Shown here: piece after piece, positions 1 to 64,000 of the stretch | Layout of the letters: each line of letters opens with the position of its first letter | Numbering within the stretch: the first letter of the stretch is position 1 | Origin: Vitiosangium sp. GDMCC 1.1324 | GTDB taxonomy: Bacteria; Myxococcota; Myxococcia; Myxococcales; Myxococcaceae | Direction: 5' to 3' | Length of the DNA: 64,000 bases | Assembly (NCBI RefSeq): GCF_003044305.1 | Contig: NZ_PZOX01000005.1 | Coordinates: 579,493 to 643,492 of the forward strand | The notes under the pieces: model-generated | The model's input: only the letters and a program-made list of their open reading frames with translations | Told to the model about the DNA's origin: nothing | The model's database searches: none | Position numbers and translations under genes: made by a program

Positions 1-166
1 GGTCCGCCCCCACCACCACCGAGGGTGTCCCATGGGCCTGCTGGAGCTGCTCCGCCAGCACCCTCATGGGTTCGGTGCGCCGGGCCACCAGCACCAGCGC
101 GTAGCCCTCGCGCGCCAGGATCGCCGCCAGCTCCCGGCCGATGCCGCTGGAAGCGCCCGTCACCAT
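1..166 (-). CDS. short-chain dehydrogenase/reductase (SDR), 5' fragment; gene continues beyond window start
   Basis: Minus strand translates MVTGASSGIGRELAAILAREGYALVLVARRTEPMRVLAEQL..., the canonical SDR TGxxxGxG NAD(P)-binding N-terminus. ATG at 164-166. Absent from ORF track because <60 aa lie inside the window. Confidence 0.6.
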   Translation of the reverse strand, partial: MVTGASSGIGRELAAILAREGYALVLVARRTEPMRVLAEQLQQAHGTPSVVVGAD

Positions 167-283
167 TGCATACCTGCGCGCCTGCGCCTGAACGATGCTC
201 TCCATCACGCCACGCTTCCAAGAGAGCGAGCCCGGCGTCAATGGCCATGGAGAACTCCAGGGGTGTACCCTGAGGGTCACACC

Positions 284-1246
284 ATGAAACCCTCCCCCAT
301 CGATTGGCGTGCGCGCCTGGAAGCGTGTGGATTCGAAGGGGCGCAGTACGTGCCTCCCACGTTCGGGGCGCAGGTGCTGTGGTCCTGGAGGGAGCCCCTG
401 GCCGCCGAGGCGGCGCTGCGCGAGCAGCTCGAGCAGCAGCCGGAGGACAAGGATGCCCTGAAGACGCTGATCTCCATCCTCCGGGAGACCGGGCGTGCCA
501 GCGAGGAGGCGCCACTCCGGCGCCAGCTCCACGAGCGGCGCTGCCGCGACCTGGGAGTCCCCGAAGCGCAACGGAACGAGGTAGTCGCCTACCTCGAGGC
601 GGCCGAGACCGGGAGCGCGCCACCGGAGCGCTCGTCGGACGCCTATGTCACCGCGCTGTTCGATGTCTACGCGCCGAGCTTCGATGACAGCCTGCGCGGC
701 TTCCTGGCCTACCGCGCGCCCGAGCGGCTCATGGACGCGGTGCGCGCCGCGCTCGGTGGACGGAGGGAGCTCGACGTGCTCGACCTGGGCTGTGGAACCG
801 GGCTGGCCGGTCCACTCCTGAGACCCCTGGCGCGGCGGCTGGAGGGCATCGACCTCTCGACGGGCATGCTGGCCAAGGCAAGCGAGCGCGGCGTCTACGA
901 TGCGCTGCGCGCCGGGGAGATCACCTCGGAGCTCGGAGCCGCCACGACGCTCCATGACCTCATCGTCGCCGTGGATGTACTGGTCTACTTCGGAGCGCTG
1001 GAGGTGCTCTTCGAGCGAGCGGCCCGGCGGCTCGCGCCCGGAGGCCTGTTCGCCTTCACCGTGGAGAAGGGAACCGAGCCCGGTTACCGGCTCCAGCCGA
1101 GCGCGCGCTATGCGCACCACCTCGACTACGTGCGCAGCTGCGCCCATGCGGCGGGCCTGCGCGCGGTGGTGGAGCACGAGGACACCCTGCGCAGACAGGC
1201 GGGTCAGCCGGTCATCGGCCACGTGGTGGTGCTGACCGGAACCTGA
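284..1246 (+). CDS. class I SAM-dependent methyltransferase with TPR-like N-terminal region
   Basis: ORF 32..1246; internal ATG at 284 (MKPSPIDW...). The longer start overlaps the SDR gene, so 284 is preferred. VLDLGCGTGL motif I of SAM MTases; GC3-rich codon use. Confidence 0.7.
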   Translation: MKPSPIDWRARLEACGFEGAQYVPPTFGAQVLWSWREPLAAEAALREQLEQQPEDKDALKTLISILRETGRASEEAPLRRQLHERRCRDLGVPEAQRNEVVAYLEAAETGSAPPERSSDAYVTALFDVYAPSFDDSLRGFLAYRAPERLMDAVRAALGGRRELDVLDLGCGTGLAGPLLRPLARRLEGIDLSTGMLAKASERGVYDALRAGEITSELGAATTLHDLIVAVDVLVYFGALEVLFERAARRLAPGGLFAFTVEKGTEPGYRLQPSARYAHHLDYVRSCAHAAGLRAVVEHEDTLRRQAGQPVIGHVVVLTGT

Positions 1247-1259
1247 GCCGCCACGTGGC

Positions 1260-2582
1260 TCAGCGCCGACCGCCGCGGATGATGAGGGGCCCGGAGGCCT
1301 TCTTCCGGGGCAGTGCCTTCTTCAGCGCCTTCTGGATGTCCAGGTACTGGAAGTTGGTCGCGTCCTGCTTGAGCGCCTCGGCGATGAGCTTCAGCCCCCG
1401 TTCGGGCTTCGTCCGGAGCTGTGCGTACAGGTCGGCGAGCGCCACCTTCTCCTCCAGCGAGGCCTCCCCCGTGTCGACGAGCCGCTCCAGGGTGACCATG
1501 GCCTCCGGGTTCTCACCGGCCTGCTGTTGCAGGCGCCACAGGCGCGCGAGCGCTGGCGCGAAGCGGGGATTCTCGTTGAGGGCGTAGCCGTACTCATCCT
1601 TCGCGCGCTTCACGTCCCCCTGGACTTCCTGCACGCGGCCCCGGACGTAGAGGGCGCGAGCACAGTCCGGCTGCGCCTTCAGCGCCTGCTCCACCCGAGC
1701 CAGCGCATCGGCCTTGTTCCCCTGCGCCAGCTTCGTCTCGGCGAGCCGGGCGATGAGGTCTCCGTTCTGCGGGAACTTGGACACCGCCTCGGTGAGCAGG
1801 GCATCCGCGTCCGCGTGGCGCCCGAGCATCGTGAGCACCCGCGCCCGCAACGAGACGATCTCCGGCTTCGAGGCGTCCTCGCCCTGGACCTGCGCCAGGT
1901 CCTGCTCGGCGTACTCCGCATAGCCGCTCTGGAGGAAGTAGCGGGCGCGCAGAATCCGCGCCGTCGTGAGCCCCGGCTGCTCCTCCAGGAGCCGATCCAT
2001 CAGCTTCGCGGCGAGCACCTCGTCGCCCTTGGCCAGGAGGATCTCCGCCTCCACCACCTTGGCGTCCACGTCGTCCGGGCGCTCGCGCTGGATGCGCTCC
2101 AGCGTCTTGAAGGCGGCGTCGTGCTGGCCGTTCATCGTCTGCAGGTGGGCCAGCTTGAGGATGTCCAGGTCACCGAGTTGATCCGCCTCGCGCAGCTCCA
2201 GCAGGAGGCCGATGGCCTGGCGCAGCAGCCCGTCCTGCTCGTAGCGCTCGGCCAGCTTGCGCTTGATGTCGGGGGCCTCGGCGGGGTTGAGGGCCATGGC
2301 CTGCTTGAGGGCCAGGATGGACGCGCCCGTGTTGCCCGCCCGGCGATGGGCCTCGGCGAGCTGGATGAGGGGCTCGGTGCGATCGGGCATCAGACCGGCG
2401 GCCTCACCGAAGGCCTTCGCGGCCTGCTGGGGATGCCCGCCGGCCAGGAGGTCACGGCCCTCGTCCATCTTCGCCTGGATCTTCTGCTCGCGAGTCTGGA
2501 CGGAGAGCGTCTCCGGGTCCTTGCAGGCGAGCGGGAGCAACAGTGGTAGGGCCCAGAGCGGGCGAGGAAGTTTGAAATGCAT
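1260..2582 (-). CDS. TPR-repeat lipoprotein
   Basis: 440-aa ORF. Signal peptide/lipobox-like N-terminus (LPLLLPLAC), then many TPR-like helical repeats (AxxxxxxAxxLxP patterns). Confidence 0.8.
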   Translation of the reverse strand: MHFKLPRPLWALPLLLPLACKDPETLSVQTREQKIQAKMDEGRDLLAGGHPQQAAKAFGEAAGLMPDRTEPLIQLAEAHRRAGNTGASILALKQAMALNPAEAPDIKRKLAERYEQDGLLRQAIGLLLELREADQLGDLDILKLAHLQTMNGQHDAAFKTLERIQRERPDDVDAKVVEAEILLAKGDEVLAAKLMDRLLEEQPGLTTARILRARYFLQSGYAEYAEQDLAQVQGEDASKPEIVSLRARVLTMLGRHADADALLTEAVSKFPQNGDLIARLAETKLAQGNKADALARVEQALKAQPDCARALYVRGRVQEVQGDVKRAKDEYGYALNENPRFAPALARLWRLQQQAGENPEAMVTLERLVDTGEASLEEKVALADLYAQLRTKPERGLKLIAEALKQDATNFQYLDIQKALKKALPRKKASGPLIIRGGRR

Positions 2583-2622
2583 CGCTGAGATGGAGGGTAG
2601 CGGATGTTATCCTGCGGCGTCG

Positions 2623-2958
2623 ATGGACCCATTCGTGCGGCGCCTCGTGGAGAGGCTCCATGACCCGGCGCGACCCCTGTCGCGCAACCGGCACTTCCAC
2701 ACGTTCGACACCCCCGAGGGTCGGATGGCGCTGAAGGTGTATCGCCGGCTGAACAGCATCCACAAGGACATCCTCGCCTGCGTGAAGGAGGGCCGGCGCG
2801 CCCGGCTCTTCCGCCACGTCAACGAGGAGGGCGAGCACCGCATCGAGCTGCACTTCGAGCGGATCGCCGGACGCCGTGTCTCCCACCTCAAGGCCGCCGA
2901 GCTGGAGCTGCTCGCCCAGCTCCCGGGCGTGCGCGACGCGCTCGAGGGGGACCTCTAG
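2623..2958 (+). CDS. hypothetical small protein (~111 aa)
   Basis: In-frame ATG (MDPFVRRLVERL...) inside ORF 2257..2958. The upstream part overlaps the TPR gene on the opposite strand, so the shorter start is preferred. No recognised domain. Confidence 0.45.
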   Translation: MDPFVRRLVERLHDPARPLSRNRHFHTFDTPEGRMALKVYRRLNSIHKDILACVKEGRRARLFRHVNEEGEHRIELHFERIAGRRVSHLKAAELELLAQLPGVRDALEGDL

Positions 2959-3097
2959 CCCCCTGCCCTCCAGAAGCCCGGCGCGCACGGGTTGCGCGGG
3001 GTGCCCTCCCAGGGCGCACGGGTTGCGTCGGCTGACACCTCCGCCCCCCGGCACCACCGTTGGAACGAAGGCTGCTAGCGGCGGGACGGGAGGGTTC

Positions 3098-5008
3098 ATG
3101 AACGAACAGGACTGGCAGGCGCGGTACGCGGACAAGGTGACGACGGCGGAGGAGGCCATCCGCCAGATTCCCCGGGGGCGGCGCATCCTCATCGGCTCGG
3201 GGGCAGCCGAGCCCGTGAGCCTCGTCAAGGCCATGGTGGAGAAGGGCGAGCACCTGGCCGACAACGAGGTGGTGCACCTGATGACGCTGGGCCCGGCCCC
3301 CTACGTGGAGCCCGAGTACCAGCACCGCTTCCGGCACATCGCCTTCTTCATCGGCGCCAACACGCGCAAGGCGGTGCAGGAGGGCCGGGCGGACTTCATG
3401 CCGGTGTTCCTCTCGGAGATTCCCGAGCTCATCCGCAGCCAGCGCGTCCGGGTGGACGTGGTCCTCCTCCAGGTGAGCCCGCCGGACGCGCACGGCTACG
3501 TGAGCCTGGGCGTGTCGGTGGACGTGGTGCGCTCGGCGGTGGAGGCGGCCTCGCTGCTCATCGCCGAGGTCAACCCGCGCATGCCGCGCACGCATGGGGA
3601 CTCGTTCGTCCACGTGAGCCGCCTGCACCGACTGGTGCCGGTGGACCAGCCGCTCCTGGAGCGTCCCCACGAGGAGCAGGACGCGGTGTCCCAAGAGATT
3701 GGCACCCACATCGCCCGGCTGATTCCGGATGGGGCCACGCTGCAACTGGGCATTGGCAGGATTCCGGACGCGGTGCTGGCGCAGCTCACGCACCACAAGG
3801 ACTTGGGGCTGCACACGGAGATGATGTCCGACGGGGTGATGGAGCTGGTGGAGGCGGGGGTGATGACGGGGCGCAGGAAGACGCTGCTGCCGGGCAAGCT
3901 GGTGACGTCCTTCATCATGGGCACCCGGAAGCTGTACGAGTGGGTGCACGAGAACCCGGCCATCGAGATGCGGCCGAGCGACTTCACCAACGACCCGGGA
4001 GTGGTGGCGCGCAACGAGCGGATGGTGGCCATCAACGGGGCGCTGGCGGTGGACCTCACCGGGCAGGTGGCGGCGGACACACTGGGCGGGTGCTTCTTCT
4101 CGGGGATTGGCGGACAGGTGGACTTCATCCGGGGCGCGGCGAGGAGCCGGGGCGGCCGGCCCATCATCGCCCTGCCCTCGACGGCGAAGGGCGGCAAGGT
4201 GAGCAGGATTCAGGTGGCGCTGGAGGGGGGCACCGGCGTGGTGACGAGCCGCGGCGACGTGCACTACGTGGTGACGGAGTATGGCGTGGCGGACCTGTGG
4301 GGGAAGAACATCCGCGAGCGCGCCAAGGCGCTCATCCACATCGCGCACCCGGACTTCCGCGCGGAGCTGATGGCGGCGGCCAAGGAGCGGCGCTGGGTGC
4401 TGCCGGACCAGGTAGTGCCCCGCGCGCGCTACCCGTGGACGGAGGAGCGGGTGGAGCGCATCCTCTCCGGGCAGGAGCTGCTCATCCGCCCCACGCGCAT
4501 CACCGACGAGCGGGCGCTCCAGGATCTGCTGTACGGGCTGAGCGACGACAGTACCTACCGGCGCTTCATGTGCTTCAAGAAGCGCCACCCGCACGAGGAG
4601 GTACAGGAGCTCGTCAACCCGGACTTCGAGCAGAACATGGCGCTGGTGGCGTGCGTGCCGGGCACGGACAACGTGGTGGGCGTGGTGCGCTACGACGTGG
4701 TGCTCTCGACGGGGCTGGCGGATGTTGCCTTCGTGGTCCGCGACGACTGGCAGGGCAAGGGGGTGGGCACGGCGCTGATGAAGCGCATCCGTGAAGCCGC
4801 GCAGGCCCGGGGACTGCCGGGCTTCCAGGCCGACGTGCTGGTGACGAACAAGTCCATGCTCGACGTCTTCCACGAGAGCGGCCTCACCGTGAATGCGCGC
4901 CTGGAGAGCGACAGCTACCACCTGGAGTTGCTCTTCCCCACGGGCGACGCCGGGCTCACCGGGCCTACTGCGACACCTGGCAGGACGTCCGCAACTCCTC
5001 CACGGTGA
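3098..5008 (+). CDS. acetyl-CoA hydrolase/transferase-family domain fused to C-terminal GNAT acetyltransferase domain
   Basis: ORF 2876..5008; ATG at 3098 (MNEQDWQARYADKV...). N-terminal ~500 aa resemble the 4-hydroxybutyrate / acetyl-CoA CoA-transferase family. C-terminal ~150 aa carry GNAT motif A (VAFVVRDDWQGKGVGTALM). Confidence 0.85.
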   Translation: MNEQDWQARYADKVTTAEEAIRQIPRGRRILIGSGAAEPVSLVKAMVEKGEHLADNEVVHLMTLGPAPYVEPEYQHRFRHIAFFIGANTRKAVQEGRADFMPVFLSEIPELIRSQRVRVDVVLLQVSPPDAHGYVSLGVSVDVVRSAVEAASLLIAEVNPRMPRTHGDSFVHVSRLHRLVPVDQPLLERPHEEQDAVSQEIGTHIARLIPDGATLQLGIGRIPDAVLAQLTHHKDLGLHTEMMSDGVMELVEAGVMTGRRKTLLPGKLVTSFIMGTRKLYEWVHENPAIEMRPSDFTNDPGVVARNERMVAINGALAVDLTGQVAADTLGGCFFSGIGGQVDFIRGAARSRGGRPIIALPSTAKGGKVSRIQVALEGGTGVVTSRGDVHYVVTEYGVADLWGKNIRERAKALIHIAHPDFRAELMAAAKERRWVLPDQVVPRARYPWTEERVERILSGQELLIRPTRITDERALQDLLYGLSDDSTYRRFMCFKKRHPHEEVQELVNPDFEQNMALVACVPGTDNVVGVVRYDVVLSTGLADVAFVVRDDWQGKGVGTALMKRIREAAQARGLPGFQADVLVTNKSMLDVFHESGLTVNARLESDSYHLELLFPTGDAGLTGPTATPGRTSATPPR

Positions 5009-5394
5009 CCCGCTCCGTGGGTCCCAGCAGCGCATAGAGGGTGATGCGATAGCCCTCGACAGGGGACAGACACACCGTGGTCAGCAACTTCCGGGCGCTA
5101 CCTATGACAGGCCTCGCAGCAGCACGCTCGCCAGCTCTCCCGAGGCCAGTACGGTGAGCGTATCCGCGAAGGTGAAGGTGACGACCGTGGCCCCCGCTGG
5201 GATGACAGGCGCCCGACTCGCGGTGTCTGGGCTCTCCTCCAGGGCCTGGGGAAGGTGTGCATGGGTGTGCCCAATGTCTGGCATCACGCACGAGACTGTC
5301 CATGACCCACCAGTCGGGAATCATTGCATGGAAATGACCAGCTTTCCGGTACCCACCGATGGTGGGGCCCGGGGGTCAACGTGTCTGCCTTTGG

Positions 5395-6891
5395 CTATCC
5401 AGCTACGGGCATGGACCGTGGGGCCTGCGGGACGCCAGGCAACAGCGGCGCCGGGTTGAGCGCCAGGATGAGCAAACTGCGCAGCGCTTCCTGGAGATCC
5501 TCCCCCACGCTGGTGGCTCCCGCGGGCGCCCCCTGCAATTCCGGCGGGACCGGGTGGCCCACCATCACCACCGGCATGCGGATGTCCCAGGCCAGGAAGT
5601 GCGCCAGCTTCACCGCCGCTTCCGAGGCATCGAAGAGCAGCGCGCCCAGCGCTCCCGAGCTGAACGGCCGCCACAACGGCCTCGCGGCCTCCGCCGGAGG
5701 CAGCACGCAGAAGTCCAGGTGCAGCAGCTCGCTGAGATCCATCCGCCCCAGCGTCCCAAAGCCACTCTTCACCGCGGGGGGCTCGGCGGCCACGGCCTCG
5801 ATGCCGGGCAGTTGGGACAGCAGCTTCCGCGCCACCGCCGGGCCGCTGCCACAGACGAAGAGCTTCGCGGTGGCCTCGCGCGACGGCCCCCGGCCCCGGA
5901 GGATGCGCCCTCGCAGTGCGTGCAGCTCGGCGGGCCCCAGCAGCGGACCGCTCCCCTCCTCCCGGAGGACCTCGGCCATCCGGGCCACGCCCTTCTGGAG
6001 GAGCGTGTGCAACACGCCCACCACATCCAGGTCCGTGGCGGGCGCCAGGTCCAACACCTCTCCGAGCGCCCTCGGTTGGCGCAGCAGCTCCACTACCTGT
6101 GCCGTCACCGGATGCTGATCCTGCGTCAGGTCCGCGTCCGGCGAGAGCACCAGCCGGGTGTTGCGCGCCGGCAGCCCCGGCAGCAGCCGGTTCAGCTCGT
6201 CCGCCTGGCGCATCGCCTCCAGCAGGGCATCGTCCACGGCGCGCTGGATGCGGGGCTTGCCGCTGGTGGTGCCCGGAGAGAAGGTGAACGAGCCCTCGGT
6301 CCACACCAGCAGCCGGAAGAGGGCCTTCTCGCCTTCCGCGCGGCCCATCTTCGCGTTCACCGGGCGGCCTTCCACCACGGAGATCTCCCCGCGCTCGCTG
6401 CCCCGCTCCAGCGTCAGCTTGCCGCTGCGCTTGTTCATCCCGAGGATCTGCATCAGGTCCGGGATGCTCAGCTGGCTCAACGAGCCTTCGATCTCCTGGA
6501 CATCGGCCTTGAGATCCTTGGCCGCCTCGCCGCGGCGGAAGACGTGCTCGATGCGGGAGAGCACCTCGTCGATGTTGAAGGGCTTGCGCAGGAAGCCGTC
6601 GCGCAGGCCGCGCAGCTTGTCCGCCTCGAACTGGCCGGTGGAGACCACCACCGGAATGTCATCCGTGCGCGGGTTGGTGCGCAGGATGTTGATGAAGGTG
6701 CGCGCGTCCAGCATCCGGCACGCCTCATCGAAGAGGATGAGGTCCGGGTGGCGCAGCACGGCGACTTCCAGGGCGCGCGAGCCATCCGGCGCGTAGTGCA
6801 CCTGGTAGCCCTTGGTGCGCAGGGCGCGCGAGAGCGGGCGAACCGACTCGAGGTCGGGATCGGCGATGAGGATCTTTCGAACCTGGGCCAT
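5395..6891 (-). CDS. response regulator: receiver domain + DUF4388-like domain + C-terminal extension
   Basis: MAQVRKILIADPDLESVRPL...FDEACRMLD...RKPF = CheY-like receiver, followed by a PATAN/DUF4388-like region (SIPDLMQILGMNKRSGKLTL...). This architecture is typical of myxobacteria. Confidence 0.85.
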   Translation of the reverse strand: MAQVRKILIADPDLESVRPLSRALRTKGYQVHYAPDGSRALEVAVLRHPDLILFDEACRMLDARTFINILRTNPRTDDIPVVVSTGQFEADKLRGLRDGFLRKPFNIDEVLSRIEHVFRRGEAAKDLKADVQEIEGSLSQLSIPDLMQILGMNKRSGKLTLERGSERGEISVVEGRPVNAKMGRAEGEKALFRLLVWTEGSFTFSPGTTSGKPRIQRAVDDALLEAMRQADELNRLLPGLPARNTRLVLSPDADLTQDQHPVTAQVVELLRQPRALGEVLDLAPATDLDVVGVLHTLLQKGVARMAEVLREEGSGPLLGPAELHALRGRILRGRGPSREATAKLFVCGSGPAVARKLLSQLPGIEAVAAEPPAVKSGFGTLGRMDLSELLHLDFCVLPPAEAARPLWRPFSSGALGALLFDASEAAVKLAHFLAWDIRMPVVMVGHPVPPELQGAPAGATSVGEDLQEALRSLLILALNPAPLLPGVPQAPRSMPVAG

Positions 6892-6909
6892 GGTCGCTCC
6901 CCAACCTTC

Positions 6910-8760
6910 TCAGTACGGCTGCAGATCGTACTCAGCCTGCAAACGGGTGATGAGCCCATCCACCACGGCGGTGTCCGATGAATGGAAGCCCCAGGTGGCC
7001 CCGAGCCCCCGGCGCTGGATGAGCGCGTAGGCGGCGCTCTCCGAGAGCCAGAGGATGAACTCGTGCCGGTTCATCCGGTCGTCTCCCTCCAGGAAGACGG
7101 GCGTGAGCGCCGGGTGGGACTCCAGGTCCGAGCGCCGCCCCAGCAGGTAGATGCGCGAGGCCATGTCCGGAGGGGCCGACTCCAACCCCATCGCGATGGG
7201 CAGATCCGCGCGGATCTCCGGCCCCCCCACGTACAGCAGCCCGCGCGAGCCCGGATCTCGCATCAACTCGCGGGCGATCTCCGTCTGCAGCTCGTCGAAG
7301 AGGACGTCGGACACCTTGCCCCGGCGCGAGGGCTCGGCGTTCTCCTCTATTGGCAGCTTGGGACTGGAGGCATTGCCGAGCAGCAGGTCCACCTCGTCCC
7401 AGAAGGGCAGCGTGTCCAGCATCAGCTTGCGCTGCAGGGAGGCGCGCCGCTCGTCCATGCGCCGGCGGCAGCGGTGCACCAGCTCGTCGAAGTCCTCGCC
7501 GTCCTTGGGGAAGGTGCTCGCCCCGCCCACCAGCGCCAACGGCAGGCGCGACTCCACCTCCCGCGCCTCCGGCTCCGCGCGCACCGCGTCCAGGGCGCGG
7601 CGCACGAACATCATCGCGCCGAAGAAGTCCGTCTCCGGCAGCAGCAGGTAGAACTCCTGGTCGCTCGCCTTGGCGATGACGTCCGAGTCCCGGACGATGC
7701 GCGAGAACGCCTTGATGATGCCGCGCACCGCGAGCTTCGCGTCCGCCACGCCCAGGCGCATGCGCACCATGGGCAGGTTGTCCACGCTGAACGTCAGCAG
7801 CGAGAACGACCGCCCGTAGCGCCGCGCCTTGTAGATCTCCTTGGAGGCGTAGTCGGTGAAGTAGCTGAGGTTGTAGGCGGCGGTGTCGCGGTCCCGGAGC
7901 CCCAGCCGCTGCAATGCCTGGATCCGGCGGCCGTTCTTGACGCCCACCGCGGCCGAGTCACCCAGGATCTTCGCGTAGCGCACGTGCTCGACGCGGAAGT
8001 CCCCGCCGAGCGGATCCGACAGCTGCGCCAGGCCCATGATCTCCCCGCTGGTGACGAAGGGGACGTAGAGCACCGGCGAGCGCTCGTCGCGGGCAATCCA
8101 CGGCGTGGCCTCGCGCAGACGGTTGCCGAGAGGCCCCTCGGGGCTCATGCGATCGGTGAGGAACTGCTTGTCCAGCAGGCCGCGGTAGGCACGGAGGATG
8201 AGGTGTCCGCGGTCATCGGTGATCCACAGGGCGGCGCTCTGGGCATCGCAGACGGAGGCGAGCTCGGCGGCCACACGCTCCTGGAGCCACTCGAGGTCCG
8301 GCTGGGAGAGGAACTCCAGGCAGCGCTGGTGGAGGTTCTGGTAGCGGGCGAACTCGAAGTTCTCGGTCTGGAGCTGGGTGCGCTCGCGGCGCAGCTGGGC
8401 GCGCTCCATGGCGCGCTCGGTGGCCAGCAGCAGGTCCGTCTCGTCGACGGGCTTGGTGAGGACGACGGCCACCCCCGCGCTCAGGGCCATGGCCGAGCCC
8501 TTCACGTCCGTGCGCTGGGTGATGAGGATGATTTCCTGATCCGGGTCGCGCTCGCGCAGCTTCGCGGTGAGGCCGAAGCCGTCCATCTCGGGCATCACCA
8601 GGTCGGTGATGACCAGGTCGAAGGATTCGCGCCCCACCTCCTCGAGGGCCCGGGCGGCGCTCTCCGCCATGACGACGCGATAGCCCCTCCGGGTGAGGAT
8701 GTCGGAGGCGAGCTGCCGGAAGAAGTTGTCGTCGTCGACGACGAGGATGGGGCCAGCCAC
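6910..8760 (-). CDS. response regulator with GAF and degenerate GGDEF (SDQEF) domains
   Basis: ORF 6910..9546, but the upstream part overlaps dapF. In-frame GTG at 8760 begins VAGPILVVDDDNFFRQL... (receiver). GAF-like middle region. GGDEF-like region has RYGRSFSLLTFSVDNL and SDQEF in place of GGDEF, so it is probably non-catalytic. Confidence 0.75.
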   Translation of the reverse strand: MAGPILVVDDDNFFRQLASDILTRRGYRVVMAESAARALEEVGRESFDLVITDLVMPEMDGFGLTAKLRERDPDQEIILITQRTDVKGSAMALSAGVAVVLTKPVDETDLLLATERAMERAQLRRERTQLQTENFEFARYQNLHQRCLEFLSQPDLEWLQERVAAELASVCDAQSAALWITDDRGHLILRAYRGLLDKQFLTDRMSPEGPLGNRLREATPWIARDERSPVLYVPFVTSGEIMGLAQLSDPLGGDFRVEHVRYAKILGDSAAVGVKNGRRIQALQRLGLRDRDTAAYNLSYFTDYASKEIYKARRYGRSFSLLTFSVDNLPMVRMRLGVADAKLAVRGIIKAFSRIVRDSDVIAKASDQEFYLLLPETDFFGAMMFVRRALDAVRAEPEAREVESRLPLALVGGASTFPKDGEDFDELVHRCRRRMDERRASLQRKLMLDTLPFWDEVDLLLGNASSPKLPIEENAEPSRRGKVSDVLFDELQTEIARELMRDPGSRGLLYVGGPEIRADLPIAMGLESAPPDMASRIYLLGRRSDLESHPALTPVFLEGDDRMNRHEFILWLSESAAYALIQRRGLGATWGFHSSDTAVVDGLITRLQAEYDLQPY

Positions 8761-8798
8761 GGCGGAGGACTCAACGAGGGGAGAGTGGACGTCCGAGG

Positions 8799-9653
<855 letters not shown>

Positions 9654-9668
9654 GCTCGTCGCCTGGCT

Positions 9669-12600
9669 TCAGTCCTGCTCATCGGGTTTCGGGGTGGACG
9701 CGGGCGCTGGAGCGGATGTGCCCCCCTTGGGGCGGCGAAGCAACTCATTCTTCACCGCGTTCAGCTCAGCGTTGGCTCGAGCATAGATGTCCTGGACCGT
9801 ATCCGCGCCCTTGCGGGCGGACAGGCGCTTCGAGGCGGCCAGCTCAGCGTCCTGCCCTTCCAGGCGGCGCTTCTGCTCCGCCAGTGCCGCGTCGCGCTCG
9901 GACAGTGTGGCCTGGAGGGTGTCGACCTCCGTTTGCAACCGCTCCACCTCCTCGGACATCTCCAGGATGGCCTCGGAGTCCGAGACCGGCTTGCGCGATT
10001 GGAGATGCTCGACCTTCTCTCGCAGTGCGGCCCGCTCGGTCTCCAGGGCCTTGATGCGGGCGGTCAGCGCCTCGGCCGCCTGGGCCTGCTTCGTCTTCTC
10101 CGCGCGCTCGGCCTCGAGGAACTTCACCGCCTCGGCGGAGGCCGCCTCCAACGCCGTCACCCGGCCCTCCAGCCGGATGCGGGCCGCCCGGGCCACCGTG
10201 AGATCCGAGTTGAGCCGCTCGCGCTCGGAGACGAGCGTCCCCTTCTCCGCCTCGAGCCTCGCGAACTGCTCCTGCACCGCCTGCGTGGAGCTGTCCCGCT
10301 CCCGGACCCGCCGCTCCGCCTCTTCCGCCCGAGCCTCCAGCTCGGCCTGCTTCGCCTGCGTGGAAGCCTCGAGCTCCCGGGCGTGCCGCTCGGCCTCTTC
10401 CGCCTGGGCCTCCAGCTCCACCAGCTTCGCCTGAAGAGAGGCCTCGCGCTCCCGGGCCTGTTGCTCGGCCTCCTGCGCCTGGGTCTCCCGCTCCGACAGC
10501 TTCGCCTGAAGGGAGGCCTCGCGCTCCTGGGCTTGCTGCTCGGCCTCTTCCGCCTGGGCCTCCAGCTCCGACAGTTTCGTCTGAAGGGAGGCCTCGCGCT
10601 CCCGGGCGTGCCGCTCGGCCTCTTCCGCCTGGGCCTCCAGCCCGGCCTGGCTCGTCTTCGAGGCCTCCAGCTCGGCTCGGACTTCCGCGAGCCGGGACTC
10701 GAGCTCGCCCGCCGAACGCTCCGCCGTGGAGACGCGCTCCCGCTCCGCCTGGTGCTCCTCCCGCGCCTGGATCAGCTCGGCGCGAAGGGTCTCCAGGTCC
10801 TCGTGAGCAGTCTCCAGGCCTGTGCGCGCCTTCTCGAGCTCGGCCCGGGCGGACGCGAGTGCCTCACGCTCCTCCTGGAGGGCGGACTCGAGCGAGGGCG
10901 CCTTGCCCGCGATGCGCCGCGCCGATTCGAGCTGCACGGTGAGCAGCTCCATCTGCTCGTGCTCGGAGGCGAGCCGGGCCTGGGTCTCGGACAGCTCCTT
11001 CTGGAGGTGAGCGAGGTGCTGGTCCCTGTCCCGCAGCGCTCCGTGGGCCTGCTGGAGCGCCATGGAGGCCTGCTGCGCCTGAAAGCGAGCGGCATCCAAC
11101 TGCGCCACCTGGGCCCGCAGCGCCTCCAGCTCCTGGTCCTTCTTCCCGAGGTCCTCCCGGAGCCCCTCCAACTCGACCCGGGCCTCCACCGCGTCGCGCT
11201 TGCGAGCCTCGCGCTCGGCGGCACTGGACTCCTCGCGTGCCCGGGCCTCCGCGAGCCGGGCCTCGGTCTGCTCCACCTGCTCCCGCAGGGCCGTCTCGCG
11301 GGCCTGGGCATTGGCGGTCACCTCGGAGGACGTGCCGCGCTCCCACTCCAGGTTCGCCCGGAGCTCCTCGACGAGTCGCTTCTGCTCCGCCAGGGACTCG
11401 CCCAGCGCTGTCCCCTCTCGGCGGGCCGACTCCAGCTCCGTGCGCAGGGCCGAGGACTCCTCACGGGCCGCCTCCAGCGCCGAGAGCCGGGTCCGCTCGC
11501 GCTCGTCCGCGCCCGCCTGGGCGGACTCCAGATCGGCGCGCGCCTCGGCCAGGGACTGCTCCAGGGCCACACGTCCGGAGTGCTCGGACTCCAGCTCCCG
11601 CTGCGTCTCGGTGAGGGTGGACTCCGCCTCGGCCAGCGACGCCGCCAGCGCCGAGCGCTCCTGCCGCGTCTCCTCCAGCGCCGAGCGCAGCTCCTCGAGC
11701 CCGCGTTCCGCCTCGGCGCGCGCCTGCTGCTCGGCGTCGAGCCCGGCACGCACCTGGGACAGCAAGGCATCCGCGCTCTGGCTCTCCGCCGCGAACGAGG
11801 CCTCGGTCTCGGCCCGCTGCCGCCGCTCCGTATCGAGCTCTGCCCGGACGAGCGCCAAAGACTCCTCGGAACGCGTCCTGCTCTCGCGCTCCGCCTCCAG
11901 CTCATCTCGAACAGCCGCGAGCGACTCCTCGGAACGCGTCCTGCTCTCGCGCTCCGCCTCCAGCTCATCTCGAACAGCCGCGAGCGACTCCTCGGAACGC
12001 GTCCTACCCTCGCGCTCCGCTTCCAGCTCGTCTCGAACAGCCGCGAGCGACTCCTCGGAACGCGTCCTGCCCTCGCGCTCCGCCTCCAGCTCGTCTCGAA
12101 CAGCCGCGAGCGACTCCTCTGCCTCGGTGCGCTGCCGCCGCTCGGTATCGAGCTCGGTGCGCACCTGGACGAAGGACTCCTCCGAGGCCCCATGCGCCTG
12201 CCGTGCGGACTCCAGCGCGGACTCGAGCTGGGTGATCCGCTGCCGCTCGGCCTCGAGCGCCGCCCGGGCCCGCGTGAGGAGCTCGTCCGCCAGGGTCCGC
12301 TGCTGACGCTCCTCCTCGAGCTCGGAGCGGGTGCGAGCCCCCTCCTCGTTCGACTCGATGCGCAGCTGCCGCTCGGCCTCGAGCCCGGCACGGGTCCGCG
12401 AGAGCGAGTCCCGGGCCTCCTCCAGGAGCTGCCGCTCCGCCTCGAGCTCCGCCTGAGCCCGCGACACGGCCTCCTCCAGCCGCGCCCTGCCCTGCCGTTC
12501 GAGTTCGAGCTCGGCCAGGGCCTGCTCGCGCTCCTCGTCGGCCTTCGCCCGGGCCTGCTGCTCGGCCGCGATGGAGCCCTGGGTCGCCTTGAGTGCCGCA

Positions 12601-14633
12601 TCGAGCCGGGAGATGGAGTCCACGTCCGAGGCACGAACCCGCTCCAACTCCGCGAGCATCGCCTCGGCCTCCACCACGCGCCTGCGCAGGGCACCGCGCT
12701 CGTCGGCCCACTGCTGTTGCCGCGCCTCCAGCTCGGCGAGGGCCCGCGCGGCCTCCTCACGCGCACCGGCCTCCACGGCCACCTGGTTCTCGAGCCCCTC
12801 GGCGCGGCGCTCCTGGGCTTCCCGCGCGGCCAGCTCCCGAGCGGCCTCGGCCTCGGCCTTCTCCGCCCTCGCCCGCTCCACCGCGACCGCCTGCGCGAGC
12901 CGTTCCTCGGCGCGCCGACGTTCCTCGTCGATGGACTCCTCCAGCTCCACGGCGGCGCGGACCCGCTCCTCGTCCAGCGAGGCCAGACGCCCCTGGAGCT
13001 CGTGCACGGTCTGCTCGAGCTGGGCCGCGGCCGCCCGGACATTCGCCTCGGCGCGCGAGCGGGCTTCCACCTCGGCCGAGAGCTGCTCCACGCTGGCGCG
13101 CGCCGCGGTGAGCTCCGTGTCCAGTCCACGCCACTCGGCCTCGCGAGCGGTGAGCCGCAGCTCCGCGTCCCGCCGGCCCGCCTCCGCGGCCGACACACGG
13201 CGGGCGCTGTCCTCCAGCTCGCGAGACATGCGCGCCAGGTCCGCGTCCTGCAGGCGCAGGGACTTCTCCGCCGCCTCGCGCGCCGCGTCGGCCCGGGCCA
13301 CGTCCGACTTGAGCAGCTCCACCGCGGCGAGCGCCGTCGAGTACTGCTCGGCGATGCGCAGCTCCCGCTCGCGGGCCGCCTCCACCTGCCGCCGCAGATC
13401 GTCGGACTGCTCGCGGGCGCGCTCCGCCGAGAGCCTGTCCTTCTCGCGCTCGACGCGCAGGCCGGCCAGCTCGTCCTGCAGCTCGCGCAGCTGGGTGTAT
13501 GTCTGGGTGAGACGCTCGCGCGACTCCTCGAGGGTGGTGTTCAGCTCCTCGCGGCGGGCGCGCTCCAGCCGAACCGCCTCCTGGGCGCCCAGGGCCTGGA
13601 CATCGGCCTCCTTCCGGGCGCGCTCGGCAGCCTCCAGCTCCAGCCGCTGCTGGGTGAGGCGCCGGTCCGCGTCCGTCACGCGCTCCAGGGCCACCTGCAA
13701 TTCCAGCTCGGTGCGGCGCAGCCGAGAGGACAGCTCATCGCGCTCGCGGGTGGACTCGGGGGTGCCGCGCGCCTGCTCCAGTTGCGCGGTGAGCCGGGCC
13801 ACGTCGTCGCGGGCGATCTCCAGCGAGGGCTTGAGCTGGGCCAGCTCGGTCTCGCGGTCGGTCAGCTCCGCGCGCAGCCGGGTGAGGGACTCCTTGAGAC
13901 GGCCGGTGCGCTCCTCCCAGCCCTTGGCGCGCTGGACCACCTCGTCCAGCTTGCCGCGGGTGAAGGCGAGCGGCTCGGGAGGAAGCTGGACCCAGGTGGG
14001 GTCCACGATGCGAGCCGGCTCCAGGCTGGCCACCACCACGAAGTAGGCCGCCTCGCTGCCGCGGATGAGGGTGCCGTCCACCTGGAGCCCATCGCCCTTC
14101 TCGAAGGCGAGCTGGTAGCCCAGCACCGGGGACTGGGTGGCCACCTCCACGTGGGGGAAGTGCGGCGAGAGCGCGTCGAGCAACTGCCCATACGTGGGCG
14201 GCACGCCCTCCTCCACATCCATGAGCTGCCAGAGGGCCAGGCCCGCCGCGTTGCGCAGGCCGCCGATGAGGTAGCCCTGACGGCTCACGAGCCGGGCCAG
14301 CTCGGCGAACAGCGCGGGGGCGCGCACATAGGGGGCCAGGTCGGCCACCAGGACCAGATCGAAGCTGCCGGGCTCGAGGTCGTCGTAGACGTTGGCGCGG
14401 TAGCGCAGCGTGGCGCTGCCGTGGGCCTTCTGGGCCGACTCGACCGCCTTCAGGTCCGCGTCACAGGCCACGACGGTGCGGGCGCCGCGCTCCAGGAGGA
14501 AGCGCGCGCTCTCGCCGCCGGTGGTGGCGACCGCGTCCACCTCCAGCACACGACGGCGTGCGAAGAGGCTCTCCGCGAAGATGTACCGGGGCAACAGCTC
14601 GCTGGTCCCCAGGCGGCGGAATGTGGGATGCAT
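9669..14633 (-). CDS. giant coiled-coil protein (~1655 aa) with N-terminal SAM-methyltransferase-like domain
   Basis: ORF 9669..14729. ATG at 14633 (MHPTFRRLGTSELL...) is preferred over the TTG at 14729. N-terminal ~200 aa has a Rossmann/MTase-like fold (VLEVDAVATTGGESARFLLERGARTVVACDADL). The rest is a continuous E/R/A/L-rich heptad coiled coil with in-frame tandem repeats. Confidence 0.8.
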   Translation of the reverse strand: MHPTFRRLGTSELLPRYIFAESLFARRRVLEVDAVATTGGESARFLLERGARTVVACDADLKAVESAQKAHGSATLRYRANVYDDLEPGSFDLVLVADLAPYVRAPALFAELARLVSRQGYLIGGLRNAAGLALWQLMDVEEGVPPTYGQLLDALSPHFPHVEVATQSPVLGYQLAFEKGDGLQVDGTLIRGSEAAYFVVVASLEPARIVDPTWVQLPPEPLAFTRGKLDEVVQRAKGWEERTGRLKESLTRLRAELTDRETELAQLKPSLEIARDDVARLTAQLEQARGTPESTRERDELSSRLRRTELELQVALERVTDADRRLTQQRLELEAAERARKEADVQALGAQEAVRLERARREELNTTLEESRERLTQTYTQLRELQDELAGLRVEREKDRLSAERAREQSDDLRRQVEAARERELRIAEQYSTALAAVELLKSDVARADAAREAAEKSLRLQDADLARMSRELEDSARRVSAAEAGRRDAELRLTAREAEWRGLDTELTAARASVEQLSAEVEARSRAEANVRAAAAQLEQTVHELQGRLASLDEERVRAAVELEESIDEERRRAEERLAQAVAVERARAEKAEAEAARELAAREAQERRAEGLENQVAVEAGAREEAARALAELEARQQQWADERGALRRRVVEAEAMLAELERVRASDVDSISRLDAALKATQGSIAAEQQARAKADEEREQALAELELERQGRARLEEAVSRAQAELEAERQLLEEARDSLSRTRAGLEAERQLRIESNEEGARTRSELEEERQQRTLADELLTRARAALEAERQRITQLESALESARQAHGASEESFVQVRTELDTERRQRTEAEESLAAVRDELEAEREGRTRSEESLAAVRDELEAEREGRTRSEESLAAVRDELEAERESRTRSEESLAAVRDELEAERESRTRSEESLALVRAELDTERRQRAETEASFAAESQSADALLSQVRAGLDAEQQARAEAERGLEELRSALEETRQERSALAASLAEAESTLTETQRELESEHSGRVALEQSLAEARADLESAQAGADERERTRLSALEAAREESSALRTELESARREGTALGESLAEQKRLVEELRANLEWERGTSSEVTANAQARETALREQVEQTEARLAEARAREESSAAEREARKRDAVEARVELEGLREDLGKKDQELEALRAQVAQLDAARFQAQQASMALQQAHGALRDRDQHLAHLQKELSETQARLASEHEQMELLTVQLESARRIAGKAPSLESALQEEREALASARAELEKARTGLETAHEDLETLRAELIQAREEHQAERERVSTAERSAGELESRLAEVRAELEASKTSQAGLEAQAEEAERHAREREASLQTKLSELEAQAEEAEQQAQEREASLQAKLSERETQAQEAEQQAREREASLQAKLVELEAQAEEAERHARELEASTQAKQAELEARAEEAERRVRERDSSTQAVQEQFARLEAEKGTLVSERERLNSDLTVARAARIRLEGRVTALEAASAEAVKFLEAERAEKTKQAQAAEALTARIKALETERAALREKVEHLQSRKPVSDSEAILEMSEEVERLQTEVDTLQATLSERDAALAEQKRRLEGQDAELAASKRLSARKGADTVQDIYARANAELNAVKNELLRRPKGGTSAPAPASTPKPDEQD
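10360..10640. repeat. ~66-bp in-frame tandem repeats (4 copies) inside the coiled-coil gene
   Basis: Repeating cgcctgaag(g/a)gaggcctcgcgctcc(c/t)gggc...ctcggcctc(t/c)t(c/g)cgcctgggcctccagctc units encode EAQAEEAE(R/Q)HAREREASLQAKL x4. Confidence 0.8.
11860..12120. repeat. ~63-bp in-frame tandem repeats (4-5 copies) inside the coiled-coil gene
   Basis: The unit ctcctcggaacgcgtcctgctctcgcgctccgcctccagctcatctcgaacagccgcgagcgact repeats, encoding EESLAAVRDELEAEREGRTRS x5 with minor variants. Confidence 0.85.
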
Positions 14634-14734
14634 GAAGTCGGACGGCCGAGTATAGCCCCGGGAACGGTTGTCCCAAGGAAAGCGCCGAGGCCGGGAAATC
14701 GCCTCGCCGCCCGGACGTCTGGGGAGCAAGCGAC

Positions 14735-15613
14735 ATGAATCCCATGATGAACCCGCAACAGAACCGGCCCAGCTTCGGACGCCGGGCCACGAGCGCCTTC
14801 ACGAGGCTCTTCGTCACCCTTCTCATCCTCAGCCTGGGCGGGCTGGTGGCCTTCCTCCTATCGGAACGGAACGCCCGGACCTTCACCCTGGCCCTGGAGA
14901 ACGGGCAACTGGTGGTGATGAAGGGGCGGATGCTGCCCATGGGGGCGGTGCCCTACCAGCCCGGGGACGGGCGGCTGGCGGACGCCTATGCCCCCCTCTC
15001 CGTCGAGGGCCGGGACGTCTCATTCCTGATGGAGCGGCCCTTCCGGGAGCGGGAGGAGCTGGACCGGGCGCTCTTTCCGGTGCTGGAGGGGCTCGCCCAG
15101 CCGAAGGTGCAGTCGGACGACCCGGAGCTGCTGGCGAAGGGCCTCTACTACCTGCGGCGCGCGGAGCTCCTCTCCGGACTGACGGAGGAGCAGCGACGCA
15201 CGCTGGAGACGATGAAGGCGGATGTGTCCTTCTTCCAGGCGAGGCAGCAGTTGGAGGAGGCGCGGCGGAACGTGACGGAGGCGCTGACGCAGCTGAAGCT
15301 GGCGGCGGAGAGCCGGAACCGGAACACGCAGCGGGCCAACCAGATGCTCAGCACGGTGGGCCCGGCGGCGCAGGCGCTGGAGAAGGCGCTGCGAGCCGTG
15401 GATGCCAGCCTGCTCGAGCCCGGCGGTGCCTCGACGCCGGCCGAGACGCCCATTCCCCCGCCGGCCGCACCACAGCAGACGCCCGGAGCCACGACGCCCG
15501 GGGCCACGGCGCCGGCGGCACCGGAGCAGAAACCGGGGGTGCGAACCACGGACAGTGAAACGCAGCAGCACCCCGCCGGGACGGAGCAACCCGGGACGGG
15601 CACGGCGCGCTGA
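14735..15613 (+). CDS. hypothetical membrane-anchored protein with Pro/Thr/Ala-rich C-terminus
   Basis: 292-aa ORF divergent from the coiled-coil gene. N-terminal TM helix ([21 protein letters not shown]); low-complexity [22 protein letters not shown] tail. Confidence 0.6.
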
Positions 15614-15662
15614 CTCCGCGCCCGCGTGCGGTATACGTGGGGCCTCACGAGGAGACGACCCC

Positions 15663-16211
15663 ATGTCGATGACCCCGGTTCCCCCCGAGATGAAGAGACT
15701 CGTGCCGTTCGAGATGGCCCTGCGCGAGGCCGGCATGAGCTACCCCGAGGTGACCGAGGACTTCCCGTGGGGGCACCGGACGCTCAAGGTGAAGGGCAAG
15801 GCCTTCATCTTCATGGGGCTGAGCACCGAGGGCTTCTCGCTATCCGTGAAGCTGCCGGAGTCGAACGGCGCGGCCCTGATGCTGCCGTTCGTGCAGCCGA
15901 CGGGGTACGGCCTGGGCAAGAGTGGCTGGGTCTCCGCCAACTTCGGCGCGCGAGACACGCCCCCGCTCGACATGCTGCGCAAGTGGCTCGACGAGAGCTA
16001 CCGCGCGGTGGCCCCCAAGAAGCTCGTGGCGCAACTCGGCGGCACCACGGCGCCGAAGACGGATAAGCCGGAGGCTGCGCCCGCCAGGACCCGGAGCGCA
16101 CCGGCGCGGAAGTCCGCACCGGCCGCGGCGAAGAAGCCCGCCGCGAAGAAGGCCACCCCGAAGAAAACGGTGGCAAAGAAGACGGCCGGTGCGAGGGCCC
16201 GGCGCGCCTGA
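15663..16211 (+). CDS. MmcQ/YjbR-family DNA-binding protein with histone-H1-like Lys/Ala/Pro-rich tail
   Basis: ATG at 15663 ([13 protein letters not shown]...) within ORF 15402..16211. The ...[18 protein letters not shown]... core matches the MmcQ/YjbR family. The C-terminal [18 protein letters not shown] tail is H1-like. Confidence 0.7.
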
Positions 16212-16227
16212 GGCTCGAAGTGGCGCT

Positions 16228-16249
16228 CACTCGGAGTCGCCTCCGAGTG
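16228..16249. terminator. candidate bidirectional terminator hairpin between convergent genes
   Basis: Perfect 9-bp inverted repeat cactcggag-tcgc-ctccgagtg between the MmcQ-like gene (+) and hpt (-). Confidence 0.4.
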
Positions 16250-16278
16250 AAGCGTGCTTCTGGAGAGAGCGCGAGGGA

Positions 16279-16812
16279 CTACTTCCCCTTCATCACGCCG
16301 ATGAAGGACAGGTTGCGGTAGCGCTCGGCGTAGTCGAGCCCATAGCCCACGACAAAGACGTCGTCGATGACGAAGCCCTTGTAGTCGATGGGAATCTGAG
16401 TGCGAGCGCGCGCCGGCTTCTCCAAGAGGGAGCAGACCTTGAGGGACGCTGGGTGGCGGGCCCGCAGGTTCTCCAGCAGGAAGCTCATGGTGAGCCCGGT
16501 GTCGATGATGTCCTCGATGACGAGCAGGTGCTTGCCCGCCATGGGCTTGCTCACGTCGGTGGTGATGCGCACCTCGCCCGTCGTCTCGGTGCCGCCCTGG
16601 TACGAGGACACTCCGAGGAACTCGATCGTCAGCGGCAGATCCACGTAGCGCGCCAGGTCCATGGCGAAGAATGCCGAGCCCTTCAGCACGATGACGAGCG
16701 TCAGCTCCTTGCCCTGGTAGTCACGGGTGATTTGAGCGCCCAGCTCGCGCACGCGCGCCTGGAGCTTCTGCTCATCGATGTGGATGCCGACGTCCTGCTC
16801 GTAGAAAGCCAC
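16279..16812 (-). CDS. hpt: hypoxanthine phosphoribosyltransferase
   Basis: 177 aa; LLVIEDIIDTGLTMSF is the PRPP-binding motif of HGPRT. GTG start at 16812, preceded by a gaggtagga RBS-like sequence. Confidence 0.9.
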   Translation of the reverse strand: MAFYEQDVGIHIDEQKLQARVRELGAQITRDYQGKELTLVIVLKGSAFFAMDLARYVDLPLTIEFLGVSSYQGGTETTGEVRITTDVSKPMAGKHLLVIEDIIDTGLTMSFLLENLRARHPASLKVCSLLEKPARARTQIPIDYKGFVIDDVFVVGYGLDYAERYRNLSFIGVMKGK

Positions 16813-16822
16813 GGTCCTACCT

Positions 16823-17638
16823 CTACACGTACGCGTTGTTCATGATCTCCCCGAAGCCGCCGCCACCGGGGACGATGTACTGCCGGTCATCCAGCCCCCG
16901 CTCCTTCTCCCACAGCTCGCCGGGCACCGTGCCGAACACCTCCGGCGGTGACAGCCCGCGGTCCAGACGCAGCGCGTACACCACCACATCCGGATGCTCG
17001 CGGGAAATCCTCCGCAGGAACTCGGGGGTGACGATCAGGTTGAGGCTGAGGATGCGCCGGGGAGTGCCGGGCACCTTCTCCTTGTACATGGACACCGCTG
17101 TGCACAGGCTGCCGCCGGTGGCGCCCATGGGGTCCGGGAAGAGGACGATGGCATCGTCGATGTCCCCGCCGATCTTCGCCCCGCCGATGTTCGACCCGAC
17201 CACCGTCTCCTTGGCGTCGATCATCCGGCTCATGATGATGTGGTCCTGGCGCACCAGCGCCGGGTCCACCGTGGTGTTGAGCAGATCGTACGTCACCTGC
17301 GAGGGCAGCGTGCCGGCGCGGGCGATGTTCACCGTCACCGCGCGCACGTCCGGGTCGATGACCTCGCCCTGGTACATGCCCTGAGGCGTGTGATCGATCA
17401 TCCGCGTGGGCAGGGCCACCATCTTGCGCGGGAACTCGGCGTTGATGACGGTCTTCACCAGGTCCGTGTAGAGCAGCGCCACCAGCCGGTTGATCTCCGG
17501 CTGCACGGTGCCCTTGGCGCACAGCTTCGCCAGTTGCGACAGCAGGAACGGGTTGCCCACCAGGTGCACGTTGGCGCCATACCGGTGGGGCATCTCGCTC
17601 AACTGGAAGGGGACGTTGGCGTAGAGGGTGTCGCGCAT
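16823..17638 (-). CDS. upp: uracil phosphoribosyltransferase-family protein
   Basis: IARAG, DPMGATGGS and YIVPGGGGFGE correspond to the UPRTase ILRAG / DPMLATGGS / YIIPGLGDAGD motifs. It is longer than E. coli Upp (271 vs 208 aa). Confidence 0.8.
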   Translation of the reverse strand: MRDTLYANVPFQLSEMPHRYGANVHLVGNPFLLSQLAKLCAKGTVQPEINRLVALLYTDLVKTVINAEFPRKMVALPTRMIDHTPQGMYQGEVIDPDVRAVTVNIARAGTLPSQVTYDLLNTTVDPALVRQDHIIMSRMIDAKETVVGSNIGGAKIGGDIDDAIVLFPDPMGATGGSLCTAVSMYKEKVPGTPRRILSLNLIVTPEFLRRISREHPDVVVYALRLDRGLSPPEVFGTVPGELWEKERGLDDRQYIVPGGGGFGEIMNNAYV

Positions 17639-17657
17639 GGCGGGGCCTCGGAGGGCT

Positions 17658-18260
17658 TCACAACTTGAACAACTCGAGCGTCTGCGGAGGCGTGGCCTCG
17701 GTGGGCTCGGCGCGGTGGCACTTGCGGCAGCGCGCCTCGTAGGCCCCGGCGGCGCCCACCACCACCCGCTCCCCGCTGTCCACCAGACGCTGCGAGCGGT
17801 TGGCCGGATTTCCGCACACCACGCAGATGGCCAGCTGCTTCGTCACGTACTCGGCGATCGCCAGCAGTTGCGGCATCGGCTCGAAGGGACGTCCCTGGTA
17901 GTCCTGGTCCAGTCCCGCGACGACGACGCGCATCCCCCGGTTGGCCAGTGCTTCACACACCGTCACCACCTCGGCGCCGAAGAACTGCACCTCGTCGATG
18001 CCCACCACCTGGGTACGGGGAGACAGGTGAAGGAAAATTTCTTCAGCCCGTTCGATGGGGATGGAGGTCAATTTCAACTGGGAGTGGCTGACGACCTGGG
18101 TCTCGTCGTAGCGGGTGTCCAGCTTCGGTTTGAAGACCTGGACCACCTGCTTGCCGTACACCGCACGTTTGATGCGGCGGATCAGCTCCTCCGTCTTGCC
18201 GGAGTACATCGAGCCGCAGATGACCTCTATCCACCCGATATCTGTGGGAAATTGATGCAC
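17658..18260 (-). CDS. tdk: thymidine kinase
   Basis: ICGSMYSGKTEELIRR is the Walker A of Tdk; ...VVGIDEVQFF...; C-terminal zinc ribbon CVVCG...CRKCH. The ORF extends to 18329; the GTG at 18260 (VHQFPTDIGW...) gives the canonical length. Confidence 0.85.
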   Translation of the reverse strand: MHQFPTDIGWIEVICGSMYSGKTEELIRRIKRAVYGKQVVQVFKPKLDTRYDETQVVSHSQLKLTSIPIERAEEIFLHLSPRTQVVGIDEVQFFGAEVVTVCEALANRGMRVVVAGLDQDYQGRPFEPMPQLLAIAEYVTKQLAICVVCGNPANRSQRLVDSGERVVVGAAGAYEARCRKCHRAEPTEATPPQTLELFKL

Positions 18261-18432
18261 GAGCAGGACTCGATCGGGGTCTGTGCGGGAGCGCGGGTCT
18301 CCTCTGTCACGCCCCTCCTGGCACGTCAACTTTCAAAATCCCCCCACTTCGCGCGGCGCCCGCCCGCCCTCGCCCTGCCACGTTGGCAAGCATCTTGAAG
18401 AACCCCGCCCGGATTCCAACGGGGAGGTTCGG

Positions 18433-18795
18433 GTGGCGGCGACGACTCAAGAAACGCGTTGGGCAGGTATCGAGGGAGCTTCCTTTCACATCTCTCCCGC
18501 GGCGGTCCTGCTGTTGGTGCTCAACCTGCTGGATGGGCTTTTCACCCTCACCTTTTTACAGCTGGATGCGGCCGAGGAGCTCAATCCGCTGATGCGGCTG
18601 GCCTACGAGCACTCGCCCCTGGCCTTCATGGGCGTGAAGCTCGTCATCGTGAGCCTGGGGCTGACGCTGCTGTGCCTGCACCGCTCCATGCGCCTGAGCC
18701 AGCGGGCGATCCAGGCAGGGGCCGCGCTCTACACCGTCATTGACATCTACCACCTGGCGTTCCTGGCCCACATGTGTCACCGAAGCGTTGGTTGA
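18433..18795 (+). CDS. DUF5658-like small membrane protein
   Basis: GTG at 18433, 6 nt after ggggagg. Two to three TM helices (AAVLLLVLNLLDGLFTLTFL..., GVKLVIVSLGLTLLCL...). The longer ORF from 18283 has an implausible Arg/Pro-rich leader. Confidence 0.55.
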   Translation: MAATTQETRWAGIEGASFHISPAAVLLLVLNLLDGLFTLTFLQLDAAEELNPLMRLAYEHSPLAFMGVKLVIVSLGLTLLCLHRSMRLSQRAIQAGAALYTVIDIYHLAFLAHMCHRSVG

Positions 18796-18885
18796 CGCAC
18801 AACAAGCCCCGACAGACTTGATTTTCCGGGTCGGTCTGTCTCAGTCTGCCTGCTAGCTCGGACCTCAGGGGTCCGGGGGGGGACC

Positions 18886-19194
18886 ATGAACATCACCGAC
18901 GTCAAGGTGTACCCGGTCGACGAGGATAAGCTGAAGGCCTACGTGACCATCACCTTGGACCACTGCTTCGTCATCCGGGATCTCAAGGTAATTCACGGCG
19001 CGTCTGGCCTGTTCATCGCCATGCCGGCCAAGCGCCGGAAGGACGGGACGTACAAGGACATCGCCCATCCGCTCAACGCCGACACGCGCAACCAGATGGA
19101 GCGCACCATCCTGCTGGAGTACGAGCGGCACCAGCACCAGCAGACGGCAAACGGGGGGGCGAGCTCCTTCCTGGTCGCTGCCGAGCACGACTGA
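18886..19194 (+). CDS. spoVG: septation protein SpoVG
   Basis: MNITDVKVYPVDEDKLKAYVTITLDHCFVIRDLKVIHGASGLFIAMPAKRRKDGTYKDIAHP is near-canonical SpoVG. Confidence 0.9.
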   Translation: MNITDVKVYPVDEDKLKAYVTITLDHCFVIRDLKVIHGASGLFIAMPAKRRKDGTYKDIAHPLNADTRNQMERTILLEYERHQHQQTANGGASSFLVAAEHD

Positions 19195-19261
19195 GCACCG
19201 GGTCGGACGGTCCGGTGGAAGGGGCTTCCCTTCCGCCACGGGGCGCGCTAGTAGCGCGCCC

Positions 19262-20212
19262 ATGCAGCCGCGCGACTTCAAGGTGTTCACCGGAAGCTCC
19301 AACCCGGGTCTGGCCCACCGGATCTGCGACTACCTCAAGCGTCCGCTGGGCAAGGCGCACGTAGGCCGCTTCTCCGATGGAGAAATCCACGTGGAGATTG
19401 GCGAGAACGTGCGCGGACTGGACGTCTTCATCGTCCAGTCCACCTGCCCTCCGGCCAATGATCACCTGATGGAGCTGCTCATCATCTGCGACGCGCTCAA
19501 GCGCGCGAGCGCCGGCTCCATCAACGCGGTCATCCCGTATTACGGGTACGCCCGGCAGGACCGGAAGGTGGCACCGCGCACGCCCATCACCGCCAAGCTG
19601 GTGGCGGACATGCTCGAGGTGGCGGGCGCCACGCGAGTGGTGTCCATGGACATGCACGCGGGGCAGATCCAGGGCTTCTTCAACATCCCCTCGGATCACC
19701 TCTACGCCTCGCCGGTGTTCCTGGAGGACCTGCGCAAGAAGTTCCCCGACACCCAGGACCTGGTCATCGTGTCGCCGGACGCGGGCGGCGTGGAGCGGGC
19801 GCGTGCCTATTCCAAGCGGCTCAACTGCGGCTTCGCCATCATCGACAAGCGCCGGCCGCGGCCCAACTCCTCCGAGGTGATGAACCTCATTGGAGACGTG
19901 AAGGGCAAGGACGCGGTGCTGGTGGACGACATGGTGGACACCGCGGGCACGCTCACCCAGGCGGCCGCCGCGCTGAGGGAGCGGGGCGCGCGCCGGGTGG
20001 TGGCCTACGCTGTCCACCCCATCCTCTCCGGACCCGCCAACCAGCGCCTCCAGGAGTCGGTGCTGGATGAGGTCGTCTTCACGGACACGGTCCCCCTGTC
20101 GCCCGCCGCCCAGGCCACCGGCAAGGTGCGCGTGCTCACCACCGAGCGCCTCTTCGGCGAGGCCATCGCGCGCATCCACCGCGCCGACTCGCTCAGCTCC
20201 CTCTTCGTCTGA
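19262..20212 (+). CDS. prs: ribose-phosphate pyrophosphokinase
   Basis: 316 aa. ...VIPYYGYARQDRK... and ...VLVDDMVDTAGTL... are the PRPP synthetase signatures. Confidence 0.95.
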   Translation: MQPRDFKVFTGSSNPGLAHRICDYLKRPLGKAHVGRFSDGEIHVEIGENVRGLDVFIVQSTCPPANDHLMELLIICDALKRASAGSINAVIPYYGYARQDRKVAPRTPITAKLVADMLEVAGATRVVSMDMHAGQIQGFFNIPSDHLYASPVFLEDLRKKFPDTQDLVIVSPDAGGVERARAYSKRLNCGFAIIDKRRPRPNSSEVMNLIGDVKGKDAVLVDDMVDTAGTLTQAAAALRERGARRVVAYAVHPILSGPANQRLQESVLDEVVFTDTVPLSPAAQATGKVRVLTTERLFGEAIARIHRADSLSSLFV

Positions 20213-20397
20213 CGGAGAAGGGCGCCCCTGCCCGCCGGGCGGCTTGACTCTGGCCGTCCGCGCTGGCATGTCGCACCCACACCACGCCGGCCCTTCCTTT
20301 TCGCAAGGCGCCGTCTCGGGGCCCGCCACGGGGGCGGGATGCCAGAGGCGCCGGGGTTCCGGCGGGGTCACATCGCAGTCCCCCACCGAGGAAATCC

Positions 20398-21105
20398 ATG
20401 TCCATCGACAAGAGCACGCTTGAGGTCAAGACGCGCGAGGGCTCCGGCAAGGGCGCCGCCCGCCGTCTGCGCAGCCAGGGCCTGGTGCCCGCCGTCGTCT
20501 ACGGCAAGCACCTGGAGAAGCCGCTGTCCATCGCGGTCGACCCCAAGGCCGTGCGCCAGGCCATCAACACCCCGCACAAGCTCAACACCCTCATCACCCT
20601 CAAGGGCGTGGGTGCCGAGCAGCAGGTCCTCTTCAAGGACTACCAGCAGGAGCCGGTCACCCGTGAGATCCTCCACGTGGACTTCATCGCCGTGCGCGAG
20701 GACGATCAGGTGAAGGTGAACGTGCCCCTGGTGCTCACCGGCCGGGCCGAGGGCGTCGCCGAGGGTGGTCTGCTCACCCAGGCCCGCCGCGAGCTCGAGG
20801 TCTACGCCAAGCCGCGCGCCATCCCCGAGAAGATCGAGGTGGACGTGACGCCGCTGAAGATCGCCATGGCGCTCCACATCAACGACGTGAAGCTGCCCGA
20901 GGGCGTGGTCGTGAAGACCAACGTCAACTACACCATCGCCGTCGTCAGCGCGCCCGAGGGCGCGGTCGAGGCGGCTCCCGCGGCGGCTGCGGCTGCTGCG
21001 GCGGCGGCTCCTGCGGCCGGCGCTGCGGCCAAGCCCGCGGCCGGCGCTGCGGCCAAGCCCGCGGCCGGCGCTGCGGCCAAGCCCGCGGCCGGCGCGAAGA
21101 AGTAG
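20398..21105 (+). CDS. rplY: 50S ribosomal protein L25 / general stress protein Ctc, with AKP-rich C-terminal tail
   Basis: GKGAARRLR...VPAVVYGK...LEKPL is the L25/Ctc N-terminus. The C-terminus carries AAGAAAKP x3. Confidence 0.9.
   Translation: MSIDKSTLEVKTREGSGKGAARRLRSQGLVPAVVYGKHLEKPLSIAVDPKAVRQAINTPHKLNTLITLKGVGAEQQVLFKDYQQEPVTREILHVDFIAVREDDQVKVNVPLVLTGRAEGVAEGGLLTQARRELEVYAKPRAIPEKIEVDVTPLKIAMALHINDVKLPEGVVVKTNVNYTIAVVSAPEGAVEAAPAAAAAAAAAAPAAGAAAKPAAGAAAKPAAGAAAKPAAGAKK
21013..21096. repeat. 24-bp x3 in-frame tandem repeat in rplY 3' end
   Basis: gcggccggcgctgcggccaagccc repeated three times, encoding AAGAAAKP. Confidence 0.8.
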
Positions 21106-21171
21106 TCTTCTTCCTCCTGCCGTACACGCGGGGTCAGCCCGAAGGGGGGCTGGCCCCGTCTGTTTTTCGGA

Positions 21172-21759
21172 GTGTCTGCCATGAAGCTCATCTGTGGACT
21201 GGGCAACCCCGGGCGCGAGTACGAGCGCCACCGTCACAACATCGGTTTCATGGTGGTGGAGGCGCTGCTGTCGCGCGCTCGCGCCGACCTCAACCACGAG
21301 AAGTTCCAGGCCCGGGTGGGCCAGGGCACCCTGGGCGGCGAGAAGGTCCTCTTCCTGGAGCCGCAGACGTACATGAACCTGTCCGGCCGCTCGCTGGCCG
21401 AGGCGGCGCGCTTCTACAAGGTGGCGGTGGAGGACATCCTCGTCATCCACGACGAGTTGGACCTGCCCTTCGGGCGGCTGCAGCTCAAGGCGGGCGGGGG
21501 CAGCGGCGGCCACAACGGGCTCAAGAGCAGCGTCTCCTCCCTGGGGGCGGACGGCTTCATCCGCCTGCGCTTCGGCATCGGCAAGCCCCAGGGCCCCAAC
21601 GCCAAGGACCGGGTGGCCGACTACGTGCTGTCCAATTTCGACGATGGCGAGCGCCGGCAGCTCGACGACCTGATCGCCCAGGCGGCGGACGCGTCCGAGA
21701 CCTGGGTGCGCGACGGGCTGGCCACGGCCATGAACCGCTACAACAAGCGGGCGCCTTGA
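21172..21759 (+). CDS. pth: peptidyl-tRNA hydrolase
   Basis: [29 protein letters not shown]...NLSGRSL...[27 protein letters not shown] is canonical Pth. Confidence 0.95.
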
Positions 21760-21984
21760 CTCGGGGTCTGGCCCCTCGTAGAAGGCCCCTCCCTGCTCGC
21801 TGGAAGGCTCGGCGGGGCAGGACTGTTCTTTTCCATCATCCCGGGTGCGTGCATCCGGGACGAAGCGCGAGGGAGACGGGCGCGCGGTTTTCCCGTTCCC
21901 GGCGGACGGTCCCCCTTGGACCGGCCGACCGTTTCCCCGCTCCTCGGACAACCGGGGGGCACTCAACCCCAAGGGGAGAGAAAC

Positions 21985-22449
21985 ATGGCTGAGACGCAGG
22001 CCGCCAAGCGGCTTCGTGAGTACGAGACCATCTTCCTGGTCAAGCCGGACCTCACTGACGACAACGTGGACAAGCTCAAGGAGCGCGTCCGCGGCATCGT
22101 CAACCGTGAGGGTGGCAAGGTCATCCGCTTCACGGTGTGGGGCAAGAAGAAGACTGCCTACCCCATCGCCAAGCAGCCCCGCGCCATCTACGTGCACGCC
22201 GACTTCCTGGGCAACACTGCCCTGGTCGCCGAGGTGGAGCGCAACCTCCGCATCTACGACGAGGTGACGCGCTACCTGACGGTGAAGCTGGCGGACGAGG
22301 TGGACCCCGAGACCCGTCCGGTGCTCGAGGACCTCAAGCTGGCCGGCGACGTCGAGGAGACGCGCCCGGGTGCCGCGGCTTCCGCCGAGCGCGCCGAGGC
22401 CGCTGACGAGGGCGCTGAGTCGGAGGAGGAGGGCACCGAGGAGGCCTAG
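21985..22449 (+). CDS. rpsF: 30S ribosomal protein S6 with acidic C-terminal tail
   Basis: ATG at 21985 (MAETQAAKRLREYETIFLVKPDL...). The longer ORF from 21916 has no RBS. Confidence 0.9.
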   Translation: MAETQAAKRLREYETIFLVKPDLTDDNVDKLKERVRGIVNREGGKVIRFTVWGKKKTAYPIAKQPRAIYVHADFLGNTALVAEVERNLRIYDEVTRYLTVKLADEVDPETRPVLEDLKLAGDVEETRPGAAASAERAEAADEGAESEEEGTEEA

Positions 22450-22500
22450 TGCCCCCGAGGTCGTCTTCCACGGACCCAATCCAGAGACGAGAGAACACTC

Positions 22501-22839
22501 ATGATCGGCAATGACAGGAACGCTCCCCGCGGTGGGGACAGGGACAGGGACAGGGGCGACCGGGACGGTGGTGGTCGCGGCGGCGCCGGGGGCGATGAAG
22601 AGAAGCGTGGTGGTGGCCGCGGCTTTGGCCGCAAGAAGGTGTGCCGCTTCTGCGCCGAGAAGAACGCCAAGGTCGACTTCAAGGATCAGGCGACCCTGAA
22701 GTACTTCGTCACCGAGCGCGGCAAGATCATCCCCCGCCGCATTTCCGGCAACTGCGCCAAGCACCAGCGTGAGGTGGCCACCGCCATCAAGCGCTCGCGC
22801 GGCCTGGCGATGCTTCCCTACAACGCGATGGTCGGCTGA
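22501..22839 (+). CDS. rpsR: 30S ribosomal protein S18 with Arg/Gly/Asp-rich N-terminal extension
   Basis: ...[63 protein letters not shown] is the S18 core. N-terminal [17 protein letters not shown] extension. Confidence 0.9.
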
Positions 22840-22871
22840 TCGCCCGGCCTACGTACCAACGGAGACATCAC

Positions 22872-23318
22872 ATGAAGGTCATTCTTCGTGAGGACGTCGC
22901 GAACCTGGGCAAGTCCGGTGAGCTCGTGACGGTGAAGGACGGCTTCGGCCGTAACTACCTGCTGCCGCGCAAGATGGCGGTGCTGGCCACCGAGCAGAAC
23001 GTGCGCCAGCTCGAGCACGAGCGGGCCGTCATCTCGGCGCGCAACGCCAAGCTGAAGGGCGCCGCCGAGGAGCAGGCCAAGAAGCTCGGTTCGGTGAAGG
23101 TCACCATCCGCCGCAAGGTGGGTGAGCAGGACAAGCTGTACGGCTCCGTCACCGTGCTGGACATCGCCGAGGCGCTCGCCGCCCAGGGCCAGACGGTGGA
23201 TCGCCGCCAGCTGCACCTGGCCGAGCCCATCAAGGCCACGGGTCAGTACGAGGTGGAGCTGCGGCTGCACCGGGACGTGATCGCCAAGATCAAGGTCGAG
23301 GTTGCGGCGGAGGCCTGA
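22872..23318 (+). CDS. rplI: 50S ribosomal protein L9
   Basis: [34 protein letters not shown] is canonical L9. Confidence 0.95.
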
Positions 23319-23342
23319 TCCTCCATCCCGCTGTGAAGTCAA

Positions 23343-23385
23343 GGGCCGTCCGGGACTCAACCCCGGGCGGCCCTTCCATTTGCGG
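23343..23385 (+). terminator. candidate intrinsic terminator after rplI
   Basis: GC hairpin gggccgtccggg-actcaac-cccgggcggccc followed by ttccatttgc. Confidence 0.45.
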
Positions 23386-23486
23386 GAGGGTGCCGGTCCA
23401 GAAGCCTCGGGTGTGTCAGAGGCGACTGCCAGGGTCTCTCCCCTACAGACCTGTAGCAGACCCTGTAGACTGGCCGGCGGGTAGCC

Positions 23487-24854
23487 ATGGACAACATCCT
23501 CGACATTCGGACGGGCGGACGCAGGTCTCACGAGGACCTCGCCGCCGAGCGCGCGGTGCTGGGCGCCGTGCTCGCGGACAACTCGCTCCTCGACAGCCTG
23601 GCGGAAGTGGTGCATCCGGACGACTTCGCCAGTCCAGCGCACGCGCAGATCTTCGAGGCGATGCTCAAGCTGACCGGCTCCTCGCGGCAGGTGGACCACC
23701 TGACGCTGGCCGAGGAGCTGAAGGTGCTCGGGCATCTGGCGGCGGTGGGCGGCCCGGCCTACCTGATGAGCCTGGATCAGGTGGTGCCCGTGCCGGGCAA
23801 CGCCGTGCAGTACGCGAAGATCGTCAAGGACCAGGCCATCCGGCGGCGGCTGGCGGGCGCGGGGCGGGAGATCCAGGAGCTGGCCAGCCAGGAAACGGGC
23901 GAGCTGGACGCCCTGCTAGACGAGGCCGAGCGCAAGGTCTTCCTCCTCGCGGAGAAGAAGCGCGTGGGAGACCTGCGGCCCGTCAGCGAGCTGATGGAGC
24001 ACACGCTCGATCTGCTCGACAAGATGAAGGGCGCGACGACGGGCATCACCGGCCTGTCCACCGGCTACGCCGACCTGGACCAGGCGCTCACGGGCCTGCA
24101 CGGTGGCGAGCTCCTCATCCTCGCGGCGCGCCCCGGCTGCGGAAAGACGTCCTTCGCGATGAACATCGCGACGCACGTGGGCCTGGCGGACGAGCCCAAG
24201 GCGGCGGCCATCTTCAGCCTGGAAATGCCCGCGGACCAGCTGCTCATGCGTCTGCTCGCCTCGAGCGCGCGCGTGGACATGAAGAAGCTGCGCGGCGGCC
24301 GGCTCACCCCTCATGACGAGGAGAAGTTCCAGGAGATGGCGGGCAAGCTCTACAACGCCCCCATCTACATCGACGACTCGGGCGGCCTGTCCCCGTTCGA
24401 CCTGCGCGCCAAGGCGCGCCGGCTCAAGCAGAGGGACCCACGGCTGTCGCTGATCGTCATCGACTACCTCCAGCTGATGCACCAGAAGGGCAAGGTGGAG
24501 AGCCGCCAGCTGGAGATCGCGGAGATCTCCCGCGCGCTCAAGCAGCTGGCCAAGGAGCTGGAGGTGCCCATCATCGCGCTCTCGCAGCTCAGCCGTAAGG
24601 TGGAGGAGCGAAAGGGCGGCAAGCCGATGCTCTCGGACCTGCGCGAGTCGGGCGCCATCGAGCAGGACGCCGACGTGGTGATGTTCATCCACCGCGAGGA
24701 CCAGCCGGAGGGCGAGGGCGGAGAGCAGCGCGCCACCACGGCGATCCCCGTGCAGCTCGTCATCGCCAAGCAGCGCAACGGTCCCATCTGCGACATCGAT
24801 CTGGTCTTCCTCGCCGAGTACACGCGCTTCGAGAGCCGGGCCCGTACCGAGTAG
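23487..24854 (+). CDS. dnaB: replicative DNA helicase DnaB
   Basis: 455 aa. ...AERAVLGAVL...; Walker A ARPGCGKTSFAMNIA; ...LVIDYLQLM...; ...SQLSRKVEER... Confidence 0.95.
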   Translation: MDNILDIRTGGRRSHEDLAAERAVLGAVLADNSLLDSLAEVVHPDDFASPAHAQIFEAMLKLTGSSRQVDHLTLAEELKVLGHLAAVGGPAYLMSLDQVVPVPGNAVQYAKIVKDQAIRRRLAGAGREIQELASQETGELDALLDEAERKVFLLAEKKRVGDLRPVSELMEHTLDLLDKMKGATTGITGLSTGYADLDQALTGLHGGELLILAARPGCGKTSFAMNIATHVGLADEPKAAAIFSLEMPADQLLMRLLASSARVDMKKLRGGRLTPHDEEKFQEMAGKLYNAPIYIDDSGGLSPFDLRAKARRLKQRDPRLSLIVIDYLQLMHQKGKVESRQLEIAEISRALKQLAKELEVPIIALSQLSRKVEERKGGKPMLSDLRESGAIEQDADVVMFIHREDQPEGEGGEQRATTAIPVQLVIAKQRNGPICDIDLVFLAEYTRFESRARTE

Positions 24855-24871
24855 GCCCCGGGCTCCACCGC

Positions 24872-25540
24872 TCAAACCACGAGCGAGATCCGCACGCGGT
24901 CGCGTCCCTTCGCGAGCTGTCTCACCAGGGACTCGGGCGTGTCCCCGGACTCGCTCCAGGCGTCGAGCTCCTCCATCTCCCAGTCCTCGAAGATGCTTTC
25001 CCCCTCGAAGCCGGGGATGAAGCCCTCGCGCATGGCCTGCTGCACGCCCTGCAGCGGCCCCAAGATGACCACGTCACCGAAGCCGAAGAACCGCAGGGAC
25101 GTGCCACACGCCTCCAGCGCCGCGTTCAGCAGGGCCAGCACCGCGTTGATGTTGTAGTAGTCCGAGATGTCGTGGAACGTGACGCTGTAGCGCCGCCCCC
25201 CGTGGCGCAGGCGCAGCGTGTACCGGCTGTTCAGTCCGCCGTCCTCGTCGGCTGCGTCCGCCGGGCCGAGGGCCCTCGCCTCCTGCTCCACGTCGCCTTC
25301 GCCCGGCAGCACCTGCGTGAACCTCGCCCCATTCAACAGCGGCGACACGAGCGGAAGCAGATCCCTGAACAGGTCCTCATGATCCACGGGGTACTCGCCC
25401 GCCTCCGGGTCGAACCCGTACCCACGTCCCAGGCGCATGAAGGTCTCGTCCCAATACTCGGGCCTGTTGTCGTCGGGCACCGAGGCTCCGGACGAAATCT
25501 GGAGCAGCTCGCGCAGGCGTCGCTCATTCTGGATGGCCAT
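24872..25540 (-). CDS. hypothetical protein (~222 aa)
   Basis: ORF 24872..25786. The ATG at 25540 (MAIQNERRLRELL...) is preferred over the Arg/Gly-rich upstream extension. No recognised domain. Confidence 0.5.
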   Translation of the reverse strand: MAIQNERRLRELLQISSGASVPDDNRPEYWDETFMRLGRGYGFDPEAGEYPVDHEDLFRDLLPLVSPLLNGARFTQVLPGEGDVEQEARALGPADAADEDGGLNSRYTLRLRHGGRRYSVTFHDISDYYNINAVLALLNAALEACGTSLRFFGFGDVVILGPLQGVQQAMREGFIPGFEGESIFEDWEMEELDAWSESGDTPESLVRQLAKGRDRVRISLVV

Positions 25541-25629
25541 GTTTGCTCTCCCCTGCTCGGAGCCCCTGTTTCCCATGCGGGTCTGACAGAGAAGGGAGGC
25601 GAGGACAGCCATCTGGGACGCGGGAGGCC

Positions 25630-26451
25630 TCATCCTCCGGGCGGCACGTTGAACGCCAGGCTGCCTTCCGAGAAACGCATCTCCACGTAGGCGAAGTCCC
25701 CTTGCGGCAGGTGCCACACGGCCCTGCCCGACGTCGGCACCGGACGTCCGTTGAGCTCCTGCCAACCGTCGATCGGAGTCGTCCAACGCGTTCGGACGAA
25801 CGGCCGTTTGGGATCGTGGGGGTCCTGGCAGAAGCGATCGGTGGTGCTGAAGTCGCGTGGTGCGCCACGCTCATCCAGGAAGACCCGGGCGGTCACGGTG
25901 CGCCCCCGGTCGGTGAGGGCCACATCGAAGGACCTGTCGTCGACAGCGCTCCAGGAGCTCTCCGAACCGAGCACCAGGGACGGTGCCAGGAGGATGGCGT
26001 CGTTGAGATAGGTCACCAGCTCACCGATATCGAGCTCGGCCCCCCTGGCGTCCTCGGCGGTGAAGAGGTCGAGCGGCCTGACGAGCATCCGGCCCTCGCC
26101 CCGAAGATAGGTGTCCCGGGCGAGCACCGGCACGAGGCCCAAGAAGCAGATCCGAATATGGAAGATGCGCGCGATCTCGAGGCGCGTGTTGTACTGCCAG
26201 GCCTCCATTGCCTTCCAGGCCTGGTCGGGTCCGAGCCGGAAGCGCCCGGTCACGCCCGCGCGGAAGGACCAGTCCCTCGGACGCCCCACCACGCCCATGA
26301 ACCGCAAGTAGCGCCGCACCGGCTCGGGCAGCGATGAAATGTCAGCCTCGGTGACGGGCTCGGCGGGCCCGGGGCCGGACGGCAGACCCGCTGCGGCGAC
26401 CTCTCGCGAGAATCTGGCTCTCATGGCGGCGCATCCTACTGGCCGCCCCAA
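25630..26451 (-). CDS. hypothetical protein (~273 aa)
   Basis: Coherent GC3-rich ORF. No motif recognised. The start could instead be the MRARF ATG 9 codons in. Confidence 0.5.
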   Translation of the reverse strand: MGRPVGCAAMRARFSREVAAAGLPSGPGPAEPVTEADISSLPEPVRRYLRFMGVVGRPRDWSFRAGVTGRFRLGPDQAWKAMEAWQYNTRLEIARIFHIRICFLGLVPVLARDTYLRGEGRMLVRPLDLFTAEDARGAELDIGELVTYLNDAILLAPSLVLGSESSWSAVDDRSFDVALTDRGRTVTARVFLDERGAPRDFSTTDRFCQDPHDPKRPFVRTRWTTPIDGWQELNGRPVPTSGRAVWHLPQGDFAYVEMRFSEGSLAFNVPPGG

Positions 26452-26488
26452 CCTCCGCGTGGCCTCGTCGGAGATGGAGTGCGGAACC

Positions 26489-27229
26489 TCAGTCGCGGCC
26501 GGTGCGCAGGTAGCGCGTCACGTAGCGCTTCGCCCGGCGCGCGGCGGCCGTGGGCGTCTTGCCCCGCCCCAGCTCCACCGCGAAGGCCGAGCCCAGCCGG
26601 CACCCCGTCCCCCGGCGCTCGGGTGGGCGCTCCAGCCGCTCCCCTTCCAGCACCACGTCCCGGCCCGGCAGGACCAACACATCCACCGCTCCCGTGGCCC
26701 GGTGCCCGCCCTTCACCAGCACCGCCCCGAAGCCGTGTGACACGAGCGCCCTCCCCGCCTCGCGCGCCTCCTCCACCGTGCGCACCGCGCCCCCGCCAAG
26801 CAGCCACGCCGCCTCGTCCAGATTGGGCGTGAGCGCCACCTTCGGCCCCGCCAGCGCCAGATAGTGCCGCCGAGTCAGCTTCGAGAGCGGCTCGCCCTTC
26901 GATGTCCGGACGACCGGATCCACCACCCACCACGCGTCCACGCCCTCGAGCGCCTCGCGCAGCGCGGCCAGCAGCGCCGGCCCGGGCACCTGCCCCAGCT
27001 TCACCGCATGCAGCGGCCCCAGCTCGAGCGCCGCCTTCACCTGGGCCCGCAGCACGCGCGGCGGCGTGGGCTGGTACAGGAAGGTTCCCCGCCCCTGCGC
27101 CGTCTGCGCGGAGGGCACCGCCACCGGCGCCCCACCGAGCGCCCTCACCGCGGCCACGTCCGCCAGCAGCCCTGCCCGGCCCGTGGGCTCGTGGCCCGCG
27201 CACAACAACACGCGCGGCACCCCGCTCAC
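26489..27229 (-). CDS. thiD: hydroxymethylpyrimidine/phosphomethylpyrimidine kinase
   Basis: DPVVRTSKGEPL, LTPNLDEAAWLLG, VLVKGGH and GTGCRLGSAFA match ThiD motifs. The GTG start at 27229 overlaps the upstream gene's stop (GTGA). Confidence 0.8.
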   Translation of the reverse strand: MSGVPRVLLCAGHEPTGRAGLLADVAAVRALGGAPVAVPSAQTAQGRGTFLYQPTPPRVLRAQVKAALELGPLHAVKLGQVPGPALLAALREALEGVDAWWVVDPVVRTSKGEPLSKLTRRHYLALAGPKVALTPNLDEAAWLLGGGAVRTVEEAREAGRALVSHGFGAVLVKGGHRATGAVDVLVLPGRDVVLEGERLERPPERRGTGCRLGSAFAVELGRGKTPTAAARRAKRYVTRYLRTGRD

Positions 27230-27993
27230 CGCCGGTGCTCGCGCGCTCGCTGGATGAACATCCGGTACACGCCCACGTGCGCGGGAATGGTGTGGAGCAT
27301 CAGCTCCGGATGCCACTGCACCCCCAGCGCGAAGGCGTACTGCGCCGACTCGATGGCCTCCACCACTCCGTCCGGCGCCACCGCGCTCACCACCACCTGC
27401 GCGCCCGTGCGGCTCGCCGCCTGGTGATGCGTGGAGTTCACCATCAGCTGTCCCTTGCCGAGCGCCTCCGCCAGCAGCGTCCCATCCTTCACCTCCACCG
27501 GGTGCTGCGGATGGGTCCGGTCATGCTTCTGCTCGTGCTCGTGCGCGCCCTGCACCTCGCGGCCGATGTCCTGATACAGGGTGCCGCCCAGCACCACGTT
27601 GAGCAGCTGCATGCCCCCGCAGATGCCCAGCACCGGCATGTTGCGCTTGAGCGCCCCGCGCATCAGCGCCGTCTCGAAGGCCGTGCGCGACACCTTCTGC
27701 GGCCCCATTCCCTCGCGCGCCGTCTCGCCATAGGCCTCGGGCGGAATGTCGAAGGCCCCGCCCGTGACGAGCAGCCCGGAGATGCGATCCAGGTACGCAT
27801 CCACGCACGCCAGCTCGTCCGAGTACGGCAGCACGAAAGGCAGGCCTCCCGCACGCAGCACCGCGTCCGCGTAGGGCACCTTCAGCTCGTAGTACGAGAA
27901 CTGCGAGTCCGGCCGGCTCGCGCTGAAGTCCGGGGTGATGCCGATGTTGGGCCTGCGTGGCGGCTGGCCATGGCCATGTGGTTTGTGCGTCAT
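27226..27993 (-). CDS. class I glutamine amidotransferase / gamma-glutamyl hydrolase (PuuD, peptidase C26-like)
   Basis: 255 aa. ...LLVTGGAFDIPP..., LGICGGMQLL (catalytic Cys) and ...WHPE... (catalytic His) fit the C26 / PuuD family. Translationally coupled on both sides: ATGA with thiE, GTGA with thiD. Confidence 0.8.
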   Translation of the reverse strand: MTHKPHGHGQPPRRPNIGITPDFSASRPDSQFSYYELKVPYADAVLRAGGLPFVLPYSDELACVDAYLDRISGLLVTGGAFDIPPEAYGETAREGMGPQKVSRTAFETALMRGALKRNMPVLGICGGMQLLNVVLGGTLYQDIGREVQGAHEHEQKHDRTHPQHPVEVKDGTLLAEALGKGQLMVNSTHHQAASRTGAQVVVSAVAPDGVVEAIESAQYAFALGVQWHPELMLHTIPAHVGVYRMFIQRAREHRR

Positions 27994-28667
27994 GCGTCTC
28001 CGGCCGCGAGGCTAGCCCCCTGGGCGCCCCTGTCAAAGGCGGCGCTCAGGCGCCGGACCCGCTCGGCAATGTCCTCGGCGAGCAGGGCATCCGAGGCCAC
28101 CGCTCCACCGTACGCCCCGGTGGCGGCCAGCTCCGCGATGTTCTCCAGCTTCACCCCGCCAATCCCCACCACCGGCAGGGGACTCACCCGGGCCACCGCG
28201 GCGAATCCCACCAGCCCCAGCACCGGCGCGGGCACCTGCTTGGTGGTGGTGCCGAAGACGGGCCCCAGGCCCACGTAGTCCGCCCCGGCCGCCCGGGCCG
28301 CCTGCGCATCCGCCAGGTTGCGCACCGTCACCCCCACCAGCCCCTCCGGGCCCAGCAGTTGCCTCGCCGCCTCCGGGGGCAGATCCTCATCCCCCACGTG
28401 CACCCCATGCGCCCCCGCCAGCAGCGCCAGGTCCACCCGGTCGTTCACCAGGCACACCGCCCCCGCGCGCCGGCAGGCGGCCACCACCTCGCGCGCCGCG
28501 GCCAGCCCCGCCCTCAGCGGGGTGCGTTTCATCCGCAATTGCACCACCCGTGCCCCTCCAGCGAGCAATCGGGCGGCCTTCTCCCCCAGTGGCAGCTCGG
28601 GGCGCACGGTGTCATCACAGAGGACATACAGTCCCCGGGGAAGGGACGGGCGGACGGGGGCGTTCAT
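27990..28667 (-). CDS. thiE: thiamine-phosphate synthase
   Basis: 225 aa. LYVLCD...VQLRMK..., ...VNDRVDLA...GVHVG..., ...VGVTV... and GIGGV are the TMP-synthase TIM-barrel motifs. Confidence 0.85.
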   Translation of the reverse strand: MNAPVRPSLPRGLYVLCDDTVRPELPLGEKAARLLAGGARVVQLRMKRTPLRAGLAAAREVVAACRRAGAVCLVNDRVDLALLAGAHGVHVGDEDLPPEAARQLLGPEGLVGVTVRNLADAQAARAAGADYVGLGPVFGTTTKQVPAPVLGLVGFAAVARVSPLPVVGIGGVKLENIAELAATGAYGGAVASDALLAEDIAERVRRLSAAFDRGAQGASLAAGDA

Positions 28668-28762
28668 CGGCTCCGGACGGGTGTGGGTTCAGTGGCGTTG
28701 ACAGAGGGTAGCCCTGCTATAAGGTGGCGCGCCCTTTTCCAAGAGATTCCGAGGAGTTGAAC

Positions 28763-29002
28763 ATGGCCAACACGACAAACCCCAAGTACCTCGACAAGCG
28801 CACGGCTGAGCGCTACCAGCGCAGCGGCGAGCTGGACGAGAAGGCGTACCAGCGCCACATCGAGTCCCTGCCGGACGTGGCCGAGAAGTCCGTCCCCGTG
28901 GAGACGGTGATGCACGACGAGCTCGAGGACGACGAGGACGACTTCGAGGACGACGAGGACGAGGGCGAGGGCGAGGACGAGGACTCCGAGACCGAAGAGT
29001 GA
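28763..29002 (+). CDS. small acidic protein (79 aa) with poly-Asp/Glu tail
   Basis: ATG at 28763, 7 nt after gaggag. Tail DELEDDEDDFEDDEDEGEGEDEDSETEE. The stop is 5 nt before the next gene. Confidence 0.5.
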   Translation: MANTTNPKYLDKRTAERYQRSGELDEKAYQRHIESLPDVAEKSVPVETVMHDELEDDEDDFEDDEDEGEGEDEDSETEE

Positions 29003-29006
29003 CGCC

Positions 29007-29318
29007 ATGAGCGAGGAGAAGCGCGGAGAGACCTTCGTGATGCGGGGCGAGGCGCGGCAGAACGCACCCGAGGCCCCCATCACCTTCAGCACCTTCCTCA
29101 TCGGCCTGGCCTCCAGCGCCCTCATCCACCTGGGTGAGGCGCCCAACCCGGAGACGGGCCGCTCCGAGCGGGATCTGGTGCTCGCCCGTCAGAGCCTGGA
29201 TCTGCTGGGGATGCTGCACGAGAAGACGCGCGGCAACCTCACGCCCGAGGAGAAGCAGCTCTTCGAGAACCTCCTGGCCGACCTGCGCCTGCGCTTCGTG
29301 GAGGCGAGCAAGCGGTGA
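29007..29318 (+). CDS. DUF1844 domain protein
   Basis: 103 aa. ...ITFSTFLIGLASSALIHLGE...ARQSLDLLGML..K..G.L...E..L is the DUF1844 pattern. Overlaps the next gene by 4 nt. Confidence 0.65.
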   Translation: MSEEKRGETFVMRGEARQNAPEAPITFSTFLIGLASSALIHLGEAPNPETGRSERDLVLARQSLDLLGMLHEKTRGNLTPEEKQLFENLLADLRLRFVEASKR

Positions 29319-29962
29319 CTTCTCCCGCCTCCCCTGCCCCGGGCCTGCCGCGGGGCATCCGCTTCGCGGCGTTCGTGGGCCTCGTGCTCTCGGCCTTCAC
29401 GGGCTTCTTCGCCCTCAGTGAGTCCATGGGCCTCGGTCGGCTCTCGGAGTTCAAGGAGGCCAGCGGCTCGTCGCACTTCTCCATCGTGGGCGATCCGGCC
29501 ATCGACGCGCGCATCTCCAAGGCCCAGCTCGCCGCGCTCGAGTCCATGCGCGAGCCGCGCTCACTGGTGCTCGGAGCCCTGTCGGTGGCCTGCGCCCTCG
29601 TCTTCGTGTCCGCCGGCCGCATGCTCCGGCCCGAGGGGCTCCCCCTGGAGCGGATGCGCCGGATGTTCGGAGGCGCCGCCATCGCCGCGGCCCTGCTGCG
29701 CACCATCGATGGCGCCCAAGGGGCCGTGGTGGCCCGGCGCATGGGCCCCGTCCTCACCGAGGCCATGAAGACCCTCCCCGAGTTCCAGGGCCCGGCCTCT
29801 GATCACCTCCAGGTCATCCCCTGGATCGTATCGGCCAGCACGGTGATGCTCACGGCGCTCGTCGCCGGCACCTTCGCCCTGCTCGGCCAGTACTTCCGCA
29901 GCGAGCGCGTCCGCCAGGCCATCAGCGCCCAGGACGGCGACCTCGCCGAGGAAGAGGACTGA
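29315..29962 (+). CDS. hypothetical membrane protein
   Basis: 215 aa with three predicted TM segments. Probably co-transcribed with the two upstream small genes. Confidence 0.55.
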   Translation: MTSPASPAPGLPRGIRFAAFVGLVLSAFTGFFALSESMGLGRLSEFKEASGSSHFSIVGDPAIDARISKAQLAALESMREPRSLVLGALSVACALVFVSAGRMLRPEGLPLERMRRMFGGAAIAAALLRTIDGAQGAVVARRMGPVLTEAMKTLPEFQGPASDHLQVIPWIVSASTVMLTALVAGTFALLGQYFRSERVRQAISAQDGDLAEEED

Positions 29963-29963
29963 G

Positions 29964-30623
29964 TCAGGCCGCGACGCCCCTCAGCAACTGCTCCAGGGGC
30001 GGCTCCGACTCCGGCCCCGAGCCGTCGATCGCCAGCCGCGTCCCCTGCATGCGGTGCAGCTGCAACAGCAGCTCGCGCTCCACCCCGTACACCCATGCCA
30101 GGTGGCCCATCGGCCAGCGCGACTGCATCCGCGCGAAGGCCTCGTCGTCGAACTCCCCGTCCAGGCACTCGGGCAGCTCCACCTCTTCGTACTGGAGCCG
30201 CTCCCCGCCCACGTGGTGGCCCCCTCCGAAGGTCATGACCTCCTCGTACTCCTGAGGGTCATACACGTAGGAGTGCACGGTGACGCCCGCCGCGCGGGAC
30301 AGCAGGCGGGCGAGCGCATGGTGCTCGCTGTACCAGTGCGAGCCCCGGCGCCCCGCGGAGTGGGGGCCGTCCAGGGCCAGCCGGATGATCTTGCGCCGGC
30401 GGTAGACGGACACCGACAACAGGGTGTCCTCCGCGGCGCCGTCCTCGACGAGCGCCTGCCGGGCCAGCGCCATCAACCGCAGGCCACCCAGGGATTCAAC
30501 TCGGATGAGATAACCGCCGTGCGCTTCCAGTGGACGCCCCCCCGGTACTCGGGCCATATACCCGGACTGACCGCACAAAGGCAACTCCCGGAGAGCCTGG
30601 AAGTCCGTCGCGGCTCCAAACAT
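29964..30623 (-). CDS. hypothetical protein (219 aa)
   Basis: Coherent ORF divergent from clpB. No motif recognised. Confidence 0.5.
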
Positions 30624-30700
30624 CCAGGCACGCGCGATCAGTGAAACGCAAGGGCCCCCCGAGTCCTTGCCAAGGGATCTTCGGCCCTTACGTTGGGTTC

Positions 30701-33304
30701 ATGCGACTCGACAAATACACGGTCAAGGCCCAAGAGGCCATTCAAGAAGGGCAGTCGCTGGCCCGGCGCGCCGAGAATCCGAACTACGAACCGGAGCACC
30801 TGGCGACAGCGCTGCTCGGACAGAAGGACGGCATCGTCGAGCCTCTGCTTCGCAAGATTGGCGTGGATGTCAAGCTGTTCGCCTCCCGGTTGGGCGAGGC
30901 GCTCCAGAAACTGCCACGCATGCAGGGCGGCGAGAGCGCCATGCTCAGCCAGCGGTTGCTGAAGGTCTTCGACAAGGCCGAGGACGAGGCCAAGTCCCTC
31001 AAGGACGACTTCATCTCCAGCGAGCACCTGGTGCTGGCCCTCACGCAGGACAAGGGGGCCGTGGGTGAGGTGATGAAGTCCTCGGGCGTGACGCGCGATC
31101 GCGTGCTCTCCAGCCTGAAGGAGGTGCGCGGAACCGGCCGGGTGACGAGCCAGGACGCCGAGTCCACCTATCAGGCCCTGGAGAAGTACGGGCGGGATCT
31201 CACGGACGCGGCGCGGGCCGGGAAATTGGATCCCGTCATCGGCCGGGACGAGGAGATCCGCCGCTGCATCCAGGTGCTGAGCCGGCGCACGAAGAACAAT
31301 CCGGTGCTCATCGGTGAGCCGGGCGTGGGCAAGACGGCCATCGTCGAGGGCCTGGCGCGGCGCATCATCGACGGAGACGTGCCCGAGGGCCTGAAGAACA
31401 AGCGGCTGGTGACGCTGGACCTGGGCGCGATGGTGGCCGGGGCCAAGTACCGCGGCGAGTTCGAGGAGCGCCTCAAGGCCGTGCTCAAGGAGGTGGCGGA
31501 CGCGGCGGGGGAGATCATCCTCTTCATCGACGAGTTGCACACCCTGGTGGGCGCGGGCAAGGCCGAGGGCGCGATGGACGCGGGCAACATGCTCAAGCCG
31601 GCCCTGGCGCGCGGTGAGCTGCACTGCATCGGCGCGACCACGCTGGACGAGTACCGCAAGCACATCGAGAAGGACGCGGCCCTGGAGCGGCGCTTCCAGC
31701 CGGTGATGGTGGGCGAGCCCACGGTGCACGACACCATCAGCATCCTGCGAGGCCTCAAGGAGCGCTACGAGGTGCACCACCACGTGCGCATCCAGGACTC
31801 CGCGCTGGTGGCGGCGGCCAACCTGTCCAACCGCTACATCTCCGACCGCTTCCTGCCGGACAAGGCCATCGACCTCGTCGACGAGGCATGCAGCCGCCTG
31901 CGCATCGAGATCGACTCGATGCCCACGGAGATCGACGACGTGCGGCGCAAGGTCACCCAACTGGAGATCGAGCGCGAGGGCCTGCGCAAGGAGAAGGATC
32001 CGCACTCCAAGGAGCGGCTGGCGCAGATTGAAAAGGAGCTGGCGGACCTCAACGAGCGCTTCAACGCGCTGAAGACCCACTGGGATCAGGAGAAGAAGGC
32101 CATCAGCGGGATTGGCGTGCTGAAGGAGAAGCTGGAGAAGGCGAAGAACGACCAGGCGGCGGCCGAGCGGCAGGGCGACTTCAACAAGGCCGCGGAGATC
32201 AAGTACGGCGTCATCCCCGGCCTGGAGAAGGAGGTCACCCAGCAGAACGCGAAGCTGGCCGAGCTGCAGAAGAGCCACAAGTTCCTCAAGGAGGAGGTGG
32301 ACGCGGAGGACATCGCCGCCGTGGTGGGCAAGTGGACGGGCATCCCCGTCTCGCGGCTCATGGAGGGCGAGGTCCAGAAGCTGGTGCACATGGAGGATCG
32401 GCTCGCGAAGCGGGTCATCGGCCAGCGCAGCGCCATCGAGGCGGTGAGCAACGCGGTACGCCGGGCGCGCTCCGGGTTGCAGGACCCCAACCGCCCCATC
32501 GGCTCGTTCATCTTCCTGGGCCCCACGGGCGTGGGAAAGACGGAGACGGCCAAGGCGCTGGCGGAGTTCCTCTTCGACGATGACAGCGCGATGGTGCGCA
32601 TCGACATGTCCGAGTACATGGAGAAGCACTCCGTAGCCCGGCTGGTGGGCGCACCTCCGGGGTATGTCGGCTACGAGGAGGGCGGTCAGCTCACCGAGGC
32701 GGTGCGGCGCCGGCCGTACACGGTGGTCCTGTTCGATGAGATCGAGAAGGCCCACCCGGACGTCTTCAACATGCTGCTGCAGATCCTCGACGAGGGCCGG
32801 CTGACGGACAGCCAGGGGAGGACCGTGGACTTCAAGAACACGGTGCTCATCATGACGAGCAACGTCGGCTCGCAGGCCCTGCAGGAGGGGATGGCGGGCA
32901 AGGAGGAGCTGGACGAGGCGACGCGCAACGACGTGCTGGGCATTCTGCGCCAGCACTTCCGGCCGGAGTTCCTCAACCGCGTGGATGAGATCATCATCTT
33001 CGAGCCACTGCGGAAGAAGGACATCCAAAGCATCGTCGACATCCAGGTGGCGAGGTTGCAGAAGCTGCTGTCGGACAAGCGGCTGACGCTGGAGCTGACG
33101 GAGAAGGCCGAGGCGTTCCTCGCCGAGCGCGGCTACGACCCGACGTACGGGGCCCGGCCTCTGAAGCGGGCCATCCAGAAGTACCTGATGGATCCGCTGG
33201 CGCTGAAGGTGCTGGGCGGCGAGTACGTGCCCGGAGACCACATCGTGGTGGACGTGAGCAAGGACGCGCTGAGCTTCGGCAAGGGCTCGGCGAAGGCCGC
33301 GTAA
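30701..33304 (+). CDS. clpB: ATP-dependent chaperone ClpB
   Basis: ATG at 30701 ([17 protein letters not shown]...). Two AAA+ modules ([15 protein letters not shown]; [15 protein letters not shown]) with an M-domain coiled coil between them. 867 aa. Confidence 0.95.
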
Positions 33305-33328
33305 CCCATCCCTGGCTTCTCCATACGA

Positions 33329-33372
33329 GAGGGCCTCGGGTCTCTGGACCCGGGGCCCTTTCGCGTTTCCCG
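33329..33372 (+). terminator. candidate intrinsic terminator after clpB
   Basis: Hairpin agggcctcgggtc-tctg-gacccggggccct followed by ttcgcgtttcc. Confidence 0.45.
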
Positions 33373-33606
33373 ACCTCGCCTTCCAGTGCCGTAAACGGTC
33401 ACCCCTCGACGAAAAACGTCACTGCACTCCTGGCACGCACAAGCCGTGCTCCGTGATTGCAAGGGCTTGCCTGACTGCCTGCTCTGGCACGACCCCTGCT
33501 GAGCGGCGCTCGGCGCACGAGATCCTTCCAGGTCGTTAGCAGCGGTCGGTGACCGTCAGGGCCTCGTGTTGCCTGAAGCGCCAAGTGGGGATCGAGAGAG
33601 GATGAC

Positions 33607-35829
33607 ATGCAACGAAGAGGAAACCATTGGAGCTCACTACTGGCGCCGTTGCTCGGCATCATGTTGTGGACGGGTTCCGCGGCGGGCGCGGACGCCAGGC
33701 ACGCGGAATGCCCACCGAAGCCGCTGGTGCCGGCCTCACGAGACACGATCTCGGCCAGCATGCTGAATGCGCTCGCGGTGCACCCGGATGGCACCGTCTG
33801 GGCCTGGGGCAACAACCAGGAGGGCCAACTCGGGGATGGAACCACCGAGACCCGGTACGCGCCGCAGCGGGTGAAGAATCTCTCGGACGTGGTGGCCGTG
33901 GCGAACGGCGAATTCCACAGCCTGGCACTGCGCCGGGACGGCACCGTCTGGGCCTGGGGCAACAACTCCTTCGGCCAGCTCGGCACCGGTCTGCCGGGAA
34001 GAAACCTCACTCCGGTCCAGGTTCCGGACCTGACGGATGTGGTCGCCATCGAGGCAAGTGCCTACTTCTCGCTGGCACTGCGCCGGGACGGCACCGTCTG
34101 GTCCTGGGGCGACAATGGCTACGGCCAGCTCGGTGATGGGACGAAAGACATGCGGTCCTCGCCCGTGCGGGTGCAGGGACTGGAGAACGTGGCGGACATC
34201 GCCGCCGGCTACCGCCACAGTCTGGCAGTGGACCAGGATGGCACCGTCTGGTCCTGGGGCCACAATGGCTCCGGCCAGCTCGGTGACGGGACGACCGCGC
34301 AGCGCAACACGCCCGCCCCGGTGCCGGGCCTGACGGACGTGGTCACCCTCGAGGCGGGAAACTTCCACTCGCTGGCACTGCGCCAGGACGGCACCGTCTG
34401 GGCCTGGGGCCACAATGGCTACGGCCAGCTCGGTGATGGGACGACCACGCAGCGCAACACGCCCGCCCCGGTGCCGGGCCTGACGAACGTGGTCACCCTC
34501 GAGGCGGGGGACTATCACTCGCTGGCACTGCGCCAGGACAGCACCGCGTGGTCCTGGGGCTTCAATGTCCTCGGCCAGCTCGGTGATGGGACGACCACTC
34601 ATCGCAACACGCCCGTACAGGTCTCGAAGCTCGAGGACGCGGTGGCCATCGGCGCGGGCAGCAACCAATCGCTGGCCATGCGCGCCAATGGCACCCTGTT
34701 GGGCTGGGGAGACAACTCCATGGGCCAGCTCGGGACGGGCTCCAACTTCCGAGACACCCCCGTGCGGCTCAAGGCCGTGAAGCATGGAGTGACCGCCTCG
34801 CTCACCCTCCATGCCCTCGTGCTGCGCGAGGATGGCACCGTGTCGTCCTGGGGCTTCAACCTCGATGGCCAGCTCGGGGATGGGACGAAGTCCACGCGCG
34901 CCGAACCGGGACAGGTGCTCGGTATCGCGGACGCGGTCGCCGTGGAGACCGCGAGGTCCAACTCGTTCGTGCTGGGCTCGGACGGCACCGTGTGGGCCTG
35001 GGGCAGCAACTCCTCCGGCCAGCTCGGGGATGGAACGCGCACCTCCCGGATCACCCCCCTGCCCGTGCAGGGATTGACGAACGTCACCGCCCTGACGAGC
35101 AATGGGGATCATGTCCTGGCGTTGCGCCAGGATGGCACGGTGTGGAGCTGGGGCGGCAACACCGCTGGCCAGCTCGGAAACGGAACGACGAGCCCCAGTC
35201 TCACGCCCGCCCAGATCCAGGGCCTGTCGGACATCGTGGCCGTCGCGTCCGGCTCCTTCCGCTCGATGGCGCTGCGCCGCGACGGCACCGTGTGGGCCTG
35301 GGGCGCCAACAACTTCGGCCAGAACGGAGACACAACGACGAGCCGCCATCTCACGCCCGTCCAGGTCCAGGGTCTGTCGGACGTCGTGGCCATCGCGACC
35401 GACTACGGCCACTCGCTGGCGCTGCACGCCGATGGCACCGCGTCGGCCTGGGGCTACAACAACTATGGTCAGCTCGGGGACACGTTGGAGACCAGCCGAA
35501 GCATCCCGGCACGAGTACCGGGCCTGACGAACGTGTCGAGCATCGCCGTGGGGAGCCTGCACAGCCTGGCACTGCGCGAGGATGGGACCGTCTGGGCCTG
35601 GGGCTACAACGGGTATGGCCAGCTCGGTGATGGAACCCTGGCGCCCCGGCACATGCCAGCACCCGTCCCGGGGCTGAAGCACATGAGGGCCATCGCAGCG
35701 GCTGGCGACAACTCCCTGGCCATCCGCAAGAATGGCGAGCTGTTCAGCTGGGGGAGCAACTGGTTCCTCACGATTGGAGATGGAGTGGGCTTCGCCCACA
35801 CCGTCCCGGCGCCTGTGCTGATGCCATAG
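33607..35829 (+). CDS. secreted RCC1-repeat (beta-propeller) protein
   Basis: Signal peptide, then about 14 tandem ~50-aa RCC1 repeats (DGTVWAWGNNxxGQLGDGTT...). About 150-bp periodicity is visible in the DNA (ctggcactgcgcc[gag]ggacggcaccgtctgg recurring). Confidence 0.85.
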   Translation: MQRRGNHWSSLLAPLLGIMLWTGSAAGADARHAECPPKPLVPASRDTISASMLNALAVHPDGTVWAWGNNQEGQLGDGTTETRYAPQRVKNLSDVVAVANGEFHSLALRRDGTVWAWGNNSFGQLGTGLPGRNLTPVQVPDLTDVVAIEASAYFSLALRRDGTVWSWGDNGYGQLGDGTKDMRSSPVRVQGLENVADIAAGYRHSLAVDQDGTVWSWGHNGSGQLGDGTTAQRNTPAPVPGLTDVVTLEAGNFHSLALRQDGTVWAWGHNGYGQLGDGTTTQRNTPAPVPGLTNVVTLEAGDYHSLALRQDSTAWSWGFNVLGQLGDGTTTHRNTPVQVSKLEDAVAIGAGSNQSLAMRANGTLLGWGDNSMGQLGTGSNFRDTPVRLKAVKHGVTASLTLHALVLREDGTVSSWGFNLDGQLGDGTKSTRAEPGQVLGIADAVAVETARSNSFVLGSDGTVWAWGSNSSGQLGDGTRTSRITPLPVQGLTNVTALTSNGDHVLALRQDGTVWSWGGNTAGQLGNGTTSPSLTPAQIQGLSDIVAVASGSFRSMALRRDGTVWAWGANNFGQNGDTTTSRHLTPVQVQGLSDVVAIATDYGHSLALHADGTASAWGYNNYGQLGDTLETSRSIPARVPGLTNVSSIAVGSLHSLALREDGTVWAWGYNGYGQLGDGTLAPRHMPAPVPGLKHMRAIAAAGDNSLAIRKNGELFSWGSNWFLTIGDGVGFAHTVPAPVLMP

Positions 35830-35843
35830 CGGCGGAGCGCCAG

Positions 35844-35883
35844 GGCCACACCGGAGGGGCAGGCAGCCTCCCCCGGTGTGGCC
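35844..35883 (+). terminator. candidate terminator hairpin after RCC1 gene
   Basis: Perfect 11-bp inverted repeat ggccacaccgg ... ccggtgtggcc with an 18-nt loop. Confidence 0.4.
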
Positions 35884-35929
35884 CGCCGCCCCCATTGACG
35901 GCAAGGGGCATCCGGCCGAGAGTCGGCCC

Positions 35930-37954
35930 GTGATTCTCCCCCTGGTGGCCGCCCTCGTGGTGAGCCAGCCGATCGACCCCCAGCAGCCCGGCGCGGGCGT
36001 CCCCAGTCCGGACGTCGTCGGGCCATCCATCTCCGAACCCACCCCTCCCCCGGCCCCGCCCGAGCCCGAGGAGACCGACCGGCGCAAGCAGACGGTCGTC
36101 ACCTCCTCGCGCGCCGAGCGCAAGCTGGAGGACGCGGTGGTGGCCACCGAGGTCATCACCCGCAAGCAGATCGACGCCGTCGGCGCCAGGGATCTGGGTC
36201 AGCTCCTCCAGCAACACCCGGGTGTGGAGCTCGTCCACAACTTCCGGGGCACCGGCCTGCGTCTGCAAGGTTTGGATCCGGAGTACGTGCTCGTGCTCGT
36301 CGACGGCGAGCGCGTGAGCGGCCGCGTGGGCACCACGCTCGACCTGGGACGCTTCAACCTGCGCGACGTGGAGCGGGTGGAGATCGTCAAGGGACCGGCG
36401 GCGGCGCTCTACGGTGCGGACGCCATCGGCGGCGTGGTGAACCTCATCACCCGCCGCGTGCAGCGCCCGCTGGAGCTCGACGCCCGGGGCTCGTTCGGCA
36501 CGTTGTTGGAAGGTGACTTCCGCGCGAACGCCGGCACGAAGCAGGGTCCCTTCGAGGTGCGCGTGGGCGGCGGCTACCGCACCCGCAACCCCTACGACTG
36601 GGTGCCCGCGGACGCGGCGACGAGCGGCGCGGGCCTCCAACGGGTCGATGGGGATGTGGCCCTCGCCTATGCGCCGGACGAGCGCTCCCGTCTGTGGCTG
36701 CGCAGCCAGTACAACCTGCGCAACGAGAACGCCGTCGATCTCAACCCCTCGGGCGCCGTGCTCGACCGGCGGCAGCGGCAGGAGCAGTTCGACGTCTCGC
36801 TCGGCGGAGGAAAGCAGCTCGCCGGCGGCACCTCGCTGCTCGTCCGGGGACACTTCGGCCTGTTCCGCGAGCAGCTCCTGCAGGACCAGCGCGGCTCGCG
36901 GGCGCTCGACGACTACTCGCAGAACTTCACCCGGCTCTACGAGGGCGTCGCCCAGGCAGATCACCACCTGGGCGACCACACGCTCACCGGTGGCATCGAA
37001 GTGCTCGGCGAGCGGCTCACGTCCATGCGGCTCGAGCAGAGCCCCGTGAGCCGCATCCGGGGCGGTGCCTTCCTCCAGGACGAGTGGGATGTGGCGCTGT
37101 CCTCGGACGGCTCGGGGCCGAAGCTCAAGGTGGCGCCGGGCTTCCGCTTCGACCTGGACTCTCAGTTCGGCGGAGCACCTTCACCTCGGCTCGCCATCAA
37201 GCTGGACACCAGCCCCGCCCTCACGGTGCGCGCCTCGGTGGGACTCGGGTTCCGCCCGCCGTCCTTCCAGGAGCTGTACCTGCGCTTCTCCAACCCGGGC
37301 ATCGGCTACATCGTCGCGGGCAACCGCGACCTCCAACCCGAGCACTCGGCGGCGGTGAACGTCGGCGTGGACTGGCGCCCGCCCATCGACGGGTGGCTCC
37401 TCTCCGCGAGCGGCTTCCACACCCGGCTCAACAACCTCATCAACGTCACCGCCACCGGCGAGCCCAACCCGGATGATCCGGTGACCTACAACTACGAGAA
37501 CGTGGCCCGGGCGTACACGCAGGGCTTCGAGCTCAACGGGCGCTTCCGCCTGCCCGTGCGCTCGACGTACCTGGACCTGGGGTACATGTTCCTCGACGCG
37601 AAGGACCTCACGCGCGACCGCCCGCTGGAGGGCCGCTCGCGGCATCGCGTCAACGCGCAGCTCTCCACGCGCTACCGACCGCTCGACCTCGAGGCCACCG
37701 TGCGCGGCTCGTGGGTGAGCGGCCGGCCGTACTACCTCGGCTCGGATGGCGGCATGGCCAACGTGCTCGGCTTCGGCGAGGAGCAGCGGGTGTGGTCGCC
37801 CGCGTATTTCGATCTCGAGGCCAAGGTCGCCTACCGGCTGCGCAGCGGGTTCGAGGTCTTCGTCAACGGCTACAACCTGCTCAACGCGGGAGACCAGCAG
37901 TTCAACCCGCGGCCGCCGCGAGGCGTGCTGGGCGGCGTCCAGTGGGAGTACTGA
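35930..37954 (+). CDS. TonB-dependent outer-membrane receptor (start uncertain; ORF opens at 35876)
   Basis: Plug domain (...VVTSSRAERKLEDAVVATEVITRKQIDAVGARDLGQLLQQHPGVEL...; IVKGPAAALYGADAIGGVVNLITR). Beta-barrel ends ...GVQWEY (C-terminal aromatic). The GTG at 35876 lies inside the upstream hairpin, so the GTG at 35930 is preferred. Confidence 0.8.
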   Translation: MILPLVAALVVSQPIDPQQPGAGVPSPDVVGPSISEPTPPPAPPEPEETDRRKQTVVTSSRAERKLEDAVVATEVITRKQIDAVGARDLGQLLQQHPGVELVHNFRGTGLRLQGLDPEYVLVLVDGERVSGRVGTTLDLGRFNLRDVERVEIVKGPAAALYGADAIGGVVNLITRRVQRPLELDARGSFGTLLEGDFRANAGTKQGPFEVRVGGGYRTRNPYDWVPADAATSGAGLQRVDGDVALAYAPDERSRLWLRSQYNLRNENAVDLNPSGAVLDRRQRQEQFDVSLGGGKQLAGGTSLLVRGHFGLFREQLLQDQRGSRALDDYSQNFTRLYEGVAQADHHLGDHTLTGGIEVLGERLTSMRLEQSPVSRIRGGAFLQDEWDVALSSDGSGPKLKVAPGFRFDLDSQFGGAPSPRLAIKLDTSPALTVRASVGLGFRPPSFQELYLRFSNPGIGYIVAGNRDLQPEHSAAVNVGVDWRPPIDGWLLSASGFHTRLNNLINVTATGEPNPDDPVTYNYENVARAYTQGFELNGRFRLPVRSTYLDLGYMFLDAKDLTRDRPLEGRSRHRVNAQLSTRYRPLDLEATVRGSWVSGRPYYLGSDGGMANVLGFGEEQRVWSPAYFDLEAKVAYRLRSGFEVFVNGYNLLNAGDQQFNPRPPRGVLGGVQWEY

Positions 37955-37961
37955 GGTCCAC

Positions 37962-38597
37962 ATGCGGATGCGAATACACGAGACGGTGCTGCTGCTCGGG
38001 CTCGCGGTGGCGGGCTGCGCTCCGGACCTGCGCGAGGACTACCCGTTCGACGGCCAGGCCACCACCGGGCAGCTCGTCGAGGTGACGGCGCAGGAAGACG
38101 GGAGCCGCGTCGCCATCATCGACGCGACGAACAAGTCCGCCACGGTCTTCTTCGACATCGACGAGGGCCGCGAAATGAAGGTCGACGAGGCCTTCGACAC
38201 CAACGGGTGGGATCTGTCCTTCCAGCGCTACGTCATCACGATGAACGGTGGAGGCGGCAACCCGACGGGTGAGGTGCAGGTCGCGGTGCTCGAGGGCGAG
38301 AGCTGGGACGCGCTTACGACGGCCCCAACCCAGGGCTATCAGCAGGACGCCTCGGAGCCGGTGTTCAGCGGCGTCGAGGGCGGCTGGTACGCCTACGACA
38401 TCGTCCAGCACAAGCTCGTCACCCGCGACGGGCTGCTGTACGTGGTGCGCAGCAGCCGCGGGCAGTTCTTCAAGCTGCAAATGCTCTCGTACTACGACAG
38501 CGCTGGCACCCCGGCGCGTCTGTCATTTCGCTACCAACAATTGCAGCGCCCAACCATTGCAACCACCACCAATGGCATACCAACAATGACAGACTGA
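37962..38597 (+). CDS. HmuY-like lipoprotein
   Basis: Lipobox LLLGLAVAGC. Immediately downstream of the TonB receptor; size and beta-rich composition fit HmuY-type haem-binding proteins. The 3' end runs through an AT-richer palindromic element. Confidence 0.6.
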   Translation: MRMRIHETVLLLGLAVAGCAPDLREDYPFDGQATTGQLVEVTAQEDGSRVAIIDATNKSATVFFDIDEGREMKVDEAFDTNGWDLSFQRYVITMNGGGGNPTGEVQVAVLEGESWDALTTAPTQGYQQDASEPVFSGVEGGWYAYDIVQHKLVTRDGLLYVVRSSRGQFFKLQMLSYYDSAGTPARLSFRYQQLQRPTIATTTNGIPTMTD

Positions 38598-38675
38598 GCG
38601 TCACGAAATTGTTTCAGCGCGAGGGGCCCGGCCGGCACTACATCGCCGCGCATCTTCATCTCGGAGCCCCCCACC

Positions 38676-39899
38676 TTGAAACGAAGCACCCTCGTCGTCC
38701 TCGCTACACTCGCATCGAGCGCCGCGCTGGCGCAGGCCACCGACACCTCCACCGCGTCCGCTCCGGCCACCCAGCCGCAGGAGACGGCGCCCACCTCCCC
38801 CACCGGCGCGCAGTTGCCGCCTCCGGAAAAGACGGAGTCGGGCAAGGACACCACGACCACCAAGCCCGAGGCCAAGGCCACGAGCTGGACCGAGCGCGTG
38901 AAGCTGTCGGGCAAGGCCTACCTCCGCTACTCCTACGAGCTGGACGGGCCGTCCAAGAACGCCAACCAGTTCGCGCTCGATCGGCTCTACCTCCAGGGCG
39001 AATACCAGCTCACCGACAACTCGCGCTTCCAGGTGACGCTGGACGCCGGTGACACCCGCAACAGCGGCACCAACAGCGTCTTCTTCGCCGAGGCCAAGTA
39101 TGTCTTCCTCGAGTTGAAGAACCTGCTCGGCGCGGGCTCGTGGTTGCGCGCGGGGATGATCCCGCTGGCGTGGGTGCCCTACGCGGAGGACTTGTGGGGC
39201 TACCGCTTGCAGGGCCCCGTGGCGCTGGACCGGTTCGGCTACATCGCCTCGTCGGACCTGGGCCTGGCCCTGGGCGGTGCACTGCCTTCCAAGCACGGCA
39301 GCTGGCAGGTCAACGTGAACAACGGCGAGGGATTCCGGGTCGCGGAGATCGCCAAGCGCAAGGAGGTCCAGGCGCGCCTCACGCTCAATCCGCTCGCCTC
39401 GATGGGTGGACTGGCCGCCGGCCTCTTCGTCACCGGGTACGGCTCCTATGGCGAGTACGACGACGCGGGACTCGGAGCGCGCGTGAAGAGCCGGGTCATC
39501 GGCGAGATCGGGCTCCAGAGCCAGCCGCTCACCCTGGCGGCCGACTACTTCGTCGTCCGCGACTCCCAGCCCAAGGTGAGTGGCCGCTTCACGGTGGGGC
39601 CCGAGAGCATCGTGCACGGCCAGGGCCTCAGCGTCTTCGGCGTGCTCAACGTGGGGGCATTCGCTCCGGCCGTCAGCGGGCTCGACCTGCTGGCCCGCTA
39701 TGATCTGCTGGATCCCGACACGACGCTCGACCACAACGACACCCGGGTGCTCATCGCTGGCGTGGGCTACCGGTTCAACGGCTTCGTCAAGGGACTGGTC
39801 GACTACGAAAGCCAGGGCTACGGCGCCGACGTCGGCGGCCCCGGTACCCACAAGCCCACGGAGAGCCGCATCAAGCTCCAGACCGAAGTGCGGTTCTGA
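38676..39899 (+). CDS. outer-membrane beta-barrel (porin-like) protein
   Basis: TTG start at 38676 (MKRSTLVVLATLASSAALAQA signal peptide). Alternating amphipathic beta-strands. C-terminal ...TEVRF (terminal Phe). Confidence 0.6.
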   Translation: MKRSTLVVLATLASSAALAQATDTSTASAPATQPQETAPTSPTGAQLPPPEKTESGKDTTTTKPEAKATSWTERVKLSGKAYLRYSYELDGPSKNANQFALDRLYLQGEYQLTDNSRFQVTLDAGDTRNSGTNSVFFAEAKYVFLELKNLLGAGSWLRAGMIPLAWVPYAEDLWGYRLQGPVALDRFGYIASSDLGLALGGALPSKHGSWQVNVNNGEGFRVAEIAKRKEVQARLTLNPLASMGGLAAGLFVTGYGSYGEYDDAGLGARVKSRVIGEIGLQSQPLTLAADYFVVRDSQPKVSGRFTVGPESIVHGQGLSVFGVLNVGAFAPAVSGLDLLARYDLLDPDTTLDHNDTRVLIAGVGYRFNGFVKGLVDYESQGYGADVGGPGTHKPTESRIKLQTEVRF

Positions 39900-39908
39900 A
39901 GCGCGGTT

Positions 39909-40247
39909 CTAATGGCCCTGCGCAGGCGGGGGCTCCTGCTTCAGCGGCACTGGAGGCACGGGAGTCCCCGCCCCCGAGCCCCCGCTGCCCGAGCCCTCGC
40001 CGCCCGAACCCGAAGGCACCTCGGGCAGGGGCCAACCGAAGAAGAGTGGCCACCCCCGGTAGACGTCTGGAGAGACTCCCGTTGGCTGGGAAGCCTGTGG
40101 GCTCCCTGGCACGGCCTGAGCCTGGGGAACTGGCGCGTGGGCTGAAGCCTTCTGCACCTCGGGAGGTGTCCGCACCAGGACGTAGATGAGGATCACGCTC
40201 AGCAGGCTCAGCGCCACGATGCTCCACGCGCGCACTCTCTCGTCCAT
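39909..40247 (-). CDS. small membrane-anchored Pro-rich protein
   Basis: 112 aa. One TM helix (WSIVALSLLSVILIYVLV), then a Pro/Gly/Ser-rich tail. Confidence 0.4.
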   Translation of the reverse strand: MDERVRAWSIVALSLLSVILIYVLVRTPPEVQKASAHAPVPQAQAVPGSPQASQPTGVSPDVYRGWPLFFGWPLPEVPSGSGGEGSGSGGSGAGTPVPPVPLKQEPPPAQGH

Positions 40248-40270
40248 CCCAACGTCTCCGGCGCACTCCG

Positions 40271-42091
40271 TCAGAACTGCCCTCTCTGCAACACGTCACT
40301 CTTGGAAACCGTCCCCAGCAGGCGCCGGTCGCGATCCACCACGGGCAAGCGCTCGAGCGTCGTCTTCCCGAAGCTCCTGGCCACCTCGGCCAGGGAGAAG
40401 CTCGGGGTGATGACGGGCACGTTCACGTCCATCACGTCCGCGGCTACCGTGGCCTCCAGAAGGGTGTGGTCCGGCAGGTGCCCCTTGAGCGCATCGAGCA
40501 CGATGACCCCCAGCAGACGGCCCTGCGAATCCGTGACGTAGAGGTCCGCACCAGGAGGCTGCTCGAGCAGCAGCACCACCACCTCCTGGAAGGGCGCCGA
40601 GGGGTTGATCCGCTGTTCCACGGGCTTCAACAAGGCACGGGCCCCCTCCTCGCGCAGCCACTGGGGGACGGTCGCGGGCATCCGCACGTTGCGGCGGTTG
40701 AGCACCGAGGTGTAGAGCGACTCTGGCTCCAGCCAGCGGCTCACCACCGCGGAGATCACCGCGCAGAGCATCAACGGGAGGATGAGATCGTAGTCCGCCG
40801 TCATCTCGAAGATGAGGAGCACGGAGGACACGGACGCATGCGTCGTGCCCGCGAGCACGGCCACCATGCCCAGCAGCGCATAGGCCCCACTCGGAGCCCC
40901 ACCGGGCCACAGCACCCCGACCCCCGCTCCGAAGGCGCCTCCCAGCAGGGCACCGTAGAAGAGTGACGGGGTGAAGAGACCACCAGGAACGCCCGCGCCC
41001 GCGCACAACGATGTGGCCAGGAGCTTCGCCAGCGGGAGCATCGCGAGCAGGAGCAACGGCATCTTCCCGAGCAGCGCCGCGTTCACCGAGTCGTAGCCGT
41101 TACCGAGGAGATACGGCAGCCAGATGGCGGCCAGGCCCACCAGGCTCATGGCCACCAGGGGCAGGAAGGGCTGGAGCCAGTCGGGTGCCCGGGCCAGGCT
41201 GTCGGACAGCAGATTGATGCCACGCACGTAGAGGGCGGAGGCGGCTCCCATCAGCACGCCCAGCAGGAGCGCGAGCATCAATTCGCGCGGGTGTGTCAGC
41301 ACGTAGTGCGGGATGACGTAGATGGGACGGTCGGCGACGAAGGCGCGCGACACGAGCGTCGCGACCACGCAGGAGACGACGATGGGGCCGAACAGCTCGA
41401 GCGCGAAGCTGCCCAGCAACACCTCGAGTCCGAAGAGCGCGGCCCCGATGGGGGCGTTGTAGGCGGAGGCGATGCCCGCCGCGGCCCCACACGCCACCAG
41501 GAGGCGAGCCTGCCCCGAGGGGAGCCTCAACCGATGGGCGAGAGCGGAGCCGCTGGCGGCCCCCGTCGAGAGGAGCGCACCCTCGCGGCCCAGCGGCGCC
41601 CCCAGTGCCACCGCGATGATCGACACGAAGCCCCGGAAGAGCGCTCGCAAGAGAGACAGGCGGCCCGCCTTCACCCAGATGGACTCGATGATGCCCGCGG
41701 TCCCATGCCCGCGCAGGGGTTGCCCGACGAGCAGGGTCATCAGGGACACGAGCGCTCCGCCCAGCACCGGCACGAGGAAGCGGCGCCAGGGGGGTGAGGC
41801 GATGACGCCCGCGAGGAACCCCTCCACCTCGCTGCGCCAGAAGAGGTGCTGGGTGAAGCGGAGCACCTTGAGGAGCACCACCGCTCCCAGGCCAGAGATG
41901 AGGCCCACCGCGACGACGAGCCCCCAGAAGCGATTCTCCGCCCTTGCCAGGCCGCGCAGGATGCCGCCAAGCGGGGGAGATGTGCGCCGGGGGAGCTCCG
42001 CCTCGGGAAACGAAGTCGTCCGCTCGGAGGGGTGCTCGGAGTGGTGAAGGATGCCCACGCCACAGGAAGGTAGGAAGCGCGCTCGGGACAT
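40271..42091 (-). CDS. ClC-family voltage-gated chloride channel with C-terminal CBS pair
   Basis: ATG at 42091 (MSRARFLPSCGV...) within ORF 40271..42148. GREGAL, GAPIGAALFGLE and LFTPSLFYGALLGGAF are ClC selectivity/gating motifs. The C-terminus has two CBS-like repeats. Confidence 0.85.
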   Translation of the reverse strand: MSRARFLPSCGVGILHHSEHPSERTTSFPEAELPRRTSPPLGGILRGLARAENRFWGLVVAVGLISGLGAVVLLKVLRFTQHLFWRSEVEGFLAGVIASPPWRRFLVPVLGGALVSLMTLLVGQPLRGHGTAGIIESIWVKAGRLSLLRALFRGFVSIIAVALGAPLGREGALLSTGAASGSALAHRLRLPSGQARLLVACGAAAGIASAYNAPIGAALFGLEVLLGSFALELFGPIVVSCVVATLVSRAFVADRPIYVIPHYVLTHPRELMLALLLGVLMGAASALYVRGINLLSDSLARAPDWLQPFLPLVAMSLVGLAAIWLPYLLGNGYDSVNAALLGKMPLLLLAMLPLAKLLATSLCAGAGVPGGLFTPSLFYGALLGGAFGAGVGVLWPGGAPSGAYALLGMVAVLAGTTHASVSSVLLIFEMTADYDLILPLMLCAVISAVVSRWLEPESLYTSVLNRRNVRMPATVPQWLREEGARALLKPVEQRINPSAPFQEVVVLLLEQPPGADLYVTDSQGRLLGVIVLDALKGHLPDHTLLEATVAADVMDVNVPVITPSFSLAEVARSFGKTTLERLPVVDRDRRLLGTVSKSDVLQRGQF

Positions 42092-42144
42092 GCCTGCCCT
42101 CACGCTCTTCCGCCCGCCCCCCGAGGGAGCACCCCGGGCCCGTC

Positions 42145-42960
42145 TCACGGCTGCCGGGACGTGGCTCCAAGGAGCGCCTGCCGCACCGCCGCGCGCACGG
42201 GCCCGGGCACCTCGTCACCCGGGATGCGCCGGCACAAGGACACCGTGCGCTTGAGGGCCTCACAGGCCTGGGCACATCGCGGACAGCGCGACAGGTGTTC
42301 CTCGATGCGCACGCAGGTGGCTTGATCGATCTCCTGGGCCGCGTACTCCGAGAGTTCCTGGGAAAGCTCCGGACACCCGGGACCGGCCACCTGCCGCTCG
42401 TCACCCAGGAGGGTGGCCAGGTGCTCTCGAAGCTGGAGGCGCGCCCGGTGCAACCGGCTCTTGAGGGCCCCCACTTCGATTCCCACCACACGCGCGGCCT
42501 CCTCGGCGGAGAGGCCCTCCACGTCCCGGAGGATGAGCACCTCGCGGAGGCTCTCGGGCAACGCGGCCATGGCCGCCTGCAACACCTCTCCCATCTGCCT
42601 GGCGTGCGAGACCTCGTCGGGCGTGCTCCGCTCGGAGGGAACGAGGTTCGCGGCGGGCGAGTCGAGCGGCTGGAAGTCCTCGGGAGCCCCCACCCGCCGG
42701 CGCCGCAAGCGCGAGCACCAGGTGCGCGCCACCAGGTAGAGCCAGGTGGACAGCTCCGCCTCCCCTCGGAAGGAGTGGAGCCCTCGGAAGGCGGCCAGCA
42801 ACGTCTCCTGGAGGACCTCCCTGGCGTCCTCCTCCGAGCCGCACATGCGCAGCCCGAACCGGTACACCTGATGCTCGTGCCGGGCGAGCAGCTCGTCCAG
42901 CGCCTTCTCGTCTCCGGCCCTCGCAGCCTCCATCAGCTCCACATCCGTCCTGCCTGCCAT
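42145..42960 (-). CDS. ECF sigma factor fused to ZAS-type (HxxxCxxC) anti-sigma-like zinc domain
   Basis: ATG at 42960 (MAGRTDVELMEAARAGDEKALDELL...) is preferred; the ORF extends to 43665 through a Pro/Arg-rich leader. Sigma-70 regions 2 and 4 (...EDAREVLQETLLAAFRGLHSFRGE...; ...LREVLILRDVEGLSAEEAARVVG...). C-terminus EHLSRCPRCAQAC. Confidence 0.75.
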   Translation of the reverse strand: MAGRTDVELMEAARAGDEKALDELLARHEHQVYRFGLRMCGSEEDAREVLQETLLAAFRGLHSFRGEAELSTWLYLVARTWCSRLRRRRVGAPEDFQPLDSPAANLVPSERSTPDEVSHARQMGEVLQAAMAALPESLREVLILRDVEGLSAEEAARVVGIEVGALKSRLHRARLQLREHLATLLGDERQVAGPGCPELSQELSEYAAQEIDQATCVRIEEHLSRCPRCAQACEALKRTVSLCRRIPGDEVPGPVRAAVRQALLGATSRQP

Positions 42961-43168
42961 CGTGCCCTTCCCTCGTCTCGGACGTCTCTCATCCTGGCCC
43001 GGTTCGGGGTGATGAATCCTTTTCGCAGGCTCCTGGCTCTCACAGGGCAGAGACCTGAACGATGATTTTCCGCCAGCTTTTCGACCCCGAATCCTCCACC
43101 TGACCAGGCGCCATTGTGATGCGCATCCCTCGACCCCCTCATCCCTCAACCCCCTCAGGTGGCATCGA

Positions 43169-43594
43169 ATGACCCCGATGGTATTTCCCCTCCTGGGAGG
43201 CGCCCTCCTCGGGCTGAGCGCCTCCCTCTTGCTGCTCTTCAACGGCCGTGTCGCTGGCATCAGCGGCATCGCTGGCGGGCTGCTTCCCCCCACGCGTGGA
43301 GAACTCGGCTGGCGGCTGGCGTTCCTCGCGGGCCTCGTGGCCGGAGGCCTGTTGCTGCGCGTCCTCTGGCCCGCGTCGCTGGAGTCCTCCGCCCGCCCCG
43401 GAGCCATCGGGTTGGTGGTGGCGGGCCTGCTCGTCGGCTTCGGCACGCGGCTGGGCAGCGGCTGCACCAGCGGCCACGGAGTGTGCGGACTGGCCCGTGG
43501 CGCCACACGTTCCCTCGTGGCCACCCTCACCTTCATGGCAACGGGGGCCCTCACCGTCTTCGTCGTGCGCCACGTGCTGGGAGGTGGCCAGTGA
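43169..43594 (+). CDS. YeeE/YedE-family (DUF395) membrane protein, half 1
   Basis: 141 aa; four TM helices. [12 protein letters not shown] is the conserved-Cys motif of YeeE/YedE sulfur transporters. Confidence 0.8.
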
Positions 43595-44070
43595 AGGCCG
43601 TGTGGACCGCGGGAATCGCCGGGCTCCTCTTCGCCCTGGGTCTCGGGCTGGGCGGCATGACGCAACCCTCCCGGGTGCTGGGCTTCCTGGACGTGACGGG
43701 GGCGTGGGATCCCTCACTGGCCTTCGTCATGGCGGGCGCGCTCGGCGTGCACGCCGTCCTCCAACGCCTCATCCGCCGCCGGAAGGCGCCCGTGCTGGCC
43801 GCCCACTTCCCTGCCATCTCCCGAACGCGAGTGGACGGGCGCCTCGTCACCGGGGCCGCGCTGTTCGGCGTGGGCTGGGGGCTCGCCGGTTACTGCCCGG
43901 GCCCCGCCTTCACCGCGCTGGCGACCGGCGGCAGGGAGGCAGTGCTGTTCACCCTCTCCATGCTGGGCGGGATGCTCCTCTTCACGGCGTGGGAGCGCGC
44001 CTCGGCTCCGGTCCCGGATGCCGCGGGCAGGGAGGTGCGGCACGCCACCGCGAGCGACAACGGGCGGTAG
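43591..44070 (+). CDS. YeeE/YedE-family (DUF395) membrane protein, half 2
   Basis: GTG start overlapping the upstream stop (GTGA). [13 protein letters not shown] motif. Confidence 0.7.
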
Positions 44071-44101
44071 CGGGAGGGCCACGGCTGGCGCTCTGCGCCA
44101 C

Positions 44102-46228
44102 TCAACCGGCCGGTGCACTCACCGGAGGGCGCTGTTGCACCGGAGCGACGACCTGTGGCGGGCGCTGCCTCACGGCATCGAGGTCCTGCACCAGGCGCCG
44201 GTACAGCGCGCTCCGGCCGAGCCGGATGTCACGAGCGGCCCCCTGGACGGGGACGAAGTGCCCCTTGCCTCCCTTGAAGAGCCGGGCGAAGGGGTGCGGC
44301 AGCCGCCGGAGCTCTTCCAGGTCCGAGTGGAGGGTCCGCTCCAGGGCGTCCGGCGAATCGGCCCGGATGGAGCCGACGAGCGACATCAACTCGCGCGCCA
44401 CCTGCCGGCTGGCGGCGGTCTCTCCTTCGGCCAGCTCATCCGATAGCTGACGGGCCGCGGTGTACTCGTCATAGAGGGCATCCAGGTTCTGGCGGAGCGT
44501 GGCCATGAGGGTCCGCCAGACCTCGGTCTCCGGCAGAGCCCCGGTCGGATCCGCGCGCGTGCGGACGGCCGCGAGCACGCGCTCGGTGGTGGTCGCGTCG
44601 AGCTGCTCCTTCACCCCGCCCGGGCTGGAGCCCTCGAATGCCGCGACGACGGGGGAGGTGTCGATGGTGAGGGACGCGGGCGCCTGGCCGACACCGCGTG
44701 AGCAGACGGCCTCGAGCGTCATACGCAGCGCGGGCTCCGCGACGGGCTCGCCACGACACAGGCCCTGCTCGCGGCACGCATCCAACAGCTCGCCCCGCTT
44801 GCGCCCGAGGCTCGCCACCAACGACTCGATGGAGGGCAGACCCCCACAGCGCAGAGGGTGCGGCAGGTCGTCCGCGTCGAAGGCACATGCCGGAGCGGCG
44901 CCGAGGAAGGCCTGGGAGGCCCGCTGGAACCGCTCGCGCAGCTCGCGCTCCTGCTTGCAGGACGACGGGCCCCCGACGGGCAATGACGCCAGGGTCTCCA
45001 GCTCCCGCCGGTACTTCACGAGCGCCTCGCCAAGCGCGAAGAGGTCGGACCGGGGCTTGCTCTCGAGCACGGCCCGCGCCGTCCGACAGGGGAGGCTCTC
45101 GACAGGGAGCTGGGTGTCGCCGCGCCCGCAGACCTCCCCGTGGATGCTCGCCAACTCGTACACCCGCACCGCCATCTCCTCCCGTCCGAGTTCCGACTGG
45201 AGACGCTCGAGCGCATTGCGCAAGCGCAGGAAGCGCGGCTGATGGGCCGCGGCGAGCCCCTCCACCGGACAGCGCTCCGCGAGCCCCGGCTTCCCGCTCC
45301 AGGCGCCTTGCTCCAGCGCCGCCGCGCACTCCCGGGAGAACACCGTCGCCGGCAGCGGCTCCACCTGGAGGCGCGCGAACACGGCGAACTCCGGATAGCG
45401 GCTGCCGCTCGCGCTCACACGGAGCTGGCCGTCCCGCACCTCGTGCGTGGAGGCGAAGTCCTCGGCGGAACCATCCGCCTCCGTCACCACCACCACCTGC
45501 GAGCCCAGCACCCCACCGCAAGTCAACGGACTGTCCCGGCACGCCTGGAGCCGCTTCAGGACGAGGGGCTGACCGAGCTGCTCGTCCGTCTGTTCGATCC
45601 ACGCCAGCGCGCGGTCCGACGACTTCTTGAAGCCATCCCCCGCTTCGTCGCCCATCACGCCCGTGATGGCGCCCCTGGCCCTCGCCGTCGCGGCTCCCAG
45701 CAGATCCTCGAAGAGCTGTCTGCCGAACGAGGGAAGCAGCGCCACACCGATGGAGATCTCCACGTGGTCATCCACCGGCATCGGAGCCGAGATGGGAATG
45801 CCGAAGCGCGCCGCCACGGGCCCTTGCGCCGAATCGGCCCCGGCCAGGCGCACCTCGGCCTTCTTTCCGTCCTCCCCCGTGGGCTCGATAGCCACTCCAC
45901 GCCCCTGCTCGTCCACGAGCAGGTACGCCTTGCGGGACTGCCCCCCGGCGCTCACCACCACGGTGATCTTCTGCACGGAGTTGAAGATCAGCCGCCAGGG
46001 CAGTCCGCGCGCGGCGGGCTCCTGGAAGCCGAGTTCGACCGAGGCGTAGAGCGGCATCCCGGCGGGGAAGGTGACCTGCTTCAGCTCGCGCGCCGTGGCG
46101 TGCCGCCAGTCCAGGGTATCCAGTGCCTTCGCCTCGGGACGGAGGGTCAGGGCCACCACACCGGCGCGGGCCTGACTACAGACCAGAAGGCTCGCGACCA
46201 GGAGGTAGCGGATCAACGGATGGCGCAT
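44102..46228 (-). CDS. large secreted Cys-containing hypothetical protein (~709 aa)
   Basis: ATG at 46228 (MRHPLIRYLLVASLLVCSQARA, signal peptide) within ORF 44102..46318. No recognised domain. Multiple Cys pairs. Confidence 0.65.
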   Translation of the reverse strand: MRHPLIRYLLVASLLVCSQARAGVVALTLRPEAKALDTLDWRHATARELKQVTFPAGMPLYASVELGFQEPAARGLPWRLIFNSVQKITVVVSAGGQSRKAYLLVDEQGRGVAIEPTGEDGKKAEVRLAGADSAQGPVAARFGIPISAPMPVDDHVEISIGVALLPSFGRQLFEDLLGAATARARGAITGVMGDEAGDGFKKSSDRALAWIEQTDEQLGQPLVLKRLQACRDSPLTCGGVLGSQVVVVTEADGSAEDFASTHEVRDGQLRVSASGSRYPEFAVFARLQVEPLPATVFSRECAAALEQGAWSGKPGLAERCPVEGLAAAHQPRFLRLRNALERLQSELGREEMAVRVYELASIHGEVCGRGDTQLPVESLPCRTARAVLESKPRSDLFALGEALVKYRRELETLASLPVGGPSSCKQERELRERFQRASQAFLGAAPACAFDADDLPHPLRCGGLPSIESLVASLGRKRGELLDACREQGLCRGEPVAEPALRMTLEAVCSRGVGQAPASLTIDTSPVVAAFEGSSPGGVKEQLDATTTERVLAAVRTRADPTGALPETEVWRTLMATLRQNLDALYDEYTAARQLSDELAEGETAASRQVARELMSLVGSIRADSPDALERTLHSDLEELRRLPHPFARLFKGGKGHFVPVQGAARDIRLGRSALYRRLVQDLDAVRQRPPQVVAPVQQRPPVSAPAG

Positions 46229-46310
46229 GAGATCCCTCGGGGGAGCAAGAGGGGGGAACGACCCTTTCCCCAACGGACGTGCCGCTACTTTATTCACTCG
46301 AGCCGCCCGC

Positions 46311-46742
46311 TCACTCACCCTTGCCGAGCACGAAGGACAGGAGCAGGAGGCAGAGCACCCCGAACGTCACCGCCATGAAGAGGCGGTCGCGCTGACGACC
46401 AAAGACGAGGAGTGAGAGGGCTACACGGACAACCGGTGTGGCGATCAACACCATCAGTCCCACCATCACCAAGGCCTGCCCCCGGATGGCCTCCACGCCC
46501 GCGAGCACGTCCGAGAGCGAATGAGGCGCATGCTCCGGGGCGGTGAGACGCCGGAGGGCCTGCGCGGAGGAGAAGTAGTCGGGGTGGTGGAAGAAGGTCA
46601 CCACCATGCCGACGGACACCAGCGAGAGGCTGAGCACCACGCCGAAGCGCAGCAGGTTGCTGATGAGCAGCTCGGGGCCCGTGGACTCGCGAGCCAGTTC
46701 CGGCGCGGTGGATTTCGCCTGGACGGTGGAAGGCTCGCTCAC
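46311..46742 (-). CDS. DUF1634-like small membrane protein
   Basis: GTG at 46742 (VSEPSTV...). Three TM helices (...LLRFGVVLSLSLVSVGMVVTFF...; ...ALVMVGLMVLIATPVV...; ...FMAVTFGVLCLLLLSF...). Confidence 0.55.
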   Translation of the reverse strand: MSEPSTVQAKSTAPELARESTGPELLISNLLRFGVVLSLSLVSVGMVVTFFHHPDYFSSAQALRRLTAPEHAPHSLSDVLAGVEAIRGQALVMVGLMVLIATPVVRVALSLLVFGRQRDRLFMAVTFGVLCLLLLSFVLGKGE

Positions 46743-46890
46743 GAGCTCGGCCCCTTGCGCGGCATGATCGAGGTCACATCCTTCTCCCTGGCCCGGCGAG
46801 GTGCAAACTCCGCGCACCCTCGCCGAGCCCGCCTGTCTGCTCCAGTCCGGTAGAGGACAAGGCCCGCCCTGGAGCGAAGCCGGCCCGACC

Positions 46891-48789
46891 TCAGGCCTTG
46901 GGTTCGGGCGCGGGCAGGGACGGGTTCATCCCCTGGGAACTGGCCACCAGCATGCGCCCGAGCAGCGCCTCCGTCAGCCCGCCGCTGCCCGCCCCGCCCA
47001 CGGCGATGTCCGGCACCAGCTTCACGTGGTGCTCGCCCAGGATGCTGGCCACCTGCACCGCGGTGTAGGCCGTGGGGCCCAGGGCCTCCTGGCCCTGACG
47101 GTGGGCCTCGGCCTTCGCGGAGCCCACCTTGAGCACCAGCTCCGACTCGGCCTCGGCCCGGGCGGAGCCCACCCTGCGCACCGACTCGGCCTCCGCCTCC
47201 GCCTTCGCCAGGCCCACCATGCGCACCGACTCGGCCTCCGCCTCCGCCTTCGCCCTCACCGACGCCGCATCACCACGAGCCGACTCCACCTGCGCCCGAG
47301 CGTTCTGCTCGCTGATGCGCACCTGCTGCTCGCTGCGCACCACCTCCGCCTGGATGTTGGCGATGGCCAGCTCGCGCTGCAGATCCTGCCGCTTCATCTC
47401 CGCCAACCGCTGCACCTCGTAGGTGCGCTGCAGCTCCTCGGCGATCTTCCGGTCCGTCTGCGTCTTCATCAGCTCCGCGGGCGGCACGATGTCGCCAATG
47501 AGCGTGTCGATGCACTCCACGTCATACGCCTGGATGGCCTTCTTGATGGCCTCGAAGGCCTGCTTCTGCCGCTCGCTGCGCGCGGAGAGGAACTCCAGCA
47601 CCGTCACCTCCTGCGCCGAGTTGCGGAAGTAGTTGCCCACCGTGGGCTGGAGCACGTGGTCCACCAGGTTCTGCATGCTGCCCACCCGCGAGATGACGCG
47701 CGGCGCGTTCTTCACGCCGATGTGGATGATCTGCGACACGTCCAGGCTGAAGCTGAACCCATCCTTGCTGCGCACCAGGATGCTGGAGAGCTTGTCGTCG
47801 TAGTGGTGCGCCTCCGTGCGGTTGGCCCAGTTGAGAACGATGTTGGTGGTGGGCACCAGCTCCACCTTCATCACCCGCATGTTGAGCGGGTGCTTGCCGG
47901 GCAGCAGCGGCTCCACCCACACGCCCTTGTGCCCGCGCTCCACCAGGTCTCCGTGCGTGAACGCGTCACCGGACACGTCCACGTGCTCGCTGCCCACGTA
48001 GGACACCACCACGCCCACGTAGCCGATGGGAATCTCCGTCAGGGAGATGAGCTCCACCTGCACGAACCACGGGTTGAGGTTCCACGAGCCCGACATCAAC
48101 ACCTCCTCCTGGAGGCCACGGCAGCCGCCCGCGTCGATGAAGGCCTGCGGGCTCTGGAAGCTGTCATGGCGCGCGGCCACGGGGCCGGCCAGGTCACCCG
48201 GAGGCACCGGCTTGCCGTCCAGCACCGTGACGATGCCCACGCGATCCGGCGGCACCTGGAAGACACGGAGCTGGGCCGGGTGCATGCCGTGCTTCTCCGC
48301 GTTGGCGCTCCTCACCACCTCGAAGAGCGCGGGGTTGATGCGGTAGTGGCCCGCGGTGAGGAAGCCGCTCTGCCGGCCGCGCTCGCCCTCGTTGGAGAGG
48401 AACGCCTCCGCGTCCTGGTAGTTGTCGCACTCCACCTCGCGCCCGAGGATGCGCTCGCTGGGCAGCGGCGCGCCGTCCTTGGCCACCACGAGCGCCACCT
48501 CTCCCTGCGGGACGATGATGAGCGGCACTCGCTCCACCTTGTACTGCCAGCGCCACAGGCCGTAGTGCCAACCCGGAGGCAGCATCCGCGCCTGGTAGCC
48601 GGCCTCGCCCGAGCGGGCGATGAGCCGCCCCGGAGGCAGCGGCCGCCCGAAGCGCCGGATGACGAGCCCGGACTCGCCCTCGCGGATGACCCAGGTGCCA
48701 AGCATGAAGATGACCCAGAACGTCACGCCGGACAGCAGCAGCAACGCCGCGCCGACGAACAGGGGATGGGTCGGGATGAAGTCGAACAT
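46891..48789 (-). CDS. SPFH/band-7 (flotillin-like) membrane protein
   Basis: ATG at 48789 (MFDFIPTHPLFVGAALLLLSGVTFWV, TM anchor), preceded by gaaaggaaa. SPFH domain, then a long EA-rich coiled coil with AEAEAESVR repeats. The ORF extension to 49302 is rejected. Confidence 0.8.
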   Translation of the reverse strand: MFDFIPTHPLFVGAALLLLSGVTFWVIFMLGTWVIREGESGLVIRRFGRPLPPGRLIARSGEAGYQARMLPPGWHYGLWRWQYKVERVPLIIVPQGEVALVVAKDGAPLPSERILGREVECDNYQDAEAFLSNEGERGRQSGFLTAGHYRINPALFEVVRSANAEKHGMHPAQLRVFQVPPDRVGIVTVLDGKPVPPGDLAGPVAARHDSFQSPQAFIDAGGCRGLQEEVLMSGSWNLNPWFVQVELISLTEIPIGYVGVVVSYVGSEHVDVSGDAFTHGDLVERGHKGVWVEPLLPGKHPLNMRVMKVELVPTTNIVLNWANRTEAHHYDDKLSSILVRSKDGFSFSLDVSQIIHIGVKNAPRVISRVGSMQNLVDHVLQPTVGNYFRNSAQEVTVLEFLSARSERQKQAFEAIKKAIQAYDVECIDTLIGDIVPPAELMKTQTDRKIAEELQRTYEVQRLAEMKRQDLQRELAIANIQAEVVRSEQQVRISEQNARAQVESARGDAASVRAKAEAEAESVRMVGLAKAEAEAESVRRVGSARAEAESELVLKVGSAKAEAHRQGQEALGPTAYTAVQVASILGEHHVKLVPDIAVGGAGSGGLTEALLGRMLVASSQGMNPSLPAPEPKA

Positions 48790-48933
48790 GGGGGGACGTT
48801 TCCTTTCGGGTGTTGCCCACCGGAAGTGCATCCGCCCTGCCAAAGCCAACCCCTTGGATTTCCTCGGGCCGCGCTCGCGCTCCAGCGTCTGGACCGAATT
48901 GGATTTCGGTTCGGCCGGTGTTCCAATGACGCC

Positions 48934-50274
48934 ATGGCCACCATCCTCTGGGAGGGCGCTGCCCCTCCGCCCTCGCTGTCCGCACAGCTCGCCGCCGAGG
49001 GCCACCAGCTCGTCACGAAAGGTGCCGCCGGGCTCTCCGTGGTGTGCACCGCCTCGGCCCGGGTGCCCTCGCCTTCCGCCACGGGCCTGCCATGGGTCTG
49101 GGCCTGCCGCACGCGCATCCCCTCCCTGCTCACCACCGAGGCGGCCCTGGCCGGAGCCTATGACTCGGTGTGGCTCGGCGCCGAGGACGGACCCCGCCGG
49201 CTGCTGGCCCGGCTCGCGGAGCTGGCCACCCCCGAGCCGGCTCCCGAGTCCGCGCCCACCTTCGTGGCCCGCAGCGCCGCGGCCCGCGCCACGCTTCATC
49301 AAATCGCCCGCGCCGCCCGCACCTCCCAGCCCGTGCTCATCACTGGAGAGACAGGCTCCGGCAAAGAGGTGACGGCGCGGCTGCTACACACCCTCGGCGA
49401 GCGCCGCGCCGGACGCTTCGTCCCCATCAACTGCGCCGCCATCCCCAACGAGCTGATGGAGGGAGAGCTGTTCGGCTACGCCAAGGGTGCCTTCTCCGGC
49501 GCCACGCGAGGCTTCGACGGGCAGCTCATGGCGGCCGAGGGCGGCACCGTGTTCCTCGATGAGATCGACGACACGCCCCTGTCCCTGCAGATGAAGCTGC
49601 TGCGCGTGCTGGAGGACCGGGTGGTGACGCGCCTGGGCGAGTCCGAGCCGAAGCAGGTGGACTTCCGCATCGTCGCCGCCACCAACAGGGATCTGCGCGA
49701 GCTCATCGCCCGGGGCGTCTTCGGCGCGGACCTCTACGAGCGCCTGGCCATCGTCAGCATCCAGCTCCCTCCGCTACGCGAGCGGTTGGAGGACCTGCCC
49801 GTGCTGCTCGAGCACTTCATCACCCGCTTCCAGCGCGAGGAGCCCTCCGCGCCACGAGGGCCGGTGCACGTGACCCCCGAGGCGCTCGCCGCGCTCGAGG
49901 CCTATCCGTGGCCGGGCAACATCCGCGAGTTGCGCAACGTCATCTTCGAGGTGCTCGTCTACAAGCGGGTGGGTGAGGAGATCCTCCCCTCGGACCTGCC
50001 GAAGCGAGTGCTGCGCCGGGGCGTGGAGCACGCGGCGAGCGGCGGCCGTGACGCGGCAGCCATGGGGCGAGCCATGGACGCGGGGAGCTTCAACCTGCGC
50101 GCGGAGGTGGAAGCCCTGGAGCGGCTGGCCCTGACGCTCGCCCTGGAACGAACCGGGGGCAATGCCTCGCGCTCTGCGGCGCTGCTGGGCGAGGTGGGCC
50201 GGGGCCGCTCCGCCGATCCGGGCGCCACCGTGCGCGCGATGATGCGCCGGTTCGGCATCTCCGGCCGCCGCTGA
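48934..50274 (+). CDS. sigma-54-dependent transcriptional activator (NtrC-family EBP) with degenerate N-terminal receiver-like region
   Basis: ATG at 48934. AAA+ sigma-54 interaction domain: GETGSGKE Walker A, GAFSGA (GAFTGA-like), ...GGTVFLDEI..., ...RVLEDR.... C-terminal Fis-type HTH (GNASRSAALLG). The N-terminal ~110 aa lack the phospho-accepting DD pair. Confidence 0.85.
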   Translation: MATILWEGAAPPPSLSAQLAAEGHQLVTKGAAGLSVVCTASARVPSPSATGLPWVWACRTRIPSLLTTEAALAGAYDSVWLGAEDGPRRLLARLAELATPEPAPESAPTFVARSAAARATLHQIARAARTSQPVLITGETGSGKEVTARLLHTLGERRAGRFVPINCAAIPNELMEGELFGYAKGAFSGATRGFDGQLMAAEGGTVFLDEIDDTPLSLQMKLLRVLEDRVVTRLGESEPKQVDFRIVAATNRDLRELIARGVFGADLYERLAIVSIQLPPLRERLEDLPVLLEHFITRFQREEPSAPRGPVHVTPEALAALEAYPWPGNIRELRNVIFEVLVYKRVGEEILPSDLPKRVLRRGVEHAASGGRDAAAMGRAMDAGSFNLRAEVEALERLALTLALERTGGNASRSAALLGEVGRGRSADPGATVRAMMRRFGISGRR

Positions 50275-50328
50275 GCGCTCGCGCCCCTTCCGGGGAACCA
50301 CCGGGCCAGCCCTTCGCATCTCCGGGAC

Positions 50329-51429
50329 TCAGCCGCCCGTGGAGCCTTCTCCCTGGCCGTCGGTGCGCCCGAGCCGTGAGGCCGCCTTCTTCGCCGCGGC
50401 GCTCTGCGGGTCGCGCTCGAGCGCGAGCCTCCAGGCCTCCTGGGCTCGAGCCCCCTGCCCGAGCCGCTCGAGACAATCGCCCCATGCGAGCAACGCACCA
50501 CCCCCCTGCCCCTTGTACGGATGCGAAGCCCCGGCCTCGAAGTGACGCGCGGCCTCCTCCAGCCGCCCCGCCGCCAGGGCGATCTGCCCGAGCATGAACA
50601 ACCCGTTCCGGGTGCTCGCGGCCCGGCGCGCGAGTGACAACCCCTCGCGGGCCGACTTCTCGGCCTCGTCGTACCGCTGGAGTACCCGCAGCACCGCGGC
50701 ACGGGTGAAGGCCACCTCGCTCCAATACACGCGGGGCAGGTCCCGGCGATCCAACTGGTCCATGGCCGCGAGTGCCTCGGCGCCGCGCCCGGTGTGCGCC
50801 AGGATCCACCCCCGTTGCAGGAGGATCGCATGCCGCAGGAGTGGCTCGTCCGCTTCCGTTTCCTCGACGGCCCGGAGCCGCTCGCTGGCGGCCGTCCAGT
50901 CGCCGAGGTTGTAGAGCGCCTCGCAGAGATTGAGCTGCACCAAGTCCCGCTGCTCATCGGGCCCCAGCTCCACCGCGAGGTCCTCCTCCGGGTGCTCCCA
51001 ACGCCGCTCCACGTCGAGCGCCTCGCGGTAGAGGCCCGCGTTGATGAAGGTGTTGATGGCGGTATTGGCGAGCCCCCAATCCCCCGCGGCCCGGGCCTCG
51101 TCCGCGAGGAGCCATGCCATCTCGACGGCTCGCGCGGTGTCTCCGAGCGCCTCGTGGGCATGAACCCGGAGCTGGAGCAGCGACCGCCTCATGAGCCTGT
51201 CGGGGCGCAACAGCTCGATGGCGCGGGTGATGCGGAGGGTGCCGCGATAGGTCCCCCAGTGGAAGCTACACTCCTCCGCCAGCGCGAAGAGCGCGGAGAT
51301 GGCCGGCTGCCGCAGCAGTACGACGACCATGAGGAGGAGAATGAAGGCGAGCCAGGACATGAAGGGAGGCGCGCCAGAGCCTACCGCATGGAGTGCGCAC
51401 GCAGCAGTCTCGCCGGCCGCGGAGGCCAT
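50329..51429 (-). CDS. TPR-repeat protein with N-terminal TM anchor
   Basis: 366-aa ORF. TM helix (WLAFILLLMVVVLL), then TPR-like repeats. The start may instead be the ATG at 51360 (MSWLAF...). Confidence 0.6.
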   Translation of the reverse strand: MASAAGETAACALHAVGSGAPPFMSWLAFILLLMVVVLLRQPAISALFALAEECSFHWGTYRGTLRITRAIELLRPDRLMRRSLLQLRVHAHEALGDTARAVEMAWLLADEARAAGDWGLANTAINTFINAGLYREALDVERRWEHPEEDLAVELGPDEQRDLVQLNLCEALYNLGDWTAASERLRAVEETEADEPLLRHAILLQRGWILAHTGRGAEALAAMDQLDRRDLPRVYWSEVAFTRAAVLRVLQRYDEAEKSAREGLSLARRAASTRNGLFMLGQIALAAGRLEEAARHFEAGASHPYKGQGGGALLAWGDCLERLGQGARAQEAWRLALERDPQSAAAKKAASRLGRTDGQGEGSTGG

Positions 51430-51435
51430 CCCGTC

Positions 51436-52125
51436 TCAAGGGGAGCGGGCCTCCTCCGGGTAGGACTCCGGTGGAGACGTGCGCGGCAGCACGCGCCTCC
51501 GGCACGTGGGCCCGATGAGCGTGAGCGCCCCCTGCGCCGCGAGCGCCAGCAACGCGCGCATCAGCTCGTACCCGCCCCGAGTGGGCGCGGACAGCGGCAC
51601 ACGGAAACACAGCGCGTCCTCGTCCTGCTCGGGCTCACAGGGGGCGAGCGTCTGGACGAGCTTGTACATGGCCAGGTTGCCGGCCAGCACCCGGAACTCG
51701 AAGCACTCCACGCCGCGCTCGCTCGCCGCCTCCACCAGCCGGTCCATCAAGATGCGGCCGAGCCCCTTTCCCTGGGCGTCGTCCACCACGGTGATGGCGA
51801 CCTCGGCGACCTCGGGGGTCTGCTCCAGCCGGAAGAACCGGGCAACCCCCAGCCCCACTTCCTTCCCGGCCGGGCTCCTCGCCACCGCCCCGAGCGCCAC
51901 GTGCCGTTCCCCATCCGCGCTCGTGAGGTAGAGCAGCTCGTCCGCGGACAGGCGGGGCTTGGCGGACAGGAAACGCTGGAAACGCGAGCGCGGGGAGAGC
52001 CGCTCGAAGCCGTCCCGCAGCAGCGGGGCGTCCTCGGGCCGCACCATCCGCAGCTCGGCCCACGTCCCATCCGCGAGCGCCAGCCGCTCACGGTATCGAG
52101 GGTGGAAACGACGGTAGGGCTGCAT
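51436..52125 (-). CDS. GNAT-family N-acetyltransferase
   Basis: 229 aa. ...VAITVVDDAQGKGLGRILM... is GNAT motif A. Confidence 0.8.
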   Translation of the reverse strand: MQPYRRFHPRYRERLALADGTWAELRMVRPEDAPLLRDGFERLSPRSRFQRFLSAKPRLSADELLYLTSADGERHVALGAVARSPAGKEVGLGVARFFRLEQTPEVAEVAITVVDDAQGKGLGRILMDRLVEAASERGVECFEFRVLAGNLAMYKLVQTLAPCEPEQDEDALCFRVPLSAPTRGGYELMRALLALAAQGALTLIGPTCRRRVLPRTSPPESYPEEARSP

Positions 52126-52401
52126 GACGGACCTCCGGGGTGTCCCGGCAAGGTGAGATGGATGCCGCAGCGCGGCAAGCCACCCCGGACCCCACTTCGG
52201 ACCGCTGGGCGGTAGCGGACAGCGGGTGCGTCAAACTCTCGGCAATTCACGACAGACCAGACAAATGAACTGACGGCCAGGAGACCCTTTCCGTGACTCG
52301 GAGCACCGGAATCGGCCGCGCCGCGCCGATCCCAAAAGCCCGGTCTCCCCCAATATGTCTGGAGGCTTGCTCCGGCCCCTCGCCGGAGCCGGAGGACGAT
52401 C

Positions 52402-53481
52402 ATGGCGATGAATCGGTGGATGACGGCGGCGTGCGCCGCGGCGATGGCCAGTGCCGGCTGTACCAAGAGCGAGGTGGACCCGGAGGCGACCATCACGCTC
52501 ACCGGCAAGGTGCTCAAGGAGGACAAGCAGCCCCTGGCCAACACACTCCTGCACATCAACCGCAGCACCAACTCGGAGTGCATCTTCAGCTTCTTCGGCG
52601 GCATCGACTGGAAGTCCGTGAAGACGAGCGCCGATGGCTCCTTCACCCAGGAGTTGCTGGGAGACGACACCCGGAGCGGAAGCCTGGCGCGCTGCTTCGA
52701 GCTGCAGGTTCCGGGAGGCGGGGCCAACAGCTACCTGTACGCCCAGTTCCTCATCCAGAGCGAGAACGTGCAGCTGCCCACGCTCCAGCAGTGGAGCGGC
52801 ACGCCCTCGGCGGTGGCCGCCGCGGATGGGGCGAGCGTGTCCTTCAAGGACATCTCCGCCACCCAGGACGGGGTCACCGGGGAGCATGTCCTCCACGTGG
52901 AGACGAAGTCGTCTGGCTCGGTCTGGACGGTGACCTCGGCGCACTCGCCGGTGCTGCTGAACGACGATCTGCTCGAGGACGCAGCGGACCTCGAGGCCTA
53001 TGTCTCCGTCTACCGCAAGGTCGAGGGCAGCAAGGCGTCCTTCACGATCTACAACCAGGGCGAGACCGTGGCCTTGCCCCGGCGCTCGCGCGTGCCGGCC
53101 AGTCGTGGCGCGAGCTGCACCTACGCTGGTGCACCGGCCACCTGCCCGTTGACGGATGGAAATCTCTCCTCCGGCGCGAGCTTCCAACAGGACGTTCGCG
53201 AGGTGGTCATCCAGTTGCCGAAGCCCAAGGTGCTGCGCAAGGCCGTGCTGCGCAACCTCGGGATGTCCCTGACTCCGAGCGAGCTGGTCCTCGAGGGCAG
53301 CAGTGATGGCACCCAGTGGGTGGGGCTGGCCAACCTGCTCGAGGGCACGAACGCAGTGCGCACGTTCATCGAGGTGCCGCTGAGCAACCCGGCTCCGCTG
53401 AGCCACGTGCGACTGCGCGCCACCTCGCCGAACAGCGACTTCCGGCTCTACTGGCTCAGCGAGCTGTCCCTCTTCGAGTAG
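52402..53481 (+). CDS. secreted lipoprotein, hypothetical
   Basis: Lipobox AMASAGC. The 359 aa are beta-rich. No recognised domain. Confidence 0.6.
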   Translation: MAMNRWMTAACAAAMASAGCTKSEVDPEATITLTGKVLKEDKQPLANTLLHINRSTNSECIFSFFGGIDWKSVKTSADGSFTQELLGDDTRSGSLARCFELQVPGGGANSYLYAQFLIQSENVQLPTLQQWSGTPSAVAAADGASVSFKDISATQDGVTGEHVLHVETKSSGSVWTVTSAHSPVLLNDDLLEDAADLEAYVSVYRKVEGSKASFTIYNQGETVALPRRSRVPASRGASCTYAGAPATCPLTDGNLSSGASFQQDVREVVIQLPKPKVLRKAVLRNLGMSLTPSELVLEGSSDGTQWVGLANLLEGTNAVRTFIEVPLSNPAPLSHVRLRATSPNSDFRLYWLSELSLFE

Positions 53482-53508
53482 CCACGGGCGCTTGCAGTAG
53501 GATGCGGG

Positions 53509-53548
53509 GGTGTCCCGGGAAGCCGTTGCTAAATAAACGGCTCCCCCC
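53509..53548 (+). terminator. candidate terminator hairpin
   Basis: cgggaagccgtt-gctaaataa-aacggctcccc (stem with one bulged A, AT-rich loop) between the two lipoprotein genes. Confidence 0.35.
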
Positions 53549-53581
53549 TCCGTCCAGGGCACTGATCCCACTTTTCCATCC

Positions 53582-55228
53582 GTGTCCTCTACTCGCATGC
53601 GCTCCCATCCCCTGGCCTCGCAGCTCTCCCCGCTCCTCGCCCTCCTGATACTGAGTGGCTGTAACACCGCCTACCGGGAGGCCCTCTCCCAGGCCAAGGA
53701 GGCGGCCGCTCGCGGCGACTTCATGACCGCCGCCCGCGCCTACCGCTCGGCCTGCGCCGCCTCTCCCGATGACGAGGTGGCCTGTACGCGCGTCCCCATC
53801 TTCGCGGAGAAGGCGACGACCCAGGCCATCGCGGCCGCTCGCCCGCCGTGCGAATCGGGTGACCTCGACCGGTGCATCCCGCCCCTGCTCGACTCCCTGG
53901 ACCTCATCCCCCAGCACCCCGAGGCCACCGCGATGCTGGAGAAGGCCAGCCAGCTCCACACGGAGCGCTGCACCAGCAAGTGGAAGGCCGAGGGCTCGCT
54001 GAACACGGAGGTGGCCGGACTGGCCTGCCTGCAGTCCCGTGGCCACCAGTTCCGACTGCCGAGCTACCAGGCGCTCCTCTCCGAGCGCGCCACCCGGCTG
54101 GCCTCGCGCTTCGCCGAGCTCGCCACCACCGCGCGAAACAAGGGGACTCCGGGGGCCGCCGCCGTGCTGTGGTCCACCGCGCAGTGCCTCGCGCCGGACC
54201 CGGGCACCCTCGCGTGGAGCCAGCAGACCTACCAGGAGTTCCTCACCCAGAGCGCCATTCCCGTGGCCACCCGCCTTGACGGCTCGATCGCGCCCCAGGT
54301 CGCCTCGGGGCTCACCGGCCTGTGCCAGCGCCTGTCCTCGGGACTGCCTCCCTGGGCGCGGTGCGCGGAGGCCGGAACGGTGCCGGGCCAGCCGATGCCG
54401 CTTGAGCTCCAGGTGGACGCCATCATCCAGCGTGTCGTGGAGAACGTCAGCGAGGACCTGCGCAGCGTGAACTACATCAGTGGCACGCGGCGCGTGCGCA
54501 ACCCTGCCTACCACACGGCCGAGGAGCGCCTCGAGCACGCCGAGCGCTCGTACCGGAGGGCCGACAAGATGAGGAACTACAGGGACGAGGCGTGCGACAA
54601 GGAGAAGAAGACGCACGATGCGGGCTGCGTCGGGTGCACCGACCCCAACGACAAGAACAACAAGAATAAGAAGACCGCCTGCGACGAGGCCCGGGAGCTC
54701 CACGCGGCCTACGACAGCGCGGCGCAAGAGCTCGGCGCGGCGCGCACGAACCTGTCCAACACGCCCGAGTTCATGGTTGAGGAAGTGCACGACACGTTCA
54801 CCTACTCCGTGCTGACCCATCGCTGGTCGTCGGGCTTCCGCTTCACGCTCCAGACGAACACCCCGGGCGCTCCCGCTCCCGCGCCGCAACAGGGAGAGCT
54901 GCGCTTCCAGGACCAGGAGCATGTGGGCTTCAGCCCGGCTAAAATCCAGGCGGATCCGCTGGAGGTCCCGAACCCCTGGGCCTATTCGGATGCCTTCCTC
55001 CGGGAGCTGGCGCCCCACGTGTTCGCGGCGGTGCAGCAGGACGGCAGGGTCCGGGGCGCCCAGCGCCGCACCCAGTGCGCCGAGCTGCCGGCGAACTGGA
55101 GCACCCCCTGGGTGCAGTGCTGGGCCGAGGCCACGCTCTGGGAGGGCGGCCAGGAGCCCCAGCCGAATGGGTTCCTCCAGCTCCTGGCCAGCAACGCTGG
55201 CGCGTCCGAACAACCCATGTGCCGCTGA
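53582..55228 (+). CDS. secreted Cys-rich lipoprotein, hypothetical
   Basis: Lipobox LLILSGC (the start may be the MRSHPL ATG five codons in). At least 16 Cys. Lys/Asn-rich patch DKEKKTHDAGCVGCTDPNDKNNKNKKTACDE. Confidence 0.6.
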   Translation: MSSTRMRSHPLASQLSPLLALLILSGCNTAYREALSQAKEAAARGDFMTAARAYRSACAASPDDEVACTRVPIFAEKATTQAIAAARPPCESGDLDRCIPPLLDSLDLIPQHPEATAMLEKASQLHTERCTSKWKAEGSLNTEVAGLACLQSRGHQFRLPSYQALLSERATRLASRFAELATTARNKGTPGAAAVLWSTAQCLAPDPGTLAWSQQTYQEFLTQSAIPVATRLDGSIAPQVASGLTGLCQRLSSGLPPWARCAEAGTVPGQPMPLELQVDAIIQRVVENVSEDLRSVNYISGTRRVRNPAYHTAEERLEHAERSYRRADKMRNYRDEACDKEKKTHDAGCVGCTDPNDKNNKNKKTACDEARELHAAYDSAAQELGAARTNLSNTPEFMVEEVHDTFTYSVLTHRWSSGFRFTLQTNTPGAPAPAPQQGELRFQDQEHVGFSPAKIQADPLEVPNPWAYSDAFLRELAPHVFAAVQQDGRVRGAQRRTQCAELPANWSTPWVQCWAEATLWEGGQEPQPNGFLQLLASNAGASEQPMCR

Positions 55229-55250
55229 GTGGCGCGAGCCGCGGGAGCCC

Positions 55251-55799
55251 TCAGCCCGGCTCCAGCGCGCCGACCACCTCCGCCAGACAGTGCGGGCAGG
55301 CGGCACGTCCCTGAACCATGGACCTGCCGCACCCCGCGCACCGCACCATGCTAGGCAGGCGGCAGGCCCCGTCTTCCGGGGCACACTTCGGAACATCGGG
55401 GGCTCCGGCCTGCTCCAGGTCCCTCCGTACGACTTCGTCCTCCAGGTGCAGCCAGTCGGACAACCGGCGGCGGTTGTTGGAGAGCAGCTCGAAGGCGTTG
55501 CGCGCGAGCGGCATCAACGAGGGCCGGGACAACCGCTGTGCCCACGCCCGGTAGTCCTCCAGCGCCCACAGCACCATCAGCCACGCGTGGGTGTCCCGGT
55601 AGACGCCACCCTCGTCGTCCACCACCACGAGCTCCTCCGGGCCCGCCGAGCGGCGCAGCCCGGGAAAACGTCTCGCCGCCTCCTCGCTCCCAGCCGGGAG
55701 GCACTCGAGCCCCACCAGCGTGCGCTGCACCCCCAGCCACCGGGCACAGCCCACACAGAAGCCACACGTCTCGTCATACAGCACGCAGAGGGCACGCAT
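55251..55799 (-). CDS. thiol-disulfide oxidoreductase DCC-family (DUF393) protein
   Basis: MRALCVLYDETCGFCVGCARWL is the DCC motif. The ORF opens at 55811. Confidence 0.7.
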   Translation of the reverse strand: MRALCVLYDETCGFCVGCARWLGVQRTLVGLECLPAGSEEAARRFPGLRRSAGPEELVVVDDEGGVYRDTHAWLMVLWALEDYRAWAQRLSRPSLMPLARNAFELLSNNRRRLSDWLHLEDEVVRRDLEQAGAPDVPKCAPEDGACRLPSMVRCAGCGRSMVQGRAACPHCLAEVVGALEPG

Positions 55800-55807
55800 G
55801 GCTCGCC

Positions 55808-56266
55808 TCACACCCCCTCGGCCACAGGAGCCGGCTGCGGAGAAACCCGGGTGAACTCGCGCGGCAGCACGGGCGGCGGCTGCTGGCGCATCTGGCCCGA
55901 GCGGCGGATGCGATTGAAGACGTACAGGTTGAAGAAGTGCATCGCCCCCAGCACGACCATCACCTTGCCCACCTTGCCGCAGACCAGCTCGATGACCTCC
56001 TGCACCGTCCAGATGGTCTGGTACTCCTTGAGCGACAGGGCAACGTACCCGATGTTCATCAGGTAGAAGCCCACCACCAGCAGGTGGTTCACCGAATCCG
56101 CCAGCCGCTCCTTGCCCAGGAAGGCATCGTGCAGGAAGTGCGAGCCGTTGCGTTGCAGCGTCTTCGCCACCCAGATCGTCAGCGTGATGCTCACGAGCAG
56201 GTAGAGCAGGTAGGCAGCCACCATGAACTGGCTCGACACGGGGGTCACCAGCGCGTTGGGTTCCAT
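55808..56266 (-). CDS. small integral membrane protein
   Basis: 152 aa; four TM helices. Stop/start overlap with the downstream DCC gene. Confidence 0.55.
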   Translation of the reverse strand: MEPNALVTPVSSQFMVAAYLLYLLVSITLTIWVAKTLQRNGSHFLHDAFLGKERLADSVNHLLVVGFYLMNIGYVALSLKEYQTIWTVQEVIELVCGKVGKVMVVLGAMHFFNLYVFNRIRRSGQMRQQPPPVLPREFTRVSPQPAPVAEGV

Positions 56267-56421
56267 GACTCGTCTCCCTCGGAGAGCGCGGCCGCCCGGG
56301 GCTCCAGTGCCCCTCCTGGGTTGGCGCCGCCCTCCCCTTTCATCAGGGAGTACCGGAAGGAATTTTCGCGGTTGCGGGGTGCCCGCTCATTCACACGGCC
56401 CGGATGTAGGCAGGGTATCGG

Positions 56422-57096
56422 TCACATGCTCGCGGCTCGGAGCTTCGCGATCCACTCCCGGATTTCCTCATTGGTCCTCCGAGCCGCGACTCCCTCCTGG
56501 AACATCAGGAAGTCGAAACGACCTTCCACGATCATGCCCATCAGCGCCCGGTCGGCGGCGATGATCTCCGGCACCTCCCAGGGAAAGACGGGCCATGTAC
56601 CGCGATCCTCACTGAAATCGGGCATCTCGTAGATGAACTCCAGATAGCGGGCGTAGGTGTCGAAGAATCGGTCCACATTGGAGGCAATGGGGAGTGCGTA
56701 GATGTCTTCGTAGGGGTCGACCTTGACGACCGGTTGGAGGCCCTGTGCATCGGCCAGGCTCGGCACCGTGGCGTAGCAATAGGACGAGGCATCCCGGCAT
56801 CCAAAGATGAGAAGGGATCGGAAGGGCTCGGGCCAGTAGGGCTGAATCTCCTCGTTCGCCATGAGGATTCCATTCACCTGCTCATCACAGGGTTCCACAA
56901 GAAGATCGAAGTCGAGATAAAGCCCGCCCAGTCGCGAATAGAAGGTCGCCAGCATCGGGTCGAAGGGTCGGCCCAGGAGTCGCGTGCCCGCGGTTGGTGC
57001 ACCTTCCCAGGGTTTTCGAATCTCGGCTCGGATGGGGTACTTCCCGCAGGCTGCCAGCAGCCTCTCGAGTCCAGGCAATGACATTTCGTTCATCAT
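56422..57096 (-). CDS. candidate immunity protein B' (cytoplasmic, ~224 aa), paralogue of 58929..59603
   Basis: ATG-ATG at 57096/57093 (MMNEMSLPGLERLL...), 14 nt downstream of the A' stop. No signal peptide; acidic. About 89% identical to B, with substitutions clustered at aa 50-100. Loose SUKH/SMI1-like pattern (LP..L....G..P, FY.RLGG). Confidence 0.55.
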   Translation of the reverse strand: MMNEMSLPGLERLLAACGKYPIRAEIRKPWEGAPTAGTRLLGRPFDPMLATFYSRLGGLYLDFDLLVEPCDEQVNGILMANEEIQPYWPEPFRSLLIFGCRDASSYCYATVPSLADAQGLQPVVKVDPYEDIYALPIASNVDRFFDTYARYLEFIYEMPDFSEDRGTWPVFPWEVPEIIAADRALMGMIVEGRFDFLMFQEGVAARRTNEEIREWIAKLRAASM

Positions 57097-57110
57097 GCGC
57101 CTCTTTCGTC

Positions 57111-58805
57111 TCACCTCGCGACCAGGGCACGGACATCAGCCAGCGCCGCCGCTGTAGCCCTTTCGAGCAGAGCGTCTGACTGGCTCGGCTCGTAGACCTT
57201 GTTGAACCAACGCTCGAAGTGCCGCCGGGTGACGGCCGCTATCTGCTGAACCTGCTCGGGACTGGCCTTGTCGCCAGCCTCCATACGAAAGGCATTCCAC
57301 ACTCTGTTGATACCCTCATGAACGGGCTTTCCCAGTGCCTTGAGGTTGGCAGCAGCGTTGATGTCCAACTCGGGGAAGAGGTGGGCATACTCCAGGGGAA
57401 TGAGGTGGTGGACGTCGTATCGTCCCCAGGCGCCTCGAAGCACTCCATTCAGTTCAGGATAGAAGACCCCATAGAAATCGTCTTGAGCCTTGGCCCTGAG
57501 CGCATCCTTGGCCTTCTTGTCCAATTTGACGGTGAGCGACTGCTCCATGCGCCGCAGGAGTTGGGTGAGTTCGTTGCGCTCGGCGGCGGAGAGGCATTCG
57601 AAGCCCTCCGTCTCCACCTTCACGAAGAGCCGCCGCAACAGTTCCTGGTCCGCGCGCCCCGCCCGAACGAGTTGCGTGCGCAACCAGCGCATCCCCGCGG
57701 CGCCTCCCCGGGTCGCCACCCGCATCACCGAGGGCGCCACCGCTTCGAAGGCGACGTGCAGGCCCTTGCCCACCAGTCCCCCGATAACGCATAGGGCCAC
57801 CTGCTCCAAGGTGAAGGCGCCCGCCAGCTTCACCGAGTCCACCATCTCCTCACGGTAGTGGTGGAAGATTTGTGCGTGCAGCAGGCGGTACTCGCGCAGC
57901 ACGTCCTCTCCCGCTTCATCCACCGGCTCCGGCCGGAGCGTCTCCGCCCGCTCCACCCTCCAGTGGGAGGTGGCGCTCGTCCCTCCGTGCATCCCGGACA
58001 GTTCCAGCCGCACAGTGCGTGGGCCCAGTCCGCGCATGAAGGGCAACAGGGTCAGGGTGAGTGCCTCGGCCACCCGAGCGTCCGCTGGGCGCACCGTGCC
58101 ACCTCCAGCGGCGTGGTAGGGCCCCATCTCCCAGCCCGTGAGCCGGTCGTCCTCCAGCGAGAGCTCCACCCTCATGCGCGCCGAAGCACCCGCGGGCACC
58201 TGGAGCAGGCGCACCACCTGCTTCGCCATGGCCTGCACGGCGGAGAGCGCCCTGGACGAATAGCCCGTGCGCCGCGCTGGCAGCTTTCTCGCCTCCGGGG
58301 GCGCATCCATGGGGAGTGCCTCATAATCCACCCGCCAGCGGCTCTGCTCCCGGTGCAATGTGAAGCCGAGGGCACCTGTACGAGTCTCGGCGAGCGTGAA
58401 GAGCAACTCTCGCAGCCCGCCCGTGAACGCCTCCGCCTTCGTCGGCTGGCCCGCCTCTCCTCCAACCGCCCTCCGACGGACGGACAGCAGCGTGAGGGCC
58501 CCACGCTCGGCCCAGAAGGTGAACTCCAGTACCGAGCCCACCTGCCCCTCTCCGCTGGCCACTGCCCACATCTGCCCCAGCGCCCACTCGACCTCGGCCC
58601 TCCGAGCCCCGGCTTCCTCAACCCATTCGTCAGCGGATGGCGAGGCGCTCGGGTTCGCGGAGACGAGGGTGGCCTCGCTTGGAAACGACGCACTGGCCGG
58701 CAGGGCGAATCCTCTCCCGTTCTCGTGCTGTGTCGTGGCGCACCCCTGCACCATCAGCATCGCGAGCCCCACCGCCACGGCCCGCCAGCACGCCCTGCGC
58801 GTCAT
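57111..58805 (-). CDS. lipoprotein with C-terminal HNH/EndoVII-like nuclease domain (candidate polymorphic toxin A')
   Basis: 564 aa. MTRRACWRAVAVGLAMLMVQGC is a lipoprotein signal. Last ~130 aa: ...RYDVHHLIPLEYAHLFPELDINAAANLKALGKPVHEG... has HH, Asn and His spaced as in the HNH/EndoVII fold (AHH/GHH/SHH-type toxin nucleases). The N-terminal 427 aa are ~99% identical to the paralogue; the C-terminus ~77%. Confidence 0.65.
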   Translation of the reverse strand: MTRRACWRAVAVGLAMLMVQGCATTQHENGRGFALPASASFPSEATLVSANPSASPSADEWVEEAGARRAEVEWALGQMWAVASGEGQVGSVLEFTFWAERGALTLLSVRRRAVGGEAGQPTKAEAFTGGLRELLFTLAETRTGALGFTLHREQSRWRVDYEALPMDAPPEARKLPARRTGYSSRALSAVQAMAKQVVRLLQVPAGASARMRVELSLEDDRLTGWEMGPYHAAGGGTVRPADARVAEALTLTLLPFMRGLGPRTVRLELSGMHGGTSATSHWRVERAETLRPEPVDEAGEDVLREYRLLHAQIFHHYREEMVDSVKLAGAFTLEQVALCVIGGLVGKGLHVAFEAVAPSVMRVATRGGAAGMRWLRTQLVRAGRADQELLRRLFVKVETEGFECLSAAERNELTQLLRRMEQSLTVKLDKKAKDALRAKAQDDFYGVFYPELNGVLRGAWGRYDVHHLIPLEYAHLFPELDINAAANLKALGKPVHEGINRVWNAFRMEAGDKASPEQVQQIAAVTRRHFERWFNKVYEPSQSDALLERATAAALADVRALVAR

Positions 58806-58817
58806 CGAGGATTCCCT

Positions 58818-58898
58818 TCAGGGCTGCCAGCGCCACAGGTAGAGGCCGAACTCGAGCACCGGGGTGTCAGCATCAGGGCGAGCCTGACCTATATCACC
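58818..58898 (-). pseudogene. frameshifted 3' fragment of the Ser/Thr kinase gene carried along by the duplication
   Basis: Aligns to kinase codons for ...LMLTPPVLEFGLYLWRWQP* (61328..61403) with a 1-nt deletion (ggggtg vs ggcggcg) and substitutions. Lies between A' and B. Confidence 0.75.
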
Positions 58899-58928
58899 GG
58901 CTCGCGGGAGAGTTGGGCAGAGTATCCG

Positions 58929-59603
58929 TTACGTGCTCGCGGCCCGGAGCTTCGCGATCCACTCCCGGATTTCCTCGTTGACCCTCCGAGCCGCGACGCC
59001 CTCCTGGAACATCAGGAAGTCGAAACGACCTTCCACGATCATGCCCATCAGCGCCCGGTCAGCGGCGATGATCTCCGGCACCCCCCAGGGAAAGGTGGGC
59101 CATGTACCGCGATCCTCAGAGAAATCGGGCATCTCGTAGATGAACTCCAGATAGCGGGCGTAGGTGTCGAAGAAGCGGTCCACATTGGAGGCAACGGGGA
59201 GTGCGTAGATGTCTTCGTAGGGGTCGACCTCGACGACCGGTTGGAAGCCCTGTGCATCCGCCAGGCTCGGAACCGTGGCGTAGCAATAGGCTGACGCCTC
59301 TTCGCCCCCGAAGACGAGAAGCGACCGGAAGGGCTCGGGCCAGTAGGGCTGAACCTCCTCGTTCGCCATGAGGATGCCATTCACCTGTTCATCACAAGCA
59401 TTGACATAGAGGTTGAGGTCGAGCAGGAGCCCACCCAGTCGTGAATAGAAGGCGGCCAGCATCGGGTCAAAGGGTCGGCCCAGGAGTAGCGCGCCCGCGG
59501 TTGGTGCACCTTCCCAGGGTTTTCGAATCTCGGCTCGGACGGGGTACTTCCCGCAGGCCGCCAGCAGCCGCTCGAGTCCAGGCAATGAGATTTCTTTCAT
59601 CAT
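58929..59603 (-). CDS. candidate immunity protein B (cytoplasmic, ~224 aa)
   Basis: ATG-ATG at 59603/59600 (MMKEISLPGLERLL...), 15 nt after the A stop and preceded by gagggaagag. The ORF extension to 59717 is rejected because it overlaps A. Confidence 0.55.
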   Translation of the reverse strand: MMKEISLPGLERLLAACGKYPVRAEIRKPWEGAPTAGALLLGRPFDPMLAAFYSRLGGLLLDLNLYVNACDEQVNGILMANEEVQPYWPEPFRSLLVFGGEEASAYCYATVPSLADAQGFQPVVEVDPYEDIYALPVASNVDRFFDTYARYLEFIYEMPDFSEDRGTWPTFPWGVPEIIAADRALMGMIVEGRFDFLMFQEGVAARRVNEEIREWIAKLRAAST

Positions 59604-59617
59604 GTGTCTCTTCCCTC

Positions 59618-61315
59618 TCACCTTACAACCAGGGCACTGACATCCTCCAGCGCCGCCGCCGTGACCCTTTCGAGCAGAGCGTCTGACTGGCTCGGCTCGT
59701 AGAGTTTGTTGAACCAACGCCCGAAATGTCGCTGGGTGATGTCCACCATCTGTCGAACCTGTTCGGGACTGGCCGTGTCACCCGCTTCCTTGCGGAAGGC
59801 ATTCCATATCTTGTTGATACTCCCATGAACGGGCTTGCCTAAGGCCTTGAGGTTGGCGGCAGCGTTGATGTCCAACTGCGGAAACAGGTGGGCATACTCC
59901 AGGGGGACAAGGTGATGGACGTCGTATTGTTTTCCCTCAACGTCCCTCAATACCCTCTCCAGCTCGGGATGGAAGGCCCCGTAGAAATCAGCTTTAGCCT
60001 TGGCACGAAGCGCGTTCTTGGCATCACGGTCCAATTTGACGGTGAGCGACTGCTCCATGCGCCGCAGGAGTTGGGTGAGTTCGTTGCGCTCGGCGGCGGA
60101 GAGGCATTCGAAGCCCTCCGTCTCCACCTTCACGAAGAGCCGCCGCAACAGTTCCTGATCCGCGCGCCCCGCCCGGACGAGTTGTGTGCGCAACCAGCGC
60201 ATCCCCGCGGCGCCTCCCCGGGTTGCCACCCGCATCACCGAGGGCGCCACCGCTTCGAAGGCGACGTGCAGGCCCTTGCCCACCAGTCCCCCGATAACGC
60301 ATAGGGCCACCTGCTCCAAGGTGAAGGCGCCCGCCAGCTTCACCGAGTCCACCATCTCCTCACGGTAGTGGTGGAAGATTTGTGCGTGCAGCAGGCGGTA
60401 CTCGCGCAGCACGTCCTCCACTGCTTCGTCCACCGGCTCCGGCCGGAGCGTCTCCGCCCGCTCCACCCTCCAGTGGGAGGTGGTGCTCGTCCCTCCGTGC
60501 ATCCCGGACAGTTCCAGCCGCACAGTGCGTGGGCCCAGTCCGCGCATGAAGGGCAACAGGGTCAGGGTGAGTGCCTCGGCCACCCGAGCGTCCGCTGGGC
60601 GCACCGTGCCACCTCCAGCGGCGTGGTAGGGCCCCATCTCCCAGCCCGTGAGCCGGTCGTCCTCCAGCGAGAGCTCCACCCTCATGCGCGCCGAAGCACC
60701 CGCGGGCACCTGGAGCAGGCGCACCACCTGCTTCGCCATGGCCTGCACGGCGGAGAGCGCCCTGGACGAATAGCCCGTGCGCCGCGCCGGCAGCTTTCTC
60801 GTCTCCGGGGGCGCATCCATGGGGAGCGCCTCATAATCCACCCGCCAGCGGCTCTGCTCCCGGTGCAATGTGAAGCCGAGGGCACCTGTACGAGTCTCGG
60901 CGAGCGTGAAGAGCAACTCTCGCAGCCCGCCCGTGAACGCCTCCGCCTTCGTCGGCTGGCCCACCTCTCCTCCAACCGCCCTCCGACGGACGGACAGCAG
61001 CGTGAGGGCCCCACGCTCGGCCCAGAAGGTGAACTCCAGTACCGAGCCCACCTGCCCCTCTCCGCTGGCCACTGCCCACATCTGCCCCAGCGCCCACTCG
61101 ACCTCGGCCCTCCGAGCCCCGGCTTCCTCAACCCATTCGTCAGCGGATGGCGAGGCGCTCGGGTTCGCGGAGACGAGGGTGGCCTCGCTTGGAAACGACG
61201 CACTGGCCGGCAGGGCGAATCCTCTCCCGTTCTCGTGCTGTGTCGTGGCGCACCCCTGCACCATCAGCATCGCGAGCCCCACCGCCACGGCCCGCCAGCA
61301 CGCCCTGCGCGTCAT
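59618..61315 (-). CDS. lipoprotein with C-terminal HNH/EndoVII-like nuclease domain (candidate polymorphic toxin A)
   Basis: 565 aa. ATG at 61315 is 12 nt after the kinase stop, with an aagggaa RBS. The C-terminal domain ...QYDVHHLVPLEYAHLFPQLDINAAANLKALGKPVHGS... retains the HH / N / H residues but differs from A' at ~30 of 134 positions plus one indel. Coding GC is lower over 59620..60030. Confidence 0.65.
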   Translation of the reverse strand: MTRRACWRAVAVGLAMLMVQGCATTQHENGRGFALPASASFPSEATLVSANPSASPSADEWVEEAGARRAEVEWALGQMWAVASGEGQVGSVLEFTFWAERGALTLLSVRRRAVGGEVGQPTKAEAFTGGLRELLFTLAETRTGALGFTLHREQSRWRVDYEALPMDAPPETRKLPARRTGYSSRALSAVQAMAKQVVRLLQVPAGASARMRVELSLEDDRLTGWEMGPYHAAGGGTVRPADARVAEALTLTLLPFMRGLGPRTVRLELSGMHGGTSTTSHWRVERAETLRPEPVDEAVEDVLREYRLLHAQIFHHYREEMVDSVKLAGAFTLEQVALCVIGGLVGKGLHVAFEAVAPSVMRVATRGGAAGMRWLRTQLVRAGRADQELLRRLFVKVETEGFECLSAAERNELTQLLRRMEQSLTVKLDRDAKNALRAKAKADFYGAFHPELERVLRDVEGKQYDVHHLVPLEYAHLFPQLDINAAANLKALGKPVHGSINKIWNAFRKEAGDTASPEQVRQMVDITQRHFGRWFNKLYEPSQSDALLERVTAAALEDVSALVVR

Positions 61316-61327
61316 CGAGGATTCCCT

Positions 61328-62773
61328 TCAGGGTTGCCAGCGCCACAGGTAGAGGCCGAACTCAAGCACCGGCGGCGTCAGCATCAGAACGAGTCCGGCC
61401 CACACCACCGGCTCGCGGGAGAGTGGACGCTGGCGCCGCCACGCCTCCAGGGTCGAGACGCACAGAAGGTAGAGCGCCGACAGCTCCAGCAGCCCTCCCA
61501 CCAGCGGCATGAAGGGAGGCATCGAGATGCCCGCGCCCCACTCCAGCACGCCTCGCAGGGCGAACAGGCCCGAGCAGGCAATCGTCACCCCCAGGAAGGA
61601 CCGGCCCTCGTGCAGCGGCACCTCCGGCGCGGGCGCATCCAGTCCCTCGTGGCGCCAGTGTCTGCGCAACAAGCCATACGCCGCCAACGCCACCGCGAGC
61701 CCCGCCACCGCGCCGAGGATGGGGCCCGTCTCGAAGCGCGCCCGTGTCACCCACCGGCCATCCGCCAGTCTCGCCGCGGGCTGCATGGTGAGGGGATCCA
61801 ACTCGTGCGGGGCCAGCACCCGCGGCGTCACCGACACGACGAGCGCCCACAGCACCAGTGCGCACGCCACCGCCTGCAACACCGCCACCGCCCTCAGCCA
61901 GATGGCCTCGTCCGGAGGCAGGGCCGCCTCCGCCGCTCCGTCCGCGAGCCGCCGCAGGTCCAGGCCCAGTGCCTGCGCGCTCGCGTAGCGCCGTGACGGT
62001 TCGAGCGCCACCGCCCTGCGCACCATCGTCCCGAGCGCCCCCGTCAACGCGGGCGCCCCCGCCACCGGTGGCCGGCCCGTCACCATCTCGTGCAGCAGCA
62101 CCCCCACCGCGTACACGTCCATGCGCGGGTCCGGCGGCGCTCCGGCGAGGGCCTCGGGAGCCATGTACTCAGGCGTCCCCACCACCGCGTGCGCGGCGGT
62201 GAGCGTGTCTCTCGGCCCCTCCTGCCGGACGATGCGGGCAATCCCGAAGTCCGTCACCTTCACCCGGCCCTCTCCGTCCATCAGGATGTTGGCCGGCTTG
62301 ATGTCCCGATGCACCACGCCTCGCGCATGCGCGTAGGCCAGCGCGTCGCACACCTGGAGCGCCACGCGCACGGCCTCCGCCGGAGGCAACGGCAGTACCT
62401 GTGCCAGGGAGCGGCCCTCCACCAGCTCCATCACCAGGAAGCGCTCGCCCTCCTCGTCACCAAAGTCGTGCACCCGGACGATGTTCGGATGATCCAACAG
62501 TGCCAGGGCCCTCGCCTCCCGCGCGAAGCGGGCCTGCGCCTCGGCGCTCGAGGCGGCCTCCCCCGCGAGGAACTTCACCGCCACCGGCCGATCCAACCGC
62601 ACATGGCGCGCCCGGAAGACACGGCCCATGCCTCCCCGGCCGATCTCCTCCTCCAGCTCCAGCGAGCCGATGCGCCCCGGATCCTCCATGTCCTCTCCCA
62701 GGAGGCAGCCGGGACATACCGCCAGGCGCTGGCCATCCACGGGCGTTCCGCAGCGCGAGCAGCGGGCACTCAT
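61328..62773 (-). CDS. Ser/Thr protein kinase with N-terminal CxxC zinc-ribbon and C-terminal multi-TM region
   Basis: 481 aa. CSRCGTPV...CPGC; kinase subdomains GRGGMGRVFRA, VAVKFL, HRDIKPANIL, DFGIA, GTPEYMAPE. Four C-terminal hydrophobic helices. Its ATG overlaps the ECF sigma stop (ATGA). Confidence 0.9.
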   Translation of the reverse strand: MSARCSRCGTPVDGQRLAVCPGCLLGEDMEDPGRIGSLELEEEIGRGGMGRVFRARHVRLDRPVAVKFLAGEAASSAEAQARFAREARALALLDHPNIVRVHDFGDEEGERFLVMELVEGRSLAQVLPLPPAEAVRVALQVCDALAYAHARGVVHRDIKPANILMDGEGRVKVTDFGIARIVRQEGPRDTLTAAHAVVGTPEYMAPEALAGAPPDPRMDVYAVGVLLHEMVTGRPPVAGAPALTGALGTMVRRAVALEPSRRYASAQALGLDLRRLADGAAEAALPPDEAIWLRAVAVLQAVACALVLWALVVSVTPRVLAPHELDPLTMQPAARLADGRWVTRARFETGPILGAVAGLAVALAAYGLLRRHWRHEGLDAPAPEVPLHEGRSFLGVTIACSGLFALRGVLEWGAGISMPPFMPLVGGLLELSALYLLCVSTLEAWRRQRPLSREPVVWAGLVLMLTPPVLEFGLYLWRWQP

Positions 62774-63492
62774 CGCTTCAGCACCCGGAGCAGCTCGGCG
62801 AGCTCGGCCTCCGCCTCCTCCGGCCCTCCCACCGTGTCCGCCACTTCCTCGCGCACCAGCTCGCGGTAGCGCACCCGCGCCCGGTGCAGGAACGTCTTGA
62901 GCTGCGGCAGGGACATGCCGTGTGCCTCCGCCGCCTCCCGGTAGCTCGGCGGCTCACCCGGGCGGAAGAACTGGAGCACCAGGTCGAAGGGGCCCTTGCG
63001 CGCTCCACTGTCGTACTCGGCCTTCAGCCGCTCCAGGGCGCGCTCCATGACGCTCGAGGCCCATTCCCGCTCGAAGGCCTCGTCCGGGCCCTGGGCATCC
63101 TCGGAGGCAATCCGCTCCGCCAGCTCGAAGTCCAACGGCAGGGCCACCACGCCCCCTCCGCGCCGCGCGGCACTCTCCCGCTCGTAACGGTGGGCGAGGT
63201 GGTTGCGCGCGGCCGTCAGCAGGTAGCCCCGCAACCGGCCCTTCTCGGGGCTCAGCCGCTCGAGGAAGTCGTGCTCCAACAGCCGCACCAGCAAATCCTG
63301 CACGGCGTCGCGCGCGGGCTCCGCGTCCAGCCCCTGGCGGCGCATGAAGACGTAGAGAGGGCGCCAGTAGGTGCTCAGCAACGACTCGAGTGCCGCGCGG
63401 CGGGCCTCCGGCGATACCCGCGCCGAGCGGATGAGGGTCCAGCGCGTGGGTGGAAAGGAGCCCGGTCCTTCCTCTCGCGGATCTGCGCTCAT
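62770..63492 (-). CDS. ECF (group 4) RNA polymerase sigma factor
   Basis: ATG at 63492 (MSADPREEGPGSFPPTRWTLIRSA...). The ORF to 63642 is rejected. Sigma-70 region 2 (...LESLLSTYWRPLYVFMRRQGLDAEPARDAVQDLLVRLL...) and region 4 (...SYREAAEAHGMSLPQLKTFLHRARVRYRELV). Confidence 0.85.
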   Translation of the reverse strand: MSADPREEGPGSFPPTRWTLIRSARVSPEARRAALESLLSTYWRPLYVFMRRQGLDAEPARDAVQDLLVRLLEHDFLERLSPEKGRLRGYLLTAARNHLAHRYERESAARRGGGVVALPLDFELAERIASEDAQGPDEAFEREWASSVMERALERLKAEYDSGARKGPFDLVLQFFRPGEPPSYREAAEAHGMSLPQLKTFLHRARVRYRELVREEVADTVGGPEEAEAELAELLRVLKR

Positions 63493-63726
63493 GGAAGAGG
63501 TTCTAGCGCAAACAGGGGGAGTCCTTCCCGGGGGGCGGGCACCTGACCTCCAGTGCACATCTACTCCGGGCTCTGCTCGCTGCCGGACACGGCTCCTCCG
63601 CCCGCCGAAGCGGCGCATCCGTTTCACTGGAGGAAAAGGCACCAGCGCATTGCCCGGACACCTTCCGCTCTCTAGCTTCCCGCACCCGAAGCCACACCCC
63701 CAGTCGCAGTCACGCGAGGACGAACC

Positions 63727-64000
63727 ATGACCCCTGCCTCTCAGATGAGCATGCCGATGCAGCCCGGAATGAACCCGATGATGGGCGGCATGCCCATGAT
63801 GGGTATGAACCCGATGATGGGCATGAATCAGATGCCGATGATGGGCATGAACCCGATGATGGGCGGCATGCCCATGCCCATGCCCATGATGGGCGGCATG
63901 CCCATGCCGATGATGGGCATGAACCCGATGATGGGCGGCATGCCCATGCCGATGATGGGCATGAACCCGATGATGGGCGGCATGCCCATGATGATGCCCA
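63727..64000 (+). CDS. Met/Gly/Pro-rich repeat protein, 5' part (continues beyond window)
   Basis: ATG at 63727, 8 nt after gagga. MTPASQMSMPMQPGMNPMMGGMPMMGMNPMMGMNQMPMMGMNPMMGGMPMPMP... Strongly G/C-ending codons on the plus strand. The antisense His-rich frame has T-ending codons, so the plus frame is preferred. Absent from the ORF track because no stop lies inside the window. Confidence 0.6.
   Translation, partial: MTPASQMSMPMQPGMNPMMGGMPMMGMNPMMGMNQMPMMGMNPMMGGMPMPMPMMGGMPMPMMGMNPMMGGMPMPMMGMNPMMGGMPMMMP

Follow-up and report, generated by a model that had tools for sequence, protein, structure and literature searches.

Tandem toxin-immunity operons of Vitiosangium sp. GDMCC 1.1324: probable homogenisation of the toxin N-terminal part beside co-inherited tip-immunity cassettes

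Two neighbouring operons of Vitiosangium sp. GDMCC 1.1324, each encoding a putative outer-membrane lipoprotein toxin and a SUKH-type immunity protein, most probably descend from an old tandem duplication. In this reading, to which a probability of about 0.68 is given, the exchangeable cassettes, each a toxin tip with a portion of its immunity gene, have been inherited together, and the N-terminal part of the toxins has been homogenised recently. The operons lie in a stretch of 64,000 nucleotides of contig NZ_PZOX01000005.1, called the window hereafter.

Organisation of the two units

The two units, of 2.5 kb each, are on the minus strand at 56409-58913 and 58916-61424, and blastn aligns them at 93.1% identity over 2514 columns (Table 1). 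The illegitimate junction of the duplication is at 58914-58915, where it adjoins a relic of the upstream kinase gene. In copy 2, the toxin start codon is found 12 nt past the stop of the kinase gene itself. The spacer between toxin and immunity gene has the predicted length of 14 nt. No further copy of either gene was found in the window, and a scan for promoters and terminators over 56200-61500 gave nothing above chance.

Table 1. Positions of the features of the two units and of the upstream kinase gene in the window
Feature	Position	Strand	Remarks
Toxin gene, copy 2	59618..61315	-	565 aa; from ORF list and translation
Immunity gene, copy 2	58929..59603	-	224 aa, ATG at 59603; SUKH fold; type 2 middle segment
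Toxin gene, copy 1	57111..58805	-	564 aa; 100% identity to a Vitiosangium sp. GDMCC 1.1324 protein annotated as hypothetical
Immunity gene, copy 1	56422..57096	-	224 aa; type 1 middle segment
High-identity tract, copy 1	57519..58861	.	toxin codons 1-429 and 56 nt upstream
High-identity tract, copy 2	60029..61371	.	pairs with 57519-58861; overlaps the functional kinase gene by its last 15 codons
Diverged toxin-tip coding region, copy 1	57111..57518	-	codons 430-564 and stop; type signal in codons 430-497
Diverged toxin-tip coding region, copy 2	59618..60028	-	one codon more (R vs KQ, residue 462/463)
Predicted catalytic core, toxin 1	57318..57410	-	H466-H467 ... N483 ... H496 (DVHHLIPLEYAHLFPELDINAAANLKALGKPVH)
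Lipobox VQGC, toxin 1 (Cys22)	58740..58751	-	from translation
Diverged middle block, immunity gene 1	56781..56935	-	about codons 54-105
Diverged middle block, immunity gene 2	59288..59442	-	counterpart of 56781-56935
Toxin stop/immunity start spacer, 14 nt	57097..57110; copy 2 59604-59617	-	AAGAGG-like ribosome-binding site
Relic of upstream kinase gene 3' end, brought by the duplication	58862..58913	-	79% identity to 61372-61423
Ser/Thr protein kinase gene, directly upstream, source of the relic	61328..62773	-	Pfam Pkinase, E=7.6e-54

The toxin begins with a lipoprotein signal and an N-domain that is well folded (residues ~58-290), continues with a middle region of helical and partly hydrophobic character (~293-425) and ends in an HNH-like tip of ~135 residues. 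Full-length homologues number 86, and the same 86 clusters were returned by a family-profile protein search. All those that are named belong to Myxococcota (Archangium, Melittangium, Myxococcus, Pyxidicoccus or Corallococcus), with no M. xanthus or M. fulvus homologue among the named matches; a tblastn search of 72,556 plasmids, pMF1 included, gave no match to the toxin. The lipobox cysteine, Cys22, is invariant in the family, in the sequence VQGC-ATTQHE. The sorting rule used here excludes Lys at +2 and Ala at +7 after the lipobox Cys (PMC5562445); with Ala and Glu at these positions, respectively, the toxin is without either inner-membrane retention signal.

The tip is a predicted nuclease. 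Its residues H466, H467, N483 and H496 are invariant in the toxin family as well as in homologous tips on other toxin types, and in a PDB profile search its H-N-H motif aligns with that of the pyocin AP41 DNase, at a non-significant E value of 6.4. Across family members no HNH-type Pfam family (AHH, WHH, LHH, GHH, HNH_2) was matched at E <= 0.01, one member matching HNH_2 at E=0.087. Scans of Pfam and NCBIfam with the toxins and immunity proteins of either copy, with isolated tips and with all members of both family alignments gave nothing significant, as did PDB sequence searches with full-length and tip profiles. Comparison of the toxin model with the PDB by Foldseek yielded no match with E <= 0.001, the model being poor outside residues 58-290; AF2 confidence is low at residues 293-373 and 451-492, and the HNH-like core has a pLDDT below 50.

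All full-length members bear a single tip family, with 31-84% identity to the C-terminal parts of the window copies. The sole exception found is P0321, a DUF4157 protein in which the N-domain is joined to an amidase-like C-terminus. The tip domain (profile positions ~422-540) is also found at the C-termini of Rhs-type, PT-HINT, PT-TG and eCIS_core/DUF4157 proteins (E 1e-14 to 1e-21), all of these heterologous carriers being metagenome proteins. On them the domain starts at profile position 421-426, i.e. at the identity breakpoint described below, which coincides with the N-terminal limit of the toxin domain.

The immunity protein has a SUKH alpha/beta fold. None of 26 members of the immunity family matches Pfam SMI1_KNR4 significantly, one of the 26 reaching E=0.095. 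An immunity homologue directly follows the toxin in every locus with sequence beyond the toxin gene. Orphan cassettes, the occurrence of which in related genomes had been envisaged, are indeed observed: a partial tip with an immunity gene is present in L018, and extra orphan immunity genes are common, with two or three immunity genes in tandem in L002, L004, L005, L011, L017, L019-L021, L026 and L027.

Divergence between the copies and base composition

Identity between the copies switches from 98.9% to 79.6% exactly at 57518/57519, the equivalent in copy 2 being 60028/60029. Position 57518 is the last mismatch on the tip side and 57519-57647 are 100% identical. The original prediction had placed the switch at 57520-57530 and 60030-60040, which is correct within ~10 nt, and had estimated a drop from ~99% to ~78%, close to the measured values; divergence is non-uniform across the unit. 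The N-terminal part of the toxin (NT) and its upstream region, 57519-58861, contain 15 differences in 1343 columns. For the C-terminal part (CT), 57111-57518 against 59618-60028, dS is 0.62. The maximum chi-square breakpoint is at 57519, with a value of 130.7 as compared to a maximum of 21.5 in 1000 permutations, and Fisher's test of NT against CT mismatches gives 8e-41. With the Nei-Gojobori method, dS and dN are 0.027 and 0.004 for toxin codons 1-425, and 0.63 and 0.14 (ratio 0.22) for codons 426-565. Thus, dS jumps ~23-fold at the breakpoint with dN/dS near 0.2 on either side, which bears out the view that the tips do not result from drift after a recent duplication.

In the immunity gene, a middle segment of 78.7% identity (56781-56935 vs 59288-59442) is enclosed between the 5' part with the spacer (56936-57110, 92.0%) and the 3' part (56409-56780, 94.4%). 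Three levels of identity, 99%, 92-94% and 79%, coexist inside one unit. Immunity codons 1-50 have 90% protein identity (dS 0.11), and the 3' half is 94% identical. The diverged stretch had been thought to cover the toxin CT and the immunity gene, with the 5' half of the latter as its most diverged part. It does include the CT, but the immunity gene is strongly diverged only at codons ~51-110. Overall, amino-acid differences are concentrated in toxin residues 430-462 and immunity residues 51-105.

At the other end of the near-identical tract, identity falls again: the kinase relic is 79.2% identical to its source over a comparison that spans 53 columns only (P=1.7e-11 under the NT mismatch rate). 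A signature of gene conversion is therefore present over 58913-57111, with identity levels of 79%, 98.9% and 79% in succession, and gene trees that differ by segment.

GC3 is 0.85 in the NT, 0.70 and 0.69 in the CT of the two copies, 0.75 and 0.76 in the immunity genes and 0.85-0.92 in flanking genes. Overall GC of copy 1 and copy 2 is 0.596 vs 0.572 for the CT and 0.599 vs 0.615 for the immunity gene. A low GC content had been claimed for copy 2. The drop is real, GC3 is unequal between the segments, and the string quoted in the original prediction was located at 59911-59953 (49% GC); however, copy 1 and all orthologues behave likewise. In the syntenic Archangium orthologues, GC3 is 0.85-0.89 in the NT and 0.66-0.73 in the CT (5/5). 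Because it is equal in both copies and family-wide, the drop is no evidence that copy 2 acquired its tip, contrary to what had been proposed. The drop was considered as a sign of recent import and rejected as such, since it is present in every orthologue.

Specificity types and origin of the mosaic

The gene order sigma-kinase-toxin-immunity-small membrane protein-DCC1 is shared by five Archangium genomes and L052, the nearest relative, in which there is a single copy, of type 1. The same junction (...SLTVKLD/KK, the slash marking the break; E-P-L-D in distant members) breaks in three independent tandem pairs and in several single-copy orthologues. Protein identity within the tandem pairs L014 and L026 is 93.8% and 91.3% in the NT vs 65.9% and 68.9% in the CT, respectively, and the single-toxin orthologues L002 and L004 have a dS of 0.20 in the NT vs 0.88 in the CT. 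Between L004 and L006 the cassette is 88-96% identical, mostly above its flanks (66-96%, most windows 72-87%).

Segment trees were built by NJ bootstrap on short partitions. Two cross-species clades are obtained with toxin codons 430-497 (toxin nt 1288-1490; bootstrap 100 and 81) and two with immunity codons 51-110 (immunity nt 151-330; bootstrap 100), and in both cases the window copies belong to different clades. They are sisters for the NT (100%), for immunity nt 1-150 (100%) and for nt 331-672 (97%). Outside the two typed segments, grouping follows the genome in both genes. Sisterhood in the 3' part is also observed for immA and immB of L005. Tip type equals adjacent immunity type in 9/9 syntenic or close loci. 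In the window, the best match of immunity gene 1 is the single-copy relative L052, with 90% DNA identity in the middle segment. From such co-segregation, it may be proposed that toxin residues ~430-497 and immunity residues ~51-110 form the toxin-immunity interface.

Among 60 close homologues the tip types are not cleanly two-fold. An attempt to sort all tips into two types on the basis of 33 sites, those distinguishing the copies, was unsuccessful, most alleles looking mosaic, and a resolved tree was not obtained from the C-terminal half of the tip. As for the immunity genes, their type order in L002 (1 then 2) is opposite to that in the window, L004 and L005; against the reading preferred here, this reversed order fits cassette import better than differential loss.

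Since sequence of ~79% identity flanks the near-identical tract on both sides, kinase relic included, the duplication is probably old. The most likely meaning of the sharp edge is that a tract of recent homogenisation over the NT ends there. Recent gene conversion or unequal crossover would account for the near-identity of toxin codons 1-429 and of the 56 nt upstream of them, and older events would have homogenised both ends of the immunity genes. The conversion tract would halt at the N-terminal edge of the mobile domain, owing either to excessive divergence farther on or to selection that maintains the difference there. Specificity would reside in the two co-segregating segments, of which at least two ancient types, common to Vitiosangium and Archangium, would have been inherited together. 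Between lineages, whole tip-immunity cassettes would be swapped at the same junction. Having both cassette types, one cell would possess two toxins and two immunities. An ancient duplication needs losses in other lineages, because L052 has a single copy.

The idea that the tips were acquired by recombination can accordingly be retained in part: the tip and part of the immunity gene do behave as a separately inherited, exchangeable cassette, with a junction shared elsewhere, but the edge seen in the window would be the end of a homogenisation tract. C-terminal displacement by an unrelated domain has to be abandoned. The two tips are alleles within a single toxin family, with 76% identity, and the copies thus differ by allelic cassettes.

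Alternatively, the whole unit may have been duplicated recently and a foreign tip-immunity cassette may then have entered one copy through homologous recombination, with an upstream crossover at 57519/60029. We consider such a course of events unlikely. The single copy of type 1 in L052 and the grouping of the type-2 cassette of copy 2 with Archangium alleles would both be accommodated by it, but the low identity of the kinase relic indicates that the duplication is not recent. Cassette exchange between lineages does occur, as the comparisons of L004 with L006 and of L002 with L004 illustrate, and the tip domain is mobile across toxin classes; nevertheless, a single imported patch misfits immunity codons 1-50, which are sisters (100% bootstrap) in spite of lying between diverged blocks. 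Similarly, with 92-94% identity the immunity flanks match neither the 99% nor the 79% level. Displacement would agree with the orphan immunity genes of Archangium, in both of their orders. The GC drop, shared by both copies and all orthologues, is uninformative on recent import.

A recent duplication after which the tip and immunity gene diversified fast under selection, without recombination, is highly improbable. An arms race is expected at toxin-immunity interfaces and the amino-acid differences do cluster at toxin 430-462 and immunity 51-105, but dN/dS in these blocks is 0.21-0.24 and dS is 0.56-1.1, compared to 0.03 in the NT. This refutes the explanation because protein-level selection cannot drive synonymous sites; in addition, the clades are cross-species, each cassette being nearer to alleles in other genera than to the neighbour copy. 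Finally, hardly any credit can be given to an assembly artefact, in which a draft genome would show an apparent mosaic through collapse or chimerism of a tandem repeat, for although near-identical repeats of 1.3 kb are difficult to assemble from short reads and no second Vitiosangium genome was found for comparison, reading frames are intact in both units, the differences inside the near-identical tract are scattered, both proteins are deposited for the source genome on a 719-kb contig, and independent assemblies of other organisms (L014, L026) have the same pattern.

Relation to known toxin systems

Returning to the two operons themselves, each would encode an outer-membrane lipoprotein toxin and its cognate cytoplasmic immunity protein. 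By analogy with SitA, delivery would likely occur by cell-to-cell outer-membrane exchange. The tip would enter the recipient and cut nucleic acid there, unless a matching immunity protein binds it.

The SitA/SitI systems of myxobacteria, which depend on TraA/TraB outer-membrane exchange, are the closest to the window toxins, in particular the 'non-modular' SitA4, SitA6 and SitA7. Common features are the restriction to Myxococcota, a lipobox with outer-membrane sorting residues, a conserved N-terminal region of ~400 aa followed by a C-terminal nuclease-like tip, an immunity gene directly downstream in the operon (SitI1 is likewise SUKH) and several paralogous loci per genome. In each of the SitA4, SitA6 and SitA7 families all tips belong to one domain and vary as alleles (PMC8546572), and so they do in the window family. 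On the other hand, there is no similarity to SitA6/SitI6 of pMF1 (DUF2380, Gmx_para_CXXCG) detectable by BLASTP or hhalign, and the window family lacks the Pfam AHH match of SitA4, SitA5-Mf2 and SitA6. With respect to SitA1/2 and SitA3, the orthologues of A. violaceum Cb vi76 and A. gephyra are absent, as judged by lipobox and length, from published homologue lists covering these strains. Furthermore, the genes occupy a stable syntenic chromosomal site beside the sigma/kinase pair and not a mobile element.

Resemblance to CDI (CdiA-CT/CdiI) and Rhs systems resides in the abrupt change of identity at a conserved junction directly ahead of the tip, in the co-inheritance of tip and immunity gene, in the lower GC of the cassette and in the presence of downstream orphan immunity genes. 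This tip domain itself is even carried by Rhs proteins and found in an Rhs orphan array. However, the carrier is a lipoprotein here, not a two-partner-secretion or T6SS/YD-shell protein, and the junction has no VENN or PxxxxDPxGL motif. Moreover, the exchanged tips are alleles of one domain, and the second module is a complete toxin gene instead of a truncated orphan. Like the polymorphic toxin systems defined by Zhang, Aravind et al., the locus combines an N-terminal trafficking module with a C-terminal toxin in one protein, a tip domain occurring on different N-terminal carriers, and a cognate immunity gene directly downstream with orphan modules nearby; swapping of unrelated tips on one carrier family is not seen. 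Pairs of HNH/Endonuclease VII toxins with SUKH proteins (RhsP WHH/RhsPI, YobL-YobK) and the colicin/pyocin DNases represent a related known kind. The tip has an HH...N...H motif with an H-N-H spacing similar to that of the colicin/pyocin DNases, but the last metal-binding His of the colicin DNases is replaced by Asn, and the tip is without significant sequence match to Pfam HNH-type families or solved structures.

Polymorphic toxin-immunity cassettes serve the discrimination of kin from non-kin in many social bacteria, myxobacteria included. The present locus cleanly exemplifies a bacterial toxin system of a kind already known and introduces no new kind; it would not surprise a specialist, since the phenomenon is familiar from CDI, Rhs and SitA systems. 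It shows unusually clearly how specificity persists while the delivery part is homogenised. Co-segregation of toxin residues 430-497 with immunity residues 51-110 across genera provides a direct and cheap hypothesis for the recognition interface, together with a natural set of chimeras. It also draws attention to a widespread tip domain with a SUKH-type partner, unnamed in current domain databases.

More tentatively, and with doubt prevailing, the toxins may form a family of outer-membrane-exchange lipoprotein toxins that is as yet undescribed, the seventh or a later one, with Archangiaceae as its centre. Sequence comparison in this respect was made to SitA6 only, SitA1/2 and SitA3 being compared via published lists. 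Such a family would have an HNH-like tip outside database families and a fixed site behind an ECF-sigma/Ser-Thr-kinase pair, and its ancient types would be maintained by balancing selection, the rest of the sequence differences being erased by gene conversion. If this is true, natural variation already locates the determinants of recognition in about 70 residues of the toxin and about 60 of the immunity protein.

Tandem units and the position of the breakpoint

The locus, on the minus strand, consists of two units in direct tandem, 56409-58913 and 58916-61424, each with a toxin gene followed by an immunity gene; aligned over 2514 columns, the units share 93.1% identity. The window matches the high-GC myxobacterium Vitiosangium sp. 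GDMCC 1.1324, whose deposited proteins include an exact counterpart (100% identity) of the copy 1 toxin. The exact immunity-1 protein is absent from the database matches, which are led, at 89%, by this genome's own immunity-2, itself present under two calls of 224 and 177 aa; immunity-1 may be uncalled or differently called in the deposited annotation.

Features of the tandem toxin-immunity locus (window positions)
Feature	Position	Strand	Remarks
Toxin gene, copy 1	57111-58805	minus	564-aa ORF
Toxin gene, copy 2	59618-61315	minus	565-aa ORF
Immunity gene, copy 1	56422-57096	minus	224-aa ORF
Immunity gene, copy 2	58929-59603	minus	224-aa ORF
Toxin-immunity spacer, each unit			14 nt, ribosome-binding-site-like AAGAGG
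Ser/Thr kinase gene	61328-62773		upstream of toxin units
Sigma-like gene			upstream of toxin units, beside kinase gene
Small membrane-protein and DCC1-like genes			downstream of toxin-immunity units

Divergence between the copies is not uniform. They are 98.9% identical over 57519-58861 and 79.6% over 57111-57518; the final mismatch on the tip side is 57518, and 57519-57647 is identical. In a maximum chi-square scan the statistic peaks at 57519 with 130.7, where the highest of 1000 permutations reached 21.5; in copy 2 the breakpoint corresponds to 60028/60029. The original prediction, a sharp switch from ~99% to ~78% identity near 57520-57530 and 60030-60040 together with a 14-nt spacer, was accurate on these points. 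By the Nei-Gojobori method, toxin codons 1-425 have a dS of 0.027 and codons 426-565 one of 0.63, and dN/dS is ~0.2 in both parts; the dS contrast excludes diversifying selection after a recent duplication. In the immunity gene, dS is 0.11 for codons 1-50, 0.56 for codons 51-110 and 0.095 for codons 111-224, and the gene is a mosaic. The tip belongs to the diverged stretch, as had been proposed; in the 5′ half of the immunity gene, named there as the most diverged part, strong divergence is confined to codons 51-110.

From 0.85 in the toxin N-terminal part, GC3 drops to 0.70 (tip) and 0.75 (immunity gene), against 0.85-0.92 for flanking genes. The segments do differ as expected, but the drop had been read as a trait of copy 2, and copy 1 shows an equal one, as do five of five syntenic Archangium orthologues (0.85-0.89 in the N-terminal part; 0.66-0.73 in the C-terminal part). 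This family-wide deficit could reflect incomplete amelioration of a module shared with lower-GC organisms (an Rhs locus, L053, has a GC of 53.5%); other possible causes are weaker selection on codon use and conversion with less GC bias. Outside the toxin locus, the 4-kb block with the lowest GC of the window is 16001-20000 (0.657, window mean 0.692). Internal direct repeats at 33770-34615, 10246-10644 and 11788-12119 (offsets ~150, 75 and 63 nt; 74-92% identity) bear no relation to the toxin locus and are probably repeat-containing coding regions. The window edge, 63766-64000, is also repetitive (offsets 42, 72 and 114 nt) and, if read on the plus strand, gives Met/Pro/Gly/Asn-rich repeats such as MPMMGMNPMMG.

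Cassette types and their history

The locus is syntenic in Archangium (loci L002, L004-L007) and in L052, the nearest relative found, a single-copy metagenome contig with ~85% DNA identity. The two window copies are sisters in trees of the toxin N-terminal part (100%), of immunity nt 1-150 (100%) and of immunity nt 331-672 (97%). In the tree of immunity nt 151-330, copy 1 falls with L052, L002 immA, L004 immB and L005 immB (100%; immA and immB being the first and second immunity genes of a locus), and copy 2 with L012, L015, L002 immB and L004/L005/L006 immA. For toxin nt 1288-1490, copy 1 joins L052, L002, L003 and L007 (100%) and copy 2 joins L004-L006 (81%). Tip type equals adjacent immunity type at every locus of the trees, and Archangium genomes with two immunity genes have one of each type. 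These groupings indicate that the tip, especially residues 430-497, and the middle immunity segment form a co-inherited specificity cassette, whose two types appear to predate the Vitiosangium-Archangium split. The remainder of both genes would undergo concerted evolution inside each genome.

Recurrence of one junction points to cassette exchange between lineages at a fixed position. In the tandem pairs L014 and L026, protein identity is 93.8% and 91.3% in the N-terminal part and 65.9% and 68.9% in the tip, and both switch at the aligned ...EPLD position. Between L002 and L004, with a single toxin each, identity passes from 89-98% to 64-87% at the same junction (dS 0.20 in the N-terminal part, 0.88 in the C-terminal part). 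Between L004 and L006, the cassette is 88-96% identical and exceeds most of its flanking sequence (66-96% overall, chiefly 72-87%); most windows of the toxin N-terminal part and of the immunity 3′ part reach only 66-87%. This looks like a recent inter-species transfer. The tip and immunity 5′ cassette common to these two, A. gephyra SDU49 and A. lansingense in that order, is equivalent to window 57940-56780.

Upstream of toxin 1, the duplication took along the last 32 codons of the kinase gene, now a relic at 58862-58913 that retains only 79% identity with the original (11 of 53 columns differ; probability 1.7e-11 at the N-terminal mismatch rate). Since the near-identical 1.34-kb tract is thus flanked by diverged sequence on either side, the duplication would be old and the tract a later homogenised patch; the three identity levels within one unit (99%, 92-94% and 79%) likewise imply several events of different ages. 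The boundary in the window would owe its sharpness to recent gene conversion or unequal crossover across the N-terminal part, in a tract that stops where the cassettes begin to diverge. As for the second cassette type, the kinase relic and the mosaic immunity gene favour its retention from an ancient duplication; a later import is favoured by the single-copy state of L052 and by the immunity types of L002, which stand in reverse order. Of the proposal that the tips were acquired by recombination, the cassette and its exchange by recombination stand; the argument from GC and the proposed direction of the event need correction.

Region 61316-63642 holds the kinase gene, whose stop codon is 12 nt from the toxin start codon, and before it a sigma-70-like (ECF-type) gene. 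This sigma-kinase-toxin-immunity order is kept across Archangium and Vitiosangium (window, L002, L004-L007, L051, L052), and the distant L014 has a kinase-like gene in each tandem unit; regulatory coupling is possible. In L002, L004 and L005, an additional 1.4-1.8 kb separates the orphan immunity gene from the small membrane-protein gene, a stretch that the window, L006, L007 and L052 lack; in L002 it includes a 337-aa ORF on the opposite strand (11169-12182, minus).

The toxin family and its tip domain

Word-indexed searches gave 86 toxin and 207 immunity clusters, whose named members belong only to Archangium, Melittangium, Myxococcus and Pyxidicoccus. In the 48 genomic loci covered, the toxin gene is always followed by an immunity homologue if the sequence runs beyond it. 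Many loci have one or two additional orphan immunity genes, and L014, L018 and L026 have tandem toxin-immunity pairs. An exhaustive profile search collected 474 proteins, many of which match profile positions ~422-540 only, at their own C-termini. These tip-only carriers have Rhs-type core ends, PT-HINT, PT-TG or eCIS_core/DUF4157 domains; one belongs to an orphan array that follows an Rhs gene, the next gene being a different small ORF. The C-terminal matches on such carriers argue that the tip is a true polymorphic-toxin domain and a mobile one. At its N-terminal end, the domain has its edge at residues ~420-428 (...SLTVKLD), matching the position of the breakpoint between residues 429 and 430.

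The lipobox is VQGC, with Cys22 invariant, Ala at +2 and Glu at +7, a combination from which SitA studies predict sorting to the outer membrane. In the AlphaFold2 model the N-domain (residues 58-290) is confident (pLDDT ~90), the middle region helical with low confidence and the tip poorly modelled. Tip residues H466-H467, N483 and H496 are invariant, and their motif aligns non-significantly (E=6.4) with the H-N-H motif of the pyocin AP41 DNase. Because neither toxin nor tip matches Pfam, NCBIfam or PDB sequences, it is from this motif that we infer a putative nuclease.

The N-domain (residues ~55-290) also occurs without middle region or tip in ~250-300-aa lipoproteins of Citreicoccus, Corallococcus and Myxococcus (L037, L041, L043, L044). 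In the metagenome proteins P0226 and P0247, DUF4157/eCIS_core replaces the lipoprotein signal ahead of N-domain, middle region and tip, and P0321 (metagenome) joins DUF4157 and N-domain to a peptidoglycan-amidase-like C-terminus. The N-domain is therefore a reusable pre-toxin module beyond lipoproteins.

Relation to known toxin-immunity systems

The system resembles the SitA/SitI toxins, which myxobacteria hand to neighbouring cells via outer-membrane exchange, in its architecture, taxon, lipobox, number of paralogues and the SUKH-type immunity gene placed downstream; the closest by description are the non-modular families SitA4, SitA6 and SitA7 (PMC8546572). By this analogy, it may work like them. 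Identity with SitA6 was ruled out by direct comparison; SitA4, SitA5 and SitA7 were compared by description. A Pfam AHH match is reported for SitA4, SitA5-Mf2 and SitA6, whereas the window toxin has none. For A. violaceum Cb vi76 and A. gephyra, the published lists of SitA1/2 and SitA3 do not include its orthologues, judged by lipobox and length, and neither M. xanthus nor M. fulvus is represented among the named matches. The recombination anatomy has a parallel in the CdiA-CT/CdiI and Rhs tip-immunity cassettes; in contrast to these, the carrier here is a lipoprotein and alleles of a single tip domain are swapped. A tandem toxin locus of this already known kind would not surprise a specialist, but it offers a natural map of specificity determinants and points to an unnamed toxin domain.

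What the first reader, a model, noticed from the sequence alone, without database searches (positions are those of the whole stretch)
58806..58914. Duplication junction preserves a frameshifted 3' fragment of the upstream kinase gene
Between A' and B lies an ~80-bp copy of the last 25 codons of the Ser/Thr kinase (LMLTPPVLEFGLYLWRWQP*), carrying a 1-nt deletion, together with the 12-nt kinase-to-toxin spacer and its RBS. This molecular scar shows the ancestral arrangement was kinase-A-B and that the unit was duplicated by unequal crossing-over including the kinase 3' end. It also means A' kept its native ribosome-binding context. Divergence in the fragment dates the duplication as not recent.
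Basis: seen in the sequence. Interest (0 to 1): 0.55.

Follow-up and report, generated by a model that had tools for sequence, protein, structure and literature searches.

The report
Kinase-gene scar at duplicated toxin cassette
A dead 97-base copy of the end of a kinase gene marks the seam where a 2.5-kb toxin-plus-antidote gene pair was placed head-to-tail behind an older copy; this is an ordinary rearrangement scar, and its one informative feature is that the two copies carry two old, different specificity variants.

Summary
Window 58806-58913 matches 61316-61424, the 12-nt kinase-to-A spacer plus the kinase stop codon and last 31 codons: 89% identity, one gap, blastn E=3e-34. The copy is dead, with a 1-nt deletion and an in-frame TAG.

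It is the novel joint of two head-to-tail 2.51-kb units on the minus strand: sigma, kinase, A, B, fragment, A', B'. At least eight distinct related Archangiaceae loci have single-copy sigma-kinase-A-B at the same position, so the tandem state is derived.

No usable homology exists at the breakpoint (58913/58914), so the event was illegitimate recombination rather than homologous crossing-over.

The units are a mosaic:
- A 1.34-kb block (57527-58862) is about 99% identical (dS 0.027) and includes the proximal half of the fragment.
- It is flanked by old sequence: the distal fragment is 80% identical and the A C-terminus has dS 0.63 with dN/dS 0.22.
- This pattern indicates an old event followed by gene conversion.

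B and B' belong to two immunity types shared across species, and two A residues beside the HH motif co-vary with the type. A looks like a myxobacterial lipoprotein HNH-type toxin and B has a SUKH immunity fold.

This is a known kind of scar, of modest interest.

The parts
58818..58913 (-). Pseudogene fragment of the kinase 3' end: stop codon plus 31 codons. It carries a 1-nt deletion at 58862/58863 and an in-frame TAG at 58889-58891, and has no start codon.
   Evidence: 85 of 98 positions identical to 61328-61425; blastn E=3e-34; translations; tblastn of the kinase onto 58821-58912.
58806..58817 (-). 12-nt spacer (AGGGAATCCTCG on the coding strand) between the fragment's stop codon and the A' ATG. 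It is identical to the kinase-to-A spacer 61316-61327 and contains the AAGGG Shine-Dalgarno-like motif.
   Evidence: 0 differences in 12 positions; sequence.
58914..58928 (-). 15 nt downstream of the B stop codon, homologous to 56407-56421 downstream of B'. This is the 3' end of the repeat unit.
   Evidence: 13 of 15 positions identical when read directly; the programmed segment table scores a 13-nt subset (56409-56421) as 2 differences in 13; alignment.
58913..58914 (.). Novel joint of the rearrangement. Kinase-derived sequence ends at 58913 (matching 61424) and B-downstream sequence starts at 58914 (matching 56407). The parental sites share at most 1-3 nt of microhomology.
   Evidence: Three-way comparison of 58900-58930, 61411-61430 and 56400-56421.
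58914..61424 (-). Repeat unit I: kinase last 97 nt, spacer, A, B, and 15 nt.
   Evidence: Direct-repeat spacing of 2507-2511 nt; global alignment.
56407..58913 (-). Repeat unit II: kinase fragment, spacer, A', B', and 15 nt.
57527..58862 (.). Gene-conversion tract, with partner 60037-61373. There are 16 differences in 1337 columns (about 99% identity). It is flanked on both sides by sequence that is only 80% identical.
   Evidence: Segment table and Fisher tests, p=6e-9 and 2e-39; dS 0.027 inside against 0.63 outside; A and A' N-termini are sisters at 100% bootstrap while the C-termini are not.
61328..62773 (-). Intact Ser/Thr protein kinase (481 aa) with a C-terminal membrane region. It is the source of the fragment.
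   Evidence: Pfam Pkinase, E=7.6e-54; 90-93% identical orthologues sit next to A in relatives.
62770..63492 (-). ECF-type sigma factor gene whose stop overlaps the kinase start by 4 nt.
   Evidence: Sigma70_r2; TIGR02937 at 43.3 bits against a cut-off of 42.9.
59618..61315 (-). A, a 565-aa predicted lipoprotein. It has an N-terminal domain of about 425 aa and a C-terminal domain of about 140 aa with invariant HH467/468, N484 and H497. It pairs with the type I immunity protein.
   Evidence: ORF; invariant columns; structure model; no Pfam or NCBIfam hit.
58929..59603 (-). B, a 224-aa predicted immunity protein with a SUKH (SMI1/KNR4) fold, type I.
   Evidence: Model pLDDT 92.7; Foldseek hits 2icg and 2prv with probability 1.00; type assignment.
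57111..58805 (-). A', 564 aa, identical to the Vitiosangium sp. GDMCC 1.1324 protein P0001. It is intact, and its C-terminus pairs with the type II immunity protein.
   Evidence: 100% identity to P0001; dN/dS 0.22 in the diverged part; type-linked residues 458 and 462.
56422..57096 (-). B', 224 aa, an intact SUKH-type protein of type II.

Best explanation
The segment 58806-58913 is a non-functional rearrangement scar.

The event. An illegitimate (non-homologous or micro-homology) joining connected a point 15 nt past the stop codon of the immunity-like gene B to a point 97 nt before the end of the Ser/Thr kinase gene. That second point lay in a second copy of the same sigma-kinase-A-B locus, either a sister chromosome or an incoming homologous allele. 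The result is two head-to-tail 2.51-kb units: kinase-A-B-[kinase tail]-A'-B'. The kinase tail came along only because the left breakpoint fell inside the kinase gene.

Decay. The fragment has since decayed. It has 7 substitutions of its own, a Trp-to-TAG change and a 1-nt deletion.

Age and conversion. The event is old: the unconverted parts are as diverged as orthologues between species. Later gene conversion between the two units homogenised 1.34 kb. That block covers the N-terminal roughly 425 codons of A, the start codon, the spacer and the proximal 45 nt of the fragment. B was converted more patchily.

What escaped conversion. The toxin C-terminal domain and a block of about 55 codons in B were not homogenised. 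These correspond to two old specificity types (I and II) that also occur at this locus in other Archangiaceae.

Status of each step:
- Shown: the repeat, the joint, the decay, the mosaic, the single-copy synteny and the two types.
- Inferred: the order of events, and that A/B and A'/B' are two non-cross-protecting toxin-immunity pairs.
- Also inferred: that A'-B' is expressed by read-through from B using the retained ribosome-binding site.
For: Match and joint:
- blastn E=3e-34, 89% identity over 109 columns.
- Unit spacing of 2507-2511 nt.
- No shared homology at the parental breakpoints.

Fragment decay:
- In-frame TAG and 1-nt deletion.
- Polarising the 13 differences with 9 orthologous kinases gives 7 fragment-derived, 3 kinase-derived and 3 ambiguous.

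Derived tandem state:
- Single-copy A at the same sigma-kinase locus, upstream of orf150-DCC1, in L001/L010, L003, L005, L006, L007, L008, L009, L012 and L013.

Mosaic:
- Identity is 80% in the distal fragment, about 99% across 57527-58862, 80% in the A C-terminus and 91% in B.
- dS is 0.027 for A codons 1-425, 0.63 for the C-terminal codons, and 0.035-0.48 along B.
- Kinase dS between this genome and its relatives is 0.36-0.51.
- In NJ trees, A and A' are sisters (100% bootstrap) for the N-terminus but not for the C-terminus.

Selection:
- dN/dS is 0.22 in the diverged A C-terminus.
- The invariant C22, HH467/468, N484 and H497 are kept in both copies.

Two types:
- In B codons 53-108, the type II sequences form a clade with 80% bootstrap that includes B' and sequences from 5 other genomes.
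- Outside that block, B and B' are sisters.
- Patch dS is 0.64 for B against B', compared with 0.32-0.38 for same-type orthologues.
- A residues 458 and 462 track the partner's type in 13 pairs.

Immunity-like nature of B:
- SUKH fold.
- B is retained intact where A is internally deleted (L060-L062).
Against: - No second strain or genome with the same joint was found. The junction 24-mer is absent from metagenome contigs, and the closest A homologue outside this genome is 79% identical. The event therefore cannot be dated by presence or absence.
- The age estimate rests on 7 substitutions in about 53 nt.
- Gene conversion is inferred from the pattern alone. No formal recombination test such as GENECONV or RDP was run.
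- The toxin activity of A is not demonstrated. There is no Pfam, NCBIfam or PDB-profile hit, and whole-protein fold searches were uninformative.
- The type assignment was made by eye from the same block that was then used to build the tree, which is partly circular. The co-variation test ignores phylogeny.
Confidence: 0.85

Rival explanations
1. Allele stacking. The downstream unit (fragment-A'-B') did not arise from this genome's own A-B. It came from a diverged homologous locus of another lineage carrying the type II allele, together with the tail of that lineage's kinase, and was joined behind the resident type I unit. Under this reading the divergence of the fragment partly reflects donor divergence rather than time since the event. 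This is a variant of the best explanation, not an alternative to the scar reading.
For: - Types I and II are shared across species.
- Single-copy loci carry either type: I in L001, L003, L005 and L061; II in L007 and L013.
- Two-copy loci always carry one of each type, but in either order: L009 and L012 are I-II, L008 is II-I.
- Patch dS between B and B' (0.64) is about twice that to same-type orthologues.
- The A' C-terminus is nearer to L007, L011 and L016 than to A.
- The window kinase has unique derived states at four sites (alignment columns 21, 38, 62 and 92) that the fragment lacks.
Against: - 7 of the 13 fragment differences are private to the fragment. They include first- and second-codon-position changes and a stop, as expected from decay in place.
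- The fragment is still slightly closer to the resident kinase (85/98) than to any other sampled kinase (72-83/98).
- No donor lineage was identified.
Confidence: 0.4
2. A recent in-situ duplication followed by rapid adaptive divergence of the toxin C-terminus and of the immunity interface. Under this reading the roughly 99%-identical block reflects the true young age.
For: 1.34 kb at about 99% identity. Toxin-immunity pairs are known to diversify under selection (general knowledge of polymorphic toxin systems).
Against: - dS in the diverged A C-terminus is 0.63 and dN/dS is 0.22, so the synonymous sites themselves are old and selection is purifying.
- The non-coding distal fragment on the other side of the identical block is also 80% identical.
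- The divergent B block matches alleles in other species at synonymous sites as well.
Confidence: 0.04
3. The retained kinase tail is functional. It might provide A' with a promoter, a translational-coupling mini-ORF or a leader, and would then be maintained by selection rather than being a neutral scar.
For: The proximal 57 nt (spacer plus the last 15 codons) are nearly identical to the kinase-A junction. A 13-codon GTG-initiated ORF ending 12 nt before the A' ATG is possible.
Against: - No sigma-70-like promoter or terminator was found in the region.
- The RNA fold of the junction is no more stable than shuffled sequences, z=0.53.
- The kinase-to-A spacer is not conserved in length or sequence among orthologous loci, ranging from 9 to 40 nt.
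- The near-identity is fully explained by the conversion tract, which extends 1.3 kb into A.
- The distal half of the fragment is decaying freely.
Confidence: 0.08
4. An assembly artefact: two alleles or strains, or a collapsed repeat, wrongly laid out in tandem in a draft genome.
For: The source is a draft assembly (719-kb contig) that contains a 1.3-kb near-identical repeat.
Against: - The joint has a decayed kinase fragment with its own private substitutions, a stop and an indel. It is joined precisely to the 15 nt that follow B.
- The flanks of the identical block differ by 9-20%, which anchors both copies uniquely.
- Extra B copies occur at the same locus in complete genomes of relatives (L009).
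Confidence: 0.03

Closest known systems
Tandem segmental duplication with a truncated flanking-gene fragment at the novel joint (generic bacterial duplication scar, followed by concerted evolution through gene conversion)
   Same: Head-to-tail units; a single novel joint that fuses the downstream end of the unit to an internal point of the upstream neighbour; a decaying gene fragment; homogenised internal tracts.
   Different: Nothing essential. The only particular feature is that the unconverted segments coincide with the putative specificity determinants of a toxin-immunity pair.
SitA/SitI lipoprotein polymorphic toxin-immunity loci of myxobacteria, transferred by TraAB outer-membrane exchange (PMC5562445, PMC8546572)
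   Same: - A has a type II signal with an invariant lipobox Cys and no Lys at +2.
- It has a conserved N-terminal domain of about 400 aa followed by a C-terminal HH...N...H domain of about 140 aa. The SitA4 and SitA6 families carry non-modular AHH nucleases according to PMC8546572.
- The immunity-like gene lies 14 nt downstream.
- The family is confined to the Myxococcaceae/Archangiaceae genomes that were hit and is multi-copy per genome.
- Some members share only the N-terminal region.
   Different: - Membership in any of the six SitA escort-domain families could not be tested, because no reference sequences were available here.
- Pfam AHH does not hit A.
- The locus is chromosomal, syntenic and embedded in a sigma-kinase operon rather than on an obvious mobile element.
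- TraAB dependence is unknown.
SUKH (SMI1/KNR4) immunity proteins of polymorphic toxin systems, such as B. subtilis YobK (PDB 2prv) and Listeria 2icg
   Same: The B model (pLDDT 92.7) matches 2icg and 2prv with Foldseek probability 1.00 and target-normalised TM-scores of 0.62-0.69. Tandem and orphan immunity copies occur (A-B-B and A-B-B-B arrays).
   Different: No Pfam SMI1_KNR4 or NCBIfam hit. Sequence identity is about 13%. B has an extra C-terminal helical extension of about 70 aa.
ECF sigma factor paired with a Ser/Thr kinase
   Same: The sigma gene overlaps the start of a membrane Ser/Thr kinase gene by 4 nt, and the pair is conserved in at least 9 relatives.
   Different: Any regulatory link between this pair and A-B is untested. 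A-B also occurs without them, in L002 (Melittangium, between gcvP and leuS) and in L004.

Membership tests
Tandem duplication junction scar | Two contiguous head-to-tail copies of the same segment | tested here: met
   Units 56407-58913 and 58914-61424, alignable end to end with 4 small indels.
Tandem duplication junction scar | A single novel joint that fuses the distal end of the unit to its proximal start, with both parental sequences identifiable | tested here: met
   At 58913/58914, the left side matches kinase 61424 and the right side matches 56407 downstream of B'.
Tandem duplication junction scar | Single-copy arrangement at the orthologous locus in relatives | tested here: met
   sigma-kinase-A-B-orf150-DCC1 with one A in L001/L010, L003, L005, L006, L007, L008, L009, L012 and L013.
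Tandem duplication junction scar | The fragment is non-functional (disrupted reading frame, no start codon) | tested here: met
   TAG at 58889-58891, a 1-nt deletion and no ATG. No promoter, terminator or stable structure signal.
Gene conversion (concerted evolution) between the units | An internal block of much higher identity, bounded on both sides by diverged paralogous sequence | tested here: met
   About 99% identity in 57527-58862 against 80% on either side; Fisher p=6e-9 and 2e-39; dS 0.027 against 0.63.
Gene conversion (concerted evolution) between the units | Phylogenetic incongruence between segments | tested here: met
   A N-terminus: the paralogues are sisters at 100% bootstrap. 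A C-terminus and B codons 53-108: the paralogues group with other species.
SitA-type myxobacterial lipoprotein toxin | Type II signal peptide with a lipobox Cys and outer-membrane sorting (no Lys at +2) | tested here: met
   The N-terminus MTRRACWRAVAVGLAMLMVQGC-ATT has C22 invariant in 31 homologues, with Ala at +2 and Glu at +7. The sorting rule is quoted from PMC5562445.
SitA-type myxobacterial lipoprotein toxin | An N-terminal escort domain homologous to one of the six defined SitA families | not testable with these tools
   No SitA reference sequences or models are available. The PNAS 2019 family paper is not held, and the supplements of PMC8546572 carry no sequences.
SitA-type myxobacterial lipoprotein toxin | A C-terminal nuclease toxin domain | tested here: inconclusive
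   Invariant HH467/468, N484 and H497 lie on a predicted strand-strand-helix element, and one source names a homologue 'HNH endonuclease'. However, there is no Pfam AHH or HNH hit even at E<=10, no PDB profile hit, and the fold searches were uninformative.
SitA-type myxobacterial lipoprotein toxin | A cognate immunity gene immediately downstream in the same operon | tested here: met
   B starts 14 nt after A, and B' starts 14 nt after A'. A B homologue follows A in essentially all of the 52 loci where downstream sequence is present.
SitA-type myxobacterial lipoprotein toxin | TraAB-dependent cell-to-cell transfer and killing | not testable with these tools
   This requires experiments.
SUKH (SMI1/KNR4) immunity superfamily (protein B) | SUKH alpha/beta fold | tested here: met
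   Foldseek against PDB: 2icg at E=2.8e-3, probability 1.00, target-normalised TM-score (TMt) 0.62; 2prv (YobK) at probability 1.00, TMt 0.69; the FBXO3 SUKH domain is also listed. The model has pLDDT 92.7.
SUKH (SMI1/KNR4) immunity superfamily (protein B) | A match to the Pfam SMI1_KNR4 sequence models | tested here: not met
   No Pfam family at E<=10. NCBIfam gives only YrhA family at E=0.073, far below its cut-off.
SUKH (SMI1/KNR4) immunity superfamily (protein B) | Neutralises the adjacent toxin | not testable with these tools
   Indirect evidence only. B is retained intact where A is internally deleted. Orphan B arrays occur. The A and B types co-vary.

The most novel reading that the evidence does not exclude
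The two units are not mere duplicates. They would be a stacked pair of two ancient, trans-specific specificity types (I and II) of a so-far unannotated myxobacterial lipoprotein-nuclease and SUKH-immunity family. The types would be kept distinct by selection while gene conversion erases all other divergence.

In addition, the 3' end of the sigma-linked kinase gene would be a recurrent breakpoint for cassette gain. A second, independent kinase-tail scar exists in L005. Under this reading, the ECF sigma/kinase operon is the conserved expression platform into which toxin-immunity units are repeatedly inserted, lost (the deleted A in L060-L062) or reshuffled (A-B-B2 in L008, L009 and L012).
Probability: 0.35. 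Interest if true: 0.5.

Novelty: new member of a known kind. Interest (0 to 1): 0.3.

Why it matters
The scar itself is ordinary. Its value is as a fixed landmark that gives the exact unit boundaries and a neutral sequence against which the rest of the unit can be read.

Read that way, the locus is a compact natural example of how a toxin-immunity pair is doubled and then mostly homogenised by gene conversion. Only the toxin domain and a block of about 55 codons in the immunity protein stay distinct. Those segments, together with A residues 458 and 462 beside the catalytic HH, are direct candidates for the specificity interface and could be tested by swapping them.

The analysis also flags an unannotated A/B family, multi-copy in Archangiaceae and Myxococcaceae, that looks like the SitA/SitI kin-discrimination toxins.

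Tried and rejected
- Exact-sequence look-ups of the kinase, A and P0001 found nothing on record.
- The first genome scan, with A alone, found no relatives because the peptide patterns were too specific. The alignment-based scan worked.
- Pfam and NCBIfam give no family for A or B, even at permissive thresholds.
- PDB profile searches were empty for A and gave only chance-level hits for B.
- The promoter and terminator scan of 56200-63700 found no promoter-like site, and the only terminator-like hit lies inside B'.
- The RNA fold of the junction is no better than shuffled sequence.
- The junction-specific 24-mer is absent from metagenome contigs.
- The kinase 3' end was searched against each syntenic locus for further scars. 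Only L005 has one.
- The SitA family paper (PNAS 2019) is not held, and the supplements of PMC8546572 contain no sequences, so SitA family membership could not be tested.
- Positive selection as the cause of the C-terminal divergence was rejected, since dN/dS is 0.22 and dS is 0.63.
- Assembly artefact was rejected because the fragment has private decay mutations.

Full report
**Layout**

All relevant genes lie on the minus strand. In order they are:
- an ECF-type sigma factor (62770-63492);
- a 481-aa Ser/Thr kinase (61328-62773; Pfam Pkinase E=7.6e-54);
- A (59618-61315, 565 aa);
- B (58929-59603, 224 aa);
- a 123-nt gap (58806-58928);
- A' (57111-58805, 564 aa);
- B' (56422-57096, 224 aa);
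- a 152-aa ORF and a DCC1-like gene.

A' is 100% identical to a protein of Vitiosangium sp. GDMCC 1.1324, which identifies the source organism.

**Observation**

With the junction region masked, blastn of the gap against the rest of the window gives one strong hit. Positions 58806-58913 match 61316-61424 over 109 columns at 89% identity with one gap, E=3e-34. The next hit is a 16-mer at E=0.004.

The 12-nt spacer is identical in both places. It differs from the kinase at 13 of 98 positions.

The remaining 15 nt of the gap (58914-58928) match the 15 nt that follow the B' stop codon. The gap is therefore exactly 'end of unit' joined to 'start of unit'. The joint is at 58913/58914, and the units are 56407-58913 and 58914-61424. 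The two parental sites share no more than 1-3 nt, so the joining was illegitimate and not a crossover between pre-existing repeats.

**Is the single-copy arrangement ancestral?**

Yes. An alignment-based scan of one genome per species found 52 loci encoding A relatives. Exact-protein look-ups added further loci.

The same neighbourhood, sigma-kinase-A-B-orf150-DCC1 with one A, occurs in these loci:
- Archangium lansingense (L001/L010);
- A. gephyra (L003, L009);
- A. violaceum (L012);
- several metagenome-assembled genomes or contigs (L005, L006, L007, L008, L013).

The locus is structurally restless:
- L008, L009 and L012 have an extra orphan B copy.
- L060-L062 have A reduced to a 103-aa in-frame remnant while B is intact.
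- L005 has a 1.1-kb insert ending in a 60-nt copy of a different piece of the kinase 3' region.

A-B also occurs away from any kinase, in Melittangium (L002) and in L004. It is therefore a portable two-gene module.

**Age and mosaic structure**

Identity along the unit is far from uniform:

| Segment | Identity between units |
|---|---|
| Distal 51 nt of the fragment | 80% |
| Proximal fragment, spacer and A codons 1-426 (57527-58862) | about 99% (16 differences in 1337 columns) |
| A C-terminal 139 codons | 80% |
| B | 91% overall, with a divergent block |

Synonymous divergence tells the same story. dS is 0.027 in the A N-terminus, 0.63 in the A C-terminus, and 0.035-0.48 along B. For scale, kinase dS between this genome and its sampled relatives is 0.36-0.51.

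A near-identical block bounded on both sides by old sequence is the signature of gene conversion, not of a young duplication. The C-terminal divergence is not adaptive runaway either. dN/dS there is 0.22, and the invariant Cys22, HH467/468, N484 and H497 are intact in both copies.

Polarising the fragment's 13 differences with nine orthologous kinases gives 7 fragment-derived, 3 kinase-derived and 3 ambiguous. The fragment-derived changes sit mostly at first and second codon positions. The fragment has therefore been drifting as a pseudogene for a long time. That amounts to roughly 0.13 substitutions per site on its own branch, against about 0.18-0.25 per lineage for between-species synonymous divergence. 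This estimate rests on only 7 events and is very rough.

**Two old types**

Aligning the B proteins from the syntenic loci shows that the divergent block (codons about 53-108) comes in two forms:
- type I: ...LYVNACDEQ...LLVFGG...
- type II: ...L[FL]VEPCDEQ...LLIFG[CR]...

Window B is type I and B' is type II. L009 and L012 carry I then II, and L008 carries II then I. Single-copy loci carry either I or II.

A nucleotide tree of this block recovers a type II clade (80% bootstrap) that contains B' together with sequences from five other genomes. In the flanking parts of the gene, B and B' are each other's closest relatives.

At synonymous sites in the block, B against B' gives dS 0.64. B' against same-type L007 gives 0.32, and B against same-type L005 or L061 gives 0.35-0.38. 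Outside the block, B against B' gives 0.10.

In A, residues 458 and 462, which lie 5-9 residues before the HH motif, perfectly track the partner's type in 13 A-B pairs. A permutation test gives 55 of 5000, not corrected for phylogeny.

The A C-terminal tree is also incongruent with the N-terminal tree in the type-consistent direction.

The type split is therefore older than the separation of this lineage from L005 and L007. Two histories fit. Either the tandem state is very old and was lost differentially, or two pre-existing alleles were stacked by the rearrangement. The present data do not separate these.

**What A and B are**

No Pfam, NCBIfam or PDB-sequence model matches either protein.

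B folds confidently (pLDDT 92.7). Its best structural matches are the SUKH/SMI1-KNR4 proteins 2icg and 2prv (B. subtilis YobK), both with Foldseek probability 1.00. From established knowledge, SUKH is the classic immunity fold of polymorphic toxin systems.

A has these features:
- a lipoprotein signal with an invariant Cys and no Lys at +2;
- a conserved N-terminal region of about 400 aa;
- a C-terminal domain whose invariant HH...N...H residues sit on a predicted strand-strand-helix element.

The family is multi-copy in Archangiaceae and Myxococcaceae. Some members share only the N-terminal part, and A-B-B(-B) arrays are common.

This is the architecture described for SitA/SitI outer-membrane-exchange toxins (PMC5562445, PMC8546572). 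Membership in a specific SitA family could not be tested here, and nuclease activity is inferred only from the motif.

**Function of the fragment itself**

There is no evidence for any function:
- no start codon;
- no promoter- or terminator-like site;
- no unusual RNA structure (z=0.53);
- the kinase-to-A spacer is not conserved among species, ranging from 9 to 40 nt.

A' does retain the identical 12-nt spacer with its AAGGG motif. It has lost the translational proximity to an upstream stop codon that A enjoys, because B ends 123 nt upstream of A'. Since only 15 nt downstream of B were duplicated, A'-B' is most simply expressed by read-through from B. This last point is inference.

**Verdict**

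It is an ordinary kind of scar. The more interesting content lies around it: an old tandem pair of toxin-immunity units, homogenised by gene conversion except at putative specificity determinants that correspond to two trans-specific types.

Noticed in passing
L005:8727-8786 and L005:9907-9966: In a related metagenome-assembled genome (GCA_034691685.1), a 1.1-kb lower-GC insert sits between the kinase and A. It encodes a small lipoprotein-like ORF and an immunity-like ORF. It ends in a 60-nt, 96.7%-identical copy of an internal piece of the kinase 3' region, 35 nt upstream of A. This is a second kinase-tail scar with different boundaries from the one in the window, which suggests the kinase 3' end is a recurrent breakpoint.
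   Followed up: partly
L061:3330-3641 (also L060:9705-9986 and L062:110-421): At the same sigma-kinase locus, A is reduced to a 103-aa in-frame fusion of residues 1-93 with the last 12 or so residues. B stays intact and is the closest relative (89%) of window B. This is the toxin-lost, immunity-kept pattern.
   Followed up: yes
L008:9710-11090, L009:9705-11131, L012:4408-5844: Three Archangium genomes carry A-B-B2 at the syntenic locus, and the two B copies are always of opposite type. The order is I-II in L009 and L012 but II-I in L008. In L009 the array is followed by an unrelated 279-aa gene on the opposite strand.
   Followed up: partly
window 56422-57096 and 58929-59603 (B codons 53-108); window A residues 453-462: The only parts of B/B' that escaped homogenisation form two trans-specific types. 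A residues 458 and 462, next to the HH motif, co-vary with these types. Together they form a candidate toxin-immunity specificity interface.
   Followed up: partly
window 63729-64000 (+ strand, runs off the window end): An ORF that begins MTPASQMSMPMQPGMNPMMGGMPMMG... and consists of tandem Met/Pro/Gly/Asn-rich repeats with 36-42-nt periods. It lies divergently upstream of the sigma factor gene.
   Followed up: no
window 62770-62773: The sigma factor stop codon overlaps the kinase start codon (ATGA). The sigma-kinase pair is conserved with 89-95% protein identity in all syntenic relatives. This is an ECF sigma plus Ser/Thr kinase pair with no separate anti-sigma gene visible.
   Followed up: no
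L001:1-1105: About 9 kb upstream of the Archangium lansingense locus lies an unrelated AHH-nuclease (weak Pfam hit) plus Imm11 immunity pair. The neighbourhood therefore holds other toxin-immunity modules.
   Followed up: no
window 58824-58839 and 48544-48559: A 16-nt exact match between the fragment and a distant site in the window (blastn E=0.004). It is probably chance in GC-rich DNA.
   Followed up: no

Follow-up and report, generated by a model that had tools for sequence, protein, structure and literature searches.

The locus of Vitiosangium sp. GDMCC 1.1324 described here is best read as a kinase-controlled ECF sigma factor module into which a toxin cassette has been inserted and later duplicated, the toxins most likely being expressed together with the module and not switched on by its sigma factor; we judge this reading as a whole probable (roughly 0.6). 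Judging from gene order across genomes, the conserved unit is formed by the sigma factor, the kinase, a membrane protein of 152 residues (X152) and a DCC1-like oxidoreductase. The toxin and immunity genes appear in the same comparison as a strain-variable insertion between the sigma-kinase pair and its conserved target. The window, i.e. the whole stretch of 64,000 nucleotides that was analysed, carries all of these genes on one strand (Table 1).

We hypothesize that a membrane or envelope cue would be sensed by the kinase, in which a cytoplasmic Zn-ribbon and Hanks domain are followed by a five-helix membrane sensor peculiar to this kinase family, and that the kinase would activate the sigma factor by phosphorylation. 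Active sigma would then bring RNA polymerase to GCAACC-N13-CCGGTA, a promoter that in the ancestral layout begins 10-20 nt past the kinase stop and would drive X152 and the DCC1-like gene. The sigma and kinase genes themselves would be transcribed in a housekeeping manner, leaderless, from a sigma-70-like -10 box. In some Archangium genomes and in Vitiosangium sp. GDMCC 1.1324, the short stretch from the kinase stop to the -35 element has received a SitA/SitI-like cassette, which in Vitiosangium was later duplicated along with the final 110 nt of the kinase gene.

Table 1. Position and basis of the features of the locus, in window coordinates
Feature	Position	Strand	Basis or remark
TAGAAC, sigma-70-type -10-like hexamer, candidate promoter	63500..63505	-	7 nt upstream of sigma ATG
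ECF sigma gene, 240 aa	62770..63492	-	ORF and profile matches
Hanks kinase gene, 481 aa	61328..62773	-	ORF and profile matches
Kinase N-terminal Zn-ribbon (C5, C8, C20, C23)	62705..62761	-	alignment of homologues
Hanks-type Ser/Thr kinase domain, ~aa 39-285	61919..62659	-	profiles, motifs, AlphaFold model
Kinase C-terminal membrane domain, five helices and outer loop	61340..61915	-	hydropathy, AlphaFold model m9ce39e006509
Putative toxin A, lipoprotein, 565 aa	59618..61315	-	lipobox, domain pattern
Immunity candidate B, 224 aa	58929..59603	-	14 nt after A
Kinase-gene remnant, last ~110 nt	58806..58915	-	duplicated along with A-B; repeat period ~2510 nt
Putative toxin A', 564 aa	57111..58805	-	repeat of A; identical to a protein of Vitiosangium sp. 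GDMCC 1.1324
Immunity candidate B', 224 aa	56422..57096	-	89% identical to B
ECF-type promoter GCAACC-N13-CCGGTA, predicted sigma target	56351..56375	-	motif conservation and window scan
X152, conserved 152-aa membrane protein	55808..56266	-	synteny, hydropathy
DCC1-like thiol-disulfide oxidoreductase, CGFC motif	55251..55811	-	PF04134 at 2.5e-10

The sigma factor and its kinase

Re-reading of the sequence bore out the coordinates given for the two genes in the preliminary description and their ATGA overlap, in which the sigma stop TGA (62772..62770) shares bases with the kinase ATG (62773..62771). The sigma factor is of the ECF type (Sigma70_r2 at 1.2e-6; TIGR02937 with 43.3 bits against a cut-off of 42.9) and has, with a weak Sigma70_r4_2 match, only the sigma2 and sigma4 domains of the group 4 architecture. 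A longer start at the GTG in 63642 finds no support, as the roughly 120 homologues among the matches listed are all about 230-250 aa long. Two stretches characterise the protein. Near the N-terminus, residues 13-19 form the invariant motif F-P-x-T-R-W-T. In region 2.2, P59-A60-R61-D62 takes the place of the D-A-E-D of canonical ECF sigma factors. The family consensus at the latter is A-A-[Q/R/K]-D, so that the DAED patch is left with one of its three acidic residues: its first Asp and its Glu are gone, and the last Asp/Glu is nearly invariant. The register of region 2.2 was checked against the structures 5uxx and 2q1z; matches of the sigma profile to solved structures are weak (E at least 0.011) and served solely for this purpose.

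The kinase is of the Hanks type, matching Pkinase at 7.6e-54 and PknB at 6.8e-48, and is complete, with G-loop, VAVK, HRDIKPAN, DFG and APE all found. Its N-terminal Zn-ribbon, already named in the first reading of the sequence, has the form of a CxxC-11-CxxC knuckle some 20 aa long (C5-x2-C8...C20-x2-C23) and not of a helical anti-sigma domain, and the four cysteines are nearly invariant among 33 kinase homologues. The membrane tail had been taken for one of four helices; hydropathy and the AlphaFold model instead place five, at residues 287-315, 349-376, 388-414, 422-446 and 455-478 (pLDDT about 90 there), with a small beta-hairpin of about 30 aa as outer loop. This five-helix domain occurs in just 131 clusters of 1.84 billion, and in every full-length match (about 440-540 aa) it is C-terminal, the shorter matches looking like fragments. 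Over its full length, from the Zn-ribbon to the fifth helix, the kinase is 43-94% identical across Myxococcota, Planctomycetota and Acidobacteriota.

In 76 of 80 related loci the sigma gene has the kinase gene as a co-oriented neighbour or at most 3.5 kb away, and contig ends cut two of the four loci without the pairing. The kinase lies directly downstream of the sigma gene in 59 of the 80; in a further 17 it is found upstream, no more than 3.5 kb off. The pairing spans Myxococcota, Planctomycetota, Acidobacteriota and Verrucomicrobiota, and the stop codon of one gene often overlaps the start of the other. That the two form a true functional pair, and that the kinase is linked to the sigma factor and is not a chance neighbour, is supported by this distribution. 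Profile searches found no anti-sigma domain (e.g. zf-HC2/RsrA-like or RskA) in any neighbouring product, and the earlier view that the locus has no classical anti-sigma factor holds.

Promoters and the conserved genes downstream

The predicted target promoter of the sigma factor comes immediately after the toxin array and some 85 nt ahead of X152, and about 30 loci, drawn from several phyla, have the same bipartite motif in this position before X152. No other site on either strand of the window reaches its 27.6 bits, the runner-up having 14.4. X152 has three hydrophobic helices and no family match in profile searches; it does not look like a classical anti-sigma factor, because the 14 residues that precede its first helix are too few for such a domain. 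The start of the DCC1-like gene overlaps or abuts the X152 stop, and its product has a weak Zn-ribbon match at the C-terminus. Among the 38 loci with enough downstream sequence, the kinase is followed by X152 in 27 and by the DCC1-like gene in 26, and about 30% of the loci with a full-length kinase have neither X152 nor DCC1 within 9 kb. As for the X152 leader, no Rfam match to an RNA element was obtained, and its predicted fold is not clearly more stable than those of shuffled sequences (z = -1.5).

The promoter of the sigma gene looks different. We searched for autoregulation with a family-specific matrix with variable spacer and with the generic pattern AAC-N15-18-CGT/GTC/GTA, and since neither matched upstream of sigma, A or A', an autoregulatory promoter was rejected. 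The family motif is likewise absent upstream of the sigma genes of 33 loci, where the best scores average 3.8 bits against 2.9 in controls. A shared ECF-type -35/-10 pair ahead of the sigma gene, which the preliminary description had proposed to look for, was thus not found, and the conserved motif precedes X152 instead. What stands before the sigma ATG is the hexamer TAGAAC, which has no final T of the -10 hexamer; a sigma-70 promoter scan of 55-64 kb gave zero matches. All close loci keep the sequence GCTAGAAC ahead of the ATG, including those with a different upstream context (L001, L011), and a TAnnnT 6-10 nt before the sigma start is present in 19 of 31 diverse orthologous loci, compared with 0.9% of random positions. 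A -10 box this close to the ATG suggests a leaderless sigma-kinase transcript, and the two genes appear, on these scans, not to be autoregulated.

The toxin array at the kinase junction

The kinase stop (61330..61328) is separated from the ATG of toxin A at 61315 by 12 nt with a Shine-Dalgarno-like sequence (AGGGAATCCTCG), a gap that had been given correctly at the outset. The gaps that follow measure 14 nt (A-B), 123 nt (B-A'), 14 nt (A'-B') and 155 nt (B'-X152). Terminator-like sites between sigma and B' were absent in a scan of 55-64 kb, the only two matches in that range lying within coding sequence and being fewer than in shuffled sequences; an internal terminator between the kinase and A had been named as a possible objection, and there is also no room for one. 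The short gap and the lack of a terminator after the kinase make it most likely that the toxins ride on the sigma-kinase transcript. They would in that case be expressed with the module and not be switched on by it, and judged from this arrangement of genes such a shared transcript is probable. The genes from sigma to B' are co-directional as first described, but the unit does not end at B'; the run continues into X152 and the DCC1-like gene.

Both the architecture of the proteins and the gene order indicate that A-B-A'-B' is a SitA/SitI-like array with presumed toxin activity. Toxin A has a lipobox (LMVQG-C22) whose C22 is nearly invariant, and a disordered linker (residues 17-55 with pLDDT below 50). 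Its N-terminal domain, of about 430 aa, is conserved; the C-terminal one is variable, measures about 135 aa and carries an HH...N...H motif, to which the Pfam model AHH (PF14412) gave no match. Profile searches gave no family match for B. The two repeat units resemble each other in a mosaic fashion. Between A and A', identity is 99% over aa 1-428 and about 75% over the C-terminal domain (aa 429-565), and the kinase remnant before A' is 83% identical to its source, its last 26 nt (58806..58831) differing by one base from the kinase-A junction. GC3 is 0.69-0.76 in the toxin tip and the immunity genes and 0.87-0.92 in the genes of the module.

The content of the kinase/promoter junction varies between genomes (it differs among L002, L004, L005, L007, L008, L010, L012, L043 and L047). 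The junction is empty in the close relatives L001, L003, L006, L009 and L011, it holds an orphan immunity gene in L002 and a truncated toxin in L007, and in L010, L032 and L047 other, unrelated DNA is found there. The cassette recurs at this place in several Archangium genomes and is absent or different in other close Archangium. The three homologous pairs elsewhere whose surroundings were inspected, in Melittangium, Myxococcus and one further assembly contig (L082-L084), keep toxin and immunity gene together, flanked by housekeeping genes and with no sigma or kinase, and the gap upstream of A is 100-345 nt. A kinase 3' remnant travelling with the cassette was rejected as an idea, as these three show no trace of it.

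An alternative is that the toxin and immunity genes belong to the regulon of the sigma factor and are switched through the kinase by an envelope or kin signal, in the way that EcfK/PknS governs T6SS in Xanthomonas citri. An ECF sigma factor linked to a Ser/Thr kinase has in that case a precedent for control of an antagonism system (PMC13147305, PMC8999054). At the present locus all genes point the same way, only 12 nt and no terminator-like site follow the kinase, the cassette is recurrent at the kinase junction in several Archangium genomes, and the toxins would follow if sigma induced the sigma-kinase transcript. The conserved motif is however located downstream of the array and is missing upstream of sigma, A and A', and the sigma gene has a sigma-70-like -10 box instead. 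Equally close relatives do without the cassette, the three other genomes inspected have it in unrelated contexts, and the unrelated DNA at the junction in L010, L032 and L047 fits an insertion hot spot better than functional coupling. We regard membership of the regulon as unlikely, and the original suggestion that envelope or kin signals control toxin expression receives no support from the sequence, given that the toxin link is variable and the motif lies beyond the array. The toxins could also be transcribed on their own from a promoter within the terminal ~110 nt of the kinase coding sequence, their proximity to the module being without regulatory meaning. The retention of 110 nt of kinase 3' sequence before A' at 83% identity would fit this, as would the need of sitAI-type cassettes elsewhere to bring or find promoters, with 100-345 nt of space in L082-L084. 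Against it, neither 61316..61800 nor 58806..58935 has a match to a sigma-70-like or ECF-like promoter, and a tandem duplication with its left end inside the kinase is the simplest account of the remnant. The kinase 3' end is moreover identical in cassette-free genomes, so it was not imported with the cassette. A separate toxin promoter seems to us about as improbable as control by the sigma factor.

By far the least probable is that the kinase has nothing to do with the sigma factor and acts, for instance, alone in defence against phages (PD-T4-6-like) or in signalling of a general kind. Hanks kinases are very numerous in myxobacteria, and the matches to the PADLOC models PD-T4-6 and MAD6 are strong (7.7e-83), but they cover aa 36-240, the generic catalytic domain alone, and a defence identity was dropped for that reason. 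The persistence of the pairing over four phyla, often with overlapping codons, and a five-helix tail that in all full-length matches closes a protein as long as the kinase speak against it too. The reading as a sigma-kinase module with an inserted cassette can be taken further, in a form that we hold to be rather doubtful as a whole. The kinase, docked through its invariant Zn-ribbon, would phosphorylate T16/T19 of the invariant T-R-W-T and not region 2.2, a switch unlike that of ECF43, and would thereby free an inactive sigma factor for a small X152/DCC1 thiol/membrane regulon, and the gap of 10-20 nt between kinase and promoter would be a recurrent landing site in Archangiaceae, where kin-discrimination cassettes gain expression as they join a leaderless transcript of housekeeping type.

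Relation to known systems and significance

ECF sigma factors linked to kinases are an established class, ECF43 and related groups (PMC8999054, PMC7826278, PMC13147305), and the module, which had been called unconventional, is so only in comparison with anti-sigma control. Pairs of the ECF43 type are EcfP-PknT of Vibrio parahaemolyticus (Iyer et al. 2020, as cited in PMC8999054) and EcfK-PknS of Xanthomonas citri, which controls T6SS (PMC13147305). EcfP and EcfK are phosphorylation-dependent, and in ECF43 uncharged residues stand in region 2.2 where other ECF sigma factors have the acidic DAED, the consensus being QTTA/STTA and the Thr in third position being the phospho-acceptor, present in 88% of members (PMC8999054, PMC13147305). 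The present locus shares with them an ECF sigma gene beside a membrane Hanks kinase and no anti-sigma factor, a degradation, here partial, of the DAED patch that contacts the RNA polymerase beta' subunit, and a kinase whose catalytic domain is cytoplasmic and precedes a sensor part in the membrane. Its sigma gene is here apparently not driven by its own target promoter, which fits post-translational control. It differs from both in region 2.2, where P-A-R-D offers no Thr/Ser acceptor and the last Asp is retained. The acceptor position is Arg61 here; an alignment of 64 homologues has Q, R, K, A, G or E at it, and Thr or Ser in none, and membership of ECF43 was not adopted for the lack of this phospho-threonine. 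Any phospho-switch must therefore be located elsewhere, and docking or sequestration could equally well take its place in the pair. Further differences are the invariant F-P-x-T-R-W-T motif, a kinase with N-terminal Zn-ribbon and compact five-helix domain where the known partner kinases have one helix with a large periplasmic domain (TPR repeats in PknS), and the targets, which for EcfP/EcfK are T6SS and polymyxin-resistance genes and here would be X152 and the DCC1-like gene. Additional kinase-associated groups are ECF59, 61, 62, 217, 267 and 283 and the former ECFSTK1-4 of Planctomycetes (PMC7826278, PMC8999054), none of them experimentally characterised. These groups resemble the present family in their kinase linkage, in having no anti-sigma factor, in a partly retained DAED-like motif and in members from Planctomycetota and Verrucomicrobiota.

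The SitA/SitI systems are polymorphic lipoprotein toxins of myxobacteria delivered by outer membrane exchange (PMC5562445, PMC8546572). Their transfer between cells depends on TraA/TraB, six families are defined by the conserved N-terminal escort domain, and many of the C-terminal toxin domains are AHH/HNH nucleases. Toxin A is like SitA in its lipobox and disordered linker, in an N-terminal domain that is conserved over about 400 aa and in a polymorphic C-terminal domain with an HNH/AHH-like motif, a likeness by architecture, with PF14412 unmatched. B and B' are like SitI in being candidate immunity genes immediately downstream of a toxin. As in those systems, homologues are confined to myxobacteria (Cystobacterineae), their loci move and vary, and some immunity genes are orphans. 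Placement within a sigma-kinase operon is not described in PMC5562445 and PMC8546572.

Operon-like packing beside a regulator does not show regulation by that regulator, and the locus is a case for such caution. The toxin array, as an insertion at an operon junction that hosts other cargo in relatives, bears on how toxin cassettes spread and come to be expressed, and is in that respect of modest interest. Experiments on kinase-controlled ECF sigma factors are limited to a few proteobacterial cases, and to this class the locus adds a system open to testing, a compact and well-defined sigma-kinase family of at least four phyla with an unusual kinase architecture. It comes with a predicted target promoter, GCAACC-N13-CCGGTA, and a predicted core regulon of two genes, and having a sigma factor without the known phospho-acceptor, the family can be used to test how general the ECF43 mechanism is.

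Gene layout and the sigma-kinase pair

The window is about 70% G+C, and the sigma, kinase, toxin/immunity and downstream module genes all lie on its minus strand. The layout, junctions and protein assignments of the preliminary description are borne out: the sigma stop and the kinase ATG overlap in ATGA, the kinase stop lies 12 nt ahead of the ATG of lipoprotein gene A, with a spacer (AGGGAATCCTCG) resembling a ribosome-binding site, and the domain matches agree. We prefer the 240-aa sigma start because the ~120 homologues among the matches listed are all 230-250 aa. For the sigma there are matches to Sigma70_r2 and, barely over the cut-off, to the ECF superfamily model; the kinase sequence is that of a complete Hanks kinase, PknB being the nearest among solved structures. 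Its N-terminal zinc ribbon (CxxC-11-CxxC, the four Cys nearly invariant) is as described earlier, but the membrane tail has five helices instead of four, with a small beta-hairpin outer loop, by hydropathy and in a confident AlphaFold model. Only 131 clusters of 1.84 billion contain this tail, which is C-terminal in every full-length match (~440-540 aa); shorter matches resemble fragments.

Positions of the features in the window and, where named, in related loci of other genomes
Feature	Position	Strand	Remark
ECF sigma gene	62770..63492	-	ATG 63492, TGA 62770
Ser/Thr kinase gene	61328..62773	-	481 aa
Toxin gene A	59618..61315	-	SitA-like lipoprotein
Immunity candidate B	58929..59603	-	123 nt to A'
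Toxin gene A'	57111..58805	-	SitA-like lipoprotein
Immunity candidate B'	56422..57096	-	155 nt to X152
X152 gene	55808..56266	-	152-aa membrane protein
DCC1-like gene	55251..55811	-	thiol-disulfide oxidoreductase
Predicted promoter	56351..56375	-	27.6 bits
Runner-up matrix site	55529..55553	+	14.4 bits; ACAACCGCTGTGCCCACGCCCGGTA
X152 leader	56267..56350	-	~85 nt
DCC1 Cys-rich tail	55251..55360	-	CAGCGRSMVQGRAACPHC
548-aa lipoprotein gene	53582..55228	+	convergent with DCC1-like gene
Met/Pro/Gly-rich gene	63727..64000	+	runs past window end; MTPASQMSMPMQPGMNPMMGGMPMMGMNPMMG...
Repeat units	56409..58915; 58916..61424		~2510 nt, tandem
Kinase 3' remnant	58806..58915	-	110 nt
Low-GC3 stretches	56422..57521; 58929..60031	-	toxin C-terminal domains and immunity genes
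Further motif copy, L011	13508	+	
Further motif copy, L037	2983	+	
Further motif copy, L038	7632	+	
Unrelated junction DNA, L047	11166..18720		
Unrelated junction DNA, L010	11166..13800		
Unrelated junction DNA, L032	8420..13890		
Unrelated junction DNA, L014	11130..13000		

Every window protein was compared with 80 related loci, from a scan taking one genome per species. In 59 of them the kinase directly follows the sigma; in another 17 it is upstream, at most 3.5 kb away. The other four lack it, and two of these are truncated at contig ends. The kinase can be aligned over its full length, zinc ribbon and five-helix tail included, in Myxococcota, Planctomycetota and Acidobacteriota. No anti-sigma domain was found in the products of neighbouring genes, and with a kinase nearby in 76 of the 80 loci the pairing of sigma and kinase without a classical anti-sigma stands. 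The label "unconventional" fits only in contrast to control by an anti-sigma, since ECF sigmas linked to a kinase form a recognised class, the linkage defining ECF43 and several further groups (PMC7826278).

In EcfP-PknT and EcfK-PknS a Thr stands in place of the acidic DAED patch of region 2.2, and its phosphorylation by the kinase lets the sigma bind the RNA polymerase beta' subunit again (PMC8999054, PMC13147305, PMC8103513). By analogy the window pair would work alike, yet Ser or Thr was never seen at the ECF43 phospho-acceptor position among the aligned sigma homologues. P59-A60-R61-D62 stands there in the window and A-A-(Q/R/K)-D in the family consensus, in a register verified against two solved ECF sigmas, so that only the last Asp remains of the three acidic residues. 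For these reasons we place the sigma in the broad kinase-associated class and not in ECF43; it resembles those uncharacterised kinase-linked groups that also keep a partly acidic region 2.2. The sigma's most conserved Thr residues lie within an invariant N-terminal F-P-x-T-R-W-T, common to Myxococcota through Verrucomicrobiota.

The divergent gene beside the sigma encodes a highly repetitive Met/Pro/Gly-rich protein, in composition like Met-rich metal-binding proteins, and its start is apparently kept beside the sigma in close Archangium loci except L001 and L011.

The conserved operon and its predicted promoter

In the first related contig looked at (L001) the sigma and kinase are followed by a 149-aa protein and then a DCC1-like one, and toxin genes are absent. 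This order, sigma-kinase-X152-DCC1, recurs widely: among the 38 loci with a full-length kinase and enough downstream sequence, X152 follows the kinase in 27 and DCC1 in 26. Ahead of X152, in about 30 loci of several phyla, lies a bipartite GCAACC-N13-CCGGTA (variants CTGTA and CCGGAA), a predicted ECF promoter in form. A weight matrix from 21 non-redundant sites, scanned over both strands of the 64-kb window, gave a single strong site; the runner-up, antisense within the DCC1-like gene, is probably a chance match. Where nothing is inserted, the -35 element starts 10-20 nt past the kinase stop codon.

Further copies of the motif occur in three other loci (table). An extra copy precedes an ORF just past DCC1 in Cystobacter fuscus (NAD-dependent epimerase/SDR-like), and another, in a locus without X152, lies right after the kinase and ahead of a B12/radical-SAM-like ORF; both labels are sequence readings, and such ORFs are possible additional regulon members. 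The X152 leader hardly varies among Archangium loci and has several GC-rich hairpins; it has no Rfam match, and its fold is no clear improvement on shuffles (z = -1.5). The DCC1-like protein has an extra C-terminal Cys-rich tail, weakly matching a rubredoxin-like zinc ribbon (PF12172, E 0.0037) and absent in the shorter L001 homologue (152 aa).

Upstream of the sigma, the shared ECF-type -35/-10 proposed earlier was not found. The family matrix gave a mean best score of 3.8 bits over 33 loci versus 2.9 for random segments, where true sites score 14-29 bits, and the generic AAC-N15-18-CGT/GTC/GTA had no match upstream of the sigma, at the 3' end of the kinase or in the B-A' spacer. Instead, 19 of 31 diverse loci carry a TAnnnT hexamer 6-10 nt ahead of the sigma start, compared with 0.9% of random positions; its form in the window and close relatives is TAGAAC, 7 nt before the ATG, and is kept even with a different upstream gene. 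Such a hexamer would mark a leaderless transcript made from a housekeeping-type promoter, which fits a sigma made constitutively and controlled after translation.

The toxin array at the operon junction

The anatomy of the predicted toxin matches the published SitA/SitI architecture (PMC5562445, PMC8546572): the lipobox is followed by a disordered linker, ~430 aa of conserved N-terminal domain and a variable C-terminal domain, in which H467, H468, N484 and H497 are invariant and lie in a predicted beta-beta-alpha element, and the immunity gene begins 14 nt after the toxin gene in both pairs (A-B and A'-B'). Profile and fold searches confirmed no nuclease in the C-terminal domain.

Among loci whose sigmas are 88-95% identical, the junction between kinase stop and X152 promoter is empty in L001, L003, L006, L009 and L011; it holds a single immunity gene in L002, a truncated toxin with immunity gene in L007, one toxin with one or two immunity genes in L004, L005, L008, L012 and L043, and other DNA in L010 and L047. 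The more distant L014, L018, L031 and L032 have 0.4-5.5 kb of unrelated sequence there, and inserted DNA is invariably found past the kinase stop and ahead of the promoter. The toxin family has only ~76 homologues, exclusively in Cystobacterineae, and three homologous pairs with context examined (including those of Melittangium boletus and Myxococcus sp. AM011) have housekeeping genes on either side and neither a sigma nor a kinase in the neighbourhood. By these comparisons the toxin array is an insertion. Unrelated DNA at the junction spans 0.4 to >7.5 kb across several genomes, and the junction looks like a general insertion hot spot.

GC3 is 0.87-0.92 in the sigma, kinase, X152 and DCC1 genes and 0.85 in the toxin N-terminal domain, against 0.69-0.70 in the toxin C-terminal domain and 0.74-0.76 in the immunity genes, which points to a separate foreign origin of the toxin-tip/immunity modules. 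The array is a tandem repeat, and a kinase 3' remnant lies ahead of A' because the left end of the repeat is inside the kinase gene; toxin cassettes elsewhere lack this remnant. Identity between the units is 83% in the remnant, 96-100% in the first 1.3 kb of the toxin gene, 66-89% in the toxin C-terminal domain and 82-97% in the immunity gene, a mosaic that suggests recombination or conversion and not simple divergence. A' has an identical counterpart among the proteins of Vitiosangium sp. GDMCC 1.1324.

Beyond the DCC1-like gene, the 548-aa lipoprotein weakly matches the model of the outer-membrane-exchange accessory lipoprotein TraC (NF040658, E 1.3e-17, 63.7 bits against a cut-off of 500), and no homologue was found in 81 related loci.

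Proposed working and toxin control

With its five-helix domain the kinase would sense a condition of the membrane or envelope and activate the sigma, which would drive X152 and the DCC1-like oxidoreductase from their predicted promoter, the sigma-kinase genes themselves being transcribed from a putative sigma-70-type leaderless promoter. A consensus scan of 55-64 kb found no promoter-like sites and two terminator-like ones, both within coding sequence and fewer than in shuffles. Ahead of the inserted genes there is no space for a terminator and no detectable promoter. The earlier reading of one operon holds in its tight packing, and the toxin/immunity genes most likely extend the sigma-kinase transcript at its 3' end. 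That the window sigma controls the toxins, as was also proposed, we consider unlikely, as promoter evidence is absent and the variable junction content argues against it.

Useful, though unsurprising to specialists, are the predicted promoter shared across the family, the core regulon of two genes, the kinase with zinc ribbon and five-helix tail, the leaderless signature and an operon junction serving as landing site, and the TraC-like gene near SitA-like toxins may merit attention.
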